A model generated the notes under the pieces. It did no database searches, was not told the DNA's origin, and saw nothing but the letters and a program-made list of their open reading frames with translations. The position numbers and the translations under genes were made by a program. Of a stretch of 64,000 nt of DNA, positions 1 through 64,000 are shown piece after piece (within the stretch, counting starts at the first letter, position 1; every line of letters starts with the position of its first letter). The stretch is from an uncultured Chloroflexia bacterium (lineage in GTDB: Bacteria > Chloroflexota > Limnocylindria > Limnocylindrales > CSP1-4): positions 160,240 to 224,239 of the forward strand of contig CAVUAG010000016.1 in assembly GCA_963739365.1 (NCBI GenBank), written 5' to 3'.

Positions 1-864
1 GTGGCGGGCGAGCGCCTCGGGGCCCAGCTTCGCGGGCGAACGCTCCTCCGAGCGCGTGTGGATGAGCCACGTCCGATCGAAGAGGTCGAACGGCGGGATC
101 AGCCCCACCTGGTCGAGGTTCGCCTTCCAGTACGCCTCGATGGTGCCGACGTCCCGCCAGTAGCCCTCGAACCGGTGGCCGAAGACCCGGGCTCCGCCGG
201 CCAGCATGGCCGGGATCACGTCGTGCCCGAAGTCGCTCCGCTCGGCCGACAGCCAGGCATGGAGGGCGCGCCGGGAGAAGACGTACACGCCCATCGAGGC
301 GAGGTCGCTCCTGGGCTCGGCGGGCTTCTCCTCCCAGTCGACCACCCGCCCATCGCTGTCGAGCTCGCAGATCCCCATCCGCGTCGCCTCGCCCGGGGGC
401 ACCGGGAGCACCGCGATCGTCACGTCGGCGTCGTTCGCCTGGTGGGCCGCGACCATCACCCGGTAGTCCATCTTGTAGACGTGGTCGCCGCTGAGGATGA
501 GGACCGTGTCTGCGCCGCTCTGGTCGATCTCGTGGAGGTTGTAGCGGACCGCATCCGCCGTGCCCAGGTACCAGCCGCTGGTCTGGGCCGACATGTAGGG
601 TTGCAGGAGCTTGATGCCCAGGCCGCGCGGCCGGTCGAAGCCCCACGGACGTCCCGTGCCGACGTGATCGTTGAGGGAACGCGGGTTGTACTGCGTGAGG
701 ACGAGCACGTCGTCGATACCCGAGTTCGCGCAGTTGGACAGGCTGAAGTCGATGAGCCGGAACTTGCCGCCGAAGGGAACGGCCGGCTTGGAGCGGATCA
801 TCGACAGGATGGAGAGCCGCTCGCCGGCGCCGCCCGCCAGCACGACCGCGAGGACGTTGCCCAT
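1..864 (-). CDS. glgC: glucose-1-phosphate adenylyltransferase (N-terminal 288 codons; C-terminus runs off the left edge)
   Basis: Own reverse-strand translation from ATG (rc of 862-864): MGNVLAVVLAGGAGERLSILSMIRSKPAVPFGGKFRLIDFSLSNCANSGI...GWYLGTADAVRYNL...ILSGDHVYKMDY. These are canonical GlgC N-terminal motifs. Missing from the ORF track because the frame never closes in the window. Confidence 0.9.
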   Translation of the reverse strand, partial: MGNVLAVVLAGGAGERLSILSMIRSKPAVPFGGKFRLIDFSLSNCANSGIDDVLVLTQYNPRSLNDHVGTGRPWGFDRPRGLGIKLLQPYMSAQTSGWYLGTADAVRYNLHEIDQSGADTVLILSGDHVYKMDYRVMVAAHQANDADVTIAVLPVPPGEATRMGICELDSDGRVVDWEEKPAEPRSDLASMGVYVFSRRALHAWLSAERSDFGHDVIPAMLAGGARVFGHRFEGYWRDVGTIEAYWKANLDQVGLIPPFDLFDRTWLIHTRSEERSPAKLGPEALARH

Positions 865-1040
865 CGCCTGCCTCCGCACGGGTTCGCGCGCAACCGCGCC
901 GTGGTCCTTCTCGCCGCAGCCTACCCCGGCGACACCCCCCGTGGAGCGGTCGGAGGTCGTCACGGTGAGGGGCCGTTTGTCGCCAGTTCGCGACTGGGGT
1001 CGCGTACGCCGACGGCCGCGCTCCGTCTGCCCCCCGCCCG

Positions 1041-1818
1041 CTATTCCGTCGAGCGTCAGCTCCCAGCCGCGCAGGCGCTCCAGGAAGCGGTTCGCCGTCA
1101 GGTCCAGCTGGATCGGCGTGATCGCCACCCGGTTGTGCAGCACCGCATTGACATCCGTCCCGGGGATCGCATCGCCCATCGGTGGCGAGCCGCCCACCCA
1201 GTAGTAGGGGACGCCCCGGGGATCGTCGCGACGAATGAGCTCGTCCTGGTAGGTGCGCTTGCCGAGGCGCGCGACCTCGAAGCCCTCGCAGGCAGCCAGG
1301 GGAATCGCCGGGACGTTCACGTTCAGGAGCTGCTCCGGTTCGAGGCCGCGGGCCAGGATCGCACGGGCTACCACGCGCGCCGCGGCCATCGCCAGCTCGA
1401 AGTCGTCCGGCTTGTAGTCGTCGTGGCTGATGGCGAAGGCCGGGCAGCCGTTCAGGACCGCTTCCATCGCCGCGCTGACCGTGCCGGAGTAGGTGATGTC
1501 GTTGCCCAGGTTCGCGCCGTGGTTGATCCCGCTCGCCACGAGGTCGATCGGCCCGGGCAGCAGGCCCAGGAAGACGAGGCCCACCGCGTCCGACGGCGAG
1601 CCGTCGATCGACCAGGCCGGCGAGCCGTCGGCCAGCGTCCGCTCGCGGACGCGGAGTGGACGCCACATGGTCCGCGAGTGGCCCACCGCGCTCTGGTTCG
1701 TCTCGGGCGCGATGACCAGGACCTCGCCCAGCGGCTCCAGTGCCTGCTTGAGGGCGAGGAGCCCGCGCGACTCGATCCCGTCGTCGTTGGTGACCAGGAT
1801 CCGCGGCCGAGCGGTCAT
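1041..1818 (-). CDS. surE: 5'/3'-nucleotidase SurE (3' end undefined as sequenced)
   Basis: rc translation from ATG (rc of 1816-1818): MTARPRILVTNDDGIESRGLLALKQALEPLGEVLVIAPETNQSAVGHS...GINHGANLGNDITYSGTVSAAMEA...ITPIQLDLT. There is no in-frame stop: the frame runs through a ~60-codon low-complexity linker into the glgC ATG at 864. The end given is the nearest out-of-frame stop (rc of cta 1041-1043) and is a guess. Confidence 0.8.
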
Positions 1819-3163
1819 CCCGCGGTCCGAGGGCCGGCCGGCGGCCGCGCGTCGGCGGCAAGTCGAGCCCGGTCGGCGGCCGCCGCGCACGGCGGCCACC
1901 GCCGGCCACGCCGGCCGACGTCCCGCCGGCGTCGACCTCGTCCTCGATCTCCTCCGCCTCACCGGGGCGTGGCTCGCGCAGGACCCGCGTGGGCCGCCCG
2001 TCGCGCTCGGCGAGGCGGCGCGCCGCCCGGGCCGCCACCGAGCGCTCGTCCGGGTTGGCGGTCCGGCGGAGGAAGTAGAAGAAGAACGACGAGATGACGG
2101 CCGCGACGGGCAGGCCGAACAGGGCGCCCGGGATGCCGAACAGCTTCATCCCGACCAGGACCGAGGCGAGGACGACGACCGGGTGGAGGCCCACGGCGCC
2201 GGCCAGGATGCGCGGCTGGATGACGTTCTGGACCACGAACCAGCCCACGCCCATGATCGCGAGCGCGGGCAGGAGGGCGTCGGGCTTGGTCACCGCCGCC
2301 ACGATCACCGGGGGAGCCCAGGCGACGAAGGGGCCGAAGAACGGGATCGCCATCAGGATGCCGGAGGCCGTGGTGGTGAGGGCGGCGTACTCGAGCCCCA
2401 GGACCATGTTGCAGGCGAGAGCGATGAGGGCGTAGGTGCCGCCGATGACGACCATGCCCCGGATGAAGCCCCCGAACGAGCGGCCCACGCTCTCCGTGAG
2501 CAGGTGCGCCTCGTTGCCGTAGGCCGGCGGGACCAGGCGCAGGAGGAACGAGCCGATCGCCGCGCGATCGATGGAGATGAAGATGGCCAGGAAGAAGACG
2601 ATCAGGAGGTTGCCGATGAACCCGACGCTCGCGACGGCCACGTCCTGCAGGGGCCCGAGGAAGGTCTGGGCCTGGGTGGCGAGGCTCGTCAGGATCGAGC
2701 CGATCTGGGTCGAGATGTCCAGCTGGTCGAAGCCGAGCGATCGAAGCCAGTCGGAGATGGGCTCGATGAGGGCCACGAGGTCCTGCTGGAACTGGTCCAG
2801 GTTCTTCAGGAACTCGGTGGTCGAGGCGAACAGGGCGGATGCAGCGGCGACCACCAGGCCGAACGCGACGATGGCGACCGAGCCGTAGGCGATCGTCACG
2901 GCGAGGACCCGCGGCATGTAGAGGGCAAGCCGGGCCGCGATCGGCTCCAGGATGAACCCCAGGAGCCAGGCGAAGAAGAAGATCAGGATCAGGTCGGAGA
3001 AGAGGGCCCAGACGCCCGCGAGCTGCCCCAGGACGATGAAGAGGAGGGCGATCGCGCCGAGGACGAGGACGACCTCCAGCCAGCGGTGCTCGCGCGGCGA
3101 GAGGGCGGACGTGGACGGCCCCGGCTCCCGTGCGGCGGGTGGCTGCGCGGCGGGCTGATCCAC
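1815..3163 (-). CDS. AI-2E family (PerM/UPF0118) membrane transporter; both ends uncertain
   Basis: rc translation gives multi-TM text: ...WLEVVLVLGAIALLFIVLGQLAGVWALFSDLILIFFFAWLLGFILEPIAARL...LMAIPFFGPFVAWAPPVIVAAV...QNVIQPRILAGAVGLHPVVVLASVLVGMKLFGIPGALFGLPVAAVISSFFFYFLRR. Candidate GTG start is rc of 3161-3163. The core frame has no stop for at least 440 nt past FYFLRR (checked to ~1620). A TGA in another frame (rc of 1815-1817) overlaps the surE ATG as ATGA, so an indel in the Arg/Pro/Gly tail is suspected. Confidence 0.7.
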
Positions 3164-3567
3164 GTCCGTGGGGTGATCCTCGGTCGTCCGGCCGTGCCGG
3201 TCACGCCAAGCCCGGGCGGGCCTGGTGCGACCGATCGTAGCAGGGCTGCCCAACCCCGCGGAGCCGTCCAGTGCCCACCCTGCGCCGCCTCCTCCGCCAT
3301 GCTGCGGCCGGCGCTCACTGCATGAGCATGATGGGACCTCGCGGGGGCCCAGGGGCCGGGGCAGCGCACGATCCGCGGTCCACAAGGCCGGGTAGGGCTA
3401 CCGGTGCCCGCTCCAAGGGCAGTTCAGGATCGAAGACCGAGGCCGGGACGGTCGCCCAGGGCGCGCCGTGGCGTTGGCGGCCGGCCTGGTGCGGATCTGC
3501 TCATGGAACGGTCACGATCTGGCTCTGGGCGCCGTGCGGACTGCTGACGGGGGGACGGGACCGGCAG

Positions 3568-3618
3568 CACCCGCATCACGGCAGCACCAGCACCCGCATC
3601 ACGGCCGTGATGCGGGTG
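3568..3618 (-). terminator. hairpin downstream of trpS with one 5' arm and two alternative 3' arms
   Basis: On the plus strand, CACCCGCATCACGG occurs at 3568-3581 and 3591-3604. Its perfect complement CCGTGATGCGGGTG lies at 3605-3618, abutting the second copy. It starts 22 nt beyond the trpS stop. No U-tract. Confidence 0.45.
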
Positions 3619-3639
3619 GCGCGCGGCGGACGCGCGATC

Positions 3640-4629
3640 CTACCGCAGGCCCATCTTCTCGTGGACCTCGGCGAGCGTCGCATCGACGATCGGCTTCAGG
3701 CGCGCCGCCCCCTCCTCGAGGACCGCGTCCACCCGCTGCGGATGCGCGAGCAGCTCGGCGTAGCGCTCCCGCGCCTCGGCGTAGGCGCGGAGCAGCCGCT
3801 CCACGAGGAGCTTCTTCGTGTCGACGCAGCCCGTGCGCGCCGTCCGCTCGCCCTCCCAGATCTCCGCGTAGTCGTCGCCGAAGAAGCGGTGGAGCTGGCA
3901 GACGTTGCAGCGCTCGGGGTGGCCGGGATCGGTGCGCTTGACGCGCAGCGTGTCCGTGACCATTCCCATGACCTGGCGCCGGATCTCGTCTTCGGGGGCG
4001 AAGATCTCGATCGTGTTCCCGATCGACTTCGACATCTTCTTCGCGCCGTCGGTTCCGAGGACGACCGGTGCCTCGGTGTGGACTGCCTGGGGCTCGGGGA
4101 ACGTCTCGCCGTAGCGCGCGTTGAACGCGCGGGCGATCTCGCGGGAGAGCTCGAGGTGCGCGGCCTGATCCTTGCCCACCGGCACGACGGACGCCTTGTA
4201 GAGGACGATGTCGGCCGCCTGGAGGACGGGGTAGGTGAGGAGCCCGTGGTTGACGTCGTCGGGCTGGTTCGCCCGCTTCTCCTTGTACGTCGGCGTGCGC
4301 AGCAGCCAGCTGACCGGCGTCACCGTGGCGAAGAGCCACATCAGCTCCGTCACCTCGGGCCGATGGCTCTGCACGAACAGCGTGCAGCGCGTCGGGTCGA
4401 GGCCAAGCGCGAGGAGCGCCGCCGCCATCTCGCGCGTCTGGCTGCGCATCCGGTCGGGGTCGTGGACGGTCGTGAGCGCGTGGAAGTCGACGATGCAGTA
4501 GATCGACTCGTACGTGTCCTGCAGCGCGACGTAGTTGCGGATCGCGCCGAGGTCGTTCCCGACGTGCGGCGCGCCGGATGGCTGGATCCCGCTGAAGCAG
4601 CGGACCCTGGACGGAAGCGTGCTGGTCAT
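3640..4629 (-). CDS. trpS: tryptophan--tRNA ligase
   Basis: Inside track ORF 3640..5247(-). From internal Met: MTSTLPSRVRCFSGIQPSGAPHVGNDLGAIRNYVALQ...KMSKSIGNTIEIF (HIGH-like and KMSKS motifs). TAG stop at 3640. Confidence 0.95.
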   Translation of the reverse strand: MTSTLPSRVRCFSGIQPSGAPHVGNDLGAIRNYVALQDTYESIYCIVDFHALTTVHDPDRMRSQTREMAAALLALGLDPTRCTLFVQSHRPEVTELMWLFATVTPVSWLLRTPTYKEKRANQPDDVNHGLLTYPVLQAADIVLYKASVVPVGKDQAAHLELSREIARAFNARYGETFPEPQAVHTEAPVVLGTDGAKKMSKSIGNTIEIFAPEDEIRRQVMGMVTDTLRVKRTDPGHPERCNVCQLHRFFGDDYAEIWEGERTARTGCVDTKKLLVERLLRAYAEARERYAELLAHPQRVDAVLEEGAARLKPIVDATLAEVHEKMGLR

Positions 4630-4744
4630 CGCGGGGCAGTGTACCGGGCGGCCACGGGCGGCACCGGGCGGCCCGAGGCCGGCGCGATCGGACAGCGGGC
4701 GGCGGGCGGTCCGAGGCGGGCGCGCGTCGGCTACGATCTGCGCT
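4630..4744. promoter_or_regulatory. divergent trpS / hom promoter region, both apparently leaderless
   Basis: Minus strand: TACACT (rc of 4638-4643), then 8 nt, then the trpS ATG. Plus strand: TACGAT 4732-4737, then 7 nt, then the hom ATG at 4745. Confidence 0.5.
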
Positions 4745-6022
4745 ATGTCCACTCGAGCCCCCCTCCGCATCGCGGTGCTCGGCGCCGGCACCGTCGGCGG
4801 CTCCGTCGTGCGCGCCATCCTGGATCGCCCCGAGAGGCTCGCCCCGTTCGACGGATCGCGCCTCGTCCTCGCCGGGGTCGCCGAGAAGGACCTCGCGCGG
4901 GCCGAGGCCCTGGGGATCCCGGCCGAGCTGCTGACCGATGCGCCCGCCCACCTGGTCGCGGACCCCGAGATCGAGATCATCGTGGAGCTGATCGGCGGCG
5001 ACGAGCCGGCCCGGACCCTGATCGCCGCGGCGCTCGGGGCAGGCAAGGCGGTCGTCACCGCGAACAAGCACGTCATCGCCCACCACGGCCCGGAGCTGGA
5101 GGCGATCGCCCGTCGGAGCGGCGGCACGCTCCGCTTCGAGGCCGCCGTCGGCGGCGGGATCCCCATCCTCGCGCCGCTGGCCGCCGATCTCGCGGCCAAC
5201 ACCGTCTCGCGCGTGCGCGGCATCGTGAACGGCACGACCAACTTCATCCTGACCTCGATGGGCGAGCTCGGCCAGGCCTACGACGAGGTGCTCGCCGAGG
5301 CCCAGGCGCATGGCTACGCGGAGGCCGACCCGCGCGGCGACGTCGAGGGCGACGACGCGGTCAACAAGGTGGTCATCCTGGCCCGCCTCGCGTTCGGGAC
5401 ATGGATCGACCCGGCCAGCGTCCTGCGCGCCCCGCCGTCGGTCCGCGGCCAGGGCAGGCCCGGGGTCACCGGCGTCACCGTCCGACGAGATGGAGGGGGC
5501 CAGGCTCCCTCGGCCTGGCCATGAAGCTGCTGGCCGTCGCCGAGCGCGGCCCGGCGGGGACGGTGGAGGCCACGGTTCTCCTCGACCGCCGTGCCCGCGA
5601 ACGGCGCCCTGGGCGGCACGGACGGCGTCCTCAACCGCGTCGAGGTCCGGGGCGAGCCGGTCGGCGACGTCGCGTTCTCCGGCCCGGGGGCCGGCGGCGA
5701 CGCCACGAGCAGCGCCGTGATCGGCGACCTCCTCGCGATCGCCCGCCACGGCGGCAGCACGTGGGCCGGCCTCGCGCCCGCCGAGGAGATCGCCGGTCGG
5801 GGCCAATCTCGTCGACCCCTCGCGGCCGCACGCCCCTGGTTCGCGTTCCTGCCCGGGATCGCGCCCGAGGGCCTGGAGCTGGGCGAGGCCGCGGCCTTCG
5901 AGGAGATCCATGGCGGCACCGCCGTGCGGACCGGCCCACTCACGCTCGAGCGGGTCCGCGCGGCCATCGCGCCCCACCTGCCGGACGGCGTGGACGTCAC
6001 GCTCTACCCGGTCACCGACTGA
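4745..6022 (+). pseudogene. hom: homoserine dehydrogenase, interrupted by three +1 shifts (pseudogene or assembly indels)
   Basis: MSTRAPLRIAVLGAGTVGGSVV...AAVGGGIPIL...GIVNGTTNFILT in frame 2. The homologous text continues in frame 0 (SDEMEGARL), frame 1 (LGLAMKLLAVAERGPAGTVEATVL) and back to frame 2 (STAVPANGALGGTDGVLNRVEVRGEPVGDVAFSGPGAGGDATSSAV...). Shift points are ~5480, ~5508 and ~5581. As written, frame 2 stops at 5522-5524. Confidence 0.85.
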
Positions 6023-7161
6023 TGACGGACCGGGCGGGTCACGGGGCCACCGGTCCGGTCGCCGCCGCGGCCACCTCCGGGCACGCACCGGCGATCCCAC
6101 CCGGGCGCCCTCGCCTGCTCGACCGCTACGCGCGCTTCCTGCCGATCACCGCCGCCACCCCGCGCCTCGCCCTGGGCGAGGGCGCCACGCCGCTCGTCCG
6201 TGCCGATCGCCTCGGCGAGGCGTGGGGCCTGCGCAACCTGTACCTGAAGTTCGAGGGGGCCAACCCGACCGGCTCCTTCAAGGACCGCGGGATGGTGATG
6301 GCCGTCTCGAAGGCGCTCGAAGCGGGCGCCCGCTCCATCGTCTGCGCTTCGACCGGCAACACCTCCGCCTCCGCCGCCGCGTACGGGGCGGCCGCCGGGC
6401 TCGAGGTCGTCGTGGTCCTGCCGGCCGGCAAGATCGCTGCCGGCAAGCTCCTGCAGGCGCAGGCGGCCGGGGCGCGGGTGCTCGCCGTCCGGGGCAACTT
6501 CGACGACGCCCTCACGGCGGTCCGCGAGCTGGCTGACCAGGACGAGCGCCCCATCACCCTCGTCAACTCGGTCAACCCGTACCGTCTCGAGGGCCAGAAG
6601 ACCGCGGCCTTCGAGGTCTGCGACGACCTCGGCGGTCCGCCCGACGTCCTCGCGATCCCGGTCGGCAACGCCGGCAACATCAGCGCCTACTGGATGGGCT
6701 TCCGCGCCTACCACGAGGCCGGTGCGATCGACCGCCTGCCGCGGATGTGGGGCTTCCAGGCCGCGGGGGCCGCACCGATCGTGGCCGGCCACCCGATCGA
6801 GCACCCGGAGACGTTCGCGACCGCGATCCGAATCGGCAATCCCGCGTCGTGGGAGAAGGCGACAGCCGCCCGTGACGAGAGCGGCGGCCTGATCGAGGCG
6901 GTGACCGACGACGAGATACTCGCGGCCTACCGGGACGTCGTTCGGCTCGCCGGCATCTTCTGCGAGCCGGCCTCGGCCGCAAGCCTGGCCGGGGTTCGGA
7001 AGCTGCGCGCCGACGGGCGGCTCGATGCCGATGCCACGGTGGTCTGCGTGCTGACGGGGCACGGCCTGAAGGATCCCGAGAGCGGGGCACGTCTCGTGGA
7101 GCCGCCGCTGGTGGCCGAGGCGACGCTGCCGGCTGTCATGGAGGCTCTCGGGTGGCGATGA
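6022..7161 (+). CDS. thrC: threonine synthase
   Basis: Terminal part of track ORF 3271..7161. ATG at 6022 overlaps the hom stop (TGATG). YLKFEGANPTGSFKDRGMVMAVS (PLP-lysine motif), CASTGNTSASAAAY. Confidence 0.93.
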   Translation: MTDRAGHGATGPVAAAATSGHAPAIPPGRPRLLDRYARFLPITAATPRLALGEGATPLVRADRLGEAWGLRNLYLKFEGANPTGSFKDRGMVMAVSKALEAGARSIVCASTGNTSASAAAYGAAAGLEVVVVLPAGKIAAGKLLQAQAAGARVLAVRGNFDDALTAVRELADQDERPITLVNSVNPYRLEGQKTAAFEVCDDLGGPPDVLAIPVGNAGNISAYWMGFRAYHEAGAIDRLPRMWGFQAAGAAPIVAGHPIEHPETFATAIRIGNPASWEKATAARDESGGLIEAVTDDEILAAYRDVVRLAGIFCEPASAASLAGVRKLRADGRLDADATVVCVLTGHGLKDPESGARLVEPPLVAEATLPAVMEALGWR

Positions 7162-7183
7162 GGGTTCCGGTGGAGGTGACAAC

Positions 7184-8149
7184 GTGTCGATGAGCCGCTT
7201 CGCCGACCTGGACGGCCGCTGGGTCGCCGTCGAGATCCCGGCCACGAGCGCAAACCTCGGCGCCGGCTACGACTGCCTCGCCGTCGCCCTCGAGATCGTC
7301 AATCGCATCGAGGTGGAGTGCCTGGCTCGTCCGGGCGCCGGGGTCGAGATCGCGGTGGAGGGCGAGGGCGCTGGCGAGCTGCCCGGGGACCGCTCGAACG
7401 CGTTCGTGATCGCCCTCGAACGCGGCCTGGCGGAGGTTCGTGGCGATGGTGCCGGGGAGCTGGGCTGGCGGATCCAGATGCGCAACCGGATCCCGTTGGC
7501 TCGCGGACTCGGGTCGTCGGCGGCGGCGACGGTCGGAGGGCTGCTGGCGGGGGCGGCCCTGGCAGGGGAGTCGCTGGGCGTCGAGCGGGCGCTGGCCCTC
7601 GCGACGGAGCTCGAGGGCCATCCCGACAATGCTGCCGCGGCTCTCCTCGGCGGCTTCACGGTCGCGGCCCACGGCGACCCACCGACCGCGATCCGCTTCG
7701 ACATCCCGCGCGACCTGCGAACGGTCCTGTTCATTCCCGACCTGCGTCTCGCCACTCGCGAGATGCGCGACGCGCTCCCCGAGGTCGTGCCCCTGGTCGA
7801 CGCCGTGGCGAACCTGCAGCGAGTCGCACTCGGCGTGGCCGCGCTCGCCACGGGCAGCGCCGAGGGCCTGCGCCACCTGACCGTGGACCGCCTCCATGAG
7901 CCGTACCGGGCGGTCGTCTTCCCGCAGCTCCCGGCCCTCGTGGCCGCGGCCCGCGACGCCGGGGCGCTGGGGGCGTGCCTCTCGGGGGCCGGCTCGACGG
8001 TGATCGCCTTCGCCGACTCGCTCTCCGGGCTCACCCGGATCGAGGGCGCCTTCCGGGCCGCTGCGGCCGACGTCGACCTGCCGGGCCGCGTCGAGCTCGT
8101 CGCGCCGCGCAACACGGGCGCCCGCGTGGAGCAGCCGCTCGGCTCGTAG
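7184..8149 (+). CDS. thrB: homoserine kinase
   Basis: Track ORF 7184..8149: IPATSANLGAGYDCLAVAL...NRIPLARGLGSSAAATVGG (GHMP kinase motif). Confidence 0.93.
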   Translation: MSMSRFADLDGRWVAVEIPATSANLGAGYDCLAVALEIVNRIEVECLARPGAGVEIAVEGEGAGELPGDRSNAFVIALERGLAEVRGDGAGELGWRIQMRNRIPLARGLGSSAAATVGGLLAGAALAGESLGVERALALATELEGHPDNAAAALLGGFTVAAHGDPPTAIRFDIPRDLRTVLFIPDLRLATREMRDALPEVVPLVDAVANLQRVALGVAALATGSAEGLRHLTVDRLHEPYRAVVFPQLPALVAAARDAGALGACLSGAGSTVIAFADSLSGLTRIEGAFRAAAADVDLPGRVELVAPRNTGARVEQPLGS

Positions 8150-8197
8150 GGCGCGGCGCGTTCGACCATCCTCTACGGCGCAGCCCTCGGGCACTCT

Positions 8198-8310
8198 CAG
8201 CAGCCTGGCTGCTGGGAATAACGCCGTCACGCTCGGGAACTGCGCCCAACCGCGGCTTCCGCGGACTCCGTACGCACGAAGCGCGCGAATTCTCAGCAGC
8301 GCAGCTGCTG
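8198..8310. repeat. two copies of a 17-nt palindrome CAGCAGC-N3-GCTGCTG, 96 nt apart
   Basis: 8198-8214 is CAGCAGCctgGCTGCTG and 8294-8310 is CAGCAGCgcaGCTGCTG. Both are preceded by TCT and followed by G. They lie between the convergent thrB and hydrolase genes. Confidence 0.6.
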
Positions 8311-8392
8311 GACATGCCTGACGGCGACGGTCGCCCCTCACGTTCGCCCCGTCAAGCTCGCCCCCGAGCTCACGCCCCCGCTCGGCGCGCGG

Positions 8393-9223
8393 TCAGGCCG
8401 GCGTGTTCGTACGGATGAACGCCAGCACCCGCTGCCACGCGTCGGCCGAGGCTTCGCCGAAGTCCTCGGCCTTGCGGTCGAAGAAGGAGTGCGGGGCTGC
8501 CGGGTAGGTGATCATGTCATGGGGGATCCCGGTGGCTGCGAGCGCGTCTCCGAACGCCTCGACCGCCTCGGCCGGAATCCCGCGATCGGCGCCGCCGAAG
8601 ATCCCGAGGACGGGGCCCGCCATGAGGCCGGTGGAGTCGGCCGGAGCCGGGATGTCGCCGCGGGCGCCAACAGGCCAGCCGTAGAAGCCGATCGACCCGG
8701 CGAGGTCGAGTCCCAGCGTGTTGGCGAGGAAGGAGAGTCGCCCTCCGAAGCAGAAGCCGATCGTGAAGATCGCCCGGACGCGCTGGGGGGCGCCGCCGGC
8801 CCGGTCGGCGGCGGGGCCGGCGGTAAGCCCGATCGGACTCGGCTCCCCGAGGGCCCGAAGCATGTCGACGGCGGCCTCCACGTCCCAGGACAGGTTCGCG
8901 TAGCGCGTCTCGCCCACGTGGGCCATGAAGTCGAAGTCGGTCGGCCGCTCCCGGATGCCGATCCCGGCGGTCCGCCCGAAGTAGTCGATCGCGAGCGCGT
9001 CCACGCCCGCCTCGGCGAAGCGGAGCGCCAGCTCCTCGTAGTACGGGTGCAGGCCGCGAACGTCCGGCAGGACGATGATGGCCGCCCCCGAGGGGGCCTC
9101 GGCGCGGGCAAGCAGCCCGGCGAAGCGCCCACCGTCGCCGGCCCGGAGGACCACCTCCTCGCAATCGACTGCGCCGCCGGCCATCGGCTCGATCGGCGGC
9201 CGGCTGTCGAGGTCGAAGCACAT
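8393..9223 (-). CDS. dienelactone hydrolase family protein
   Basis: C-terminal 277 aa of track ORF 8393..11308(-), from MCFDLDSRPP...: IVLPDVRGLHPYYEELALRFAEAGVDALAIDYFGR...TIGFCFGG (Cys nucleophile elbow)...YPAAPHSFFD. An AGGAG motif lies 9 nt upstream of the ATG. Confidence 0.85.
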   Translation of the reverse strand: MCFDLDSRPPIEPMAGGAVDCEEVVLRAGDGGRFAGLLARAEAPSGAAIIVLPDVRGLHPYYEELALRFAEAGVDALAIDYFGRTAGIGIRERPTDFDFMAHVGETRYANLSWDVEAAVDMLRALGEPSPIGLTAGPAADRAGGAPQRVRAIFTIGFCFGGRLSFLANTLGLDLAGSIGFYGWPVGARGDIPAPADSTGLMAGPVLGIFGGADRGIPAEAVEAFGDALAATGIPHDMITYPAAPHSFFDRKAEDFGEASADAWQRVLAFIRTNTPA

Positions 9224-9659
9224 GGGCGAGCTCCTGGATGGCGCGCGGTGTAAGCAACGGGCGCGGCGTCTCGCCATGGTAGCGGTGAAGCTCCGCGTGG
9301 TCACGAAGGGAGTTGCCGGCGGCTCTCTCGTCCGCGCAGCCCCCGCCGTTTCGGCGTCTGTCGTCTCCGCCGGCGTTCGGCTGCCGAGGGGCTCGCGCGT
9401 CGCGGCGGCTGCCGGCCGTTGGCGGCACCTGCCGACGCCAGCCGATGGTCCACGCTCGCGTGCGTACCCCCGGCCTCGGGCATCCCGGCCCAATGCCTGC
9501 CACAACGGCATCTGCCGCATGAGGGCACTGCCGCGATCGCGCCCCCGTCGCCGCGCGCCGGCCCGCCGCGACGGGCGCGGACCTGCCGGGCCCGCTCCCG
9601 CCCCCGCCGCGCTACCTGCGCTGGCCTGCGCCCCGAACGGGTCCGTTCGCCACCCACGG

Positions 9660-9673
9660 TACAATCCGCCCCG
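9660..9673 (+). promoter_or_regulatory. lysC -10 element with leaderless geometry
   Basis: TACAAT 9660-9665, then 8 nt, then ATG 9674. Confidence 0.5.
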
Positions 9674-10948
9674 ATGTCGCATCCCCTCGTCGTCATGAAG
9701 TTCGGCGGCAGCTCGGTGGCGAATGCCGAGCGGATCCGCCGGGTCGCCCGCCGGATCGCCCTCGCCCGCGCCGAGGGCGCCGACCTCTGCGTCGTGGTCT
9801 CGGCCATGGGCGACACCACCGACGAGCTCCTCTCGCTCGCCGCGGCCATCACCGACGAGCCCGAGCCGCGTGAGCTGGACATGCTGCTCGCGACCGGCGA
9901 GCACCAGAGCGCGACCCTGATGTCGATGGCCCTTCACGCCCTGGGGCTGCCTGCCATCAGCCTGACCGGCGCCCAGGCCGGCATCGTCACCGACGGCACC
10001 TACGGTCGCGCGCGCATCGCCGGGATCGACCCCGTCCGAATCCGCGCCGAGATGGCCGATGGGAAGGTCGTCATCGTGGCCGGCTTCCAGGGCCTGAGCG
10101 CAACGGCGCTCGAGCTGGCGGAGACCACGACCCTGGGTCGCGGTGGCTCCGACACCACCGCGGTCGCCCTCGCCGCCGCCCTGCGCGCCGACCGCTGCGA
10201 GATCTACACCGACGTGAAGGGCATCTACACGGCCGACCCGCGCCTGGTGCCCGACGCGCGCCAGCTCCCCGTCATCGGCTACGAGGAGATGCTCGAGCTC
10301 GCCCACCAGGGGGCCCAGGTGATGCAGGTGCGCGCCGTCGAGCTCGGCTGGGTGAACGACGTCGTCATCGAGGTCCTCAGCTCGTTCGAGGACGCCCCCG
10401 GCACCCTCATCAAGGAGGACCCGCTCGTGGAGCAGCGCAACAAGGTGCGCGGCATCGCCCAGGACCGGAACGTCGCCAAGGTCACCCTCGTCGAGGTCCC
10501 GGATCGCCCCGGCGTGGCCCACGCCGTCTTCGCCCCCCTTGCCGAGGGCGGGATCAGCGTCGACATGATCGTCCAGAACGTGGGCCATGGCGGCACGACC
10601 GACATGAGCTTCACCGTCCCGCGGGGTCAGCTGGCGAAGGCGAAGCGGGTCCTGGAGCCACTCGTCCGCGAGCTCGGCTTCCGCGAGATGACCACCGACG
10701 CCTCGATCGCCAAGGTCTCGATCGTCGGAGCCGGCCTTCACAACGCCCCGGGCTACGCCGCCCGGATGTTCGGCACCCTGTCGGACGCGGGCGTCAACAT
10801 CGAGATGATCTCCACCTCCGAGGTCCGGATCACCTGCACGATCGCCGAGCACGACCTCGAGGCGGCCGTCCGGGCGCTCCATGCGGCCTTCGAGCTGGCG
10901 ACGGCCGACCCGGTCGACACTGATCCTGGGGCGGCCGCGAGCCGGTGA
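9674..10948 (+). CDS. lysC: aspartate kinase
   Basis: Within track ORF 9419..10948: MSHPLVVMKFGGSSVANAERI...VVSAMGDTTDELL...LGRGGSDTTAVALAAAL, plus C-terminal ACT repeats. Confidence 0.95.
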   Translation: MSHPLVVMKFGGSSVANAERIRRVARRIALARAEGADLCVVVSAMGDTTDELLSLAAAITDEPEPRELDMLLATGEHQSATLMSMALHALGLPAISLTGAQAGIVTDGTYGRARIAGIDPVRIRAEMADGKVVIVAGFQGLSATALELAETTTLGRGGSDTTAVALAAALRADRCEIYTDVKGIYTADPRLVPDARQLPVIGYEEMLELAHQGAQVMQVRAVELGWVNDVVIEVLSSFEDAPGTLIKEDPLVEQRNKVRGIAQDRNVAKVTLVEVPDRPGVAHAVFAPLAEGGISVDMIVQNVGHGGTTDMSFTVPRGQLAKAKRVLEPLVRELGFREMTTDASIAKVSIVGAGLHNAPGYAARMFGTLSDAGVNIEMISTSEVRITCTIAEHDLEAAVRALHAAFELATADPVDTDPGAAASR

Positions 10949-11835
10949 CGGCGTTCCTCCTGCGGCAGGAACGGTTCGAGCGGATCGAGTCGACGAACGA
11001 CGCGGTCCGCGCGTGGCTCGACGCCGGAACGCCCGAGGTCTGCCTTGCCGTTGCCGACGAGCAGACTGCCGGACGCGGTCGTGCCGGGCGCACGTGGACG
11101 GCTCCGCCGGGAGCGGCCCTGCTTCTCTCCCTCGGCTTCCGGCCGGTCTGGCTCGCGCCCGGCCATGCCTGGCGCCTCGCCGCTGTGACCAGCCTGGCGA
11201 TGGCCGACGCGGCCGAGGACGTCGCGGGCCTCCGGACCGGCGCCGTCCGCCTGAAGTGGCCGAACGACCTCGTGATCGAAGCGCACGCGCCCGAGGACGA
11301 CGAGGCACGCGTGTGGCTCGGCACCCAGGCCGAGCCCGTGACCGGGCTGGGCGGCGGCTCGATCCGCAAGCTCGGCGGCGTCCTGGGCGAGGCTGACGGC
11401 CTCGGGACCGACGACCCGCGCGTCGTGGTCGGGATGGGGGTCAACGCCGGCTGGGCTCGGCCAGACTTCCCGGCCGAGATCGCGCCGGCGATGACCAGCC
11501 TGGCGGAGGCGAGCGGCGGCCGGCCGATCGAGCGGGCCCTGCTGCTCGACGCGTTCCTCTCGCGCCTGGAGGCGCGTGTGGAGGCGTTGCGCGCGGGGCG
11601 CTTCCCGATGGACGACTGGACGACACGCCAGGTCACGACGGGCCGGATCGTCCGCCTGGAGAACCACGGCTCCGAGCCCGAGGAAGTGCGCGCGCTCGGC
11701 CTCGACCCGGCGACCGGGGCCCTGCTGGTGGCCGACCCGACAGTCCCTGGCGGCGAGCGCGCGGTCCACGCCGGCGACGTGGTCCATGTCCGCCTGGCGG
11801 ACGCGGCCGGCCGCGCGTCCGCGGCCGGCGTGTAA
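10945..11835 (+). CDS. birA: biotin--[acetyl-CoA-carboxylase] ligase
   Basis: Track ORF 10945..11835. The GTG overlaps the lysC stop (GTGA). QTAGRGRAGRTWTAPPG and LKWPNDL motifs. Confidence 0.88.
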   Translation: MTAFLLRQERFERIESTNDAVRAWLDAGTPEVCLAVADEQTAGRGRAGRTWTAPPGAALLLSLGFRPVWLAPGHAWRLAAVTSLAMADAAEDVAGLRTGAVRLKWPNDLVIEAHAPEDDEARVWLGTQAEPVTGLGGGSIRKLGGVLGEADGLGTDDPRVVVGMGVNAGWARPDFPAEIAPAMTSLAEASGGRPIERALLLDAFLSRLEARVEALRAGRFPMDDWTTRQVTTGRIVRLENHGSEPEEVRALGLDPATGALLVADPTVPGGERAVHAGDVVHVRLADAAGRASAAGV

Positions 11836-11851
11836 CGGAACGGGCCGAGCG

Positions 11852-12478
11852 GTGTTTGGACGAGGCAGGGGAGGGGAGGCGGCCGGTGCGGCCGGGCGGG
11901 TCGTCCCGCTCGACCCGGATCGGAGCCTGGTCACGGCGGCCCAGGTCGACCCGGCCCGCTTCGACGTCCTCTACCGGAAATACCTTGCACAGGTCTACAG
12001 CTTTGCCTACCACGAGCTCGGCAACCACCACGAGGCGGAGGACGTGACGGAGCGGACGTTCCTCCTTGCCCTCGACGCCCTGCCCCGCTTCCGCGAGGAG
12101 GCGCCTGACGAGGCGGGGCCCGAGGCGTCCACGTTCCGCGTCTGGCTGCTGCGGATCGCCCGGAACGCGATTGCCAACCAGCGCCGCACGCTGCGCCGTC
12201 ATCCGGCCGCGCCCCTCGACGCCGTCGGGGAGGCCGCCGCCCCCGACGACCCGGAGCACGCCGTGCTGGCCCGCGCCGACGCCACGGCGGCGTGGGCCGC
12301 CGTGGCCCGCCTGCCCGGCGACCGGCGACGCGCCGTCGTCCTGCGCTTCGTCGAGGAGATGAGCACGGCCGAGATCGCCGGGGTCCTCGGCCGCTCCGAA
12401 GGTGCGGTGCGCGTCCTGCTCCACCGCGCGCTGCGCACCGTGGCCCGCGACCTCGGCGAGCGCGGGGAGACGCCGTGA
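11852..12478 (+). CDS. ECF-type RNA polymerase sigma factor (start approximate)
   Basis: Within track ORF 11576..12478. Region 2: FDVLYRKYLAQVYSFAYHELGNHHEAEDVTERTF. Region 4: RRAVVLRFVEEMSTAEIAGVLGRSEGAVRVLLHRAL. GTG 11852 is the first in-frame start after the birA stop. Confidence 0.8.
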   Translation: MFGRGRGGEAAGAAGRVVPLDPDRSLVTAAQVDPARFDVLYRKYLAQVYSFAYHELGNHHEAEDVTERTFLLALDALPRFREEAPDEAGPEASTFRVWLLRIARNAIANQRRTLRRHPAAPLDAVGEAAAPDDPEHAVLARADATAAWAAVARLPGDRRRAVVLRFVEEMSTAEIAGVLGRSEGAVRVLLHRALRTVARDLGERGETP

Positions 12479-12972
12479 CGACCCCGGCCACGCTCGACAG
12501 CGTCGAGATCGAGGCGCTCGTCACGGACCGCTACCTCGACGCGCTGCTGGCCGCCGCCGAGCGCCGCGCTCCCGACGCCCCCGTCGATCCGGCCCTGGAC
12601 CCGGCCCTGCGGGGCGCCGCGCTCCGTCTCCGCGACGAGCTCGTGCGCGTCCATCCGTCGTTCCGTTTCGAGGAGCGCCTCGCGCGGCGCCTCGCGGAGG
12701 CGGCAGCCGGCATGCGCCTCCCGACCGCGGTCGGCGGCGAGGGCACGATCCTGCCGTTCCCCGGCGCCGCGCCCGACACCTCGCGCCCCGTGCCCCGCCG
12801 GCCGCTCCTCTTCGGCGGCGCCGTCACGTCGGCCGCGCTGGGCCTGGCCGGTGCCGCCTTCGTCGCCTGGCGCCGCACGCGCGGAGCCCCCACCGACCCG
12901 ATGGCCCGCGCCATCCGCCTCGCCCGCGCCGCCCGCGCCGTGCGCGACGGGATCGCCCCGGAGCTCCACTGA
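12475..12972 (+). CDS. single-pass membrane protein coupled to the ECF sigma (putative anti-sigma factor)
   Basis: GTG 12475 overlaps the sigma stop (GTGA). VTTPATLDSVEIEALVTDRYLDALL...; one hydrophobic span LLFGGAVTSAALGLAGAAFVAW. The functional call rests on position only. Confidence 0.5.
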   Translation: MTTPATLDSVEIEALVTDRYLDALLAAAERRAPDAPVDPALDPALRGAALRLRDELVRVHPSFRFEERLARRLAEAAAGMRLPTAVGGEGTILPFPGAAPDTSRPVPRRPLLFGGAVTSAALGLAGAAFVAWRRTRGAPTDPMARAIRLARAARAVRDGIAPELH

Positions 12973-13838
12973 TGCCGATCACGCTGCCCTTCCGCCCCCG
13001 CCGGGAGAGCTACCCGCCCGACATGTGGACGCAGTGCCCCGGATGCCACGAGATGCTCTTCAACAAGCACCTCGACAAGGCCATGCGCGTCTGCACCGCG
13101 TGCGGCCACCACTTCCGGGTCTCGGCGCCCGTCCGCCTCGCCCAGCTCCTCGACCAGGGCTCGTTCCGTGAGCGCGACCCCGGGCTGGTCTCGCGCGATC
13201 CGCTCGGCTTCGTCGACAGCAAGCCGTACCCGGACCGGATCGTCGCGGCCCAGACCGCGACCGGGCGGCGCGACGCGGCCATCTGGGGCTTCGGGACCCT
13301 CGCCGGACGGCGGATCGCCATCTGCGCCCTGGACTTCGGCTTCATGGGCGGCTCGATGGGTTCGGTGGTCGGCGAGAAGGTGACCCGGGCCGCCGAAGGC
13401 GCCCTGGCCGAGGGGACCCCGCTCGTCGTGGTCAGCGCCTCGGGCGGGGCCCGGATGCAGGAGGGGACGCTGGCCCTCATGCAGCTGGTCAAGACCATCG
13501 CGGCCATCGAGGCGCTCCGAGCGGCCGGCCTCCCCTTCATCTCGGTCCTGGCAGATCCCACGACGGGCGGCGTCTTCGCCTCGTTCGCCGCCCTCGGCGA
13601 CGTCAACGTGGCCGAGCCGAACGCGCTCATCGGCTTCGCCGGCGCCCGCGTCTCGGCCGGAACGATCGCCGAGGAGCTGCCGCCGGGCTTTCAGCGCGCC
13701 GAGTTCCTCTTCGCCCACGGCTTCGTGGACAGGATCGCCGCCCGGGCAGAGCTCCGGGACGAGCTGGCCGCGATCCTCGACGTGCTCTCGCCCCCCGCGC
13801 CCGGGGACGACGACCCAGGGAGCGTGCGTCGTGGTTGA
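12972..13838 (+). CDS. accD: acetyl-CoA carboxylase carboxyltransferase beta subunit
   Basis: MPITLPF...WTQCPGCHEMLFNKHLDKAMRVCTACGHHFRVSA (Zn ribbon)...DFGFMGGSMGSVVGEK. The ATG overlaps the upstream stop (TGATG). Confidence 0.95.
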   Translation: MPITLPFRPRRESYPPDMWTQCPGCHEMLFNKHLDKAMRVCTACGHHFRVSAPVRLAQLLDQGSFRERDPGLVSRDPLGFVDSKPYPDRIVAAQTATGRRDAAIWGFGTLAGRRIAICALDFGFMGGSMGSVVGEKVTRAAEGALAEGTPLVVVSASGGARMQEGTLALMQLVKTIAAIEALRAAGLPFISVLADPTTGGVFASFAALGDVNVAEPNALIGFAGARVSAGTIAEELPPGFQRAEFLFAHGFVDRIAARAELRDELAAILDVLSPPAPGDDDPGSVRRG

Positions 13839-14850
13839 CCGTCTGCTTGGACGCACCAAAGGCCGCGATACGACGCCGACCGCCCCGGTCGAGGAGGCGG
13901 CGAGCCCGCGTGACGCTGTCTGGGCCCGGGTCCTGTTGGCGCGCAACGCCCGCCGGCCCCACTCCCTGGAGCTCATCGCCGGGATCGCCGACCGCTTCAC
14001 CGAGCTCCACGGCGACCGCCTCTTCGGGGACGACGGCGCGATCGTCGGCGGCCTGGGCCGGATCGACGGCCGGCGGGTGGTGATCGTGGGTCACCAGAAG
14101 GGCGCCGACACCGACGAGAACATCCGCCGGAACTTCGGGATGGGCAAGCCCGAGGGCTTCCGCAAGGCCATCCGGCTCTTCGAGCTGGCCGACCGGTTCG
14201 GGATCCCCGTCGTCACCCTCGTCGACACGCCGGGCGCGTACCCCGGCGCCGAGGCCGAGGAGCGCGGAGTCGCCGAGGCGATCGCGCGGGCGATCATGGT
14301 CATGTGCCGGATCCGCGTCCCGATCGTGACCGTCATCACCGGTGAAGGTGGCTCCGGAGGCGCGCTGGCCATCGCCGCCGGTGACGTCGTCATCGCCCTG
14401 GAGAACGCCGTCTATGCCGTGATCAGCCCGGAGGGCTGCGCCTCGATCCTGTGGCGGACGTCGGAGAAGGCGCCGGACGCGGCCCTGGCGATGCGGATGT
14501 CGGCGGCCGATCAGCTCGAGCTCGGCGTCATCGACCAGGTTGTCCCCGAGCCCGGCGAGGGTGCCCATGCCGACCCGGCTGCGACGGCCCGCCGGCTGCG
14601 CGAGGTCATCGTGGAGCAGCTCGACCGCCTGGCCGCGATGCCCATCGACGAGCTCATGGCCGCCCGCGCGCGCCGCTACCGGGACTTCGGCGCGTTCGAC
14701 GATCTCGGCGGCCCCGAGGTCCCCGAGTCGAGCGAGCGGCCCGGCCTGGCAGACCGGCTCCGCCGGGCCCTCGAGCCGGTGGGGACCCGTATCGGCAATC
14801 TCGGCGTACGCGAGGGCCGCGACGAGCCCCCGGCGCGAGAGGAGGTCTGA
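13831..14850 (+). CDS. accA: acetyl-CoA carboxylase carboxyltransferase alpha subunit
   Basis: Track ORF 13831..14850: GHQKGADTDENIRRNFGMGKPEGFRKAIRLFELADRFGIPVVTLVDTPGAYPG...ITGEGGSGGALA. 8-nt overlap with accD. Confidence 0.95.
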   Translation: MVDRLLGRTKGRDTTPTAPVEEAASPRDAVWARVLLARNARRPHSLELIAGIADRFTELHGDRLFGDDGAIVGGLGRIDGRRVVIVGHQKGADTDENIRRNFGMGKPEGFRKAIRLFELADRFGIPVVTLVDTPGAYPGAEAEERGVAEAIARAIMVMCRIRVPIVTVITGEGGSGGALAIAAGDVVIALENAVYAVISPEGCASILWRTSEKAPDAALAMRMSAADQLELGVIDQVVPEPGEGAHADPAATARRLREVIVEQLDRLAAMPIDELMAARARRYRDFGAFDDLGGPEVPESSERPGLADRLRRALEPVGTRIGNLGVREGRDEPPAREEV

Positions 14851-14853
14851 CGC

Positions 14854-16863
14854 GTGGCCAGGGACCCCGGCGCGAACGATGCCAGGATGACCGAGCGCAC
14901 GCCCGAGGAGCGCCGGGCGGATCACGCCGCGATCGACCGCCTCGCCGACGAGCTTCTGCCCGCCCTGGTTGCCAAGCTCGGTGCAAGCGGCCTCGGCGAG
15001 CTGGACGTCCGCGAGGGAGCGTGGCGGGTCCGGCTCCGGATGCCGGCCGACGGGCGCGCGGCGCGCCGGGCGGGCGGATCGAGCCGAGGGGGGCAGCAGC
15101 CGCCCTCCATGCACGCGACTCCGCCCGCTCACGCGGCACCGTCCACCCGTGCCTCCTCCCCGGCCCCTGGGGCCGCTCCGGATCCGGGCCCGCCGACACG
15201 CGCGGTCGCCACCTCTCCCGCCGTGGGCTTCTACCGCCCACGCCCGGACAAGGCCCCTGGGGCCCGCGTGCGTGCCGGCGATCCCCTGGGCGCGATCGAC
15301 GTGCTCGGAGTCCCCCAGGAGCTGACCTCGCCGGCTGACGGGATCGTCGGGGCGAGCCTGGTGGAGCCCGGCGACCCGGTGGAGTACGGCCAGGACGTCG
15401 TCGAGATCGAGCTGCTGGAAGCGCCGGCCGCGCGACCGCCCGCCGTCGCGCCAGCGCGCCACCGCGCCTGCCACCGCCACTCGCCCGGAGGCCGGCTGAT
15501 GTTCGAGCGTGTCCTCATCGCCAACCGCGGCGAGATCGCCCTCCGGATCCTGCGCGCCTGCCGGACCATGGGGATCGGCGCCGTCCTCGCCTACAGCGAG
15601 GCCGACCGCGACTCCCTGGCCGCCCAGCTCGCCGACGAGGCGATCTGCATCGGTCCGGCCGACGCCCGGCGGAGCTACCTCTCGGCCTCGGCCGTGATCT
15701 CGGCCGCCATCGTGACCGGCTGCGACGCCATCCACCCGGGCTACGGGTTCCTCTCGGAGGACGCCGGTTTCGCGGAGGCGGTCACGGCCCACGGCATCAC
15801 CTTCGTGGGTCCCTCGGCCGAGGTCCTGGAGCGCTTCGCCTCGAAGGAGGGGACGCGGCGCCTCCTCGCCTCGCACGGCCTGCCCACGATTCCCGGCTCC
15901 GACGGGCTGCTCCGCGACGACGAGCACGCCCTCGCCGAGGCCGAGCGGACCGGCTACCCCGTCCTCGTCAAGCCGTCGGCCGGCGGCGGCGGCAAGGGGA
16001 TGCGGATGGTCCGCACGCCCCGGGAGCTGGTGGCCGCCCTGCAGGTCTGCCGGTCCGAGGCCCGCGCCGCCTTCGGCGACGACTCGCTCTACCTCGAGAA
16101 GTGGCTGGAGGACAACCGGCACGTCGAGGTCCAGGTCGTGGTCGACCGCTACGGCCATGGCATCCACCTCGGCGAGCGCGACTGCTCGGTCCAGCGCCGC
16201 CACCAGAAGCTGATCGAGGAGGCGCCCACGCCCGCCCTGTCGGAGGCCGCCCGCGAGGAGCTCGCGGAGCGGGCGATCCGGGCCGTCGTGGCCGCCGGGT
16301 ACGAGAACCTGGCAACCCTCGAGTTCCTGGTGGACCGGGACGCCAACTTCTACTTCATCGAGATCAACTGCCGGATCCAGGTGGAGCACCCGGTGACGGA
16401 GCTCCGGACCGGGATCGACCTCGTGGCGACCCAGCTCCGGATCGCCGCAGGCGAGCCGCTCGGCTTCAGCCAGGCCGACGTCACCTTCGCGGGTCACGCC
16501 ATCGAGTTCCGGATCAACGCCGAGGATCCGGCCCGCGACTTCCGGTCGCAGGCCGGGACCGTGGAGCGGTTCTACGCACCGGGCGGCCCCGGCGTGCGGA
16601 TGGACTCCCACCTCTACGCGGGCTACGAGGTCCCGACCTACTACGACTCCCTGCTCGGCAAGCTCATCGTCTGGGGGCCCGACCGGCCGTCGGCCATCGC
16701 CCGCGGCCGCGCCGCCCTCGACGAGCTCGTGGTCGACGGCGTGATCACGAACCGCGCCTTCCACCGCGCCATGCTGGACAACCCCGCCTTCATCGAGGGG
16801 CGCGTGACCACGAACCTCGTCGACCGGGTCGGCGGGGCCGCCTTCCTCGCCCCGCGGAGCTGA
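14854..16863 (+). CDS. accC: BCCP-like domain lacking the biotinyl-lysine, in frame with biotin carboxylase (AccC part begins at ATG 15499)
   Basis: Track ORF 14854..16863. The N-terminal ~210 aa resemble BCCP (IDRLADELLPALVAKLGASGLGELDVREGAWRVRLRM ... SPAVGFYRPRP...VRAGDPLGAIDVLGVPQELTSPADGIVGASLVEPGDPVEYGQDVVEIEL) but have no EAMK/Lys. From 15499: MFERVLIANRGEIALRILRACR...VKPSAGGGGKGMR...FIEINCRIQVEHPVTE. Confidence 0.9.
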   Translation: MARDPGANDARMTERTPEERRADHAAIDRLADELLPALVAKLGASGLGELDVREGAWRVRLRMPADGRAARRAGGSSRGGQQPPSMHATPPAHAAPSTRASSPAPGAAPDPGPPTRAVATSPAVGFYRPRPDKAPGARVRAGDPLGAIDVLGVPQELTSPADGIVGASLVEPGDPVEYGQDVVEIELLEAPAARPPAVAPARHRACHRHSPGGRLMFERVLIANRGEIALRILRACRTMGIGAVLAYSEADRDSLAAQLADEAICIGPADARRSYLSASAVISAAIVTGCDAIHPGYGFLSEDAGFAEAVTAHGITFVGPSAEVLERFASKEGTRRLLASHGLPTIPGSDGLLRDDEHALAEAERTGYPVLVKPSAGGGGKGMRMVRTPRELVAALQVCRSEARAAFGDDSLYLEKWLEDNRHVEVQVVVDRYGHGIHLGERDCSVQRRHQKLIEEAPTPALSEAAREELAERAIRAVVAAGYENLATLEFLVDRDANFYFIEINCRIQVEHPVTELRTGIDLVATQLRIAAGEPLGFSQADVTFAGHAIEFRINAEDPARDFRSQAGTVERFYAPGGPGVRMDSHLYAGYEVPTYYDSLLGKLIVWGPDRPSAIARGRAALDELVVDGVITNRAFHRAMLDNPAFIEGRVTTNLVDRVGGAAFLAPRS

Positions 16864-16946
16864 GGCGACCCGTGCACTCCTGCATCCATCCACCCGCTCG
16901 GCGCGCCCCCGCCGGGCGACACTGACCCCCGAACCGGAGTGATGCC

Positions 16947-17402
16947 GTGACCGAGCCGATCCATACGACCCGCGAGATCGAGAAGCTGCTCCCGCATCGC
17001 TGGCCCTTCCTCCTCGTCGACCGGATCGACGAGTACGACCCGGTGGCCCAGCGGATCGTCGGGATCAAGGCCGTCACCGCGACCGAGTGGTTCTTCGGGG
17101 GCCACTTCCCGGGGATGCCCGTGATGCCCGGCGTCCTCCAGGTGGAGGCGCTGGCCCAGACGATGGGCGTCTACGTGGCGAAGCAGGAGGGCTTCGGCGA
17201 CCGGATCGGCCTGTTCGCGGGGATCGACGAGTGCCGCTTCAAGCGGGTCGTCAAGCCGGGTGACGTCCTCCGGCTCGAGGTCACGATGGAGAAGCTCGGG
17301 CGCCGCTTCGGGCGGGGCAACGCCGTCGCCAGCGTGGACGGCGAGGTCTGCTGCGAGGCGAAGCTGTCGTTCGTCATCCCCGACGCATCCGTGCTGCGCT
17401 GA
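16947..17402 (+). CDS. fabZ: 3-hydroxyacyl-ACP dehydratase
   Basis: Track ORF 16947..17402: LPHRWPFLLVDRI...FFGGHFPGMPVMPGVLQVEALAQ. Confidence 0.93.
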   Translation: MTEPIHTTREIEKLLPHRWPFLLVDRIDEYDPVAQRIVGIKAVTATEWFFGGHFPGMPVMPGVLQVEALAQTMGVYVAKQEGFGDRIGLFAGIDECRFKRVVKPGDVLRLEVTMEKLGRRFGRGNAVASVDGEVCCEAKLSFVIPDASVLR

Positions 17403-18148
17403 TGACCCGCATCGCGCTCTTCTCCGACGTCCACGGTGTCGCCCAGGCCCTCGACGCGGTTCGCACCGCCATCGCGGGCGCGGCGCCCGACGTGATCGCC
17501 GTGGCCGGCGACCTGGCCATGAACGGCGGCGATCCGGCCGCGGCGGTCGACGGGATCCGCGAGCTCGAGGCCGCCGGGGCCCTCGTGGTGGCCGGCAACA
17601 CGGACATCGCCGTCGCCGACTTCGACTATGCCGCGGCCTTCCCGTGGTTCGACGACGCGGTGCCCGAGTCGATGAAGGCGGCCGCGATCTGGGCCCACGA
17701 GGCCCTGGGCCCGGAGCGCGTCGATTGGCTCCGCCGCCTGCCCGCCGAGCGCCGCGTCCGGTGCGACGACGGGACGCTCGTCCTGGTCACCCATGCCTCG
17801 CCCGGCTCCCAGACCGCCGGCTTCGACAAGGGGCTCGACGAGAGCGTGTTCACCGAGCGCCTGGGGCGGACCGACGCGCGGGTCATCTGCTGCGGCCACA
17901 CCCACGTGCCCGAGGTCCGCGACTTCGGCTGGAAGGTGGTCGTCAACGGCGGCAGCGCGGGCTACGTCTTCGACGGCGACCCGACCGCGTCGTGGGCGCT
18001 CATCGACGTGGTGGACGGCCACGTCACCGCCGAGGTCAAGCGGGTCGAGTTCGACGCGCTCGCTGCGTCCGACGCGGTGTCGAACCGCGGGCTGCCCGGC
18101 GACGTCTACCGGGCCGCCACGATCCGCACGGGCAAGCTGGTCCGGTGA
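17402..18148 (+). CDS. metallophosphoesterase family protein
   Basis: Track ORF 17402..18148: IALFSDVHG...VAGDLAMNG...GNTD...THASP...CGHTHVP. The ATG overlaps the fabZ stop (TGATG). Confidence 0.85.
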
Positions 18149-19468
18149 GCGACGGCGTGCGCGGGCAGGCGCGCCGCGGGACGGGCGGCCCGGCTCGGGC
18201 GGCTTCGGCGCGGGTCCCCGCCGGGTGGTCGTCACCGGGCTGGGAATGGTGACCGCCCTCGGCGGCGACGTCGCCACCACCTGGGACGGGCTCATCGCCG
18301 GCCGCTCGGGCATCGGGCCGATCACCGCCTTCGACCCGTCGCGCGTGGCGTCGCGGATCGCCGGCGAGGTGCCGCGACTTCGACCCGTCGGCGGTCCTGG
18401 ATCGCAAGGAGCAGCGCCGCAACGACCGCTACACGCAGCTCGCCCTCGTGGCGACGCGCGAGGCGCTCGCCGACGCCGGCCTCCCGGAGCGCCTCGACGG
18501 GCTCCTCGCCGAACGGACCGGGATCATCCTCGGGACCGGGATCGGCGGCGGCTCCACGTTCGCCGAGCAGGCCGCGATCTCGGTCGACAAGGGCCCCGAC
18601 CGGATCAGCCCGTTCTTCATCCCCATGGCGATCCCCAACCTCGCGGCCGGCCAGGCCGCCATCGTCTTCGGCGCCCTGGGTCCCAACTTCGCGGTCTCGT
18701 CGGCCTGCGCCACGGGCGGCCACGCGCTGGGCGAGGCGTGGGAGATCATCCGGCGCGGCGACGCCGACGTGATGATCGCCGGCTCGTCCGAGGCCGGGAT
18801 CAACGAGGTCCTCGTGGGCGGCTTCGCGGCGATGCGGGCCCTCTCGACTCGCAACGACGATCCCGCAGCGGCCTCGCGCCCATTCGACCGGGGTCGCGAC
18901 GGGTTCGTCATCGGCGAAGGTGCCGGCGCCGTCATCCTGGAGGAGCTCGAGCACGCCCGGGGCCGCGGCGCCGTGCCGCTCGCCGAGCTGGTCGGCTACG
19001 GCGCCTCGGCCGACGCCCACCACATCACGCTCCCCGCGCCCGGCGGAGCCGGCGCCGCCCGCGCCGTCGGCCCGGGCGCTCGAGAAGGCCGGCCTGTCGG
19101 TGGACGACGTGGAGCACGTCAACGCCCACGCGACCTCCACGCCCGAGGGCGACCGGACCGAGCTGCGAGATGCTCCGCGGCCTCTTCGGCGCGCGGGCCG
19201 GCGAGGTCAGCGTGACGGCCAACAAGAGCATGCTCGGCCACACCCTGGGCGCGGCGGGCTCCATCGAGGCCGCGATCACGATCCTGAGCCTGCGTCACGG
19301 CGTGATCCCGCCGACGATCAACCTGGACGATCCCGACGAGGCCGCAGCCGGGCTGGACCTGACCCCGAACGTCGCCCGGCGAGCGGCCCGATCAGGGTGG
19401 CCCTCAGCAGCTCGTTCGGCTTCGGCGGCCAGAACAGCGCCCTCGTCTTCCGGCGGTGGGAGCCATGA
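18145..19468 (+). pseudogene. fabF: beta-ketoacyl-ACP synthase II with at least four frame changes (pseudogene or assembly indels)
   Basis: Homologous text hops between frames. Frame 0: [39 protein letters not shown]...IAGEV. Frame 1: [31 protein letters not shown]...[14 protein letters not shown]...[16 protein letters not shown]. Frame 2: [32 protein letters not shown]. Frame 0: EMLRGLFG...[15 protein letters not shown]. Frame 2: [26 protein letters not shown]. Shifts at ~18372, ~19069, ~19166 and ~19385. The start is either GTG 18145 (GTGA overlap) or GTG 18225. Confidence 0.85.
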
Positions 19469-20095
19469 CCGACGAGCGCATGCCCCGGATGACCAACCCC
19501 GCCCCGGTGGCCGTCGATCCCGCGGCGGTGCCCGTCTCGGATCCCGCGATCGTGGCCCCGACCGACGCGCGGCGCTGCCCGCGGCAGATGCCGCGGCCCT
19601 GCCGGCGGCAGATGCGTCGCTCTTCGCGCTCGTGGACCGCCTGGCCGCGCTCCTCGAGCGGAGCGACCTGACCGAGCTCGAGGTCGAGGCCGGTGGGACC
19701 GGCATCATCCTGCGCAAGGCGGCCGCGCCCGGGCCATCGGCGCCGGCATCCGCTTCGGCGACCGCCGACGCTGCCGCGCCCGCCCTCGCCTCGACGCGCG
19801 CTGCCGCCGGGCCGTCCGGCGCCGCCCCCGCCGACGCCGCGCCCCATCTTCGGCCCGCGCCGCCGTCCTCGCACCCCTCACGGGGATCTTCTACGCCTCG
19901 CCAACCCCCGGGTCGCCGCCGTTCGTGGAGGTCGGCCGCGAGGTCGTCGAGGGCCAGGTGATCGGCCTCATCGAGGCCATGAAGCTGTTCAACGAGATCA
20001 AGTCCGACAAGTCGGGCCGCGTGGTCCGGGTCGTGCCCGAGAACGGTGCCCTGGTCAAGGCCAAGCACCCGCTCATCGAGGTGGAGCCACTGTGA
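19465..20095 (+). pseudogene. accB: biotin carboxyl carrier protein with two frame changes in Ala/Pro linkers
   Basis: ATG 19465 overlaps the fabF stop (ATGA). Frame 1: [14 protein letters not shown]... Frame 0: [33 protein letters not shown]. Frame 2: [74 protein letters not shown] (true EAMK biotinylation motif). Shifts at ~19570 and ~19850. Confidence 0.85.
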
Positions 20096-21344
20096 CGCTT
20101 CCGCCGCGCCGTTCCCGGCACGTCTCCGGCGCCCGACCCGGCGCCGGCATCGCCCGCCCCCGCCAGCCGCTTCGCTCGCATCAGCGGCTGGGGCAGCTAC
20201 GTCCCCAGCGCCGTCCTCACCAACGCCGATCTCGAGCGGATCGTCGACACCAACGACGAGTGGATCGTCTCCCGGACCGGGATCCGCGAGCGGCGGGTGG
20301 CGGCCGCCCACGAGACGACCGCCTCGATGGCCGCCGTCGCCGGCGCCCGGGCGATCGCCGTGGCGGGCCTCGACCCCGACGAGATCGACCTGATCCTCGT
20401 GGCCACCCTGACCCCCGACTACTGGATGCCGTCTACCGCGGCGCTCGTCAAGGAGGCGATCGGCAACCGCCGGGCGGCGGCGATGGACGTGGCGGCGGCC
20501 TGCTCGGGCTTCGTCTACGCGTATTCCACCGCGTACGCCTACGTGACGAGCGGGATGGCCCGCCACGTGCTCGTCGTGGGCGCGGAGCTCCTCACCCGCT
20601 TCCTCGACTACACGGACCGGGGAACGTGCATCCTCTTCGGCGACGGCGCGGGGGCCGTGGTGGTCTCGGCGTCGGACGAGCCGACCGGGCCGCACGGGAT
20701 CGAGCTCACGACCGAGCCCCAGGGCGCCTACATGATCTGGCTGCCGGCGGGCGGGTCGAAGAGCCCGTCGTCGGCCGAGACGGTAGCCCGCGGCGAGCAC
20801 TTCATCCGGATGGAGGGCAAGGAGACGTACCGCTTCGCGACGAAGACCCTGGCCTCGACGGCGCTGGCGGCGATCGAGCGGGCCGGCCTGCACCCCGACG
20901 ACATCGACCTCGTCATCCCGCACCAGGCCAACGTCCGGATCATCGAGGCCGTGGCCAAGGGCCTGGGCTTCCCGATGGAGCGGATCTTCGTCAACGTGGA
21001 CCGCTACGGGAACACCTCGGCGGCCTCGGTGCCGCTGGCTCTCGCGGAGGCGGTCGACACGGGCCGCGATCAAGGTGGGCGACAAGGTGGTGTTCGTCGC
21101 CTTCGGGGCCGGCTTCACCTCCGGCGCCGTGGCGATGGAGTGGTCGGTCGACCCGGCCAACGGCGCCCGCGCCGTGTCCGTCGACCCGGACGCCATCCGG
21201 GTCCGTCTGCCGGTCGACTGGGATTCGGTCGACCCCATCCCGCCGCAGCTCGCCGACGTCCTGGCCAGCCCGGGTCCCGTGGACGTTCCTCTCGACGACG
21301 TCGTCCCGGGCGAGCCGGAGCCGGCCCACGCGCCCGGCCGCTGA
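20092..21344 (+). pseudogene. fabH: beta-ketoacyl-ACP synthase III with two frame changes
   Basis: The body is in track ORF 20297..21505: RISGWGSYVPSAVLTNADLERIVDTNDEWIVSRTGIRERR...AAACSGFVYA...IPHQANVRII...NVDRYGNTSAASVPLAL. No start codon lies in that frame after the accB stop, whereas GTG 20092 (GTGA overlap) is in frame 1. The C-terminus (IKVGDKVVFVAFGAGFTSGAVAMEW...) is in frame 0, after an extra G at ~21068. Confidence 0.85.
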
Positions 21345-21349
21345 GGTGC

Positions 21350-21500
21350 CGCCGGCAGCCGCCGGGGTCCATGAAAGGAATCCCGGTCGAGCGCGCTCCG
21401 TTCGAAGCCCGGAATGCCGCCTTGGCCTGGATTCGGCGCCGAGCGCTACGTGGTGGGAGACGAATCCTTTCATGGAGTCCGGCGCGCCGCGCCGCTGGTC
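21350..21500 (+). repeat. long-hairpin repeat, copy A
   Basis: GGTCCATGAAAGGAATCCCGGTCGAGCGCGCTCCGTTCG...GACGAATCCTTTCATGGAGTCC. The arms are reverse complements, and the core GCTCCGTTCG is shared with copies at 40.6, 40.9, 42.1 and 46.9 kb. Starts 6 nt after the fabH stop. Confidence 0.8.
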
Positions 21501-21501
21501 G

Positions 21502-21536
21502 TTGACGAATCACGCTGACAGCGTCATTATCCGCTC
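21502..21536 (+). promoter_or_regulatory. sigma-70-type promoter with palindromic operator; leaderless start of the MNT gene
   Basis: TTGACG 21502-21507, a 17-nt spacer containing the perfect palindrome ACGCTGaCAGCGT, CATTAT 21525-21530, then 6 nt, then ATG 21537. Confidence 0.6.
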
Positions 21537-22412
21537 ATGAGTCGTCTCGTTGCGTCCGAACACGGCTTGCGCGCCCTTGTAGCCCTGTTGCAGAGACCGG
21601 AGGGTCTGCGCCCCGCTGAGGTCGCGGCGACCCTGGCGATCCCGTTCTCGAGCGCCGAGCGAGCCCTCCGCGTGCTGGTCCACGACGGGCTCATCGAGCA
21701 TCGCGATCGCCGGTTCAGGCTTCTCGCGAACGCCCGCTGCGACGCTGCGGTCCACTTCGCGCTCGCGATGATCGAGCCGGCCGAGACGCTGGCCGTCCTT
21801 GCCCGCTCCAACCCCGCCGTCGAGTTCGCCGGCGTCGACGCAGGCGGCGCCGTCCTCGTGATCCGGCGCTTCGCCGAGCCCGCCGCCGAGGCGCTCCTCC
21901 ACGCAGCCCTCGCCGACCTGGGCGCCCTTCACGGCGCCGTGCGCATCGAGCTTCTCGACAAGTCCACCCTGCGCGAGCGCCTGCTCGACGATCGGGCGCC
22001 GCGCGACCGTGCCCTCGGGATGCGCGTCCTGGCCGGATCCGTCGATCGCTCGTTCCCGGACCGGTCGCGGCACGGCGACGAACACGCCCGGCTCCTGCGG
22101 CGCCTGCACGACGGCGTCGTCGTCCCGAGCGATCGCCGCCTCCACGCTCTCGCGCGCAGTCACGGCCTGCGCCGCCTGGTGGCGTTCGGCTCCGCGACCC
22201 GCGCCGACTTCCGACCTGACTCCGACCTGGATCTGCTCGTTGAGCCGGCCGCCGGTCGCCGCCTCGGCCTGCGCGAGCGCGCGGCCCTCATTGCCGACGC
22301 CGAGATGCTTTTCGGGCGCGACGTGGATCTCGTGGCCGCCGGCGAGGTTCTAACCGCGCTCGCCGAACGGATCGCCCGCGAGGGCGTGGTCCTCCATGGA
22401 CCCGCGGCATAG
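21537..22412 (+). CDS. winged-helix + linker + MNT-type nucleotidyltransferase (antitoxin-like, unusually long)
   Basis: Track ORF 21537..22412. N-terminus: LRALVALLQRPEGLRPAEVAATLAIPFSSAERALRVLVHDGLIE (wHTH-like). C-terminus: LVAFGSATRADFRPDSDLDLLVE (GS...DxD NTase motif). Confidence 0.75.
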   Translation: MSRLVASEHGLRALVALLQRPEGLRPAEVAATLAIPFSSAERALRVLVHDGLIEHRDRRFRLLANARCDAAVHFALAMIEPAETLAVLARSNPAVEFAGVDAGGAVLVIRRFAEPAAEALLHAALADLGALHGAVRIELLDKSTLRERLLDDRAPRDRALGMRVLAGSVDRSFPDRSRHGDEHARLLRRLHDGVVVPSDRRLHALARSHGLRRLVAFGSATRADFRPDSDLDLLVEPAAGRRLGLRERAALIADAEMLFGRDVDLVAAGEVLTALAERIAREGVVLHGPAA

Positions 22413-22746
22413 GCGCGCGCTCGAGGCGATCCTCGAGCACTGCGCGAAGATCGAGTCGTACGTCGCTGCTGCCGGACCCGACTGGCAGGACGACGACATG
22501 GCCGTCGATGCCATCGCAAAGCGCCTCGAGGAGACCGGTGAGCAGGCGAAGCTGCTCTCGCCGGAGCTGCTCCTCGCGATGCCCGAGGTGGACTGGCGCG
22601 GCCTCAAGGGGCTGCGCGACTTCCTGGCTCACAACTACCCGGCGGTCGTGGTAGGAATCATCGCCTCCGCTCTCGAAGACGATCTCCCGGTCCTCGTGGA
22701 AGCCGTTCGGCGCCACCTGACCGGCGACCCCCAGCCGAAAGGATGA
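22396..22746 (+). CDS. HEPN (DUF86/HepT-like) toxin
   Basis: Track ORF 22396..22746, with a 17-nt overlap with the MNT gene. Rx4H motif in WRGLKGLRDFLAHNY. Confidence 0.8.
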   Translation: MDPRHRRALEAILEHCAKIESYVAAAGPDWQDDDMAVDAIAKRLEETGEQAKLLSPELLLAMPEVDWRGLKGLRDFLAHNYPAVVVGIIASALEDDLPVLVEAVRRHLTGDPQPKG

Positions 22747-23502
22747 GCAGCATGATCGATCTCACCGGCAAGGTCGCCATCGTCACCGGCGGCTCGCGCG
22801 GCATCGGCCGGGCCGTCTCGCTCATGCTCGGCCGGCAGGGCGCCGACGTCGCGTTCATCGACCGCGCCGCCTGCCTGCTCGACGACCACACGAAGGGCGA
22901 CGTCGAGGCCCTCGGCCGGCGCTCCATCTGCGTGGGCGGTGACGTGACCTCGCCCGAGCTCCTGCGCCGAGACCGTCGAGGAGACCCTCAAGGCGTTCGG
23001 CCGGATCGACATCCTCGTCAACAACGCCGGCATCACGCGCGACGACCTGGCAATGCGGATGACCGACCAGGCCTGGGCGGACGTCCTCAACGTGAACCTG
23101 ACCGGGTCGTTCTACATGGCCAGGGCGGTGCTCCGGCCTATGCTCAAGCAGCGCTCGGGGCGGATCATCAACATGTCGAGCGTGTCGGGGCAGATGGGAA
23201 ACGCGGGCCAGGCCAACTACTCGGCCTCGAAGGCGGGGCTGATCGGGCTCACCAAGGCGCTCGCGCGCGAGGTCGCATCGCGCGGGATCACCGTCAACGC
23301 CGTGGCGCCCGGCTTCGTCCTCACCGAGCTCACCGAGGGCCTGCCGGACAACGTCAAGGACGCGATCAAGGGCGCCACGCCGCTGGGCCGCTTCGCCACC
23401 GCCGACGAGATCGCGGCCGCGGTCACGTTCCTGGCCTCCGACGAGGCCGGCTACATCACGGGCCAGGTGCTGGGGGTCGACGGCGGCCTCGCGATGATGT
23501 AG
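22743..23502 (+). pseudogene. fabG: 3-oxoacyl-ACP reductase with one +1 shift at ~22959
   Basis: Frame 0: MSSMIDLTGKVAIVTGGSRGIGRAV...GGDVTSPE. Frame 1: SCAETVEETLKAFGRIDILVNNAGITRD...NMSSVSGQMGNAGQANYSASKAGLIGLTKALA...GQVLGVDGGLAMM. The ATG overlaps the HEPN stop (ATGA). Confidence 0.85.
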
Positions 23503-23599
23503 GAGCCGCGAGCCGCGGGCTGGCAGGGCCGGGGCGCCGCCCGCCGCACGCAGCGCGCGGCTTCGGGCCCTGCGCCGATGCCCGCGATCGCCCGCTCGC

Positions 23600-23870
23600 G
23601 AGCGCTCCGCTTCCAGGGCGTTGCCCCAGCCCGCCGCCCCGCCGCCGCCTGCCCGGCCCGCCGCCGCCTGCCCGGCCCGCCGCGCCGATCTCACCGCCCC
23701 GCCGCCCCGCCCGCGGGCCGCCCGATCCCCGCCGTCCCCGTCGCCGCCCCGCCGCCCCAACCCGCGGCCCGCCCGCCGCCCGATCTCGCCGCCCGCGCAC
23801 GTCGCCCCGACCCGCGGCCCGCGGGTCGCCCCAACCCGCCGCCACTTCTCTCACCAATGTGCCGCTCCAC
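23600..23870. repeat. C-rich degenerate ~50-nt tandem repeats with a G4/i-motif-capable tract
   Basis: Recurring CCGCCCGATC(N)C and CGCCCCAACCCGCGG blocks. 23727-23758 reads C4-gccgt-C4-gtcgccg-C4-gccg-C4. Lies between the convergent fabG and HTH-nuclease genes. Confidence 0.6.
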
Positions 23871-23943
23871 AGCACTACCGATGTTCGCCGGCGGGGCGAG
23901 TCGCCTCGCAGGCTGCGCCGCCGCTTGGTGACGCCCAATTCCC

Positions 23944-24855
23944 TCACTTGTGCGCCGCCTGCTGATCACTGACGAGGGAATCGAGCTTCACGGACTGCCG
24001 CCGAGGCCTCCTGACCCGCTTCGTCGGGCCGAGTCTCCCGCTAGTGCTGCCCACTGTGACATTGGCGAGGAAACTGAGCCCGTTGACCGCGCCGCCACCC
24101 GCCGCGCCGCCAGCCGCGCCGCCGCCACCCGCCGCGCCGCCACCCGCGCCGCCACCCGCGCCGCCGCCACTCGGTCGCGCCGTGTCCGGTTGCGAGCTGC
24201 GCGATGGATCGGCGAGCCATCGTCGCAGGAACCGGCCGTCGAGGGGAAACGCGTTGCGCAGCATCAGCCGGTGGCGCGCGAGCTGATCCCGGTTGAGGTC
24301 CGACTCGGCGACGAGAACCCAGCTCGCGACGTTCAGCGGATCCCAGCCTCGGTCACGACCGAACTTCGGGGCAAGCCGCCGATAGCGGTCGACCTGGGCG
24401 ACGAGCCCGGCCGGGTCCGGGAGCTCCGTCTTCAGTTCGATGACCAGGAGCGTGCGCGATGCCGCGTGCCAGGCAAGGATGTCAACCGATCCGCGCTCGC
24501 CCCACTCCGAGAACGAGACCTCAGTCGCGAACTCCCAGCCGGGCGTTGCGGCCAGTCGCGCCCCGACCATCTCGTGCATCCGCGAGTGGCGCTCGTTGAC
24601 GAGCCGTACCCCGTCACCGCCGCGCCACGATGCGCCGATCTCGACCCGGATCTCCAGCTCTGATGCGATCGAGCGCAATTGGCCGATCGAGATTGCGTCG
24701 AGGTGGCCGCGCTCGAGCGCCGACACGCGCCACCGGGCGACGCCGGCGCCCGCCGCAACGTCCTCCTGTCGCTCCCGACTTCGGACCCGCACCACGCGGA
24801 ACAGGGCCCCGACCTGCTGATCGCGCACGAGCCGATGATGGCGAGTGCCGCTCAT
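23944..24855 (-). CDS. XRE-type HTH protein with C-terminal PD-(D/E)xK-like domain and Gly/Ala tail (paralog 1)
   Basis: Last 304 aa of track ORF 23944..25371(-), from MSGTRHHRLV. HTH: RSRERQEDVAAGAGVARWRVSALERGHLDAISIGQLRSIASEL. Core: GERGSVDILAWHAASRTLLVIELKTEL. Tail: GGGAGGGAGGGAAGGGGAAGGAAGGGA. Confidence 0.7.
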   Translation of the reverse strand: MSGTRHHRLVRDQQVGALFRVVRVRSRERQEDVAAGAGVARWRVSALERGHLDAISIGQLRSIASELEIRVEIGASWRGGDGVRLVNERHSRMHEMVGARLAATPGWEFATEVSFSEWGERGSVDILAWHAASRTLLVIELKTELPDPAGLVAQVDRYRRLAPKFGRDRGWDPLNVASWVLVAESDLNRDQLARHRLMLRNAFPLDGRFLRRWLADPSRSSQPDTARPSGGGAGGGAGGGAAGGGGAAGGAAGGGAVNGLSFLANVTVGSTSGRLGPTKRVRRPRRQSVKLDSLVSDQQAAHK

Positions 24856-24872
24856 CGCCCACGCATCCGCGG

Positions 24873-24920
24873 CTGCACCCGGGCTGCACCCGCTGCACCA
24901 CCGCTGCACGCCAACTGCAC
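24873..24920. promoter_or_regulatory. five phased direct repeats of CTGCAC (iteron-like) upstream of the HTH-nuclease gene
   Basis: CTGCAC at 24873, 24884, 24893, 24904 and 24915 (spacing 11, 9, 11, 11 nt). The array begins 18 nt upstream of the ATG at 24855, in the divergent region shared with the ECF sigma gene. Confidence 0.55.
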
Positions 24921-25067
24921 CGCGACTCGTTGGTGACCCCGCCGCGCGATCCCGTGTGGCAGACTCACGCCAACGGGCGCCCGGCGCCTGCGTGAGCATG
25001 TGCCCGACAACGGCGGGCTGAGTGCCACGCGGGGCCCGACGCGGCCGTTCGACCGCTCGGAGGAGAC

Positions 25068-25871
25068 GTGGACGAGTGGGGTCGGGACGAGGTAGAGCTC
25101 GTCCGACGCTGCAGGGAGGGCTCGGAGGCGGCGTACGCCGCGCTCGTGCGCCAGCATCGACCCCGCCTCTACGCGCTCGCCTACCGCCTGCTGCTCGACC
25201 GCGAGGCCGCCGAGGACGTCGTCCAGGAGACCTTCCTGTCGGCCTTCCGCCAGATCGAGCGCTTCGAGCCGCGGCCGTCGGTCGCCGCCTGGCTGAACAC
25301 CATCGCCCTCCGCACCGCGAGCCGAGCCGCTTCTCGCCAGCGCGCCCGCCCGAAGACATCGCTCGACGCACCGGCCGGCCACGCGGCCGACGCCGGCGAC
25401 TGGGACGGCGACGCGCTGGCCCTGGCCGACCCCGACCCGACCGCCGACCCGCAGGCAGCCGTCGAAGCCGCCGACCTCCGCCGGGCGGTCGGGGCCGCCA
25501 TCGCCGCCCTGCCGTTCAAGTACCGCGCGGCCGTCGTGCTGCGCCACGTCATGGGCCTCGACTACGCGGAGGCCGCCCGCGCCCTCGACATCCCGCTCAA
25601 CACGTTCAAGAGCCACCTCCTGCGGGGGACGAAGCAGCTCCGCGAGGCGCTTGCGGCCGAGCTGGAGGCGTCGGCAGGCGGCGGCGCGAAGGTGACCCCG
25701 ACCGAGATGGCGGGGCCGGCGACAGCTACGGGCGGCCCCGAGCTGGCCGGCACGGCGGCGATGACAACGGCGGCGATGACCGCAGCGGACGACGGGCCGA
25801 ACGGGCGCCTGCCGGGCGAGACCCGAACGACTGCCGAACGGAAGGCCGCGAAGCGCACCGCCGGCGGCTGA
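25068..25871 (+). CDS. ECF-type RNA polymerase sigma factor with long C-terminal tail
   Basis: Track ORF 25068..25871: YAALVRQHRPRLYALAYRLLLDREAAEDVVQETFLSAF; PFKYRAAVVLRHVMGLDYAEAARALDIPLNTFKSHLLRG. GGAGGAG lies upstream of the GTG. Confidence 0.88.
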   Translation: MDEWGRDEVELVRRCREGSEAAYAALVRQHRPRLYALAYRLLLDREAAEDVVQETFLSAFRQIERFEPRPSVAAWLNTIALRTASRAASRQRARPKTSLDAPAGHAADAGDWDGDALALADPDPTADPQAAVEAADLRRAVGAAIAALPFKYRAAVVLRHVMGLDYAEAARALDIPLNTFKSHLLRGTKQLREALAAELEASAGGGAKVTPTEMAGPATATGGPELAGTAAMTTAAMTAADDGPNGRLPGETRTTAERKAAKRTAGG

Positions 25872-25911
25872 CCGACAGGCGGGGACGCCAGCGGGCCGCG
25901 ACCCGGGAGCC

Positions 25912-26109
25912 GTGCGCCAGCAGCTGATTCGTCAGCTGGCGCTCCCGCGTCCGTATGACCTCGACAGGGTGAAGCTCGACGAGTATCGAGGGCTCGTTCC
26001 CGAGTGGCACGATTGGGCGACCGTCACCCGCCAATGCGCGGGGATCGCGAACCAGATGGCGAATGCAGTGGCCACGAAGCGCGCGGGATGGGACGACATC
26101 AGGGAGTAG
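25912..26109 (+). CDS. hypothetical small protein (65 aa)
   Basis: Track ORF. Non-artefactual composition (LALPRPYDLDRVKLDEYRGLVPEWHDWATVTRQCAGIANQMANAV) in a visibly less GC-rich patch. No family recognised. Confidence 0.35.
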   Translation: MRQQLIRQLALPRPYDLDRVKLDEYRGLVPEWHDWATVTRQCAGIANQMANAVATKRAGWDDIRE

Positions 26110-26124
26110 GATCCGTCCACTGCC

Positions 26125-26364
26125 ATGCGCCATCGACACTTGGACCACCAGCGACTCACGCTCGCCGCGCTCGACGATCTCATCGAGAACGGCACGCTCG
26201 CCGACTGGCGCCCCGTGCTCGCGCGCCTCCGGCGCGATCCCGAAGGACCGGTGGCGTCACGCGTCGCGGAGCTCTTGCGCACGCGGGATTACGAAGAGAG
26301 TGGTGCTCTCTGGACCAACTTCCTCGAGCAGGCCCGCGCACGCGCGAAGGTCGCCGGCGGCTGA
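26125..26364 (+). CDS. hypothetical small protein (79 aa)
   Basis: Track ORF: MRHRHLDHQRLTLAALDDLIENGTLADWRPVLARLRRDPEGPVASRVAELLRTRDYEESGALW. Ordinary protein-like composition. No family recognised. Confidence 0.4.
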   Translation: MRHRHLDHQRLTLAALDDLIENGTLADWRPVLARLRRDPEGPVASRVAELLRTRDYEESGALWTNFLEQARARAKVAGG

Positions 26365-26458
26365 GCGCGCGGGGGCTGCCGACGCGCCGCCGGGCACCAG
26401 ACCGACTCCAAGCCTCAAGTAAGAGACTGATGAACGCGCACGACGATGCTTGCGCGCC

Positions 26459-26869
26459 ATGTCGTACCAGGCCATCTACTACCGCGACAGCGACGGCAAC
26501 GAACCGGTCAACCAGGCAATCGATCGTCTGCCTGATGAATGCCAGGACAGCGTCGACTGGAGCATCGGCCTACTGAACAGCCTGTCGGACGCGCGACCAG
26601 GACTGCCGCACCCCTATTCCTCTGCGCTCAAGGGCGGCAAGTACCGAGCGTTCCGGGAGCTGCGCACGAGCTGCGGGGGCACCCACTACCGGATCATCTT
26701 CCGGCGCTCCCATCGCTTCCTGATACTCCTGCACATCTTCCGCAAAGACACCGACCAGGTTCCGGAGGCGGAGAAGAAGCTCGCGCTCGAGCGGTGGATC
26801 GACTTCACACGTCGAATGGACGCCCCGGTCCGCAACCCGCCACGGGCGATGGGCAGGGACGCCCCCTGA
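26459..26869 (+). CDS. RelE/ParE-superfamily toxin (HigB / Gp49-like)
   Basis: Within track ORF 26450..26869: MSYQAIYYRDSDGNEPVNQAIDRL...FRELRTSCGGTHYRIIFRRSHRFLILLHIFRKDTDQVPEAEKKLALERWIDF. Confidence 0.75.
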   Translation: MSYQAIYYRDSDGNEPVNQAIDRLPDECQDSVDWSIGLLNSLSDARPGLPHPYSSALKGGKYRAFRELRTSCGGTHYRIIFRRSHRFLILLHIFRKDTDQVPEAEKKLALERWIDFTRRMDAPVRNPPRAMGRDAP

Positions 26870-26876
26870 TCCTGTC

Positions 26877-26904
26877 TTGACAGACTTAGCAGGCACGCTA
26901 AGAT
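26877..26904 (+). promoter_or_regulatory. promoter with inverted-repeat operator upstream of the antitoxin
   Basis: TTGACA 26877-26882, 16-nt spacer, TAAGAT 26899-26904. CTTAGCaggcacGCTAAG (26885-26902) overlaps the spacer and the -10. GGGAGG lies upstream of ATG 26929. Confidence 0.6.
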
Positions 26905-26928
26905 CCCGCCGTGGGAGGCACCCAGTAG

Positions 26929-27390
26929 ATGACCACCAAAGACCAGATCAGCCCCTTCGGGGCAACGGCAGAGGCTGCGTCGGCCGGCCGCTTCGCCCGG
27001 AGCGAGCGCTATCGCGCACAGCACGATCATCTCGCGCCGTGTCGCGCGATCGCCAAGGCGGTCATCCTGGCGCGCGCCGACAATGGCTGGACGCAGAAGC
27101 GACTCGCAGAGGCAATCGGCACGACGGACACTGCCATCTCGCGCGTCGAAAGCGGCCGCCATCCGATCAGCCTGCAGACCCTCACGAAGCTCGGCTCCGC
27201 CCTCGACATCGCATTCGTCGTCGGGTCCGCGTCGGCGACGCAGCACCTGACCAGTGCCAGCCGCTGCGTCATCATCCCGGAGGCAGCGATCGATAGGTCG
27301 GTGTGCCCGCGCGCTCTCGCGCCGGAGGCATCCTCCCGCGTGTCCGCCGCCCCGACGGCCCCGGGTCTCATCGCGACGGACGCGTCGTGA
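26929..27390 (+). CDS. XRE-family HTH antitoxin (HigA-like)
   Basis: Track ORF 26929..27390: ARADNGWTQKRLAEAIGTTDTAISRVESGRHPISLQTLTKLGSALD. Confidence 0.75.
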   Translation: MTTKDQISPFGATAEAASAGRFARSERYRAQHDHLAPCRAIAKAVILARADNGWTQKRLAEAIGTTDTAISRVESGRHPISLQTLTKLGSALDIAFVVGSASATQHLTSASRCVIIPEAAIDRSVCPRALAPEASSRVSAAPTAPGLIATDAS

Positions 27391-27607
27391 CCGTGTGCGG
27401 ACGTGGGTCCGGCTCGACGGCTTGCCGTTCAGGGCAGATGTCGCTCGGGTGATGCAGGCGGTTGCCTTCCGCATCCTCGAGGGCGCACGCTGACGTCGGC
27501 CTCAGGCGCCTACCCGCGCAAAGCGCGCGCGCACCTGGTCGGCGCGGGGCGCAGCGCCACCTGACAACCCCTGCAACTTTCCCGGTCTTCCCCGCCATGT
27601 ACAGGGT

Positions 27608-28391
27608 GTGAGCAACCCGCCTGCCGGTCGCGAGCCTCTCGAGCACGCCCACGCGCGCCGCCTGATCGACGCGTACCTCGCGGACGAGCTCGCCCCGCTC
27701 GACGCCGAGCAGCTCGCGGCCCACGTCGAGACCTGCCCCGCCTGCCAGGCGGAGCTGGGCGGCGCCACGCGGCTGCTCGCACTGCTCGGCAGCCTCCCGG
27801 TCCCGCCGGCCACGCCGGACGTCGACGAGCGGATCCTGCTCGCCGCGCTGCGCGACCGCGACCGCCGCCACGAGAATCGTTCCTGGCTGGCCACCCTCCC
27901 GGTCGTCATCTTCCGGGGCGCGGTCCGCACGACGGGCACCCTCGTCGTGGCGATCGTGACCGTGGCGTTCCTCGGCGCCGCGTTCGTGTTCGCCGCCGGG
28001 ATGATCACGCAGGTTGCGCTGGCACCGGGTCACGCGTGCTACGCTTCCGCCCGACATGACGCCGACGCCCGCGCCGACGCTGGTCCAGACCGCCGCGCCC
28101 CAGACCTCGCACCCGGTGGTCTCTACCCAGCCGACCGAAGCGCCCACCCCCGAGCCCACCCCGGCTCCCACCGTCGCCCCGACGGCAACCCCCGAGCCCA
28201 CCCCGGCCGTGACGGCCACGCCTGAACCCACCCCGGCTCCCACGCCCGAGGCGACCGCGGAGCCGACCCCCGATCCACTCCCCACCCCGGTCCCGACGGA
28301 GAAGCCGCGGCGGACGCCTCCGCCCTCGGCCAGCCCGTCGCCGACCCCCAGCCCGGCGCCGTCCGCGACGCCGTCCCCTCCATTGCCGTAA
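27608..28391 (+). pseudogene. zf-HC2 anti-sigma factor with Pro/Thr-rich extracytoplasmic tail; one +1 shift at ~28030
   Basis: Frame 2: LIDAYLADELAPLDAEQLAAHVETCPACQAEL (HxxxCxxC), then the TM span LVVAIVTVAFLGAAFVFAAGMI. The tail TPTPAPTLVQTAAPQ...TPEPTPAPT... continues in frame 0 (track ORF 28014..28391). Confidence 0.7.
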
Positions 28392-28566
28392 CAACGGGGC
28401 GGGCAGTGCCCGTCTCGTCGTTTCGGGCCTTGCGCAAGGCGTAGGAAACGGAAACAGTCAGTCGGATCGGATGCACGCGAAAGGAGCTGAGGGGCCGATC
28501 CGAACCCGGGAGCCGATAGCCCCGGTCTACGCACCAGTCCATGAATCCCCATTGGGAGGAACTCAC

Positions 28567-30361
28567 TTGACTATCTGGAAGAAGGCGATCAGCGCGGTCA
28601 CTAGCGCCGCTCTCCTCGCTTCGCTTCTCGCCACGGCCGTGGCGCCCGGCGGCGTTCGCCGCTACGGACAACACCGACTATCTCGACGTGCTGCGCGCCG
28701 GCGTCGCGACTGCTCGCAGGTCGCCGATGGCATCAGCCGGTCAAGCTGGCCGGCGAGGCCACCGGCGCCGTGCTGCCGGCAGCAGCCTGTTCATCTGCAG
28801 ATCATCCGGCGCAACCTTCAGCACGGCCGCGCCGACTTCGTGCTGGCAGTCGCGGCACCGTCGACTCGACCACGGCGCACCAAGACCGGCGCCGCACTCG
28901 CTCACTGACTCCGTCGACGCGTGGCCGCGCCGGCTGCCGTGGCACCGCCACGATGTCGGTGTTACGCGATCGCGACGGCGCCGGGCACGCAACGGCCGCT
29001 CGGCACGCTTCACGATCGACCTTCACCGCCAGCCAGCGGCCTCGCCGTCTCTGCGGCGAACTCGACCGTCAAGTCGTCGCCGACGCGACGCCGACGCAGT
29101 CAACGGCACGCCGTTACGGCGACTCGCGCCAAGGCCGTCGACCGTGGCCGTCAAGCTCGTGCGTCTCGTCAACGACGGCACGGCACCACGGTCACCAACG
29201 GCGATCGTCGCGGCGCAGATCACGCCGGTTGGGCCTCGTCAACGGCGCCGCAGCGTTGCGGCCGACCCCAGGCCGTCCACCGTACGCCACATCGACGCTC
29301 GCGGTCGTTCAGCATCGGCGGCACCGGCCTCGCCGGCGTCGCCACGGTCGGCATCTCCGTCACGCAACTGGCGCGACGACGACGACCTTCGCGCCCGAAG
29401 ACCTTCACCTTCTCGGGCACGCTCGCGACGCGTCACGGCGACCGAGCCAGTGTCACACGGCGCGTCGTGTACACCGGCGCCAGCGTCGGTCGACGCCGTC
29501 ACGTTCGGTCGCAAGGACGCCGCTGGCAACAACGTTGCCTCCGGCGACAGCCGCGCTCGTCGCGACGCGGCACCGTCTTCACCGCCGCCGATCAGCCGAC
29601 GCAGTACGTCGGCTGACGGCAGACGGCACAGGTCGACATCGACGTGCGACCGGCACGCTCGGTCCGACACCGTTCACCGTGCAAGGACAACGGCACATCA
29701 CGTCCGAACGCCGATCACGTTCTACTGCTCGGACGTCGCCGACAGCTTCACCGTCGTCTTCGGCGCGACGATCGTGGCGCGGCGGCAGCACCACCCTCAC
29801 GGTCGAGGTCGAAGGACGCAGACGGCCAGCCGGCTGCCGACGCTCAACGTCAACGTCATCGTGAGCTCGGGCGCAATCACGCCGGCGCCCCTGCAAGACC
29901 TCGCAACGGCGAGGCGGTCTTCACGTACCTCGCCCCGTTCAACTTCGGCACCGTCACGGCCCTCGTGACCGTTGACGACCATCGACGGCTCCAAGTCGGC
30001 GTCGATCAACGTCGGCGTCCCGGCCGTCGTCACGACGCTCGGCTCGACCGCCTCGACGCTCGGCGTGGCGCCTCCAGGCGGCTCGTGGAGCACGTCGACC
30101 AAGGTCGCCAAGGTCGGCGAGTTCATCACCTGGCGGTTCGCTGCCGGTGTTGCCAACGCTGGCAAGACCATCGGCGTCTTCCTCCAGACGAAGGACGCCA
30201 ACGGCGTCTGGTCGGCCCCCGTCCGGTTCTCCGCGCGTGTCGCGGACTCCTCGGGCAACGCCTACTTCAGCTGGAAGGGCACCAGTGCCATGTGGGTGTC
30301 GATCCGGGGTGGCCTCGGCGATGCCCGCTCGACCCCGCCTGTCCAGGGCCGCTGGCAGTAA
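28567..30361 (+). pseudogene. secreted surface protein 1; reading frame wanders through all three frames
   Basis: GGGAGGA then TTG 28567. Signal peptide: TIWKKAISAVTSAALLASLLATAVAP. Recognisable beta-rich fragments are scattered over the three frames (DAVTFGRKDAAGNNVASGD; ITFYCSDVADSFTVVFGATIVA; LNVNVIVSSGAITPAP). Intact C-terminal module: track ORF 29972..30361 (...EFITWRFAAGVANAGKTIGVFLQTKDANGVWSAPVRFSARVADSSGNAYFSW). Confidence 0.6.
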
Positions 30362-30407
30362 CTCCGTAGCGTCTGGTGAGGCACCCTCCGGGGTGTCCCA
30401 CCGGTGA

Positions 30408-30450
30408 AGAAGAGGGTCGGGGCATTGCCCCGGCCCTCTTCTCGTTTCAT
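30408..30450 (+). terminator. intrinsic terminator after surface protein 1
   Basis: AGAAGAGGGtCGGGGC-att-GCCCCGgCCCTCTTCT followed by CGTTTCAT. Confidence 0.75.
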
Positions 30451-30469
30451 TGGGGGTATCCTCGAGCCC

Positions 30470-32145
30470 ATGGACATCCGCCGGCTCGCTGCATCCGGGA
30501 CTGCTCTCGCTCGCCTTGATCGTTGCGGGCGCCGTCGTGCCCTGGGCATCCAGCTGCGACCGCGGCGACGCCGGCCGAATCGGACATCCCGGGGATCGCC
30601 CTCCCCGGGCCGGTGGTCACCGGACGGCTCGGCGGCCCGATCTACGACGTGGTCTACCGCGTCGAGGTGCCGGCCGGGTATGTGCTGGTGGCCGGCCTGA
30701 CCGGGACGGCAGGCACGGACTTCGACCTCTACCTCTTCGACGCGAGCGCAACGACGGTCCTATCGCCGTGGGCCTCCTCACGAAGTCGACCGGCCCGGCG
30801 AGCAGCGAGCAGGTCGTCCTGGCCGACGCGGATCGGCGGCACGTTCTACCTCGACCTCAACGGCGCCACCGACGTGGAGGGCACGTACACGCTCTCCGTG
30901 CGGGTCGTGCCCGACCCGACCCCGCCGCAGGCGTCGCTCCTCGTGGCCGGCGGCCTGACCCGCGTGAACACGCCGCAGGTGACGCTCCTGCTGGCGGGGT
31001 TCGACGATCTCTCCGGCGTCACGGAGATGAGCCTCAGCTACGACGGGCTGAGCTACCTGCCCGCGGAGCCGCTTCGGAACCAGTTCGAGTGGACGCTGTC
31101 CGCGGGTGACGGGCCGAAGACGATCTGGGTGAGGGTGATCAACGGTGTCGGGCTGGCCTCGGCACCGGCGAGCGTCACGGTTCAGCTCGACACGGCGGGG
31201 CCGACGGTCACCTCGGCGACGCCGGCCAACGGCGCCACGGTCACGGACGCCCGCCCCACGATCTCCGTTCGGTTCAGCGAGGCGATCGACGCCGCCTCGT
31301 GGTCCACCGGCGGCCTGATCGTCCAGTCGTCGTCCGGAGGGATCCTGCCGGGAGCCTACCTGTACTACCCGTCGATCCGGACCGGCACGTTCATTCCGTC
31401 GACCGACCTCGCCCCGGGCTACGTCTACTTCGTCACCGTCGGCGACGTGCGCGACCTGGCCGGGAACCGGGTCGTCGGCAGCTCGTGGACGCTCAAGCGT
31501 CTGCTGCCGGCGTCCGTGACCGTGGCCGCGACGCCCAGCGTCGTGGTCGTCGGCTCGTCGGTCACGCTGGCCGGGGCCGCGTCGATCCCGGCGGGGGAGT
31601 CGCTGGCGCTGGATGCCCGCGAGGGCGCGCGCGACGGAGTACGCACCGATCCGCACGATCGTTCCGAGCGCCGGCCGTTACGGCCTCACGCTGACGCCGG
31701 CGCGGAACACGGTCTACCGCGTGAGCTACGCGGGCTCCGCGACCACGCAGGCCGCGTCCGCGTCCGTCCAGGTGCTCGTGCGGCGGAAGGTGGCGCTGCT
31801 CGGTCCCGGATCTTCGGTCACGCGGACCGCGGTGGCCGGCCGGTCCGTGACGCTCACCGCGCAGGTTGGCCCCGCGGGCGTGGCCCCGGTCTCGTTCCGG
31901 CTCTACCGGTACGACGCGGCACGGCGCGCGCTACGTCCTCTCGCGGAGCTTCGGTCGTACGACCGACGCGCTCGGGTCGCGCACGGCTGACGTGGACGCC
32001 GTCCGCCGGTCGCTTCGCCTGGCGCGTCGCGGTGTCGTCGACCGTGGACTACGCGAACAACCTGTCGCCCGCTCTATCGCTGGTCCGTCAGCCCCTGAGC
32101 CAGGGGCTGGCCGCGCGATCCGGTCAGCGGGCTGCCGCCGTGTAG
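30470..32145 (+). pseudogene. secreted surface protein 2 (pre-peptidase-C-like plus SbsA-type Ig-like domains) with about five frame changes
   Basis: MDIRRLAA.. plus LLSLALIVAGAVVPWASS (signal, frame 0). Frame 1: GRLGGPIYDVVYRVEVPAGYVLVAGLTGTAGTDFDLYLFD. Then PTVTSATPANGATVTDARPTISVRFSEAIDAASW. The C-terminal third is spread over frames 2, 0 and 1 (YRVSYAGSATTQAASASVQVLV; RLTWTPSAGRFAWRVAVSSTVDYANN). Confidence 0.65.
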
Positions 32146-33258
32146 GCGTCCACGATCGCGTCGACGGTCGCGAGCTTGTCGAGCACCGTGTCGTGGGTCG
32201 CGCCGTCCTCCACGGTTGTCTCGACGTCGTAGCCGGCCGCCTCCAGGATCGACGCGAGGTCCTCCGTCTTGGCGGGTGCGGCGACGAAGTCGTTCGTGCC
32301 CGCCACCAGGCGGACCGGCAGCATCCGGCGGTTCTTCCGGCTGGCGAGGACCGCGACGTCTCCCGCGCCCCAGGCTGCCGGTGCCGTGGCCCGGTCGCCG
32401 CCGAAGAAGTCCACGAGGAACTGCTGGCCGATGTGATCGAGCGTGTAGACCCCGGCGATGCCCACGAACGCGTCTGGGCGGCCGTCGCCGCTCGTCGCGA
32501 GACACCCCGTCGCCCTTCGCCGCGTAGTCGGTCGCCGAGAGGGCCAGGACAACGGCCGGGTAGCCACCGAACGAGTGGCCGACGAGGGTCACCCGGCTCG
32601 GGTCGCCGCCGAGCTGCGGTGCCCGCTGACGGGCGAAGCGGATGGCGCAGGCGACGTCGGCGAAGGTGGACGGGTACCCGCCGCCATAGGCCGGCGAGGA
32701 GCGGTAGTCGGCGGTGAAGACGACGGCACCGCGGCTGGCCACGATCCGGGCGAGGTTCCAGAGGTAGTCGCGGTTGCCGGGCGGGAGGGGCCCGCCCGGG
32801 ATCATCACGACGACGGGACGGCCCGTGCTGCCCGGCTCATTCGCGACGCGCGGCAGCGCGAAGGAGTCCACCTTGAGCAGGCACGCGGCGTCGCCGCCGC
32901 AGGGGACAGGGGTGGTGACGTCGATGTCGCGCGTCATGACGACGTTGGCGGACAGGCACGTCAGGGTCGGCCTCGCCGCAGGGTGGAGGAGGGGGTGTCT
33001 CGGGCGGTGGCTCGGGCGTCGGCTGGACGGTCGTCGCGGGCGTCGTCGCCGAGGGGCGCGGGCTCCGCCGCGCTGACCGGCGTGGTCGTCGCGCTGCGGT
33101 CGTCGGGGGGCTCTGGGCTCGACGCTCGTGCATCCGGCACCCACCAGCGACGAGCGCGAGCAGAAGTACGCCGACCGCGGCGTGGGCCGCAGCGGTGGTT
33201 GATGGGAGCCCCCTCGCGAGCGGTCGGTGGCAGCTGGAGGGTCGTCGCGACTCCTCAA
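32124..33258 (-). pseudogene. lipoprotein alpha/beta hydrolase (esterase-like) with at least two frame changes
   Basis: VVVMIPGGPLPPGNRDYLWNLARIVASRGAVVFTADYR...VTLVGHSFGGYPAVV (GxSxG). The C-terminus is in another frame (track ORF 32124..32567: GIAGVYTLDHIGQQFLVDFFGG...EDGATHDTV). The lipobox LLALVAGGC and a Pro/Thr linker are in a third frame. Shifts at ~32510 and ~32990 (a G5 run), probably also near the start. Confidence 0.65.
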
Positions 33259-33458
33259 CCGTAGCCCAGACGGTCAGAGTGCCCGTGCGGTCACTCGTGG
33301 AACCGACGTGCGGGCGATCACGCGTCGTTGGGGGAGGTGCCATGCCGTGCTGCGCCGGGCGATAAGCGGCCGTGAAGCCCCGGGTGCGACTATGGACAGA
33401 TGCCGAGCCCCGGCGCACACTCGTCCAATGACGATGGTCGTATCGAAGGGGAGGATCG

Positions 33459-35636
33459 ATGAACCTTCAGTTGCCAGGTAGCGTCCGCACCGGACGTCTC
33501 GCGGCATCCCTCGCGGCTTCGATGCTGCTTGTTGCCGCCCTTCTGCCAACGTCAGCCCTGGCGGTCACCGATGGGGCCACGAAGCTGGTGATCGTTGCCA
33601 ACAGCCTCGGGGCCGGTAACGCGACGGCAGGTGTGTCGTTCACCTTGACGGTCGCGGCCCAGGACAACGCCAACGTGGTCGAGGACCGGCTTCACCGAAG
33701 CGGTCACGATCTCGTCGAGCGACACGCAGGCGATCTTCGCCCCAAGCAGCCCCTATACGTATCTCGCCGGCGACAACGGCAGCAAGGTCTTCACGGTGAC
33801 GCTGAAGACCGCGGGATCGCGAACGATCACGTTCTCGTCGGCCGGACTCGCCTCCGCGGTCGCGACGATTACCGTCGATCCGGGCGCAGCCAGCACCCTT
33901 GCCTTCACGCAGCAGCCCAGCACCTCGCCGAGCGGCGTTGCGTTCCTCACTCAGCCCAGAGTTGCCGTCCAGGATGCATTCGGCAACACGATCGTCGCCG
34001 ACAACACGTCGAAGGTGACGCTTGCGATCGTGGCGCCGACACGCGGTGGCCCCGGCACCCTCGCTGGCTGCACCGCCGCCGCGACCGTGAGTGCGGGCGT
34101 GGCCAGCTTCGGCGGTTGCTCAGTCAGCGGGACCGGCGTCGGCTACAGGCTCACGGCGACCGATACGACGGGCGCCGGCGGGGGCATCCCTACACGGCGG
34201 CGACGAGCGCCTTCTTCGACGTGCCTGACAACCTTGGATGGGAGACGCAGCCGAGCGCCTCGTCGCAGGGCGGGATCGCCTTTGCCAGCCAGCCCAAGGT
34301 CACCGTGCGTGTCGGTACCTCCAACTTCACCACCAACAAAGCCGACAACGACGGGACCACGACGGTCACGCTCGCGATCCGCAGCGGCACGGGAGCGGCA
34401 GGCGCCGTTCTCACGTGTGACCGCCAACACGATGAAGACGACAGCCGGCTCCGCCCAGTTCAGGCGGGCGGCCGGATCGACAAGGCTGGAACGTGGATCA
34501 CTACGGTGTATCAGCGATCCGGTCGCGACTTCCGTACCGGCGTACGGCGGGAACGCGCGGTACAGCAACGGACGTTCAGCATCGTCGGCGGGACCCGACG
34601 TACAACTTAGCTTCGTCACCCAGCCGGCGGGCGCGTCTGCGCGGACGGGCCTTCACGGCATGCAGCCCGGCGTCGCCAATCACCGATGCCGGCGGCAATG
34701 TCGCGACGTGGGTGTCAGCGCGAACGTCACTTTGAACCAGGCGTCGGCACGAACCCCGGAGCTCGCCGATCAACTTCACGGTCGTCTTCAGCTCGCGGTG
34801 ACCGGCTTCGACCGGTGACGTCGCGATCACGGTCGCCGACGGCGACCAGCGGCACGAATGCCGGCAAGGCCGTTTTCAGCGGCTGCAAGATCACCAACAG
34901 CGGGGTCGGCTACCGCTCGTGGCCGTCGGCATCGAGCATCCTCGACGGAAGCTCCCGCCGAACGCTCGCGCCGACGAGCCCCGACAACGCGTTCACGGTG
35001 GGGGTGCCGGCGGCCTCCATCACGCTGACCACGTCGGCGCCGATCGGAGCCGGTGGCCTCCCGACGATCACCTGGGGAGGCGGGATCATCCTGACGACCC
35101 AGTTCGGCACGAACGGGGGGAACAAGACGTTCAAGATGCAGGCGACGCGCGACAACGTCACCTGGTTCGACATCGGGCCACTCCTGACGACCAACGCGTC
35201 CGGCCGCAACCAGTTTGCCTTCCGGCCGTCGACGAACTTCTTCTACCGGGCGGTCTTCGCCGGGACGCCCGATCTCGCCGCCGGGACGAGCGCGTCTGTG
35301 CGCACCGTTGTCCGCCAGATCGCCCTCCTGCGCCCCACGAACGGCGGCGCCACCAAGTCGATCAGCCGCAACACCTCGATCACGTTCTTCACGGTGGTTC
35401 GGCCGTCTCGACCCGAGCTGACGCCGGCGAAGGTGACGTTCTCCTTCTACCGGCTGAGCGGCTCCACCTGGGTCCTGTCGACCCAGCGCACCATCACCGC
35501 GGCCGCCGATGGGCGAGCGGCGACCACGTTCAAGTTCTCGTCCAGCGGCCAGTGGTACGTCAGGTCCATGGCGAACCCCACGCCGTACAACGCCAACAGC
35601 GTCATGAGCACGATCGAGCGGTACAGCGTCAACTGA
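33459..35636 (+). pseudogene. secreted surface protein 3 with repeated Ig-like modules; several frame changes
   Basis: GGGGAGG then ATG 33459. Signal: RLAASLAASMLLVAALLPTSALA. Repeats of the type LAFTQQPSTSPSGVAFLTQPRVAVQDAFGNTIVADNTSKVTLAI...GTLAGCTAAATVSAGVASFGGCSVSGTGVGYRLTA (track ORFs 33459.., 33796.., 34686..35636). Intact C-terminus: ...FFYRAVFAGTPDLAAGTSASVRTVV... Confidence 0.65.
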
Positions 35637-35690
35637 CGCCTGCGCCGCTCGACTGACGGCCTCGAATGGCCGTCGCTGAGATCGACGGGG

Positions 35691-35713
35691 CCCGCCCGGG
35701 CACACCGGGCGGG
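35691..35713. terminator. GC hairpin after surface protein 3
   Basis: CCCGCCCGG-gcaca-CCGGGCGGG. No U-tract. Could act in either direction. Confidence 0.4.
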
Positions 35714-35718
35714 TCCTG

Positions 35719-35832
35719 TCACGCTTCGGCCCGACCCGGCGTCCATCCCGCAGCGCTGCGGTCACCGATCTCACGCAGCACCAGGAGGAGGTCGACGTCG
35801 GAGTCCGGCGTGGCCTGTCGCCGCGCGTAGTC
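35719..35832 (-). pseudogene. remnant of an MNT-type nucleotidyltransferase gene
   Basis: rc translation: DYARRQATPDSDVDLLLVLREIGDRSAAGWTPGRAEA*. Only the DxD-motif segment survives. Confidence 0.45.
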
Positions 35833-35836
35833 CGTT

Positions 35837-36088
35837 GTGGTCGAGAGCGTGGCTCTGGTCCGGTCGCGCCTCGGGCCCACGGCGGTCGCGGCGCTCATCG
35901 ACGACATCCTGCCGGCGGCCCGCGTCGAGAGGGTGGATCGGCCGCTCCACGAGGCGTCGTCGGTGGACTTCCGCCGGATCGGCGGTGGCATTAGCCTGGT
36001 GGACCGCGTCACCCTCGCGTTCGCGGCGCGCCACGGGATCGGGCGGCCATTCGCGTTCGACGCGGGCCTCGCGGCGGTGACCACCTGA
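35837..36088 (+). pseudogene. 5'-truncated PIN-domain (VapC-like) toxin gene
   Basis: Track ORF 35837..36088 matches only the C-terminal half of VapC (ISLVDRVTLAFAARHGIGRPFAFDAGL). An in-frame TAG lies just upstream. Confidence 0.5.
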
Positions 36089-36107
36089 ATCCTGAGGGTG
36101 GGCCGCG

Positions 36108-37601
36108 TCAGTCGCCGGTGTAGAGACGCTCCAGATCCACGAGCACCACGTCGGAACGGCGCTTGGCTTCGTCAGCCAGCTCGACGCTGAAGCCCCCGCC
36201 CGCGAAGATCGCCAAGCGGGTCTGTTGCATGTGCGCCCTGCCGGCGAGTAGCTCCCTTGCGCGCTCGAGCCGGTGCAGGTCCGCCATGCCTCGTCGATCT
36301 GGCCCGCTCTTGGCTTCGCCGATCAGGAGAACAGTCGGGATCGCGTCGTCATTGGACCGGGCTTCGACCGCGACCACGTCGATCTCGAGCCGCGAGCGAC
36401 CCGAGCTGTCGTTGACCACCGTGGACCCGACGCGGCTGGGGGTTCCGCCCAGGGTGCGCGCCCCCGCGTACCGCGACGTCCAGGCCCGCGCCACTTCTTC
36501 GAAGGCCGGCCCGACCACCCCGGACTCGAAGCGCGCGCGGGCGTCCGACCACGCCGGCAGCGTCTGGCGGGACTCGAACCGGCGGGAGTCCGGGCGGACG
36601 ACGGCGTGCTGGAACCGAAGCACGGCGTCTGCGATCCGCAGCGTCGGCCGGCGCGATCGGAGGACGTCGTCGGCTCGCTCGATGAATTGTGCCCGCTCGA
36701 GGCCATCGATGATGTGCGTCACAGAGGTCTCCGGCCGACCGAGCGCGCCCGCCACCGCGCCTGCGGTTGTTCGACCCGCAGCGATCGCCCCGAGCGCGGA
36801 CTGGTAGATCGCCCGGTCCGTGAGGCTCGGCTCCTCGGCCAGCAGGTAGTCTGACTCACGGAACATGGCGTGCGACGGATTGAGGACCCCACGCGCCAGC
36901 CAGGCGGGGAAGTCGGCGACCGAGGCAGGCGGCCCCATCTCGAGGAGGTCCCGGTAGCCCGGTGTGCCACCGACGACACAGAACAGGAGAAACGCAAGCC
37001 TCGGATCGGCCTGGACTCCCCAGAACGCCGCTGCCTCCCGGTAGTCGAACGGATCGATGACGAGGTCGAGGACGGCGCGCCCCCGGAGTGCCCGTTGACC
37101 GGAGAGCAGCCCGGCCATCACTGACATCGCCGATCCGCACAGGATCAGGCGCAGGGGCGGCTGGCCGCCCAGCCGCGAACTGTCATGCGCGAGCTGAATT
37201 GCGGACGCGATGTCGGGCGACTTCGCGAGCAGGTAGGGGAATTCGTCGATCACCACAAAGCGCGGAGACGGAGCTGTGGATGACAGCGGCGCCGACTCCG
37301 CAAGGGCCCGCAGCAGGGCTGCCCAGTCAGCGAAGGTCAGTGAGCTTCCCGGCAGGCCCCGGTCCGTCGCCATTGCGGCCCCAAGCCGCGCGAGGGCTGG
37401 CGACCGCTCCTCCTCGAGGGCCTGGTGGTACAGGCCGCCCACCTGCCGGGCGATCGCGTCGAGGATGAAGCTCTTCCCCTGGCGGCGACGCCCGGAGACG
37501 ATGCCGATGCGAAACGAGGCGGTCGGCTCGGTGGCGAACCGGACCAGGTCGTCCCATTCCGTCACGCGGTCAAAGAGTGCGGCTGGCCGCTCGATGGTCA
37601 C
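36108..37601 (-). CDS. AAA-type ATPase of the archaeal-ATPase/DUF234 kind
   Basis: Track ORF 36108..37739(-). Likely GTG start at 37601: VTIERPAALFDRVTEWDDLVRF...GIVSGRRRQGKSFIL (Walker A)...RFVVIDEFPYL (Walker B)...; C-terminal wHTH-like segment and the tail VVAVEARS...LLIGEAKSG. Confidence 0.7.
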   Translation of the reverse strand: MTIERPAALFDRVTEWDDLVRFATEPTASFRIGIVSGRRRQGKSFILDAIARQVGGLYHQALEEERSPALARLGAAMATDRGLPGSSLTFADWAALLRALAESAPLSSTAPSPRFVVIDEFPYLLAKSPDIASAIQLAHDSSRLGGQPPLRLILCGSAMSVMAGLLSGQRALRGRAVLDLVIDPFDYREAAAFWGVQADPRLAFLLFCVVGGTPGYRDLLEMGPPASVADFPAWLARGVLNPSHAMFRESDYLLAEEPSLTDRAIYQSALGAIAAGRTTAGAVAGALGRPETSVTHIIDGLERAQFIERADDVLRSRRPTLRIADAVLRFQHAVVRPDSRRFESRQTLPAWSDARARFESGVVGPAFEEVARAWTSRYAGARTLGGTPSRVGSTVVNDSSGRSRLEIDVVAVEARSNDDAIPTVLLIGEAKSGPDRRGMADLHRLERARELLAGRAHMQQTRLAIFAGGGFSVELADEAKRRSDVVLVDLERLYTGD

Positions 37602-37636
37602 GCCAAAGATATACGACCAGAGTGCTAATAAGTCAA
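37602..37636 (-). promoter_or_regulatory. near-consensus promoter; leaderless start of the ATPase gene
   Basis: Minus strand reads TTGACT (rc of 37631-37636), 17 nt, TATATC (rc of 37608-37613), 6 nt, GTG (rc of 37599-37601). Confidence 0.65.
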
Positions 37637-37737
37637 GTCGTATCTGTGGGGCTCGCGTCGCGAGGGGTACCAGCAGCACGCCCGCGCGGTACTTCCGCCC
37701 CGGCGCGGTCGCGCACCGCCGATGGGACGATCCGGCC

Positions 37738-39803
37738 ATGGCCGAAGCCGCGGACCCGACGCGCCCCGATCGCGCCCGTGAGCCCCGCCCTGCCGCCGCG
37801 CCCGGCCCCGCCCGTGCGGGTCGGCGCGCTGCTGCGCGAGGCGATCACCGGGGAGCTGGCCGGCGGCCTTCTGGGGCCCCGGGGGCCGCTCCTCGCGGCC
37901 GCCGTCACCGGCCTCTACGTCGTCGCCGCCGCCTCTTCGTCGCCGCACGACGTCGCCGTCTCGTTCGCCATCTGCCCCTCGTCCTGGCCGCCCTCACGAT
38001 GCCGGCCGCCCAGGGACTCGTCGTCGCGCTGGTCACGGCAGGCACCGTCGTGGTCTCCCACGTCGTCGTCGGATGCCCACGGGCTGAGCGCGCTCGAGAT
38101 CGTCGAGCTCCTCGCGTTCGCCGTCGTCAGCCTCTCCCTTCGCCTCGTCGTCGTCCGCCTCAGCCACGGGCGCGCCGAGATCGATCGCGTGGCCGCCGAC
38201 CTCGGCGCCATGAGCGCGCAGGTCGACGAGGCTCGCGAATCGACCGAGCGCTGGGTCGCCCAGCTCGAGGTGGCCCAGCGAGCCGCCGCCCGGATGGCCG
38301 GCCGCGCCTCGGTCGGCGACGTCGCCGAGACGGTGGCCGACGAGGTCCGGGCGATCGTGGACTACCACGCGTGCCGGGTCTACGTCGTCGCAGGAGCCCG
38401 ACGATCTCGTCCCGATCGTGGCCGCCGGCGACAACGGCTACGAGACGATCGGGCTCGAGGAGCTTCGTCTCAAGGTGGGCGAGGGCTTCTCCGGCTGGGT
38501 CGCCGCCAACGGACGGCCGCTCCTGGTCCCCGACGCCAACGCGGATCCGCGCGGGGTCACGATCCCGGGCACCGACGAGGTCGAGGAGTCGATGCTCGTG
38601 GTCCCGATGCGCTACGACGAGCGGGTCACGGGCGTGATCACGCTCTCCAAGCTGGGCCTCCACCAGTTCGACCTGGCAGACGTGCGGATCCTCTCGATCC
38701 TGGCCGACCAGGCCGCCACCGCGATCGAGTCGGCGCGGGCGATCAGCGCCTCGGCGGACCTCGCCGAGGACCTGCGCCGGATCGCGGACATGAGCAGCGC
38801 CCTCTCGCGCAGCCTGGACCCCCGGCAGGTGGCGGACCTGATCGCCCAGCACGTCGGCCGCGCGTTCGAGGCCGACGAGTGCGGGGTCTCCTCGTGGGAC
38901 CGGCCGGCCGATCGCCTGCTGACGCGCGGGTACTGGCCGGCGGCACCGGATCGACGCAGCACGAGCCATCCTTCGACCTCGCCGGGTATCCCGAGACGCG
39001 CAGGGTCCTCGAGACCCAGGCGATCGCGACGATCGACGCCCTCGACCCTGCCGCGGACGCGGCCGAGGCCGCGCTCCTGCGCCGGGATGGCCAGCGGTCC
39101 CTGGTGATGATCCCGCTCGTGGCCAAGGGGGAGACCGTCGGGCTCGTGGAGCTCTGCTTCGTTGGGTCCCTCCACCTGGAGGCCCGCCGCCTGGACCTGG
39201 TCCGGGCGATGGCGAACGAGGCGGCGATGGCCCTCGGCAACGCCCAGCTCTACGAGACGACGCGGGCGCTCGCCGACCGCGACCCATTGACCGGCTTCTT
39301 CAACCATCGCTACCTGCACGAACGCCTGGGCGAGGAGATCCTGCGTGCCCAGCGGTCGGCGTCCCCCTCGCGCTTCCTGATGATCGACCTCGACGACTTC
39401 AAGCTCGTCAACGACACGCTCGGCCACCTCTTCGGCGACGAGGTCCTGCGCTGGTCGGCAGAGCAGATCCGGGGTGCCCTCCGGGGCTCGGACGTGGCCG
39501 CGACGCTATGGCGGCGACGAGTTCGCGGTGATCCTGCCGGACACGTCGGCCGACGGCGCCCGCGAGGTCGGCGAGCGGATCGTGGCCGCCCTCCGCGACC
39601 ACCCCTACCAGGCCGAGGGCCGCGGCCCCGTGCCGGTGGGCGCGTCCGTCGGGGAGCCGCGTTCCCGGCCGACGGCGCGGAGCGCGCAGGCGCTCATCGC
39701 TGGCGCCGACGCCGCCCTCTACCGGGTCAAGGGAAGCGGCGGCCGCGGTGTCCAGGGCCGGGTCCAGCGCCGCCTCGCCCCGTCGGCCCGCCGCGCGGGG
39801 TAG
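37738..39803 (+). pseudogene. membrane GAF-GAF-GGDEF diguanylate cyclase with at least five uncompensated frame changes
   Basis: GACGAT, then 6 nt, then ATG 37738 (alternative start GTG 37814). TM segments, GAF text (GFSGWVAANGRPLLVPDANADPRGV...MLVVPMRYDERVTGVITLSK; LVMIPLVAKGETVGLVEL) and GGDEF text (LMIDLDDFKLVNDTLGHLFGDEVL; RYGGDEFAVILPD) sit in different frames. Shifts at ~37975, ~38070, ~38390, ~38947 and ~39508, plus two locally compensated indel pairs at ~39365 and ~39650-39677. Confidence 0.75.
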
Positions 39804-40458
39804 GGGGCGGCGGGGGAGGGGCGAGGCTCAGACGGGCCACGAGGCGCGGGGCGAGGTCAGACGGATGGCGAACGAGGCGGCGATGGCCCTGGGCAACGCC
39901 CAGCTTTACGAGACGACGAGGGCGCTTGCCGACCGCGACCCGCTGACCGGCTTCTACAACCACCGCTACCTGCACGAGCGCCTTGGCGAGGAGATCCTGC
40001 GGGCCCAACGGTCGGGCGCTCCGCTCGCGCTCCTGATGATCGACCTCGACGACTTCAAGCTCGTCAACGACACGCTCGGCCACCTCTTCGGCGACGAGGT
40101 CCTGCGCTGGTCGGCCGAGCAGATCCGGGGCGCTCTCCGGGGCTCCGACGTGGCGGCGCGCTACGGCGGCGACGAGTTTGCGGTGATCCTGCCGGACACG
40201 CCCGCCGACGGCGCCCGCGAGGTCGGCGAGCGGATCGTGGCCGCCCTCCGCGACCACCCCTACCAGGCCGAGGGCCGCGGCCCCGTGCCGGTAGGCGCGT
40301 CCGTCGGGGTAGCTGCGTTCCCGGCCGACGGCCGGAGTGCGCAGGCGCTCATCGCCGGTGCCGACGCCGCGCTCTACCGGGTCAAGGGAAGCGGCGGCCG
40401 CGGCGTCCAGGGCCGGGTCCAGCGCCGCCTCGCCCAGCCGGCGCGCCGGGCAGGATAG
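39209..40458 (+). repeat. tandem duplication of a ~595-bp GGDEF-coding segment (period ~656 bp)
   Basis: 39209-39803 and 39865-40458 align end to end, with roughly one mismatch per ten bases by eye and five indels, all on the copy-1 side of the comparison. Confidence 0.8.
39865..40458 (+). CDS. stand-alone GGDEF domain protein (intact tandem duplicate of the 3' end of the preceding gene)
   Basis: From the Met within track ORF 39748..40458: MANEAAMALGNAQLYETTRALADRDPLTGFYNHRYL...LLMIDLDDFKLVNDTLGHLFGDEVL...ARYGGDEFAVILPD...ADAALYRVKGSG. Confidence 0.75.
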   Translation: MANEAAMALGNAQLYETTRALADRDPLTGFYNHRYLHERLGEEILRAQRSGAPLALLMIDLDDFKLVNDTLGHLFGDEVLRWSAEQIRGALRGSDVAARYGGDEFAVILPDTPADGAREVGERIVAALRDHPYQAEGRGPVPVGASVGVAAFPADGRSAQALIAGADAALYRVKGSGGRGVQGRVQRRLAQPARRAG

Positions 40459-40494
40459 CGGGCGGGGGCGGGCCGTCGGGCTCAGTGTGGCCGC

Positions 40495-40582
40495 GATCCC
40501 GGCTCCACCACGCTCCGCGGCCCCGCCGCCCGCCGCCCGCCGCCCGCCGCCCGCCGCCCCGACGCCCGCCGCCCGCCGCCCC
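40495..40582. repeat. (CCCGCCG)n-type C-rich microsatellite
   Basis: ccgccgcccgccgcccgccgcccgccgcccgccgccccgacgcccgccgcccgccgcccc. The minus strand is G3-4/N3-4 periodic. Confidence 0.7.
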
Positions 40583-40586
40583 GACG

Positions 40587-40734
40587 CCCCGACGCCACGG
40601 TCCATGCAAGGATTCCGCCTCGACCACGCTCCGTTCGGTGCTCAGGCCGCCGCCGAGGCCCGAATCGCGCACCAAGCGGAGCGTGGTGAGTCGCTGAACC
40701 TTTCATGGACTCGGGCCAGGGCGCGTCGGACGGG
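40587..40734 (+). repeat. long-hairpin repeat, copy B
   Basis: CCCCGACGCCACGGTCCATGCAAGGATTCCGCCTCGACCACGCTCCGTTCGGTGC...GCACCAAGCGGAGCGTGGTGAG...GAACCTTTCATGGACTCGGGCCAGGGCGCGTCGGACGGG. Confidence 0.8.
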
Positions 40735-40865
40735 CCCGCGGCGCCCCGTCCGCACGCTCACCCGGTGGCTCGCCGGCGATGAGTGAGCGGTAAGTGAGCG
40801 TCCGCACCATGTGCAGATGGGTACGCAGTCGAGCCCTGCCCGCGAGATCGAACGACGCCTCGACG

Positions 40866-41012
40866 CCCCGACGGCACGGTCCATGCAAGGATTCCGGCTC
40901 GACCACGCTCCGTTCGGTGCTCAGGCCGTCGTCGAAGCCGGATTCGCGCACCAAGCGGAGCGTGGTGAGCCCCGAACCTTTCATGGACTCGGACCGGGGC
41001 GCGTCGGACGAG
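40866..41012 (+). repeat. long-hairpin repeat, copy C
   Basis: Near-identical to copy B. Part of the ~280-bp tandem duplication 40583-41142. Confidence 0.8.
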
Positions 41013-41091
41013 GCCCCGCGGCGCCCCGTCCGGCACGCTCACCCGGTGGCTCGCCGGCGATGAGTGAGCGGTAAGTGAGCGTCCGCACCAT

Positions 41092-41910
41092 GTGCAGATG
41101 GGTACGCAGTCGAGCCCTGCCCGCGAGATCGAACGACGCCTCAGTTCCGCCATTGCCGCCGCGGTCGTCCGCGGGCGAGCCGAGCTCGGCTGGTCGAAGG
41201 CCGAGGTGGCGCGACGGGCCGGCGTTTCGGCGGCCACCATGACGCGCATCGAGGCCGGATCCGGAGAGCATGTCGGCCTCCGGGCAGTCTGCGCGGTTCT
41301 CGAAGCCCTGGGCACCGATGCCCGCCTGTTCCTCGATGGTCCGACAGTCCTGGCGGATCGCTCCCAGGACGACGCTGTTCACGCCCGGCTGTGCGGCCAT
41401 CTTGCCGGACGTCTGTCGGCGTTGGGCTGGGAGCCCGCGCTGGAGGTCGAGGTCGGTGAGGGGCGCATCCGAGGCTTCGTCGATGTCATGGCATTTCGAC
41501 CGGTTGACCGAGCCGTGATCTGCGACGAGACGAAGTCCGAGGTTCACGACGCCGGCGCAATCGTCAGGACGCTGCGCTGGTATGCCAACCACGCGTGGGA
41601 TGCGGCGCGAGGCCTCGGGTGGAAGCCCGCCCGCGTCGTTCCGATCCTGACTGTGCTCGACTCTGCCGATGTTGCGGCGCGCCTTCGCGAGAACCGGACG
41701 CTCATGGACGCTGCGTTCCCGGTCCGAGCCGCTGAGCTGCAGGCGTGGATCGAGGATCATCAGGCTCCGCTGGCCGGGGGCTTCGGCCTCGCGGCGCTCG
41801 ATCCGGCAAGTCGGCGACACGCGTGGCTCAGGGCAACTGCCGTTGACGCGCGGCGGGTCGTGCCGCCGTATCGCAACTACGCGGACTTCGCCAACCGCGG
41901 GCGGCGGTGA
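41092..41910 (+). CDS. XRE-type HTH protein with C-terminal PD-(D/E)xK-like domain (paralog 2)
   Basis: Track ORF 41092..41910. HTH: GRAELGWSKAEVARRAGVSAATMTRIEAGSGEHVGLRAVCAVLEAL. Core: GRIRGFVDVMAFRPVDRAVICDETKSEV. Alignable by eye with the 23944-24855 protein. Confidence 0.75.
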   Translation: MQMGTQSSPAREIERRLSSAIAAAVVRGRAELGWSKAEVARRAGVSAATMTRIEAGSGEHVGLRAVCAVLEALGTDARLFLDGPTVLADRSQDDAVHARLCGHLAGRLSALGWEPALEVEVGEGRIRGFVDVMAFRPVDRAVICDETKSEVHDAGAIVRTLRWYANHAWDAARGLGWKPARVVPILTVLDSADVAARLRENRTLMDAAFPVRAAELQAWIEDHQAPLAGGFGLAALDPASRRHAWLRATAVDARRVVPPYRNYADFANRGRR

Positions 41911-42076
41911 GCCGGTCCGGATCGGCGCGAGGAGCCGAGCCACCGGGCCTGATCGGATGCGGCTCTGCGGGGGTCGCGGTGTCGGCTGAGACCTCGATGA
42001 CCCACAGCACCGGCTCAATGCGATTGGCGTCCACGACCGCCCGTCGCTCCGCGGACCCGACGGCCGCCGCCCGCCG

Positions 42077-42224
42077 CCCCGACGGCACGGTCCATGCAAG
42101 GATTTCGTCTCGACCACGCTCCGTTCGGTGCTCAGGCCGCCGTTGAGGCCCGATCCGCGCACCAAGCGGAGCGTGGTGAGCCGTAGAACCTTTCATGGAC
42201 TCGGACCGGGCGCGTCGGACGGGC
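42077..42224 (+). repeat. long-hairpin repeat, copy D
   Basis: CCCCGACGGCACGGTCCATGCAAGGATTTCGTCTCGACCACGCTCCGTTCGGTGC...GCACCAAGCGGAGCGTGGTGAGCCGTAGAACCTTTCATGGACTCGGACCGGGCGCGTCGGACGGG. Confidence 0.8.
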
Positions 42225-42323
42225 GAGAACCGAGCCACCGGGCCCAGGCGGGCCGTCGCGGCGGTGCGTTGATGCGCCGTCGGGTGGACGCACGCCGTCC
42301 GCGCGCCGCATCCTGTTCTGGAC

Positions 42324-43520
42324 GTGAACGACCTGACCCCGAACCTCGCCCCGACGCCAGCCCCGGTCTCGCCCCCCGACCCGCTGGCGGCGCGCGCCCG
42401 GATCGCCTGGGGCGGCCTCGCCCTGGCGATCGGCGCCCTTGCAGTCCTCGTCGTCGCCGGGATCGCCGTGCCGGGGCTCCCGCTCGGCATCCCCGTCGCC
42501 GTCGCGGTGGTGGCCGTCGCGGGGGCCGCAGCATGGGCTCACCGCTCCGTGGAGCAGCACGAAGCGGGGTCGCGCGAGGAGGTGGAGAACTTCGCCCGGA
42601 TCCTCCAGGGCTTCTCGCGGGCCGTGTCGCCCGACGCGATCGTGGACGCGATCCTGGGCGACCTCGGCCCGGGGACCGAGGCGGACCACCTGGTCGTGGT
42701 CCGTCGTCGGCCCGGGGCGCCGATCCTGGACGCCACGCTCATCCCGACCCGGCCGGGGGCGCCCCGCGCGGAGACGGTCCTGCCGGCCGTGGATCTCGAC
42801 GACCCGGGCGGTGCCCCCCTGGAGCGGATTGCCGGCCGCGTCCGGCGCGCGTTCGGGCTGACCAACGTCCTCGGCGCGCCGCTCACGGCCCACGGGGAGC
42901 TGCTCGGCGCGATCCTCGTCTCGCGGCGGCGCGCCGGCCCGTGGTCGGACGCCTCGCGCCGGCTCCTGGACGCGGCGGCCACGGAGGCATCGGCCGCCCT
43001 CGCGAGAACCGAGACGCACCGTGCGGCTGAGGCAGCGGCCACGACCGACGCCCTGACCGGCCTGCCGAACCGGCGCTACTTCGAGGAGTACGTGGAGCTG
43101 CTGGGCCGCGGCCGGCGGGTCGACGATGCGGTGGGGATCCTCATGGTCGACGTGGACCGTTTCAAGCTCCTGAACGACCGTCACGGCCACGCCACCGGCG
43201 ACGTCGTGCTGCGTGCCGTGGCGCGCACGATCGGGGCGGCCGTCCGGGACGAGGACCTGCCCGCGCGCTACGGCGGCGAGGAGTTCGTCGTCCTCCTGCG
43301 GAACCCCAGCCGGGCGGTTGCCCTGGAGGTGGGGGAGCGCATCCGGGAGTCAGTCGAGCGCATCGACCTGCACGCGGTGGGCGTGGAGAAGGTGACGGTC
43401 TCGGTGGGCGCCGCGGTGGGTGACGGGGGATCCGAGCGCGTTCCCGAGCTGGTGGAGGCCGCCGATCGCGCCCTCTACCGGGCGAAGCGCTTCGGGCGCA
43501 ACCGGGTCGAACCCGGCTGA
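42324..43520 (+). CDS. membrane-anchored diguanylate cyclase (GGEEF)
   Basis: Track ORF 42324..43520: two TM spans, then DALTGLPNRRYFEE...ILMVDVDRFKLLNDRHGHATGDVVL...ARYGGEEFVVLL...ADRALYRAKRFGRNR. Confidence 0.88.
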   Translation: MNDLTPNLAPTPAPVSPPDPLAARARIAWGGLALAIGALAVLVVAGIAVPGLPLGIPVAVAVVAVAGAAAWAHRSVEQHEAGSREEVENFARILQGFSRAVSPDAIVDAILGDLGPGTEADHLVVVRRRPGAPILDATLIPTRPGAPRAETVLPAVDLDDPGGAPLERIAGRVRRAFGLTNVLGAPLTAHGELLGAILVSRRRAGPWSDASRRLLDAAATEASAALARTETHRAAEAAATTDALTGLPNRRYFEEYVELLGRGRRVDDAVGILMVDVDRFKLLNDRHGHATGDVVLRAVARTIGAAVRDEDLPARYGGEEFVVLLRNPSRAVALEVGERIRESVERIDLHAVGVEKVTVSVGAAVGDGGSERVPELVEAADRALYRAKRFGRNRVEPG

Positions 43521-43630
43521 CCCGGCCGCGCCGGACGCCGCGTGAGCGGGCCCGGCTACCGGCGCGGGCAGAGACACGCCGACGGGCCCGAGCCGGACCC
43601 GACGCGCGGGCCGAGCCCGGCCGACGCCGC

Positions 43631-45670
43631 GTGCGATACTCGGCCCGATGGCCGAGCAGCCCCCGGGAGCCGCCCCGCTCCCCGCCGACACCCCGTCAGG
43701 TTCCCGCCGATCCCGCCCCGCTCCTCTCCAACGCCGAGCTGGCGGCGATCTTCCACGAGATCGGCAGCCTCCTCGAGATCAAGGGCGAGCTCGTCTTCAA
43801 GACCGTCGCCTACCACCGGGCCGCCGACGCGATCGGTCACAGCCCGCACGAGATCGCCCGCGCGTACCGCGAGGGCCACCCGCCCGCGATCCCGGGCGTG
43901 GGCTCCGCGATCTCCGACAAGATCGCGGAGCTGGCAGCCACGGGGCATCTCCGCTTCCTCGACCGGCTCCACGGCGAGGTGCCGCCGACCCTCGTCGAGC
44001 TCCTCGAGGTGCCGGGCGTCGGGCCGAAGACTGTGCGGCTGCTCTGGGAGCGGCTGGGGATCGAGACGCTCGACGACCTGCGAACGGGTCTCCGGGCAGG
44101 CACGATCCGGGGGGTGCCGGGGCTCTCCGAGAAGGGGCTCGTGGCACTGGCGGCGGGCGTGGAGGCAGTCGATCGCCGATCGACGCGGATGACCCTGGGG
44201 ACTGCCGAGCGGATCATCGAAGGTGTGGCGGCGTGGCTCGTCGACGTCCCGGGCGTGCTGCGCGTCGAGCCGGCAGGCTCCTTCCGGCGCCGGCGCGACA
44301 CGATCGGCGACCTGGACCTCCTCGTGGAGACGGACGACGCGCAGGCGGTCATCGAACGCTTCACGACGCTGCCGGCGGTGGAGTCGGTCGTGAACGCCGG
44401 CCCGCACAAGGCTGCCGTCAGGCTGGCCGGAGGGCCCCAGGTGGACCTGATGGTCATGCCGCCCGCGTCGTGCGGGACGTATCTCGTGCACTTCACGGGA
44501 AGCAAGGAGCACAACGTCCTGCTGCGGGGGATCGCCCGCGACCGGGGCTGGAGCCTGTCTGAGAAGGGCTTCGCGCGGCTGGGCGACGATGGCGAGATCG
44601 CGACGGGTCCGGACGCGGAGCTGCGGACGTTCGCCAGTGAGGCCGAGGTCTACGCGTTCCTGGGGCTGGCCGAGATCCCGCCGGAGCTGCGCGAGGGCAC
44701 GGGTGAGGTGGAGGCGGCCCGCGACGGCAGCCTGCCGCGGCTGGTGGAGCTGGCCGACCTGCGCGGCGACTGCCACGCCCACTCTGACTGGTCCGATGGG
44801 ATCCACACGATCGAGCAGATGGCAGGAGCTGCGCGCGCCCGCGGTTACGGTTACCTCGTGCTGACGGATCACTCGCACGGCCTCGCCATCGCGCGGGGGC
44901 TGACACCGGAGCGGGTCGCGGCCCAGCGCGGCATCATCGCCGAGCTCAACGCGCGCTTCGCTCGGGAGGAGGAAGCCGGGACCGCCCCGTCGTCGACCCC
45001 GCCTGGCGGCTTCCGACTCCTGCACGGCTGCGAGCTGGAGGTCCGCGGCGACGGCTCGCTCGACTTCGACGACGACCTGCTCGCCTCGTTCGACGTTGTC
45101 GTGGCCGCGCTCCACCAGGGGCGGCGCCAGTCGCGCGCCCAGCTCACGGCCCGGGTGCTCGGCGCGATCGCGAGCCCCCATGTGGACGTCATTGCGCACC
45201 CGGCCGGTCGGATGCTGGGGGAGCGATCGCGCGACGACCTCGACCTTGCCTGGGACGCGATCTTCGCTGCGGCCGCGGCCACGGGAACGCTCCTCGAGAT
45301 CGACGGTTCTGACCATCGGCTCGACCTCGCCCCGGAGCGAGCACGCCGGGCGGTGGCCGCGGGCTGCCTGCTCACGATCGACTCGGACGCGCATCGGACC
45401 GAGGAGCTGGCCGGGATCGGCTGGGGGGTCGCGCAGGCACGGCGGGCGTGGGTGGAGCCCTCGGTCGTGGCCAACACGTGGTCCCGGGCGGATCTCCTGG
45501 CCTGGGTCGCGGGGAAGCCGGCGCGGATCGCGGCGACCGCGGAACGCGGCGAACCGGCGACCGCGGAACGCGGCGAACCGGCGACCGCGGAACGCGGCGA
45601 ACCGGCGACCGCGGAACGCGGCGCGTCGCCAGCCCGGCCCGCCCCGGCAGCACCGCAGAACGCCGCATGA
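43631..45670 (+). CDS. polX: family X DNA polymerase with C-terminal PHP domain (start uncertain)
   Basis: Track ORF 43631..45670: LSNAELAAIFHEIGSLLEIKGE...IPGVGSAISDKI...VPGVGPKTVRLLW...AGSFRRRRDTIGDLDLLV...; PHP: LRGDCHAHSDWSDG...LVLTDHS. An alternative leaderless ATG at 43648 (GATACT, then 7 nt) is in another frame and would need an early +1 shift. Confidence 0.88.
   Translation: MRYSARWPSSPREPPRSPPTPRQVPADPAPLLSNAELAAIFHEIGSLLEIKGELVFKTVAYHRAADAIGHSPHEIARAYREGHPPAIPGVGSAISDKIAELAATGHLRFLDRLHGEVPPTLVELLEVPGVGPKTVRLLWERLGIETLDDLRTGLRAGTIRGVPGLSEKGLVALAAGVEAVDRRSTRMTLGTAERIIEGVAAWLVDVPGVLRVEPAGSFRRRRDTIGDLDLLVETDDAQAVIERFTTLPAVESVVNAGPHKAAVRLAGGPQVDLMVMPPASCGTYLVHFTGSKEHNVLLRGIARDRGWSLSEKGFARLGDDGEIATGPDAELRTFASEAEVYAFLGLAEIPPELREGTGEVEAARDGSLPRLVELADLRGDCHAHSDWSDGIHTIEQMAGAARARGYGYLVLTDHSHGLAIARGLTPERVAAQRGIIAELNARFAREEEAGTAPSSTPPGGFRLLHGCELEVRGDGSLDFDDDLLASFDVVVAALHQGRRQSRAQLTARVLGAIASPHVDVIAHPAGRMLGERSRDDLDLAWDAIFAAAAATGTLLEIDGSDHRLDLAPERARRAVAAGCLLTIDSDAHRTEELAGIGWGVAQARRAWVEPSVVANTWSRADLLAWVAGKPARIAATAERGEPATAERGEPATAERGEPATAERGASPARPAPAAPQNAA
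45533..45622 (+). repeat. 24-bp tandem repeat, 3.75 copies, coding (ATAERGEP)n in the PolX tail
   Basis: GCGACCGCGGAACGCGGCGAACCG at 45533, 45557 and 45581, with a partial copy at 45605. Confidence 0.85.
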
Positions 45671-46734
45671 GCCGCATGCCGCGCCTGCGCAATCCGCTCC
45701 ACCGTGCCCCGCCCCCGCTCGCGACCGGGGCGCCCGGGCACCCGCTGCCCCCTACCCCCCGGCGCACGGGGAGGACGCCGGCTCCCGGGCCGGCGCTCCA
45801 CGGGGCGCCCGGCCGGCCGCTGGGGTCGCCCTCGGCGGGAGCGGGCTCCGACACGGGGGCGACCGTCCGTGCGGGGAGCCTCGGCCGGTTCGGCGCGACG
45901 CGCATGTCGAGCGGTGACCCCGCCTGGGAGCTCGTCATCGTCGGCGTCACCCTCGCCGCCATCGGCCGCCTTGCGGAGGGCCCGGCGCTCTGGGTCGCGG
46001 CGTTCGTGGCTGGCCTCGCGCTGGGCCTCGCCGCCCTCGAGATCCTGGGCACTGTCGACCCGCCGCCGGGCGTCGCCGACCTCGGCGTCCCGGTGGAGGC
46101 GCTGCTCGTGCCCGCGGCGACGGGGATCGCATCGGTCGTGGGCATCCACGTCGTCCCCGTCGGGCTCCTGCTCGTGCCCGCCCTCGTCGCCGTCGGATCT
46201 CTGATCGCGTCGTCGATCGCGATCGAGCGGCGGATCCTCGCCCGCCCCAGCGGGCCGACGGCGGCGGACCGGACGGCCCTGCTCGGCCTCGTCATGCTCG
46301 TCGCCTTCGTGGCCTTCACCGGGATCGCCGCCGCCATCCCGGGCGCCCTCGTGGAGCCGCCTCCGACCGGCGTCGAGACGCCCGTCACCGGGCTCCCGCT
46401 CGAGGGCCTGGCCCTGCTCGCCGCGCTCGACGGCCTCGTGGCCGGGATCCTGGGCTACCGACTGGCGGCTCTCCAGGGTCCCACCCTCCGCCGCGCGCTC
46501 GGGGCCGCCCTGTCGTACGCGGCGGTGATCGCCATCGCGGCTGCGGCGCTGCGCGCCATGGCCCTGCCGCGACTGGTGGGCCCTGCGCTCCTGACGCTCG
46601 TGTTCTACCTATGGAGTGCCTACCGCGCCGTTCCGCGCGGCACGAGGCGCGACCCGCGCTGGATCTGGGAGGTCCTCCTGCTCGTGGCGCTGGGTCTGGT
46701 CGTCGTGCTCTGGAACCTGCTGGCCCACGGCTGA
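45667..46734 (+). CDS. polytopic membrane protein, unknown function
   Basis: Within track ORF 45448..46734. ATG 45667 overlaps the polX stop (ATGA); alternative start ATG 45904. Many hydrophobic spans (WELVIVGVTLAAIG..., LLGLVMLVAFVAFTGIAAAIPG..., WEVLLLVALGLVVVLWNLL). Confidence 0.65.
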   Translation: MSRMPRLRNPLHRAPPPLATGAPGHPLPPTPRRTGRTPAPGPALHGAPGRPLGSPSAGAGSDTGATVRAGSLGRFGATRMSSGDPAWELVIVGVTLAAIGRLAEGPALWVAAFVAGLALGLAALEILGTVDPPPGVADLGVPVEALLVPAATGIASVVGIHVVPVGLLLVPALVAVGSLIASSIAIERRILARPSGPTAADRTALLGLVMLVAFVAFTGIAAAIPGALVEPPPTGVETPVTGLPLEGLALLAALDGLVAGILGYRLAALQGPTLRRALGAALSYAAVIAIAAAALRAMALPRLVGPALLTLVFYLWSAYRAVPRGTRRDPRWIWEVLLLVALGLVVVLWNLLAHG

Positions 46735-46823
46735 CGGGGGCGCACAATAGGCGACCGCGTCGCGGGCGTTTGACGTCGGCGCCCCCGGACAGCCCCGGTC
46801 CCCCGCCCCCGACCCGCGGCCGG

Positions 46824-46958
46824 CCCCGACACGGTCCGTGAAAGGAATCCCGGTGGAGCACGCTCCGTTCGATGCCCCGAATGCCGCCGGGACCCGAATC
46901 GGTCCCCGAGCGCAGGGCGGTCGGAGCGGAATCCTTCCATGGAGTCGGCCGTGTCGGG
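46824..46958 (+). repeat. long-hairpin repeat, copy E (most diverged)
   Basis: CCCCGACACGGTCCGTGAAAGGAATCCCGGTGGAGCACGCTCCGTTCG...GGAATCCTTCCATGGAGTCGGCCGTGTCGGG. Flanked by 34-nt direct repeats at 46750-46783 and 46982-47015. Confidence 0.75.
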
Positions 46959-47001
46959 CTCGCCACGGACGTTGGGATGCAGGCAACCGCGTCGCGGGCG
47001 T

Positions 47002-47030
47002 TTGACGGCGGCGCGCCTCGGGTGTACAAA
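47002..47030 (+). promoter_or_regulatory. promoter upstream of the TPR gene
   Basis: TTGACG 47002-47007, 17-nt spacer, TACAAA 47025-47030. The -35 lies inside the right-hand direct repeat. Confidence 0.5.
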
Positions 47031-47056
47031 CGTCAGTCGCGCACCTCGTCCGCAGT

Positions 47057-47959
47057 TTGATCCGGCGTGCCCAGCGCCGACCCGAAAGGACTCGTCCTCC
47101 CGTGACCTTCCCCGAGCTCGAGCAGACGGCGCCGAGCGCCCCCAGTCTCTCCCGGATCAAGCGGACGTTGACCGAGCAGGCGATCGCCGCGGCGACCGCC
47201 GCCTCCTGGGAGGAAGCGGCCGAGATCAACCGGAAGCTCATCGAGTACGGGCCCGAGGCCGAGGCCGAGAACCGCCTCGCCAAGGCGCTCTGGGAGATGG
47301 GCGACCTTGGCGGCGCCCGCGAGCACTACCAGAAGGCGCTGGCGCTCGATCCCACCAGCCGGATCGCCGAGCGCAACATCGATCGCCTCAAGCTCCTGAT
47401 GGTCGAGGCCGGCGACCGCACGGTGGCGGCCGACCCGACGAGCAAGGCGCCCGTCTCCATCTTCGTCGAGGAGACCGGCAAGACCGGCTTCGCGCACCTC
47501 ATGGAGCTCGCACGCCCGAAGGTCCTGGCCCAGGTGAACCCGGGCGACGCCGTCGAGCTCGTGGCCGAGGGCAAGCACCTCATCGCGTTCTCGAACGGGA
47601 TCCGGGTCGGCGTGGTGGAGCCCAGGGTCGCCGCGCGCCTCCTGAAGCTCGTGGCCAACGGCAACAAGTACGCGGCCGGCGTGACCTCGCTCGGGGCGCA
47701 GGACGTCCGGATCATCATCCGCGAGATCTACCAGGATCCGCGCAACTACGGCAAGGTGAGCTTCCCGACGGCCGCCCGGTCCGGCGACCTCCGCCCGTAC
47801 ACGAAGGGCACCCTCCTGCGCGAGGACGAGGACCTCGAGGAGGACCTCGAGGACGACATCGAGGACGAGGAGATCGAGGACCTCGATCGCGTCATCCCCG
47901 CCGAGGTCACCCCTGACGAGGCCTTCGAGGAGGAGACGGACGAGCTCGACGAGCCGTAG
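47057..47959 (+). CDS. TPR-containing protein with a beta-rich middle domain and acidic tail
   Basis: Track ORF 47057..47959 (TTG start; GTG 47102 is an alternative). TPR-like: WEEAAEINRKLIEYGPEAEAENRLAKALWEMGDLGGAREHYQKALALDP. Then VNPGDAVELVAEGKHLIAFSNGIRVGVVEPRVAARLLKLVANGNKYAAGV. Tail: EDEDLEEDLEDDIEDEEIEDLD. Confidence 0.65.
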   Translation: MIRRAQRRPERTRPPVTFPELEQTAPSAPSLSRIKRTLTEQAIAAATAASWEEAAEINRKLIEYGPEAEAENRLAKALWEMGDLGGAREHYQKALALDPTSRIAERNIDRLKLLMVEAGDRTVAADPTSKAPVSIFVEETGKTGFAHLMELARPKVLAQVNPGDAVELVAEGKHLIAFSNGIRVGVVEPRVAARLLKLVANGNKYAAGVTSLGAQDVRIIIREIYQDPRNYGKVSFPTAARSGDLRPYTKGTLLREDEDLEEDLEDDIEDEEIEDLDRVIPAEVTPDEAFEEETDELDEP

Positions 47960-48034
47960 TCCGAACGGCCGGCGCCCGACGCGCCGCTGGCCGGAGCGGA
48001 GCCGCGGGCCCGTGCGCCGTGCGAATCCTCTCCC

Positions 48035-50857
48035 ATGACACCCCGGGACATCGCGGGTCGACCCGCCGAGCCGCTCTCGCTCCCGATCTTCTCGCGGCTC
48101 GCCCCCGCCCTGCCCGCGGACCTGATCGCGGCCCGGATCGAGGCTGCCACCGCCCCTGACGACGTCGTCATCGACCTGTTCGGGCGCGGCGGCTGGGTGG
48201 CGCGCACGGCGCTCGCGCTCGGCCGGCGGGCCATCTCCCTTGAGACGTCGCCTCTCAGCCGCCTCCTCGCCGACGTGGTCGTCCGGGCGCCGGACCTGCG
48301 CCATCTCGATGCCGCATTCCAGGCGGTGGCCGCTGCGCCCCTCGGGACGTCGAGCCTGCGGGCGTGGATCGACGAACGGTTCGCGACGGCCTGCCCGACG
48401 TGCGGCCGGACGCTCGCCCTCGAGGAGCTGGTCTGGGAGCCGGCCGACGGCCGGACGGGGCGCGTGGCGGGCGGTCGGACGGGGCGCGGCGCCGCCGGAC
48501 CGGCCAACGCAGTGACGGGCACGACCGCCGGCGCGCTGCGGCCGACCCGGCGCTCCTTCCGCTGCCCGGCCTGCCTCGACCGGCGCGGTCGGGGCGGCGA
48601 GCTACGGCACGCGGCGCCGGAGGAGGCCGACCTCGCTCTCGCGACGGCGCTTGACGACGATCCTGTGGCGCGCGAGGAGATTGCTCGCCGCTTCCCGCTC
48701 CGGGACGATCCCGGCGGCCTGCTCGAGCAGCTGCTCGACCTGCACTCGTCGCGCCAGCTCGGAGCCCTCCAGGCGATCCTCGCCCGGATCGAGGGTGAGC
48801 TGCGGGCTTCCCAGGTGACGTCGGCCCTCCGTCTCGCCCTGGTCCATGCCATCCTCCCGTCGAGCCGCCTCACCGGGTACCCCGGCAGGGCCAGCGCGCT
48901 GCGCATCGCCGACGGCCGGGTCCGCCCGTCAGGGGCGCCCGGATGGCGCGAGCGCAACCCCTGGCGCGCCTTCGAGGAGGGCTACCAGCTGGTGCGGGCC
49001 TTCGTGCAGGCGCTCGACGACGGCCCGTACGGGGCCGTGCAGGCTCGCCTCACCGAGCCCCTCGAGGGCCTCCTCGACGGTCCGCCGATGATCGCCCTGC
49101 GGGTCGGCGGGGGCGATGCCCTCGAGCGGCTCGGTGCCGAGGCCGAGGCGCTCACGGCCGCCCAGCGCGCGCGGGTCCGCCTCGTGCTGTCACAGCCACT
49201 CCCCGAATGGACCCCGGGCCGCCTCGCCGAAGCGTTCGTGGTCACTGCCTGGGGGCTCGGCAGCGAGGCGGCGCGCCTCGTGCCCTATGCGTCGCTCCTC
49301 GACCGCGAGGCCCGGCCCCCGAGCCGCGCAGGTGCATTGCGGGCTGCCCTCGACGCGGTGGCCCCGGCGATGGGACCGGACGGCACGGGCGTGGTCCTCC
49401 TGGACGCCGACGGGGCACCCGGCCTCGTGGCCACGGGCCTGGCGGGCGCGACTGCCGGCTGGCGCGTGGCGGGAGCCCGGCTGGCGGAGCCCGGCCGGCT
49501 GCCGGGCGGCATCGCGGAGATGGTCCCCCCCGGCGGCCGCCTGGGCGCGGCGCCCCGGACGCGGGCCAACCGCACCCTGGCCCCGGCTCCGGGCGGGGTC
49601 GGCGACCCGGCGGTTGTCACGGCGCGTGGCGTCTTCGGCGGTCCGGTCCCGATCGACGGGCGCTTCTCCCTCTCGGAGCTCAACCGGGTGGTCACCGAGA
49701 CGGCGGTGGCTGCGCTCCAGGCCCGGGGCGAGCCGGCCGACGGCCAGCATCTCATCGGGGAGCTGCTCGTGGCCCTGGATCGGAGCGGGCAGCTGCGGCG
49801 CTTCGCCGTCGCCGCGGCCCGCCACGCAGAGAGCGCCGCAGCGGAGCGTGGCGTGGCCGAGAGCGCCGCCGACGAGCGTGCTGCCGCGGGGTCGCTGGGC
49901 GACGCGCTCGCGCTCGGCGACGCGATGGGCCGCGTGCCCGACGCCCCCGCGAGCGACGCGGGCGATCCCACGAACCGCGCCGCGACCGAGCTCCTGGCGC
50001 TCATCGAGGGCGAGCTCGGGCGGCCCGACCAGCGCAGGATCGCCCCATCCGAGGGCGGTCGCTACTGGCTGCGCGACCCGCGCGACGAGGCCGAGGCGGC
50101 GGTGCCGCTTTCCGACCGGCTGGAGTGGGCCGTGTACAGCCTGCTCGGGACCGGGGCCTCGGTTCCGGAAGCGGCCGTGCGCGCACGCGTCGAGGAGATG
50201 TTCCTGGGTCCCGACGCCCCCGACCCGTGGCTGGTGGACGCCTGCCTGGCGAGCTACGGCGTGCCCGCCCCGGGCGATGGGCGGCTCGTCGCCCGCGACG
50301 ATCTCCAGGCCCGAACCCATGAGCACGCGGCGACGATCGGTCTCCTGGCCGACCTGGGACACCGCCTGGGCGTCCATGTCTACATCTCCCCACGCGAGCA
50401 GGGCCGGCGCGCCGGGGCCGGGCCGCTGGGCGCCAGACTCCTTCCCGACGAGCGCGACCCGGTCCTCGGCTTCCTCGGCCGCTCGGGTGCGGATGCGCTG
50501 GAGCAGGTGGACTGCTGCTGGTACGTGCGGCCCCGTTTCGCCTTCCTGTTCGAGGTGGAGTGGACCGCGATGCTCGGCGAGCCGGTCCTGCGCCGCGGAC
50601 GCGGAATCCAGGCGGACGAGCGGATCGTTCGCTTCCTCGTGCTCCCCGCGGAACGGGTGGAGCTGCTGCGGAGCAAGCTCGAGCACTCCCCGGTCCTTCG
50701 CGCGGCCATGGCCACCGGCAATTGGCACGTGCTGCGGATGGACGCCCTGGACCGCTTCGCAGCCCGGCCGAGCCCGGCCCTCGGCGAGCTGGAGCCGTAC
50801 CTCGGCCTGGACCCGGTGGCGGACCGCCCCGACCAGCTGCCCCTGTTCGAGGCCTGA
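48035..50857 (+). CDS. 940-aa conserved-looking hypothetical protein (degenerate MTase-like N-terminus, CxxC...CxxC ribbon, nuclease-like C-terminus)
   Basis: Track ORF 48035..50857, uninterrupted. DVVIDLFGRGGWVARTALALGRRAISLETSP resembles the FxGxG/GR..IG.E block of N4/N6 DNA methylases. CPTCGR...FRCPACL. C-terminus: LEQVDCCWYVRPRFAFLFEVEWTAMLGEPVLRR...IVRFLVLPAERV. I saw no NPPY/DPPY-type motif and no Walker A. Confidence 0.6.
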   Translation: MTPRDIAGRPAEPLSLPIFSRLAPALPADLIAARIEAATAPDDVVIDLFGRGGWVARTALALGRRAISLETSPLSRLLADVVVRAPDLRHLDAAFQAVAAAPLGTSSLRAWIDERFATACPTCGRTLALEELVWEPADGRTGRVAGGRTGRGAAGPANAVTGTTAGALRPTRRSFRCPACLDRRGRGGELRHAAPEEADLALATALDDDPVAREEIARRFPLRDDPGGLLEQLLDLHSSRQLGALQAILARIEGELRASQVTSALRLALVHAILPSSRLTGYPGRASALRIADGRVRPSGAPGWRERNPWRAFEEGYQLVRAFVQALDDGPYGAVQARLTEPLEGLLDGPPMIALRVGGGDALERLGAEAEALTAAQRARVRLVLSQPLPEWTPGRLAEAFVVTAWGLGSEAARLVPYASLLDREARPPSRAGALRAALDAVAPAMGPDGTGVVLLDADGAPGLVATGLAGATAGWRVAGARLAEPGRLPGGIAEMVPPGGRLGAAPRTRANRTLAPAPGGVGDPAVVTARGVFGGPVPIDGRFSLSELNRVVTETAVAALQARGEPADGQHLIGELLVALDRSGQLRRFAVAAARHAESAAAERGVAESAADERAAAGSLGDALALGDAMGRVPDAPASDAGDPTNRAATELLALIEGELGRPDQRRIAPSEGGRYWLRDPRDEAEAAVPLSDRLEWAVYSLLGTGASVPEAAVRARVEEMFLGPDAPDPWLVDACLASYGVPAPGDGRLVARDDLQARTHEHAATIGLLADLGHRLGVHVYISPREQGRRAGAGPLGARLLPDERDPVLGFLGRSGADALEQVDCCWYVRPRFAFLFEVEWTAMLGEPVLRRGRGIQADERIVRFLVLPAERVELLRSKLEHSPVLRAAMATGNWHVLRMDALDRFAARPSPALGELEPYLGLDPVADRPDQLPLFEA

Positions 50858-50886
50858 TCGGGCAGGCGTCGCACGGGCGGCGCCGG

Positions 50887-50898
50887 TACGCTACGCGC
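50887..50898 (+). promoter_or_regulatory. -10 element with leaderless geometry for DUF885 gene 1
   Basis: TACGCT 50887-50892, then 6 nt, then ATG 50899. Confidence 0.4.
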
Positions 50899-52548
50899 AT
50901 GACCACTTCCTCCGCACTTGCCGATCTCTGTGCCCGCACCTGGGAACGGACGCTCGAGCTGAACCCCACGCTGGCCACCATCTGCGGCGACGAGCGCTAC
51001 GACGACCGCCTGGACGACCCGGGTCCCGCCGGACGAAGCGCTCGCCGTGCGCTCGCGGAAGAGGCCCGCGCCGGCGCGCTGGCCCTCGACCCGGCCGACC
51101 TCGACGAAGAGGAGCGGATCTCGCGGGATCTCCTGGCCCTCATCGCCGGGCAGGAGATTGCCGATCACGACCTGCGCGACGACCTGATCGGCGCGGTCGG
51201 CCAGCAGGGCCACCAGTCGCTCCTGCCGCACCTCGTCCAGCTCCAGCGGGTCGACACGCCCGAGCGGTTCGATCGGCTCCTTGCCCGCATCGAGGCCTAC
51301 CCGGCCCTGACCGACGCGGTGATCGACCTGCTGGACGAAGGACGTTCGGCCGGTCTGACGGTCGCCCGCGTGGTGGCGGACCGGGTCGTCCACCAGGTGG
51401 AGCGGCTCCTGGCCGGCTCCGCGGCCGCCTCGCCGGTCGTCACCGTGCCGGCGCTCGCGGACGAGGCCGACCGGACCCGCCTCCTCGACGCGGTCGAACG
51501 GCACGTGCGCCCGGCCGACGCGCGCTATCTCGAGGCGCTGCGGGACTACCTCCCGGCCACCCGCGAGGAGCCCGGCCTCTGCGCGCTGCCCGACGGCGAC
51601 GCCCGCTACGCGGCGAAGGTGCGCGCCTACACGAGCCTGGACGTCAGCCCGGCCGAGCTGCACCGGGTCGGCCTCGAGGAGCTCGAGGGGATCGAGGCGG
51701 AGCGGCGGGCGATCGCCGGCGCCGCCGGCTTCGGCGACGACACGGCCGCCTACCGGAGGGCGATGAACGCCGACCCGGCGCAGATCCCGGCGACCCCCGA
51801 GGCGCTGGTTGCGCGCTGCCAGGAGGACGTCGAGCGGGCGCTCGTTGCGGCCCCGCGCTGGTTCTCGCGCCTGCCGCAGACGAGCTGCGAGGTCCGCCGT
51901 GTCGAGCCGCTCCTCGAGAAGGACGCTCCGGGGGCCTACTACTACCCGCCTACGCTCGACGGCTCGCGACCCGGCATCTATTTCGTGAACGCCTACGACC
52001 TGCCCAGCCGGACCTACTGGACGGCGGCATCGACCACCTACCACGAGGCCATCCCCGGGCATCACTTCCAGCTGGCCCTCGAGATGGAGCTGACGGGGCT
52101 CCCCGCCTTCCGGACCCTGGGCTACTGGCCGCAGGGCACGGCGTACGTGGAGGGCTGGGCGCTCTACACGGAGCGGGTCGCCGACGAGGCGGGCCTCTTC
52201 CGGAGCGAGGCCGAGCGGTTCGGCATGCTGGACAGCCAGGCCCTGCGGGCGGTCCGCCTGGTCGTGGACACCGGCCTGCACGCCTTTGGCTGGAGCCGGG
52301 AGAAGGCCTTCGAAACGATGGTCGCGGCGGGGATCCACCCGACCGATGCCTCGATCGAGACCGACCGCTACATTGCCTGGCCCGGCCAGGCCCTGGCCTA
52401 CATGACCGGCCGCCGCGAGATCGAGCAGCTGAGACGGGAGCGGACGGCCCGCGAGGGCGGGGCCTTCGACATCCGGCTCTTCCACGACGACGTCCTGCGC
52501 CACGGCAAGCTCCCGCTGCGCATCCTGCGCGACGTCGTGCTGGCCTGA
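50899..52548 (+). CDS. DUF885 family protein (metallopeptidase-like), paralog 1
   Basis: Within track ORF 50560..52548, from MTTSSALADL. TTYHEAIPGHHFQLAL...AYVEGWALYTERV...ETDRYIAWPGQALAYMTG. Confidence 0.85.
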   Translation: MTTSSALADLCARTWERTLELNPTLATICGDERYDDRLDDPGPAGRSARRALAEEARAGALALDPADLDEEERISRDLLALIAGQEIADHDLRDDLIGAVGQQGHQSLLPHLVQLQRVDTPERFDRLLARIEAYPALTDAVIDLLDEGRSAGLTVARVVADRVVHQVERLLAGSAAASPVVTVPALADEADRTRLLDAVERHVRPADARYLEALRDYLPATREEPGLCALPDGDARYAAKVRAYTSLDVSPAELHRVGLEELEGIEAERRAIAGAAGFGDDTAAYRRAMNADPAQIPATPEALVARCQEDVERALVAAPRWFSRLPQTSCEVRRVEPLLEKDAPGAYYYPPTLDGSRPGIYFVNAYDLPSRTYWTAASTTYHEAIPGHHFQLALEMELTGLPAFRTLGYWPQGTAYVEGWALYTERVADEAGLFRSEAERFGMLDSQALRAVRLVVDTGLHAFGWSREKAFETMVAAGIHPTDASIETDRYIAWPGQALAYMTGRREIEQLRRERTAREGGAFDIRLFHDDVLRHGKLPLRILRDVVLA

Positions 52549-52591
52549 ACCGCCCGCCCTGCCTCACCACCCCGCCCGCCGCTCGTCCGTC

Positions 52592-54298
52592 ATGGAGGAC
52601 CTGATGACGCCGCCCGACCACGCCGCTGCCGTCAACGCGCTCGCCGACCGCTTCTGGGAGGTGGTCCTGGAGGAGTCGCCCCTCACGGCGACGGTCTACG
52701 GCGACGACCGCTACGACGATCGCCTGCCGGACATCTCCGCCACGGGACGGGCAAAGGCCCGCGCCCACCGCGAGGCGGCGCTCGTCGAGCTCGCCGCGAT
52801 CCCGGTCGACGACCTCCCGACGGAGGAGCGGATCACCCACGACATGCTGCGGGTCGTGTGCGAGCTCGGGATCCGCGCCGACGACCTGCGGATGGACGTC
52901 ATCGCCAGCGTCGACCAGATGGACGGGCCGCAGGCCCTGCTTCCCCAGCTGGTGCAGATCCAGCGGGCGGACACGCCAGACCGGCTGGAGAAGCTGCTGG
53001 CCCGCTACGCGGCGTTCCCGACATACATCGACGCCGCCATCGCGATCATGGAGGAGGGCCGGGCCGACGGGAGCACCGCCGCCCGGCTCGTGGCGGATCG
53101 CGTGATCGCCCAGACGGAGCGGCTCCTCGGAGCTCCCGTCGCCGAGTCCGCGCCCGTCCGGCTCCCGCAGCTCGACCCCGCCGCCGAGGCCGAGGGCCGG
53201 GCCCGCCTGGAGGCCGCGGTGGGGCGCGACGTCCGGCCTGCGCTCGTCCGCTATCTGGAGGCGGTGCGGGGCCCGTACCTGGCCGCGACGCGCGACGAGC
53301 CCGGGCTCTGGTCCGCGCCCCGCGGCGAGGAGCGCTACCGGGCGGCCATCCTCCAGTGGACGACGCTCGACCTCGACCCGGCCGAGATCCACGAGGTCGG
53401 CCTCGCGGAGCTCGCGGCGATCCAGGATGAGCAGCGCGCCATCGCCCGGGCGGCGGGCTTCGGCGAGGACATCGACGCCTACCGTTCAGCGCTCCACGCC
53501 GACCCGTCCAACCGGGTCGCGACGAAGGCCGAGCTCGTGGCCCGCGCCACCGAGGACATCGGGCGGGCCCATGCGCAGGCGCCGCGTGCCTTTGGGCGCC
53601 TTCCCCGCGCCGCCTGCGAGGTGCGGGCGGTGGAAGAGTTCCTGGAGGCGGACGCGCCGTTCGCCTTCTACTATCCTCCGGCGCTCGACGGGTCGCGCCC
53701 CGGGATCTACTTCGTGAACGCCGGCGACCTGCCGAGCCGGTACCTCTCGAACCTCGCGACCACGACCTACCACGAGGCCGTCCCGGGCCATCACTTCCAG
53801 ATCACCCTGGAGATGGAGCACCCTTCGCTGCCCGCGTTCCGGCGTCTCGGCTCGCGGGCCGTCGGGTCCGCCTACGCGGAGGGCTGGGGCCTCTACTCGG
53901 AGCGTCTCGCCGACGAGCTGGGCCTCTACCGGAACGAGGGGGAGCGCTTCGGGATGCTGGGTGGCCAGGCGTGGCGGGCCGCCCGGCTCGTCGTTGACAC
54001 CGGGATCCACGCGCTCCGCAAGGATCGCGAATGGGGCGTGGACGTGCTCCGCCGAGCGGGGCTGACGGAGACCGATGCAGCCATCGAGACCGACCGCTAC
54101 GTCGTGTGGCCCGGTCAGGCGCTGACCTACAAGGTCGGCCAGCGCCAGATCGAGCGACTGCGTGCGGAGCTGACCGCGCGCGACGGCGCCGGGTTCGACC
54201 TCCGCGAGTTCCACGACGCGCTGCTGGGCCACGGGTCGCTGCCGCTGGCCACGCTCGCGCGCGAGGTGCCGCGCTGGGTTGCGCCGAGGGCGGAGTAG
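52592..54298 (+). CDS. DUF885 family protein, paralog 2
   Basis: Track ORF 52592..54298: TTYHEAVPGHHFQITL...AYAEGWGLYSERL...ETDRYVVWPGQALTYKVG. Confidence 0.85.
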   Translation: MEDLMTPPDHAAAVNALADRFWEVVLEESPLTATVYGDDRYDDRLPDISATGRAKARAHREAALVELAAIPVDDLPTEERITHDMLRVVCELGIRADDLRMDVIASVDQMDGPQALLPQLVQIQRADTPDRLEKLLARYAAFPTYIDAAIAIMEEGRADGSTAARLVADRVIAQTERLLGAPVAESAPVRLPQLDPAAEAEGRARLEAAVGRDVRPALVRYLEAVRGPYLAATRDEPGLWSAPRGEERYRAAILQWTTLDLDPAEIHEVGLAELAAIQDEQRAIARAAGFGEDIDAYRSALHADPSNRVATKAELVARATEDIGRAHAQAPRAFGRLPRAACEVRAVEEFLEADAPFAFYYPPALDGSRPGIYFVNAGDLPSRYLSNLATTTYHEAVPGHHFQITLEMEHPSLPAFRRLGSRAVGSAYAEGWGLYSERLADELGLYRNEGERFGMLGGQAWRAARLVVDTGIHALRKDREWGVDVLRRAGLTETDAAIETDRYVVWPGQALTYKVGQRQIERLRAELTARDGAGFDLREFHDALLGHGSLPLATLAREVPRWVAPRAE

Positions 54299-54339
54299 GG
54301 GAGGCGGGCGCGCCCCCGGGGCACCCTGCCCGCGAGGCG

Positions 54340-55074
54340 CTACCCGCGGCGGGCCAGGATCCGCCAGGTGACCGCGAAGGCGCCCACGGCCCACAGCGCC
54401 AGCATGCCGTAGGCGCCCACGGTGAGCGGGAAGGCCTGCGGAGCCAGCGTCCCGCGAAGGACCTCGCCCATGGCCTGGATCGGCAGCACCGAGTGCAGGG
54501 TGGCGAGCCAGTCGGGCATGCGCTCGGCCGGGAAGTTGAGCGGGCTGAACATGAACACCAGCACCACCAGGACCTGGCTCATGAGGTTCGCCATCAGCGG
54601 CGGCAGGACCGCGGCCATGCCGTAGCCGACCGCGGTTGCCGTGAGGACGACGAGGATGACGGACGGGATGACGAGGGGGCTGGGTGCCAGCGGCAGGTCG
54701 AACCACAGCGCGGCGATGACGACGCCGAAGACGACGCCCGGCAGGACGATCGCAAGCTGCACCGTGAGGTCCGCCAGCAGGTAGACCACCCGCGGGATGG
54801 GGAGCGTGCGCATGTAGTCCAGGGTGCCCTCGGTCTTGGCCGAGGCCACCATCTGGGGCACTGCGACGAGGCCCATCGTGATCAGCGTGATCGCGGGTGC
54901 ACCGGTCGCGAGGTAGAGGATCGTCGTCTCGTCCATCTGCGGGAAGAGGAGCGGCAGGCCGACGACGATGCCGAGCGAGAAGAGCGCCTGGATGACGATC
55001 GCAAAGGGCAGGAAGCCCTTGGACCGGAGCCCCTGCCACTTCACGAGCAACAGGTAGCTACGCAGCGCGGACAC
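54340..55074 (-). CDS. ABC-2 type transporter permease
   Basis: Track ORF 54340..55074(-): six hydrophobic spans and typical ABC-2 exporter length. 17-nt overlap with the upstream ATPase gene. Confidence 0.8.
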   Translation of the reverse strand: MSALRSYLLLVKWQGLRSKGFLPFAIVIQALFSLGIVVGLPLLFPQMDETTILYLATGAPAITLITMGLVAVPQMVASAKTEGTLDYMRTLPIPRVVYLLADLTVQLAIVLPGVVFGVVIAALWFDLPLAPSPLVIPSVILVVLTATAVGYGMAAVLPPLMANLMSQVLVVLVFMFSPLNFPAERMPDWLATLHSVLPIQAMGEVLRGTLAPQAFPLTVGAYGMLALWAVGAFAVTWRILARRG

Positions 55075-56083
55075 GGGCGACCTCCTTCGGCGCGGCCCCT
55101 GCCGGGCCCCCAGGATCGGTTGCAGCGTCGGCTCTCGCAGGGGCGCCGCCGTTGCCGTTCACCAGGGCGTCGGCCCTGCCGACCAGCTCGACGTAGACGT
55201 CCTCGAGGGTGGCCGGACCGAGGCGATACTCCTCGACCACGCCGGAGCGCTTCAGCCCTTCAGCCCAGCCGACCGCCTGGGCCGTCGCGGCCGCGTGGAC
55301 GGCAGCCACGTGGCGCTGGCCGGCGCCGACCGCGTGGACGACGAAGTCCGGCATCGGCGGCGCTTCCACGCCCGGCTCCAGGACGAGCTCCAGGCGGATA
55401 TCGCCCGCGACGCGCTCCTTGAGCTGGGCGGGAGTCCCCGTCTCGATGACAACGCCGTGATCGAGGATGGACAGGCGGTCGACGGCCCGTTCGGCTTCGA
55501 CGACGTTGTGCGTGACCAGGAGCACGGCGGCCCCTTCGTCGCCCATGGCCCTGACCTGGCGCCACAGGAGGCGCCGGCGCACCGGATCGACGTCGTTGGT
55601 CGGCTCGTCGAAGACGACCAGCCGGCCCGGGACGACGGCGGCCATGGCGAACGACACGAGGCGCTTCACGCCACCTGACAGCTTCCTGCCGTCATGGTCC
55701 ATCCACTCCCCGATGTCGAGCGCCTCAGCGAGCGTTGCCGACCGCTCGCGGACGTGGGCGCGGCTGCCGCCGCGGATCCTGCCCACGAGCTCGATCGCCT
55801 GGCGGGGAGTCAGGCCATCGAGGGGCACCTGGGCCTGGGGCTGGATGGAGCACGCCCGGCGGGCGAAGGCAGGGTCGGCGACGACGTCGCACCCATCGAT
55901 GCTGATCGCCCCGGCATCCGGGCGAAGCAGCCCGACGACCTGGTTGACGAGCGTGGTCTTGCCGGCACCGTTGTGGCCGAGGAGGCCATAGACCTCGCCC
56001 GCCTCGACCGCGAGGTCGATGCCGGCGTTGGCGCGGGCGCCCCTCCGGTAGGTCTTGGTGAGGCCGGTGATCTCGAGGAGCAT
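55058..56083 (-). CDS. ABC transporter ATP-binding protein
   Basis: Within track ORF 55058..56143(-), from MLLEITGLTKTYRRG. GLLGHNGAGKTT (Walker A), LSGGVKRLVSFA (signature), LVVFDEPT (Walker B). Confidence 0.9.
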   Translation of the reverse strand: MLLEITGLTKTYRRGARANAGIDLAVEAGEVYGLLGHNGAGKTTLVNQVVGLLRPDAGAISIDGCDVVADPAFARRACSIQPQAQVPLDGLTPRQAIELVGRIRGGSRAHVRERSATLAEALDIGEWMDHDGRKLSGGVKRLVSFAMAAVVPGRLVVFDEPTNDVDPVRRRLLWRQVRAMGDEGAAVLLVTHNVVEAERAVDRLSILDHGVVIETGTPAQLKERVAGDIRLELVLEPGVEAPPMPDFVVHAVGAGQRHVAAVHAAATAQAVGWAEGLKRSGVVEEYRLGPATLEDVYVELVGRADALVNGNGGAPARADAATDPGGPAGAAPKEVARVRAA

Positions 56084-56124
56084 GCGGGGTGCCTCCGGAG
56101 TCGCGAGGGCCGTTGAGGACAACT

Positions 56125-56204
56125 GATACCACGCAGTATGCATATACTGGCGAGAATGTCAAGACGGCGTAGCATCTTGATACCGTGTGGTATCGTGGCT
56201 GTTC
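56125..56204. promoter_or_regulatory. divergent ABC / TetR control region with palindromic operators
   Basis: CAGTATgcatATACTG 56134-56149. GATACCgtgtGGTATC 56179-56194, plus a GATACC half-site at 56125-56130. Minus-strand TTGACA (rc of 56157-56162), then 16 nt, then CATACT. Plus-strand TATCGT 56191-56196, then 8 nt, then GTG 56205. Confidence 0.6.
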
Positions 56205-56840
56205 GTGGACACCACCTCGCGCCCCGTGCGCCTCACGCGCGACGAGCGCCGCGCCCAGACCCGGGAGCGTCTCATCGACGCCGCGGCCGACGTGTTCAAC
56301 CGGCTGGGCTATCACGGGGCCTCGCTCGAGGCCGTCGCCGAGGCGGCCGGGTACACGAAGGGTGCGGTCTACTCCAACTTCGCGTCCAAGGCCGATCTCT
56401 TCGTGGCCCTGGCAGAGCGCCGGAGCGTTGCAGCGAACGTCGACGCGACGCGCGAGCAGCTCGCGGCGACCCCCCTCGCCGAGTTCGTCGACGGCATGGG
56501 GGAGATGCTCCGGGCCCAGGCGGCCCACGAGGAGGCGTGGGACGTCCTGACGATCGAGGTCTGGCTGGCCGCCATGCGTGACCCATCCCTCCGCACGATC
56601 GTCGCCCACGACTACCGCCAGATGCGCGGGGAGTTCGGGCCGCTCATCGCTGCCAAGCTCGACGAAGCAGGGATCGGGACGCCGTTCACCGGCGAGGAGC
56701 TCGGCTGCCTCGTCTCCGCGATCGGGTCCGGGCTCATTCTCCAGCACTACCTCGAGCCCGGCGCGGTTGACCCTGAGATCCTCCCTCGAGCCCTGCGCCA
56801 GCTGCTCGGCCTGCCCCAGCGAGACGAGCCGGGCGAGTAG
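56205..56840 (+). CDS. TetR/AcrR family transcriptional regulator
   Basis: Track ORF 56187..56840. RAQTRERLIDAAADVFNRLGYHGASLEAVAEAAGYTKGAVYSNFASKADLF. The start is set to GTG 56205 from the leaderless geometry; 56187 is possible. Confidence 0.85.
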   Translation: MDTTSRPVRLTRDERRAQTRERLIDAAADVFNRLGYHGASLEAVAEAAGYTKGAVYSNFASKADLFVALAERRSVAANVDATREQLAATPLAEFVDGMGEMLRAQAAHEEAWDVLTIEVWLAAMRDPSLRTIVAHDYRQMRGEFGPLIAAKLDEAGIGTPFTGEELGCLVSAIGSGLILQHYLEPGAVDPEILPRALRQLLGLPQRDEPGE

Positions 56841-57160
56841 GGCGCCGGCCTCCGCCCGGCAGGCACCTCCGGCGCCGCCTCCGGCACGGATCGCCCCGCC
56901 CGGCGACCCCGCCCCAGCGCCGCGGTCCTTCAGGGCACCCCGTCGCTGACGGCACCCCAAGGTCGCATGGTCCGGCGAGACATGCCGCGTGATTGTCGCC
57001 GCCCGCCTCGGGGGCGCCGCTGCCTGACGTCCTCCGGACATGCCGTGCCCGCCGCCCGGTGCTCACCTGATCTCCGTCACCTGATGCCCGGCGCGAGCCG
57101 TGTCGCCGCCGTCCTGCTCGGGTTCGCCCCGTCAACGCTCGACCGCTAGGATTGGCGACC

Positions 57161-58120
57161 ATGAAGGAGATCCTCGACGGCCTGGAGCAGTTCCTGATCG
57201 AGATGGCGGGCCGCGTGGCGGTCGTGATCCTGGTCACGCTCGTCCTCGTCGGGATCTACCTGGTCGTGGTCTGGGTCATCGGCCACCTCGCCCGGCGCGC
57301 CGCCACGGTGCCGAGGCCCGGCAGCCGCGACGATTCGCCCGAGGACGCCGCGATCCGGGACGCCGTCCGCCGTCGTCGGCTGGACACGCTCGTGCTCGTC
57401 GCGACGCGGGTGGCCAGGGCGACGCTGGTGGCGCTGATCGCGATGACGGCCGTCACGACGCTCGCCCCCGAGGTCATCAGCGGCCTGGGCGCGCTCGGCG
57501 TGGCGCTGGGTGCGGCCGTTGGTGCCGCCCTCGGCTTTGGCGCCCAGCAGCTCGTACGCGACTACCTGAACGGGATCCTCATCCTCGGTGAGAACCCGTT
57601 CAGCGTGGGCGACGTCGTCGTCATCGCCGGGATCCGCGGGACCGTCGAGGAGGTCGGCCTGCGCCGCACGATCGTCCGCGACGCCGACGGCGTCGTCCAC
57701 TCGGTTCCCAACGGCGAGATCCTCGTCGCCTCGAACTTCACGCGCACCTACGCTCGCCTCAACGAGCGGTTTGCCGTGGCGGCCGGCACCGACATCACCC
57801 GCGCGACCGCGGCCCTGGCCGAGGCATGCGCGGCATTCGCGGCATCGGACGAGTGGAGCGACCGGTTCATCGAGCCGCCGCGCGTCGTCCGAGTCGACGC
57901 CGCGGCCGCCGGGGAGGCCGGCATCCCGATCCTCGTCTCCGCAACCGTCCGTCCCGGCGACCGACTCGAGATGGCCGGCGAGCTCCGGCGTCGCGCGCTC
58001 GACGCCCTCCTGGCCAGCGGGATCGACCTTGCGACCGGGCGCACGTTCGTGGTGTCGCGCGATCCCCGTGCCGACGCGGGGCCTGCAGGCGACGTGGAGG
58101 GTGGCGCCGACTACACGTGA
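57161..58120 (+). CDS. mechanosensitive ion channel (MscS family)
   Basis: Track ORF 57152..58120. TM spans, then GAQQLVRDYLNGILILGENPFSVGDVVVIAGIRGTVEEVGLRRTIVRDADGVVHSVPNGEI. TAGGAT 57147-57152, then 8 nt, then ATG 57161. Confidence 0.88.
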   Translation: MKEILDGLEQFLIEMAGRVAVVILVTLVLVGIYLVVVWVIGHLARRAATVPRPGSRDDSPEDAAIRDAVRRRRLDTLVLVATRVARATLVALIAMTAVTTLAPEVISGLGALGVALGAAVGAALGFGAQQLVRDYLNGILILGENPFSVGDVVVIAGIRGTVEEVGLRRTIVRDADGVVHSVPNGEILVASNFTRTYARLNERFAVAAGTDITRATAALAEACAAFAASDEWSDRFIEPPRVVRVDAAAAGEAGIPILVSATVRPGDRLEMAGELRRRALDALLASGIDLATGRTFVVSRDPRADAGPAGDVEGGADYT

Positions 58121-58219
58121 GCGTGCGCGATGCCCTGGGCCGAAGGTCGTGCGTCCGGCGGCAGCGGCCCCACGGCCTGCGTATGATGCGGCCATCCCGC
58201 GGAGCCACGGAGGAGCCCG

Positions 58220-58467
58220 GCGTGCAGCCCAACACGACGACGCCCCAGCCCGAGATCGGGCGCCTGCTCGTCGAGCAGCGGATGTTCAAGCGGCCCTGGC
58301 CCACCCTGCTGCTCGGCGTCCAGGGCGACGCGAAGCGGCATCGCGAGACGTGCTGGAGCCGCGTCCCCGGGCTCTGCTTCGCGGGTGCCGGCGCCGTGCG
58401 CGACGGGGACGCCGTCGCCTCGGTGGTCGAGACGATCCGGGACAACTCCGGCACGGAGGGGGTCTAG
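58220..58467 (+). CDS. hypothetical 82-aa protein
   Basis: GGAGGAG, then 6 nt, then GTG 58220: VQPNTTTPQPEIGRLLVEQRMFKRPWPTLLLGVQGDAKRH... This is the tail of track ORF 57826..58467. Weak support. Confidence 0.3.
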
Positions 58468-58470
58468 CAG

Positions 58471-59103
58471 ATGCCCTTCGGACTTCGTCGTCGCGGCGTC
58501 CCGAAGCCCGCGCCCGCCCCTGCCCGGGCCTCCGACCACACCGGCTCGGGGCGTCGCGGCATTCCCTTCGACGGCCTGACCGAGGAGTGGCGGCTGGTCG
58601 GCCGCATGGAGGTCGAGGGACGGCTCTCGGACGCCCTGAACCGACGCGAGTCGATCGCGATCAGCGAGGTGCGCTGGGCTCCCCTCGACGGGTCGGAGGA
58701 GATGACGCCTGCGCCGGGCCTCGAGCGGGTCGACCCGTTCGACCTCATCGCCGTCTTCGCGGGGGTCGGCACGCTGCCGGCGCTCAGCGACGCCGAGCGC
58801 GCCGCCCACAAGCTCCACAAGGTGCCCTATGACGTGGCCCTCGAGGTGACGCCGATCCACGTCGTCGGGACCATCTACCTCTTCCCGGGATCGGAGCCGG
58901 ACAGGTTGCTGGACCGCAGCACCGAGCTGTTCGTGCCCGTCACCGACGCCGTGGCGCTGCTGGGGAACCAGCCTCTCAACGATCCCGACGTGGACGTGGT
59001 CCTCGTCAACCGGTCCTACCTGCGCGGCGTCACCCAGGTCGACCGGCGGACCGTGGACGCAGCGCGGGCGCTCCTGGGGATCCCGTCCAGGGAGGCGGAC
59101 TGA
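58471..59103 (+). CDS. hypothetical protein (210 aa)
   Basis: Track ORF 58471..59103, with ordinary globular composition (WRLVGRMEVEGRLSDALNRRESIAISEVRWAPLDG...VVGTIYLFPGSEPDRLLD...VLVNRSYLRGVTQVD). No family recognised. Confidence 0.55.
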   Translation: MPFGLRRRGVPKPAPAPARASDHTGSGRRGIPFDGLTEEWRLVGRMEVEGRLSDALNRRESIAISEVRWAPLDGSEEMTPAPGLERVDPFDLIAVFAGVGTLPALSDAERAAHKLHKVPYDVALEVTPIHVVGTIYLFPGSEPDRLLDRSTELFVPVTDAVALLGNQPLNDPDVDVVLVNRSYLRGVTQVDRRTVDAARALLGIPSREAD

Positions 59104-59106
59104 CCG

Positions 59107-60345
59107 TCAGGTTCCCACCGATTCCCGGAGACGGCCGAAGAGGGACACGAGCGGGACGCGCGGCGTGCTGGACGGCGTGGCGACGGGCGCACCGACGACT
59201 CGCTCGGCGAGAACCCGGAAGTCCTCACTTACCTTTTCCTTCGGGAACATGTCGATGACCGTGCGCCCCTCATTGGCGGCCTTCACGAGCTGGAGCCCCG
59301 CCGAGCGGATGAGGGCGAGTGACGGCATCCCGATGGTGCGCTCCATGTCGGCGACGGAGACGCCGCTGTTGGCGCGATTGATCACCATCGAGAGCTTCTC
59401 GCCGAAGCCCAGCTCGGCTGCGACGTCGCGGAGCTGGACGGCAGCCCGTAGGGCGGGCACGTCGGGGGTCACCGGGACCAGGATCCTGTCGGCGCGCTCG
59501 AAGATGGCGCGGTTGAGCGGCTCATAGTCGGGGTGCAGGTCCACGACGACGACGTCGTGCGTGCGCCGTCCGGAATCGACGGCCGCCGCGACGTGGGCCG
59601 GGTCGAGGAGGGCCGTCCGCAGCGGGCTCGAGGCCAGGACCATGACATGCAGTCCCGATGGGTGCGCCGAGAGGAGGTCGTCGAGCGTTCCGGGGGGCGG
59701 AGCGCCCGCATCGTGCGCGTCGACGACTTCGTCGACGAGGGTGCGTACGTGCTCCAGGCCAAGCGAGCTCGCGATGTGCCCGGTCACCGTGTCGGCATCA
59801 ACGAGGAGGACGCGACGGCCCATGGCCGTGAGGGACGCGGCCAGGTTGACCGCGACCGTTGTCTTGCCGACGCCGCCCTTCGGGTTGAAGACCGCGATGA
59901 GCGTCCCGTTGCGATGCCAGTCGTCCAGGCTCACGGGCCCGGACTGGAGGACGGCTCCACTGCCGTCGTCCACGGCCAGGCGCCGGATCATCATCGCCTC
60001 GACCCGCCAGCGGAGAGACTCCGGTGAGTAGGGTCGGGTGAAGTACTCGTCGCGCACGCCGGCCAGGCTGGCGTTGATGCGCTCGAGCGTCCGCGCAGAC
60101 AGGACCATGAGGGCTGGAATGTCCCGCCCGCCTTCCCGAAGAAGGTCGTAGTACTCGAGCGAGGTATCGAAGTCGGTCTCGCCGTCGAGGATGGCAAGGG
60201 CGATGTGGCGACCCGCCGCGAGCTGAGCTGCGAGGTCGTCCGGCCGCTGGACCACGACCGGATCGAGGTCCGCCTCGCGCAGGGCGTCGGCTACCGGGCC
60301 GCGCTCGTCGCGGGGCAAGGCGATCGCGATCGTGGGACGAGCCAT
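59107..60345 (-). CDS. receiver-like domain fused to a ParA/MinD/CpaE-type ATPase
   Basis: Track ORF 59107..60345(-): IAVFNPKGGVGKTTVAVNLAASL (deviant Walker A), VLLVDADTVTG, VVVVDLHPD. N-terminal CheY-like fold text. Confidence 0.8.
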   Translation of the reverse strand: MARPTIAIALPRDERGPVADALREADLDPVVVQRPDDLAAQLAAGRHIALAILDGETDFDTSLEYYDLLREGGRDIPALMVLSARTLERINASLAGVRDEYFTRPYSPESLRWRVEAMMIRRLAVDDGSGAVLQSGPVSLDDWHRNGTLIAVFNPKGGVGKTTVAVNLAASLTAMGRRVLLVDADTVTGHIASSLGLEHVRTLVDEVVDAHDAGAPPPGTLDDLLSAHPSGLHVMVLASSPLRTALLDPAHVAAAVDSGRRTHDVVVVDLHPDYEPLNRAIFERADRILVPVTPDVPALRAAVQLRDVAAELGFGEKLSMVINRANSGVSVADMERTIGMPSLALIRSAGLQLVKAANEGRTVIDMFPKEKVSEDFRVLAERVVGAPVATPSSTPRVPLVSLFGRLRESVGT

Positions 60346-60379
60346 CGTTGTTCCTTCCTGGCGCTGGGCCGGAGCCCTG

Positions 60380-61879
60380 TCAGTCCTGGGGATCCTGGGC
60401 GCTGACCTGGATCACGCCATCGCCGCTGCCGGTGATGCGGGCCGCGAAACCGGGGAGCGTCGGGATGAGCTCCCGCAGCGCGGTGGCCGGCTCATGGGTC
60501 ACGGCGAAGACGAACTCGGCATCGGGGCCGGAGGAGACGCCGACGTGGCTCACGCCGGGGAGGCGGCCCATGTGGCGCTTGAAGCTGGCGATGCTGGCCA
60601 CGCTCACGAGGCCGGTCACGATCACCTGCGTGGTCACGGTGGCCTCAGCCGCGCCGTCGAGCTCGCCTGGCACGAGGCCGGAGAGGCGGGCCGCCAGGGC
60701 GTCGCCGCCGATCTCGGGCACGTCCTCGATCTCCGCCGCGGCCATCTCGACGGCCTCGACCTCGGCTGCGGCGAAGTCGGGCGCCAGCCCGAGCATGGCG
60801 AGCCGTGGATCGACCTGATCATCGTGCTGCTCCGCCGCCGGGGCGTCGGGCGCTCCAGCTTCGGTCGTCTCGATCGCGGCAGCGGCCTCTGCGGCTGCCT
60901 GGATCGCGGCCATGGCGGCTTCGTCGTCCACCGAGGCGTTGCCCGCAGCCGGCTCAGGCTCGCTCTCGGTGGCCTCGGCGGTCGCGACACCGGGCTCGGT
61001 GGTGGGCTCGGGCTCCACGGCGATGGACGCGACCGTCTCCACGGTGACCGGATCCGGCACGCCGAGGCCCGGTTCGCTCAGGAGCGCGATCATCGCGTCC
61101 TCGTCGAGGTCGTCGAAGGATGGCGGCTCGGGCAGGTTCGCCGCTCGGGCCGCGAAGACCGCCGGATCGTCCTCGCGGGCGAGCTCGTCGAAGAACTGCC
61201 CCATCTCGGTCTCGAAGGCGGCCAGACGGCCGCGGACCTTCTCGACCTCGTGCTCGACCAGGGCGGCATGCCGCTCGAGCTGACCCTCGAGCTGCTCGCG
61301 TCTCATCCCCACCCGTCGTTCGGTCTCCTCGCGGATGCGGGTGATCTCGGCCTTGGACCACTCCTTGACCGTCGCGACGTCGTCGTCGGCGTGGCGGCGG
61401 AGCTCGGTCGCGCCGGCCGTCGACCGGGCGCGGATCTGCTCGATGACGGCGGTTCCTTCGCCCCGGAACTGCTCGAGCGTCGCGGCGCGCGCCTGCTCGG
61501 CGGCCGCCTGCATCGCTCGCGTCAGGTCGGCGAGGAACTTCGTGGGCCGTCGCTGCGCGGCCCCGGAAGGCGCTCCGAGGTCGGGGGTTCCGGCGTCCTC
61601 GTACCCAGGCGCCGGGGGACCGGCCTGTGCGTGGGCGGGCGCCGTGTCGGGCGCAAGGATTGTCACGGGTGCATCCTCCTGACCCTGGACGCCGTCCCCG
61701 GCCGCATCCTGGGGGCTTGCTTCGCCTGGTTCCTGTGCGGTCGGCGCGTCATCAGCGCCATCGGAAGACGGCACGTCGGCGGCGAGCTCCTCGGCGGTCT
61801 CGGCCGACGCCTCGCGGGACGCCGTGCGATCCGTGCTCCACGGAAGCCGGAATCCGTTACGGGTATCGGTGGTTGCCAT
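60380..61879 (-). CDS. acidic coiled-coil protein with conserved-looking C-terminal domain, unknown function
   Basis: Within track ORF 60380..62014(-), from MATTDTRNGFRLPWS. Central heptad-like EQIRARSTAGATELRRHADDDVATVKEWSKAEITRIREETERRVGMRREQLEGQLERHAALVEHEVEKVRGRL, a long D/E/A/P region, and the C-terminus VIVTGLVSVASIASFKRHMGRLPGVSHVGVSSGPDAEFVFAV. Confidence 0.6.
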   Translation of the reverse strand: MATTDTRNGFRLPWSTDRTASREASAETAEELAADVPSSDGADDAPTAQEPGEASPQDAAGDGVQGQEDAPVTILAPDTAPAHAQAGPPAPGYEDAGTPDLGAPSGAAQRRPTKFLADLTRAMQAAAEQARAATLEQFRGEGTAVIEQIRARSTAGATELRRHADDDVATVKEWSKAEITRIREETERRVGMRREQLEGQLERHAALVEHEVEKVRGRLAAFETEMGQFFDELAREDDPAVFAARAANLPEPPSFDDLDEDAMIALLSEPGLGVPDPVTVETVASIAVEPEPTTEPGVATAEATESEPEPAAGNASVDDEAAMAAIQAAAEAAAAIETTEAGAPDAPAAEQHDDQVDPRLAMLGLAPDFAAAEVEAVEMAAAEIEDVPEIGGDALAARLSGLVPGELDGAAEATVTTQVIVTGLVSVASIASFKRHMGRLPGVSHVGVSSGPDAEFVFAVTHEPATALRELIPTLPGFAARITGSGDGVIQVSAQDPQD

Positions 61880-62065
61880 CCTGCTCGTTCCCCTGCTGCG
61901 CGTTCGGCCAGGGCGCCGTCGACGCCTGATGCGGATCCTAGGAGCGGGGAGGGGTGCGGTGGAGTTGACTGGTGGTACCGGCGGGCACCGCCGGTGGTAC
62001 CGGCGGAGTCCCATTGGTGTCGGCCAGCAACGGCTCGGTGCGCGACGTCACCGGGCGGTCACGAC

Positions 62066-62079
62066 TACCATGGGCGGCC
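62066..62079 (+). promoter_or_regulatory. -10 element with leaderless geometry for moaA
   Basis: TACCAT 62066-62071, then 8 nt, then ATG 62080. Confidence 0.45.
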
Positions 62080-63195
62080 ATGACTGACCCCCGGTCGACC
62101 GCTCCCGCCCCCGCGCCAGCACCCGCGACACAGGCGCCCACGCCCGCGCCCGCGCCCGGGCACCCGAGTGCGCTCCCGGGGACGCCCGCCCTCCCGCTCG
62201 ACCGGCTCGGGCGGCGGATGCACGACCTGCGCATCTCAGTGACCGACCGCTGCAACTTCCGCTGCGGCTACTGCATGCCGGCCGAGGTCTTCGGGCGCGA
62301 CTATGCGTTCCTGCCGCGGCGCCAGATCCTCACCTACGAGGAGGTTGCCCGGCTCGCCCGGCTCTTCGTGGCGTTCGGCGTCGAGAAGCTCCGGATCACC
62401 GGCGGTGAGCCGACGGTGCGCCACGACCTGCCCGACCTCGTCCGGATGCTTGCCGCGATCGACGGCGTGCGCGACCTCACCCTGACCACGAACGGCTCGG
62501 CTCTTCGGCGTCTCGCCGCGCCGCTCGCGGACGCGGGCCTGCGGCGGATCACCGTGAGCCTGGACTCGCTCGACGACGAGGTCTTCCGTCTAATGAACGG
62601 GGTCGACTTCCCGGTGGGCCGGGTCCTCGAGGGGATCGCCACAGCCGTCCGGGTCGGCCTTGCGCCGGTCAAGGTCAACATGGTCGTCCGCCGGGGCGTG
62701 AACGAGGAGTCGATCATTCCCGTGGCTCGCTGGGCGCGCGAGGAGGGGCTCATCCTGCGCTTCATCGAGTTCATGGACGTGGGCCACACGAACGGCTGGC
62801 GGATGGACGAGGTGGTACCGCAGGCTGAGATCCTGGCCCGGATCGACGCCGAGATGCCGCTCGAGGCCCTGCCGGCCACGTACGCGGGCGAGGTGGCGGG
62901 CCGCTTCCGGTACCGCGACGGCTCGGGCGAGGTGGGGGTCATCGCGTCGGTGACCCAGCCGTTCTGCCGCGCCTGCACCCGCGCCCGCCTGTCCGCGGAG
63001 GGCGAGCTCTACACGTGTCTGTTTGCTGCGAGTGGCACAGACCTCAAGACGCCGCTGCGCGCCGGGGCGACGGATGAGGAGCTCGGCGAGAGGATCCGCG
63101 CCACATGGACGATCCGCACAGATCGCTACTCGGAGCTGCGCGCGGCCGGCACGGCCCAGGGGCCAAGGGTCGAGATGTTCGCGATCGGCGGCTGA
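62080..63195 (+). CDS. moaA: GTP 3',8-cyclase (molybdenum cofactor biosynthesis protein A)
   Basis: Within track ORF 61972..63195: [18 protein letters not shown] (radical-SAM CxxxCxxC)...LRITGGEPT...; C-terminal [21 protein letters not shown] cluster. Confidence 0.93.
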
Positions 63196-63202
63196 AGCGG
63201 CC

Positions 63203-63808
63203 GTGGCGCTCCCCGTCTCGGCCGCTGTCGCGCCGCTCGGTCGCCGGGTCGTCGCGTTCCTCCTCGACGGCATCATCCTCGTCCCCGTCTGGGTCGTCTA
63301 CGGCGTCGCCCTTGACACCGCCTTCGGCCCGCTCATCGCCCTGGACGCCGGGGGCACGGGGATCGTCGTCGTCGCCATCGACGCCCCGCGCGTGGCCCTC
63401 GAGCTGGCCCTGACTCTCCTCACCGATGCGGCGTACTACGCGGGCTGCTGGGTCCGCTGGGGAATGACGCCCGGCCAGCGGGCCTGCGGCGTGGCCGTCT
63501 GCGCCGCCCCGACCGCCGCCCCGACCGACGGCCCGACGCCGCCCGACCGGCCGCCCGCTCGGGAGCCCGACCCGGACCGGGTGCCGGTCCACGTCGCCAC
63601 CAACCGCTGGGCCGTCCTGCAGCTGCTCCCGATCTGCGCCGGCTCGCTCGGGTCAGCGGGGGCGCTCCCGCTCGGCGTCGTTGCGGCGATCACGGCAGGC
63701 TGGTCTGCCGCCCTCCTCCTCTCCGCCGCGGCCGATCCTTTCCGCCGGGGGCTCCACGATCGGGTGGCCGGCACCGTCGTGGTGCTCGCCGGGCGCCGCA
63801 GGGCCTGA
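63203..63808 (+). CDS. RDD family membrane protein
   Basis: Within track ORF 63023..63808, from GTG 63203: LGRRVVAFLLDGIILVPVWVVYGV...GMTPGQRACGVAV...RGLHDRVAGTVVV. Confidence 0.65.
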   Translation: MALPVSAAVAPLGRRVVAFLLDGIILVPVWVVYGVALDTAFGPLIALDAGGTGIVVVAIDAPRVALELALTLLTDAAYYAGCWVRWGMTPGQRACGVAVCAAPTAAPTDGPTPPDRPPAREPDPDRVPVHVATNRWAVLQLLPICAGSLGSAGALPLGVVAAITAGWSAALLLSAAADPFRRGLHDRVAGTVVVLAGRRRA

Positions 63809-63869
63809 CGCCGCAAATGGGAGCTGACCCGTGCCCGGCCTGCCGCGGGCGACCGGGTGCGTCCCGCGG

Positions 63870-63958
63870 TTGTCCACGGGTTCTCCACACCGTGCCGAAA
63901 CCCGTGGATGCCGGGGCGGGGCTGGCCGGCTCATTCGTGGACAACCCGGTTGTCACCG
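63870..63958. promoter_or_regulatory. cluster of DnaA-box-like 9-mers
   Basis: TTGTCCACG 63870-63878. TTCTCCACA 63881-63889. CGTGGACAA 63936-63944 (rc TTGTCCACG). Weaker: TTGTCACCG 63950-63958. Compare the high-GC DnaA-box consensus TTGTCCACA. Confidence 0.45.
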
Positions 63959-64000
63959 CCCGGAGACGCGGCGATGATCTGTCGTGCCCGGAGGGGCCGC

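Follow-up and report, generated by a model that had tools for sequence, protein, structure and literature searches.

What do two adjacent genes of an uncultured Chloroflexia bacterium (GTDB lineage Bacteria; Chloroflexota; Limnocylindria; Limnocylindrales; CSP1-4) encode, and do they form a nucleic-acid-targeting or defence-type module, as the earlier note on this DNA had suggested? The window is the whole 64,000-nt stretch analysed here (assembly GCA_963739365.1, contig CAVUAG010000016.1, positions 160,240-224,239 of the forward strand); coordinates are positions in it, and the region studied is 47002..50857. Two open reading frames lie there on the + strand, 47057..47959 (300 aa, TTG start) and 48035..50857 (940 aa, ATG start), corresponding to genes A and B in the following list.

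43631..45670, + strand: PolX, a family X DNA polymerase with PHP domain (Pfam DNA_pol_B_thumb, HHH_8, PHP); conserved neighbour
45700..46734, + strand: predicted membrane protein, start approximate (open reading frame; no Pfam family matched); syntenic in L038-L041, conserved neighbour
46755..46775, no strand: direct repeat copy 1, 21 nt with TTGACG at its end (identical 21 nt at 46987-47007)
46777..46986, no strand: insertion of about 200 bp with a copy of a dispersed ~130-nt repeat family
46987..47007, no strand: direct repeat copy 2, containing a -35-like TTGACG (47002-47007; sequence read)
47002..47030, + strand: weak promoter-like TTGACG, 17 nt, TACAAA (sequence read)
47102..47959, + strand: gene A, 285 aa (alternative TTG start at 47057, 300 aa)
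47138..47410, + strand: A, TPR domain, residues 13-103 of the 285-aa protein (Pfam TPR_1/TPR_2 over cut-off)
47453..47731, + strand: A, HIRAN-like beta domain, residues ~118-210 (Foldseek on AF2 model)
47789..47956, + strand: A, disordered poly-acidic tail, residues 230-285 (pLDDT below 50)
48035..50857, + strand: gene B, 940 aa (open reading frame; AF2 model)
48053..49540, + strand: B, class I SAM-methyltransferase fold with large insertions, residues 7-502 (VIA; motif IV dead)
48383..48577, + strand: B, four-Cys zinc ribbon (C120, C123, C177, C180) around disordered loop 143-164
49670..50293, + strand: B, helical linker plus helix/hairpin units, residues 546-753 (model secondary structure; disordered loop 612-644)
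50297..50779, + strand: B, NmeDI_C-type restriction-nuclease-like domain, residues 755-915 (D826, E840, E842)
50834..50848, + strand: B, C-terminal QLPLF (Q934-F938), beta-clamp-binding-motif-like
50899..52548, + strand: DUF885 protein, first of two tandem paralogues (Pfam DUF885, E 5e-151); syntenic neighbour

Both genes of the earlier note are real, with one correction: A more likely begins at GTG 47102 than at TTG 47057, because the gene call on record (P0123) gives a protein of 285 aa, the same as most homologues; AAGGA stands 11 nt upstream of this GTG. B is uninterrupted, as claimed, and its M1 is nearly invariant in the homologue alignment; the assembly has a second copy on a different contig, split over three frames. 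The description of the pair as promoter-equipped was not confirmed: a sigma-70 consensus scan of 45600..51200 returned 0 sites, and what stands there is TTGACG and, 17 nt on, TACAAA (47025-47030), whose last base is not the T demanded by the scan. The insertion between the two direct repeats is missing in the syntenic C23 copy, where it corresponds to a gap between blastn pieces, and its ~130-nt repeat has 11 matches in the genome, including the window at ~40557-42204.

Gene B: methyltransferase fold, nuclease-like domain and C-terminal peptide

The AF2 model of B (pLDDT 89.2, pTM 0.87) has a methyltransferase part for which VIA, whose fold rows for B spanned residues 7-502 only, gave aTrm11 (5e72_A; Z 16.4, rmsd 3.4, 175 aligned, model range 7..498), with many further methylases at Z 13-16. 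At the sequence level the signal points to DNA amino-methylases (PF01555, CcrM, MboIIA): Pfam N6_N4_Mtase scores 19.4 bits, below its threshold of 26.7 (E 1.1e-3; residues 26-72 on profile positions 166-212), covering motif I only, and PADLOC MTase_II gives a partial match (E 7e-6), likewise confined to the motif I stretch. The degenerate methyltransferase-like block noticed earlier is thus borne out, as is the absence of (D/N)PP(Y/F) from the window's B, where the motif IV position reads SQPLP. Homologues have S/G-Q-P-(L/P), SPPP, RPPY and similar at this position, with D or N in 0 of 70 aligned rows and DPPR in one of 22 aligned representatives (P0332); the motif I pattern and [DNS]PP[YFWH] occur together in none of the best 150 representatives. 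Motif I itself still reads D-L-F-G-R-G-G, followed by an acidic residue ending strand 2 (E70), in the window's own family, which on this sequence pattern could bind SAM; in most lineages the glycine loop is lost. Given the loss of the motif IV catalytic D/N/S and aromatic residue, and in most lineages of that loop as well, B most likely does not methylate.

What is kept in B lies elsewhere. The four cysteines of the ribbon, which the earlier note had picked out and whose strands in the model are residues 126-136 and 168-175, are invariant in 70/70 aligned homologues, together with R219, R240, E306, W310 and W406, and a conserved large insertion occupies the position of the target-recognition domain in DNA methylases. 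The helix/hairpin units that follow the methyltransferase fold in the model may be winged helices.

There is a very slim chance, in our estimate, that B is an RNA-directed housekeeping enzyme, either a tRNA/rRNA methylase or an RNA-binding nuclease. Its top fold matches are indeed tRNA/rRNA methylases (aTrm11, TrmI, Trm14, TrmN, RlmL, and RsmD, Z 14-16), and it is a core gene with a conserved insertion domain, but many methylases that act on small molecules or proteins score equally well, so that the match is one to a generic fold, from which no confident tRNA/rRNA methylase assignment emerged. The DNA amino-methylase signal, the missing catalytic motif, the restriction-nuclease-type domain and the clamp-type tail all stand against an RNA enzyme.

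The nuclease-like domain is tied to a named family through homologues: of the 120 listed for B, 38 carry a record of PF27126 (NmeDI_C, a domain named after the C-terminus of a type II restriction enzyme); the Atlas scores for this part of B are 0.87/0.86/0.85. The PD-(D/E)xK-like D...ExE pattern proposed earlier is found as D826...E840-V-E842 and is kept in the long forms of 836-940 aa. Foldseek with this domain gave no PD-(D/E)xK or other match at E<=1e-3, its weak rows (E 0.03-0.6) being MspJI, EndoMS, Nt.BspD6I, Bax1 and R2 protein, and a profile search of PDB sequences returned nothing. From its motif the domain may cut DNA. Cutting cannot, however, be the universal function of the family, as the triad is degenerate in several lineages (H..AxQ in f16, E-V-V in f2, and Q/K-V-E in f3/f5) and also in all short forms of ~750-810 aa.

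The extreme C-terminal peptide is conserved in the family as (D/E)Q(L/M)xLF, and QLPLF of the window's B fits the beta-clamp consensus QLxLF (PMC2705854). The pattern Q[LMIVT]x[LMIF][FLMW] occurs within the last 14 residues of 36/43 and 69/91 family representatives, as compared to 15/6700 internal control windows. Residues 896-940 were co-folded with two DnaN chains encoded by the same genome, in three runs and with 3 controls, giving 0.59 (runs 0.59, 0.61, and 0.51) against 0.00 for the best control; the runs share at least 50% of contacts and partner pLDDT is at least 38. This passes a mark that is reached by 116/157 solved complexes and 2/215 mismatched pairs, in a range (0.60 or under) that holds 18 of those 157 solved complexes plus both passing mismatches. 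The outcome lends weak support to docking of the tail on the beta sliding clamp. Clamp-peptide complexes have already been solved structurally, so the pass may merely reflect likeness to them, and the tail could bind some other partner.

It is conceivable, though we think it unlikely, that B, like other non-enzymatic clamp ligands, is a catalytically inert scaffold or regulator at the clamp whose enzyme-derived domains only bind DNA or protein: the methylase motifs are dead throughout, and the triad is lost in the short and in some long forms while the C-terminal motif, zinc ribbon and insertion residues are kept. Yet conservation of D826 and E842 reaches 90% or more in the alignments, and E840-x-E842 is kept in the 836-940 aa forms, the window's B included, which argues for selection on catalysis in the window's lineage.

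Relatives of gene B and gene A among known systems

Single-chain proteins of ~830-900 aa that join an N6_N4 DNA methylase to NmeDI_C share domain order and length class with B; to our knowledge, none has been characterised. Their Atlas clusters, named ‘D12 class N6 adenine-specific DNA methyltransferase/DNA methylase/Type...’ and occurring in Bacteroidota, Methanobacteriota and others, are the nearest named ones by language-model features (score 0.96, 221/256 features shared, and 0.94). Between 93 and 100% of their members pass Pfam N6_N4_Mtase, whereas B stays below threshold and its motif IV is without D/N/S and the aromatic residue. Bacillota fusions named ‘restriction endonuclease’ (Atlas 0.92) likewise combine an amino-methylase with a PD-(D/E)xK nuclease, but the nuclease is of a different family (Mrr_cat), the methylase is Pfam-recognised, and there is no sign of core status. 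R.NmeDI, whose C-terminal domain names PF27126, is a type II restriction endonuclease of Neisseria meningitidis (PMC2095814). It is a 351-aa stand-alone enzyme of a mobile R-M system; B, by contrast, is a 940-aa fusion whose methylase is dead and which ends in a clamp-type tail, and its gene belongs to the core.

Gene A (AF2 model, pLDDT 77.9) contains the TPRs claimed for it, TPR_2 scoring 29.7 bits against a Pfam cut-off of 27 over residues 68-100, and its TPR domain aligns with 1na3_B (VIA Z 14.2, rmsd 1.1, 85 aligned). The loose resemblance to HIRAN suggested earlier is backed by the model. By Foldseek, the best matches of the beta domain are HIRAN chains of human HLTF (4s0n, 4xzg, 5bnh, and 6kcs; E 1.3e-3 to 7.4e-3, prob 1.00, rmsd 2.5-4.1), with 4s0n_D at rank 1 (E 1.3e-3, prob 1.00) and the other HLTF chains at TM 0.54-0.61 by target over 99-115 columns; 3k2y_B was also matched, and Pfam HIRAN finds nothing in the A sequence at E<=1. 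The fold is joined in A to TPRs and a disordered acidic tail, the latter present in 28/28 aligned homologues, whereas in HLTF it is joined to a SWI/SNF ATPase. HLTF uses its HIRAN fold to bind 3' DNA ends, and A is probably a DNA-end-binding adaptor.

Distribution, gene order and function

A and B are conserved core genes that are vertically inherited. B is present in 148/151 genomes of the class (109/110 of the high-quality ones) and in 35/35 genera, and A in 240/301 genomes of the phylum. Strand and order are constant in all class genomes examined (29/29 f1 genomes and five loci of f2-f5): A immediately precedes B in 24 of the 29 f1 genomes and lies 1-3.7 kb upstream on the same strand in the remaining 5, and it is also upstream in f2, f3, f4 and f5. 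PolX lies upstream of the pair in 5/5 long loci of f1 and f4 (L034, L037-L040) and in the C23 copy; the f2, f3 and f5 loci showed no PolX gene.

Such a distribution does not support the defence half of the suggestion made earlier. That A and B form a defence or restriction module, for instance a Type IV-like, modification-dependent nuclease and its adaptor, we regard as quite improbable. Restriction-modification-type ancestry, NmeDI_C, the methylase + NmeDI_C and methylase + Mrr_cat clusters as nearest named relatives, and the partial MTase_II match would suit it. Against it stand the near-universality of B in the class, gene order conserved over all five class families, the housekeeping neighbours (PolX, the membrane protein, and DUF885) in place of defence genes, the status of A as a phylum core gene, the conserved clamp-type tail of B, and PADLOC, which matched nothing in A and motif I only in B. 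The nucleic-acid-targeting half is well supported.

The reading that we favour, at about an even chance, is that B is a domesticated methylase-nuclease fusion working as a clamp-tethered, replication- or repair-coupled DNA endonuclease and not as a restriction enzyme. B would descend vertically from a single-chain restriction-modification-type fusion of an N6/N4 DNA amino-methyltransferase with an NmeDI_C nuclease, having retained the fold and lost the motif IV residues; its C-terminal peptide would dock it on DnaN, recognition of a conserved feature in DNA would fall to the dead methylase together with the ribbon and insertion, and DNA cleavage to the C-terminal domain. A is a separate phylum-wide core protein, its HIRAN-like fold set between a peptide-binding TPR module and an acidic tail, and should A, B and PolX cooperate, a plausible order is that B incises, A captures the end and PolX fills the gap.

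NucS/EndoMS offers a parallel: this mismatch endonuclease has a PD-(D/E)xK nuclease and a C-terminal peptide that tethers it to the sliding clamp, in lineages without MutS/MutL. B may work alike, and EndoMS (5gke_A) is among the weak Foldseek rows, but B is not a member, its architecture being unrelated, and we do not claim mismatch specificity for it. MutL exceeds the cut-off in 0/34 class genomes sampled versus 258/301 overall, and MutS1 in 0/61 class genomes; NucS has one weak match in 34 f1 genomes, and PF01939 has no match in the window's genome. Homologues of B with an intact triad occur alongside MutL in families f7 and f20, so B is not simply a mismatch-repair substitute.

Whether A and B act together is a separate matter, and somewhat short of an even chance we give to their being functionally unrelated, a reading compatible with our view of B as an endonuclease. 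The pair is syntenic throughout the class, as the reading in the earlier note requires, but is not obligate: outside the class the two genes are never neighbours in the examined genomes, each is found without the other, and where both are present they are on different contigs (G161, G173, G214, and G298). Adjacency may therefore be inherited gene order, and other DNA does intervene between the genes in f3/f5 and 5 f1 genomes. A functional tie is favoured by the constant strand and order, by the short intergenic gaps (6-75 nt) of f1, f2 and f4, by the pointing of both proteins to DNA, and by RNA-library contigs from two studies that cover A and B of close relatives, of which a single 420-nt contig crosses the A-B junction, although such contigs may contain carried-over DNA and do not demonstrate a single transcript. 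B-like proteins without A occur in families f11 and f14. Across most of the phylum A occurs without B, with a MiaB/RimO-like radical SAM gene ahead of it in L049-L052 and with hisS and gyrA as its two neighbours in L047.

Architecture of the two genes

The plus strand of the locus carries two ORFs, 47057..47959 (300 aa) and 48035..50857 (940 aa), in a window of ∼73% G+C from an assembly of 2.3 Mb that is 69% complete; close homologues are labelled "Chloroflexota" and "Candidatus Limnocylindrales bacterium" in their records. The start of the first gene is most likely GTG 47102, giving 285 aa, because the recorded gene call (P0123) and most homologues have this length, and AAGGA lies 11 nt upstream. 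The principal features are:

43631..45670: PolX gene, upstream of gene A
47102..47959, + strand: gene A, 285 aa, TPR, HIRAN-like β domain, and acidic tail
48035..50857, + strand: gene B, 940 aa, degenerate methylase, four-Cys ribbon (C120, C123, C177, C180), NmeDI_C-like domain, and QLPLF tail
50899..54298: two tandem DUF885 paralogues

We consider these architectures very probably correct, and the domain guesses that the earlier note had made for both proteins proved right. The TPR of A passes the Pfam cut-offs (TPR_2, 29.7 versus 27; TPR_1, 29.3 versus 27.8), and its superhelix fold matches 1na3_B in VIA (Z 14.2, rmsd 1.1). The AF2 model of A (pLDDT 77.9, below 50 in the tail) places five helices ahead of a six-stranded domain, and its top Foldseek match is HLTF HIRAN (4s0n_D, E 1.3e-3, prob 1.00), with HLTF HIRAN chains at ranks 1–3, 6, 11, 22, and 32, and 3k2y_B at rank 18. 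A loose likeness to HIRAN had been suggested for this domain, and it is borne out at fold level only, without a sequence-level signal: Pfam HIRAN has no match in A at E ≤ 1, and solely TPR proteins are found among the 60 matches listed for a profile of A against PDB sequences. In an alignment of 28 homologues (identity down to 34%), the invariant residues fall in the TPR, the linker F..E.GK, and the β domain (G148, V151, G170, P174, G187, N188, and Y190), and every row has the acidic tail. An NCBIfam search of A and B found nothing.

The AF2 model of B, from an alignment of 70 homologues (pLDDT 89.2, pTM 0.87), contains a class I Rossmann-like SAM-methyltransferase fold, for which the best VIA match is aTrm11 (5e72_A; Z 16.4, rmsd 3.4, 175 residues aligned, model 7..498); because dozens of other methylases also score Z 13–16, we take the match to be to the generic methylase fold. 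The VIA alignments cover residues 7–502, and residues 503–940 are described by secondary structure only. Foldseek of the whole model gives nothing at E ≤ 1e-3, and a PDB sequence search with B gives no meaningful match. Pfam N6_N4_Mtase (PF01555) scores 19.4 bits versus a gathering threshold of 26.7, over residues 26–72 only (profile positions 166–212); four relatives and the short forms of B return sub-threshold N6_N4_Mtase or nothing in Pfam, and the ∼760-aa forms return nothing in NCBIfam. Another identity considered for B, that of a COG1743/DUF1156-type Zn-ribbon methylase, was dropped as unsupported by any Pfam match.

The methylase motifs are degenerate throughout the family. Motif I reads DLFGRGG in f1, the window's own genome family, one glycine out of register compared to the DPFxGSG type, and may still bind SAM there; its glycines are lost in families f2, f3, f5, f11, f16, f20, and f35; the acidic residue after strand 2 is variable. 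The motif IV position is SQPLP in B and x-P-P in the family, without a catalytic D/N/S and without an aromatic residue. D/N is found there in 0 of 70 aligned rows, the single exceptions to the x-P-P pattern being SPPP in f4, RPPY in f7, and DPPR in one of 22 aligned representatives. No member of the best 150 representatives of the family has the motif I pattern together with [DNS]PP[YFWH], and intact-motif relatives appear only as Atlas clusters.

The methylase fold is broken between strand 2/3 and strand 4 by ∼250 residues that contain the four-Cys ribbon and a helical insertion; in alpha-type DNA methylases the target-recognition domain occupies the matching position. Residues invariant in all 70 rows (R21, A94, C120, C123, W134, C177, C180, R219, R240, E306, W310, W406, E566, P567, L587, Y741, and L877) are located mainly in the ribbon and insertion. 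Since this region is conserved, unlike the recognition domains of restriction systems, we infer that it reads a constant target.

At the C-terminal end, a nuclease-like domain is indicated by PF27126, recorded for 38 of the 120 B homologues listed; in Atlas this family is NmeDI_C, "Type II restriction enzyme NmeDI C-terminal domain", and an Atlas feature search with residues 755–915 returned NmeDI_C clusters at 0.87, 0.86, and 0.85, rated by the tool as leads only. In the predicted model D826 precedes strand 827–831 and E840-V-E842 ends strand 835–841, so that acidic residues of the D...(D/E)x(K/E) type are present on adjacent strands; conservation of D826 and E842 is 90% or higher. ExE can replace ExK, as in BamHI. 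The triad D826/E840/E842 is kept in the 836–940 aa forms of B; f2, f3, f5, and f16 have it in partly altered form, and the ∼750–810 aa forms have lost it. Foldseek of the whole model also lists weak rows to PD-(D/E)xK nucleases (MspJI 4f0p_A, E 0.18; EndoMS 5gke_A, E 0.5; R2 8gh6_A, E 0.03), and a profile of the C-terminal 296 residues has no meaningful match among PDB sequences.

B ends in DQLPLFEA, with QLPLF at residues 934–938 of 940. A search of the last 14 residues for the pattern Q[LMIVT]x[LMIF][FLMW] finds it in 36 of the 43 representatives matched through to the C-terminus and in 69 of the 91 others that have at least 700 aa (105/134 overall), as compared to 15 of 6700 internal control windows; several of the misses have the motif further inward or apparently frameshifted ends. 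QLxLF is the consensus of bacterial clamp-binding motifs (PMC2705854). The motif is retained in f11 and f35, families without gene A, which argues against the TPR of A as the tail's only target. We co-folded two copies of the genome's own DnaN (28 DnaN sequences of the class aligned) with B residues 896–940, obtaining a score of 0.59 (runs 0.59, 0.61, and 0.51), with the best of three controls at 0.00, at least 50% of contacts common to the runs, and partner pLDDT of at least 38. Of 157 solved complexes, 116 attain the mark used, as do 2 of 215 mismatched pairs; passes at 0.60 or lower comprise 18 of the 157 solved complexes plus both of those mismatches. Because clamp–peptide complexes have already been solved, the pass may reflect likeness to them. 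The verdict is weak support for the docking of the tail on the beta clamp in the predicted complex.

Two short (∼750–810 aa) relatives of B, at 5858–8146 of locus L042 and 6211–8475 of locus L043, come from families nearly without gene A; they have lost the triad and the methylase motifs and kept the Zn ribbon and a C-terminal QLxL(F/L) tail.

Distribution and gene order

B is a near-universal gene of the class Limnocylindria (families f1–f5), present in 148 of 151 genomes, 109 of the 110 of high quality, and all 35 genera; the class tally of B, like the phylum tallies of A and MutL that follow, includes ten genomes flagged as unpublished, whose sequences were unused. The three genomes missing B belong to one genus of f3 (completeness 93, 77, and 80) and are empty even at E ≤ 1. 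Across the Chloroflexota, B is found in 68 of 301 genomes, with strong matches in the class and in f7, f16, f20, f23, and f36; f11 and f35, whose B is the short form, give only weak, N-terminal matches. At E ≤ 1e-3 its profile retrieves 3868 cluster representatives, a number that falls to 920 at E ≤ 1e-30. Its homologues are recorded as "hypothetical protein", with the exception of one partial entry named "site-specific DNA-methyltransferase". Gene A is distributed more widely: within the phylum, 240 of 301 genomes have it, as do 143 of 167 genera, and it is nearly absent from f11 (1/20), f14 (0/6), and f22 (1/19). A is also the more conserved of the two: compared within one and the same set of f1 genomes from outside the genus, identity is 67–78% for A versus 41–48% for B.

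Conservation of the neighbourhood, which the earlier note had proposed as a check, was found in the class loci examined. Loci are available for 29 f1 genomes; in 24 of them A immediately precedes B, and in the other five it lies on B's contig and strand, 1–3.7 kb upstream. The order A then B recurs in f2, f3, f4, and f5, and PolX is upstream of the pair in f1 and f4. Families f3 and f5 have a conserved ∼600-aa gene between A and B (L035 3907–5718, L036 3374–5143). The two ∼600-aa proteins are 33% identical, with sub-threshold SPOR as their only Pfam match, and the gene was not found in the window's genome (69% complete). Outside the class, A and B are on separate contigs in genomes G161, G173, G214, and G298, and A was not found within the non-class loci L044–L046. 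In other parts of the phylum, four of the five distinct Pfam-annotated loci (L049–L052, from four families) have a MiaB/RimO-like radical SAM methylthiotransferase gene before A; in the fifth (L047, from small-genome relatives) A is flanked by hisS and gyrA, with lexA two genes away, and L048, without Pfam annotation, has the same ORF layout.

This near-universal presence of B, the conserved synteny, and neighbours unrelated to defence speak against the defence-type module that had been suggested for the pair, as does PADLOC, which gives only partial MTase_II/oMTase matches confined to residues 25–98 of B and 0 families matched for A.

Contigs from RNA libraries (three libraries, two studies) match both genes at 90–99% identity, and one of 420 nt corresponds to 47866–48285, spanning the A–B junction; such contigs may contain DNA and are uninformative on transcription, strand, ends, or a single transcript. 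At most 0.24 of the sampled words are present in runs X1–X20, and for that reason we draw no habitat claim.

Relation to known systems and a possible role in DNA maintenance

The nearest named kind is the single-chain methylase plus NmeDI_C protein (Atlas 0.96 and 0.94), followed by methylase plus Mrr_cat "restriction endonucleases" (Atlas 0.92); B is set apart by its dead methylase motifs, by its distribution as a core gene, and probably by its clamp-type tail. Searches of the literature on Limnocylindria mismatch repair, bacterial HIRAN/tetratricopeptide proteins, NmeDI, Chloroflex clamp-binding motifs, and QLxLF endonucleases turned up no account of A or B. The mechanism we favour, though we regard the case as evenly balanced, is that B is a domesticated, clamp-tethered endonuclease with A as its HIRAN/TPR neighbour. 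If so, B would be a clear case of a restriction-modification fusion enzyme domesticated by its host into a core clamp-associated DNA-maintenance protein.

The repair-gene context of the class makes a repair role for B attractive. MutL scores over the cut-off in 258 of the 301 phylum genomes and in none of the 34 class genomes sampled, which gave 10 weak matches (E 1e-4 to 1e-6). MutS1 is over its cut-off in 0 of 61 class genomes, the ATPase part alone being matched; the class genomes sampled have a MutS-family ATPase paralogue of ∼800–900 aa, and we take this match to be a MutS2-like paralogue. NucS_C (PF01939) has no match in the window's genome, which places B outside the NucS/EndoMS family; family f1 yields a single weak match among 34 genomes, and the matches found elsewhere are short and partial. 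B may nonetheless resemble NucS/EndoMS in its way of working. The loss of base-excision glycosylases is described for the Limnocylindraceae in PMC13212565 (2026), in the consulted portion of which the words mutS and mutL are absent.

A fuller scenario, which we regard as improbable, makes clamp-tethered B the incision nuclease and sensor of an undescribed replication-coupled repair route, acting with A and PolX. The QLxLF tail would tether B to the beta clamp; the dead base-flipping-type methylase, Zn ribbon, and insertion would sense mismatches or lesions; B would make the incision, with capture of the 3′ end falling to the HIRAN protein A and gap filling to PolX. In Limnocylindria this route would stand in for MutS1–MutL and NucS, not found there. 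The simpler idea of B as a plain MutL substitute was dropped, because intact-triad B coexists with MutL in f7 and f20.

Were domestication correct, it would span a whole class in which neither MutS1 nor MutL reaches its cut-off in the sampled genomes and whose family f1 has no convincing NucS, and B would be a concrete candidate for replication fidelity in abundant freshwater, soil, and sediment bacteria, with residues and peptides that can be tested. The analysis also brings to notice a phylum-wide bacterial HIRAN protein, gene A, that seems unstudied.

Repeats and a second copy of the region

The pair had been described as promoter-equipped, the promoter in question being TTGACG (47002), a 17-nt spacer, and TACAAA; the pair is real and the promoter is the exception, a consensus scan of 45600..51200 having returned 0 promoters, along with 0 terminators. 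Upstream of gene A, 21-nt direct repeats (46755–46775 and 46987–47007) flank an insertion of ∼200 bp (46777–46986), and the TTGACG read as a −35 box is part of the duplicated 21-mer beside it. The insertion matches a dispersed repeat family of ∼130 nt with 11 matches in the genome, including the hairpin repeats at ∼40557–42204 of the window, and is missing from the syntenic copy on C23, a second contig of the same assembly.

The 3′ end of the PolX ORF (window 45560–45670) encodes, in translation, four tandem copies of an 8-residue ERGEPATA-like unit. The two DUF885 paralogues after gene B are each ∼55–60% identical to the other's orthologues, and their tandem arrangement is kept in close relatives.

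Contig C23 carries the whole region again (locus L084, C23:28000–47000 of the window's genome), in the order GGDEF–PolX–membrane protein–A–B–DUF885–DUF885–ABC2 and at 82–95% nucleotide identity; this copy could be a co-binned related strain, a duplication, or the product of assembly errors. Its B (L084 9556–12410, minus strand) is split over three frames, and the frame shifts fall in two disordered loops, at about residues 143–163 and 600–619.
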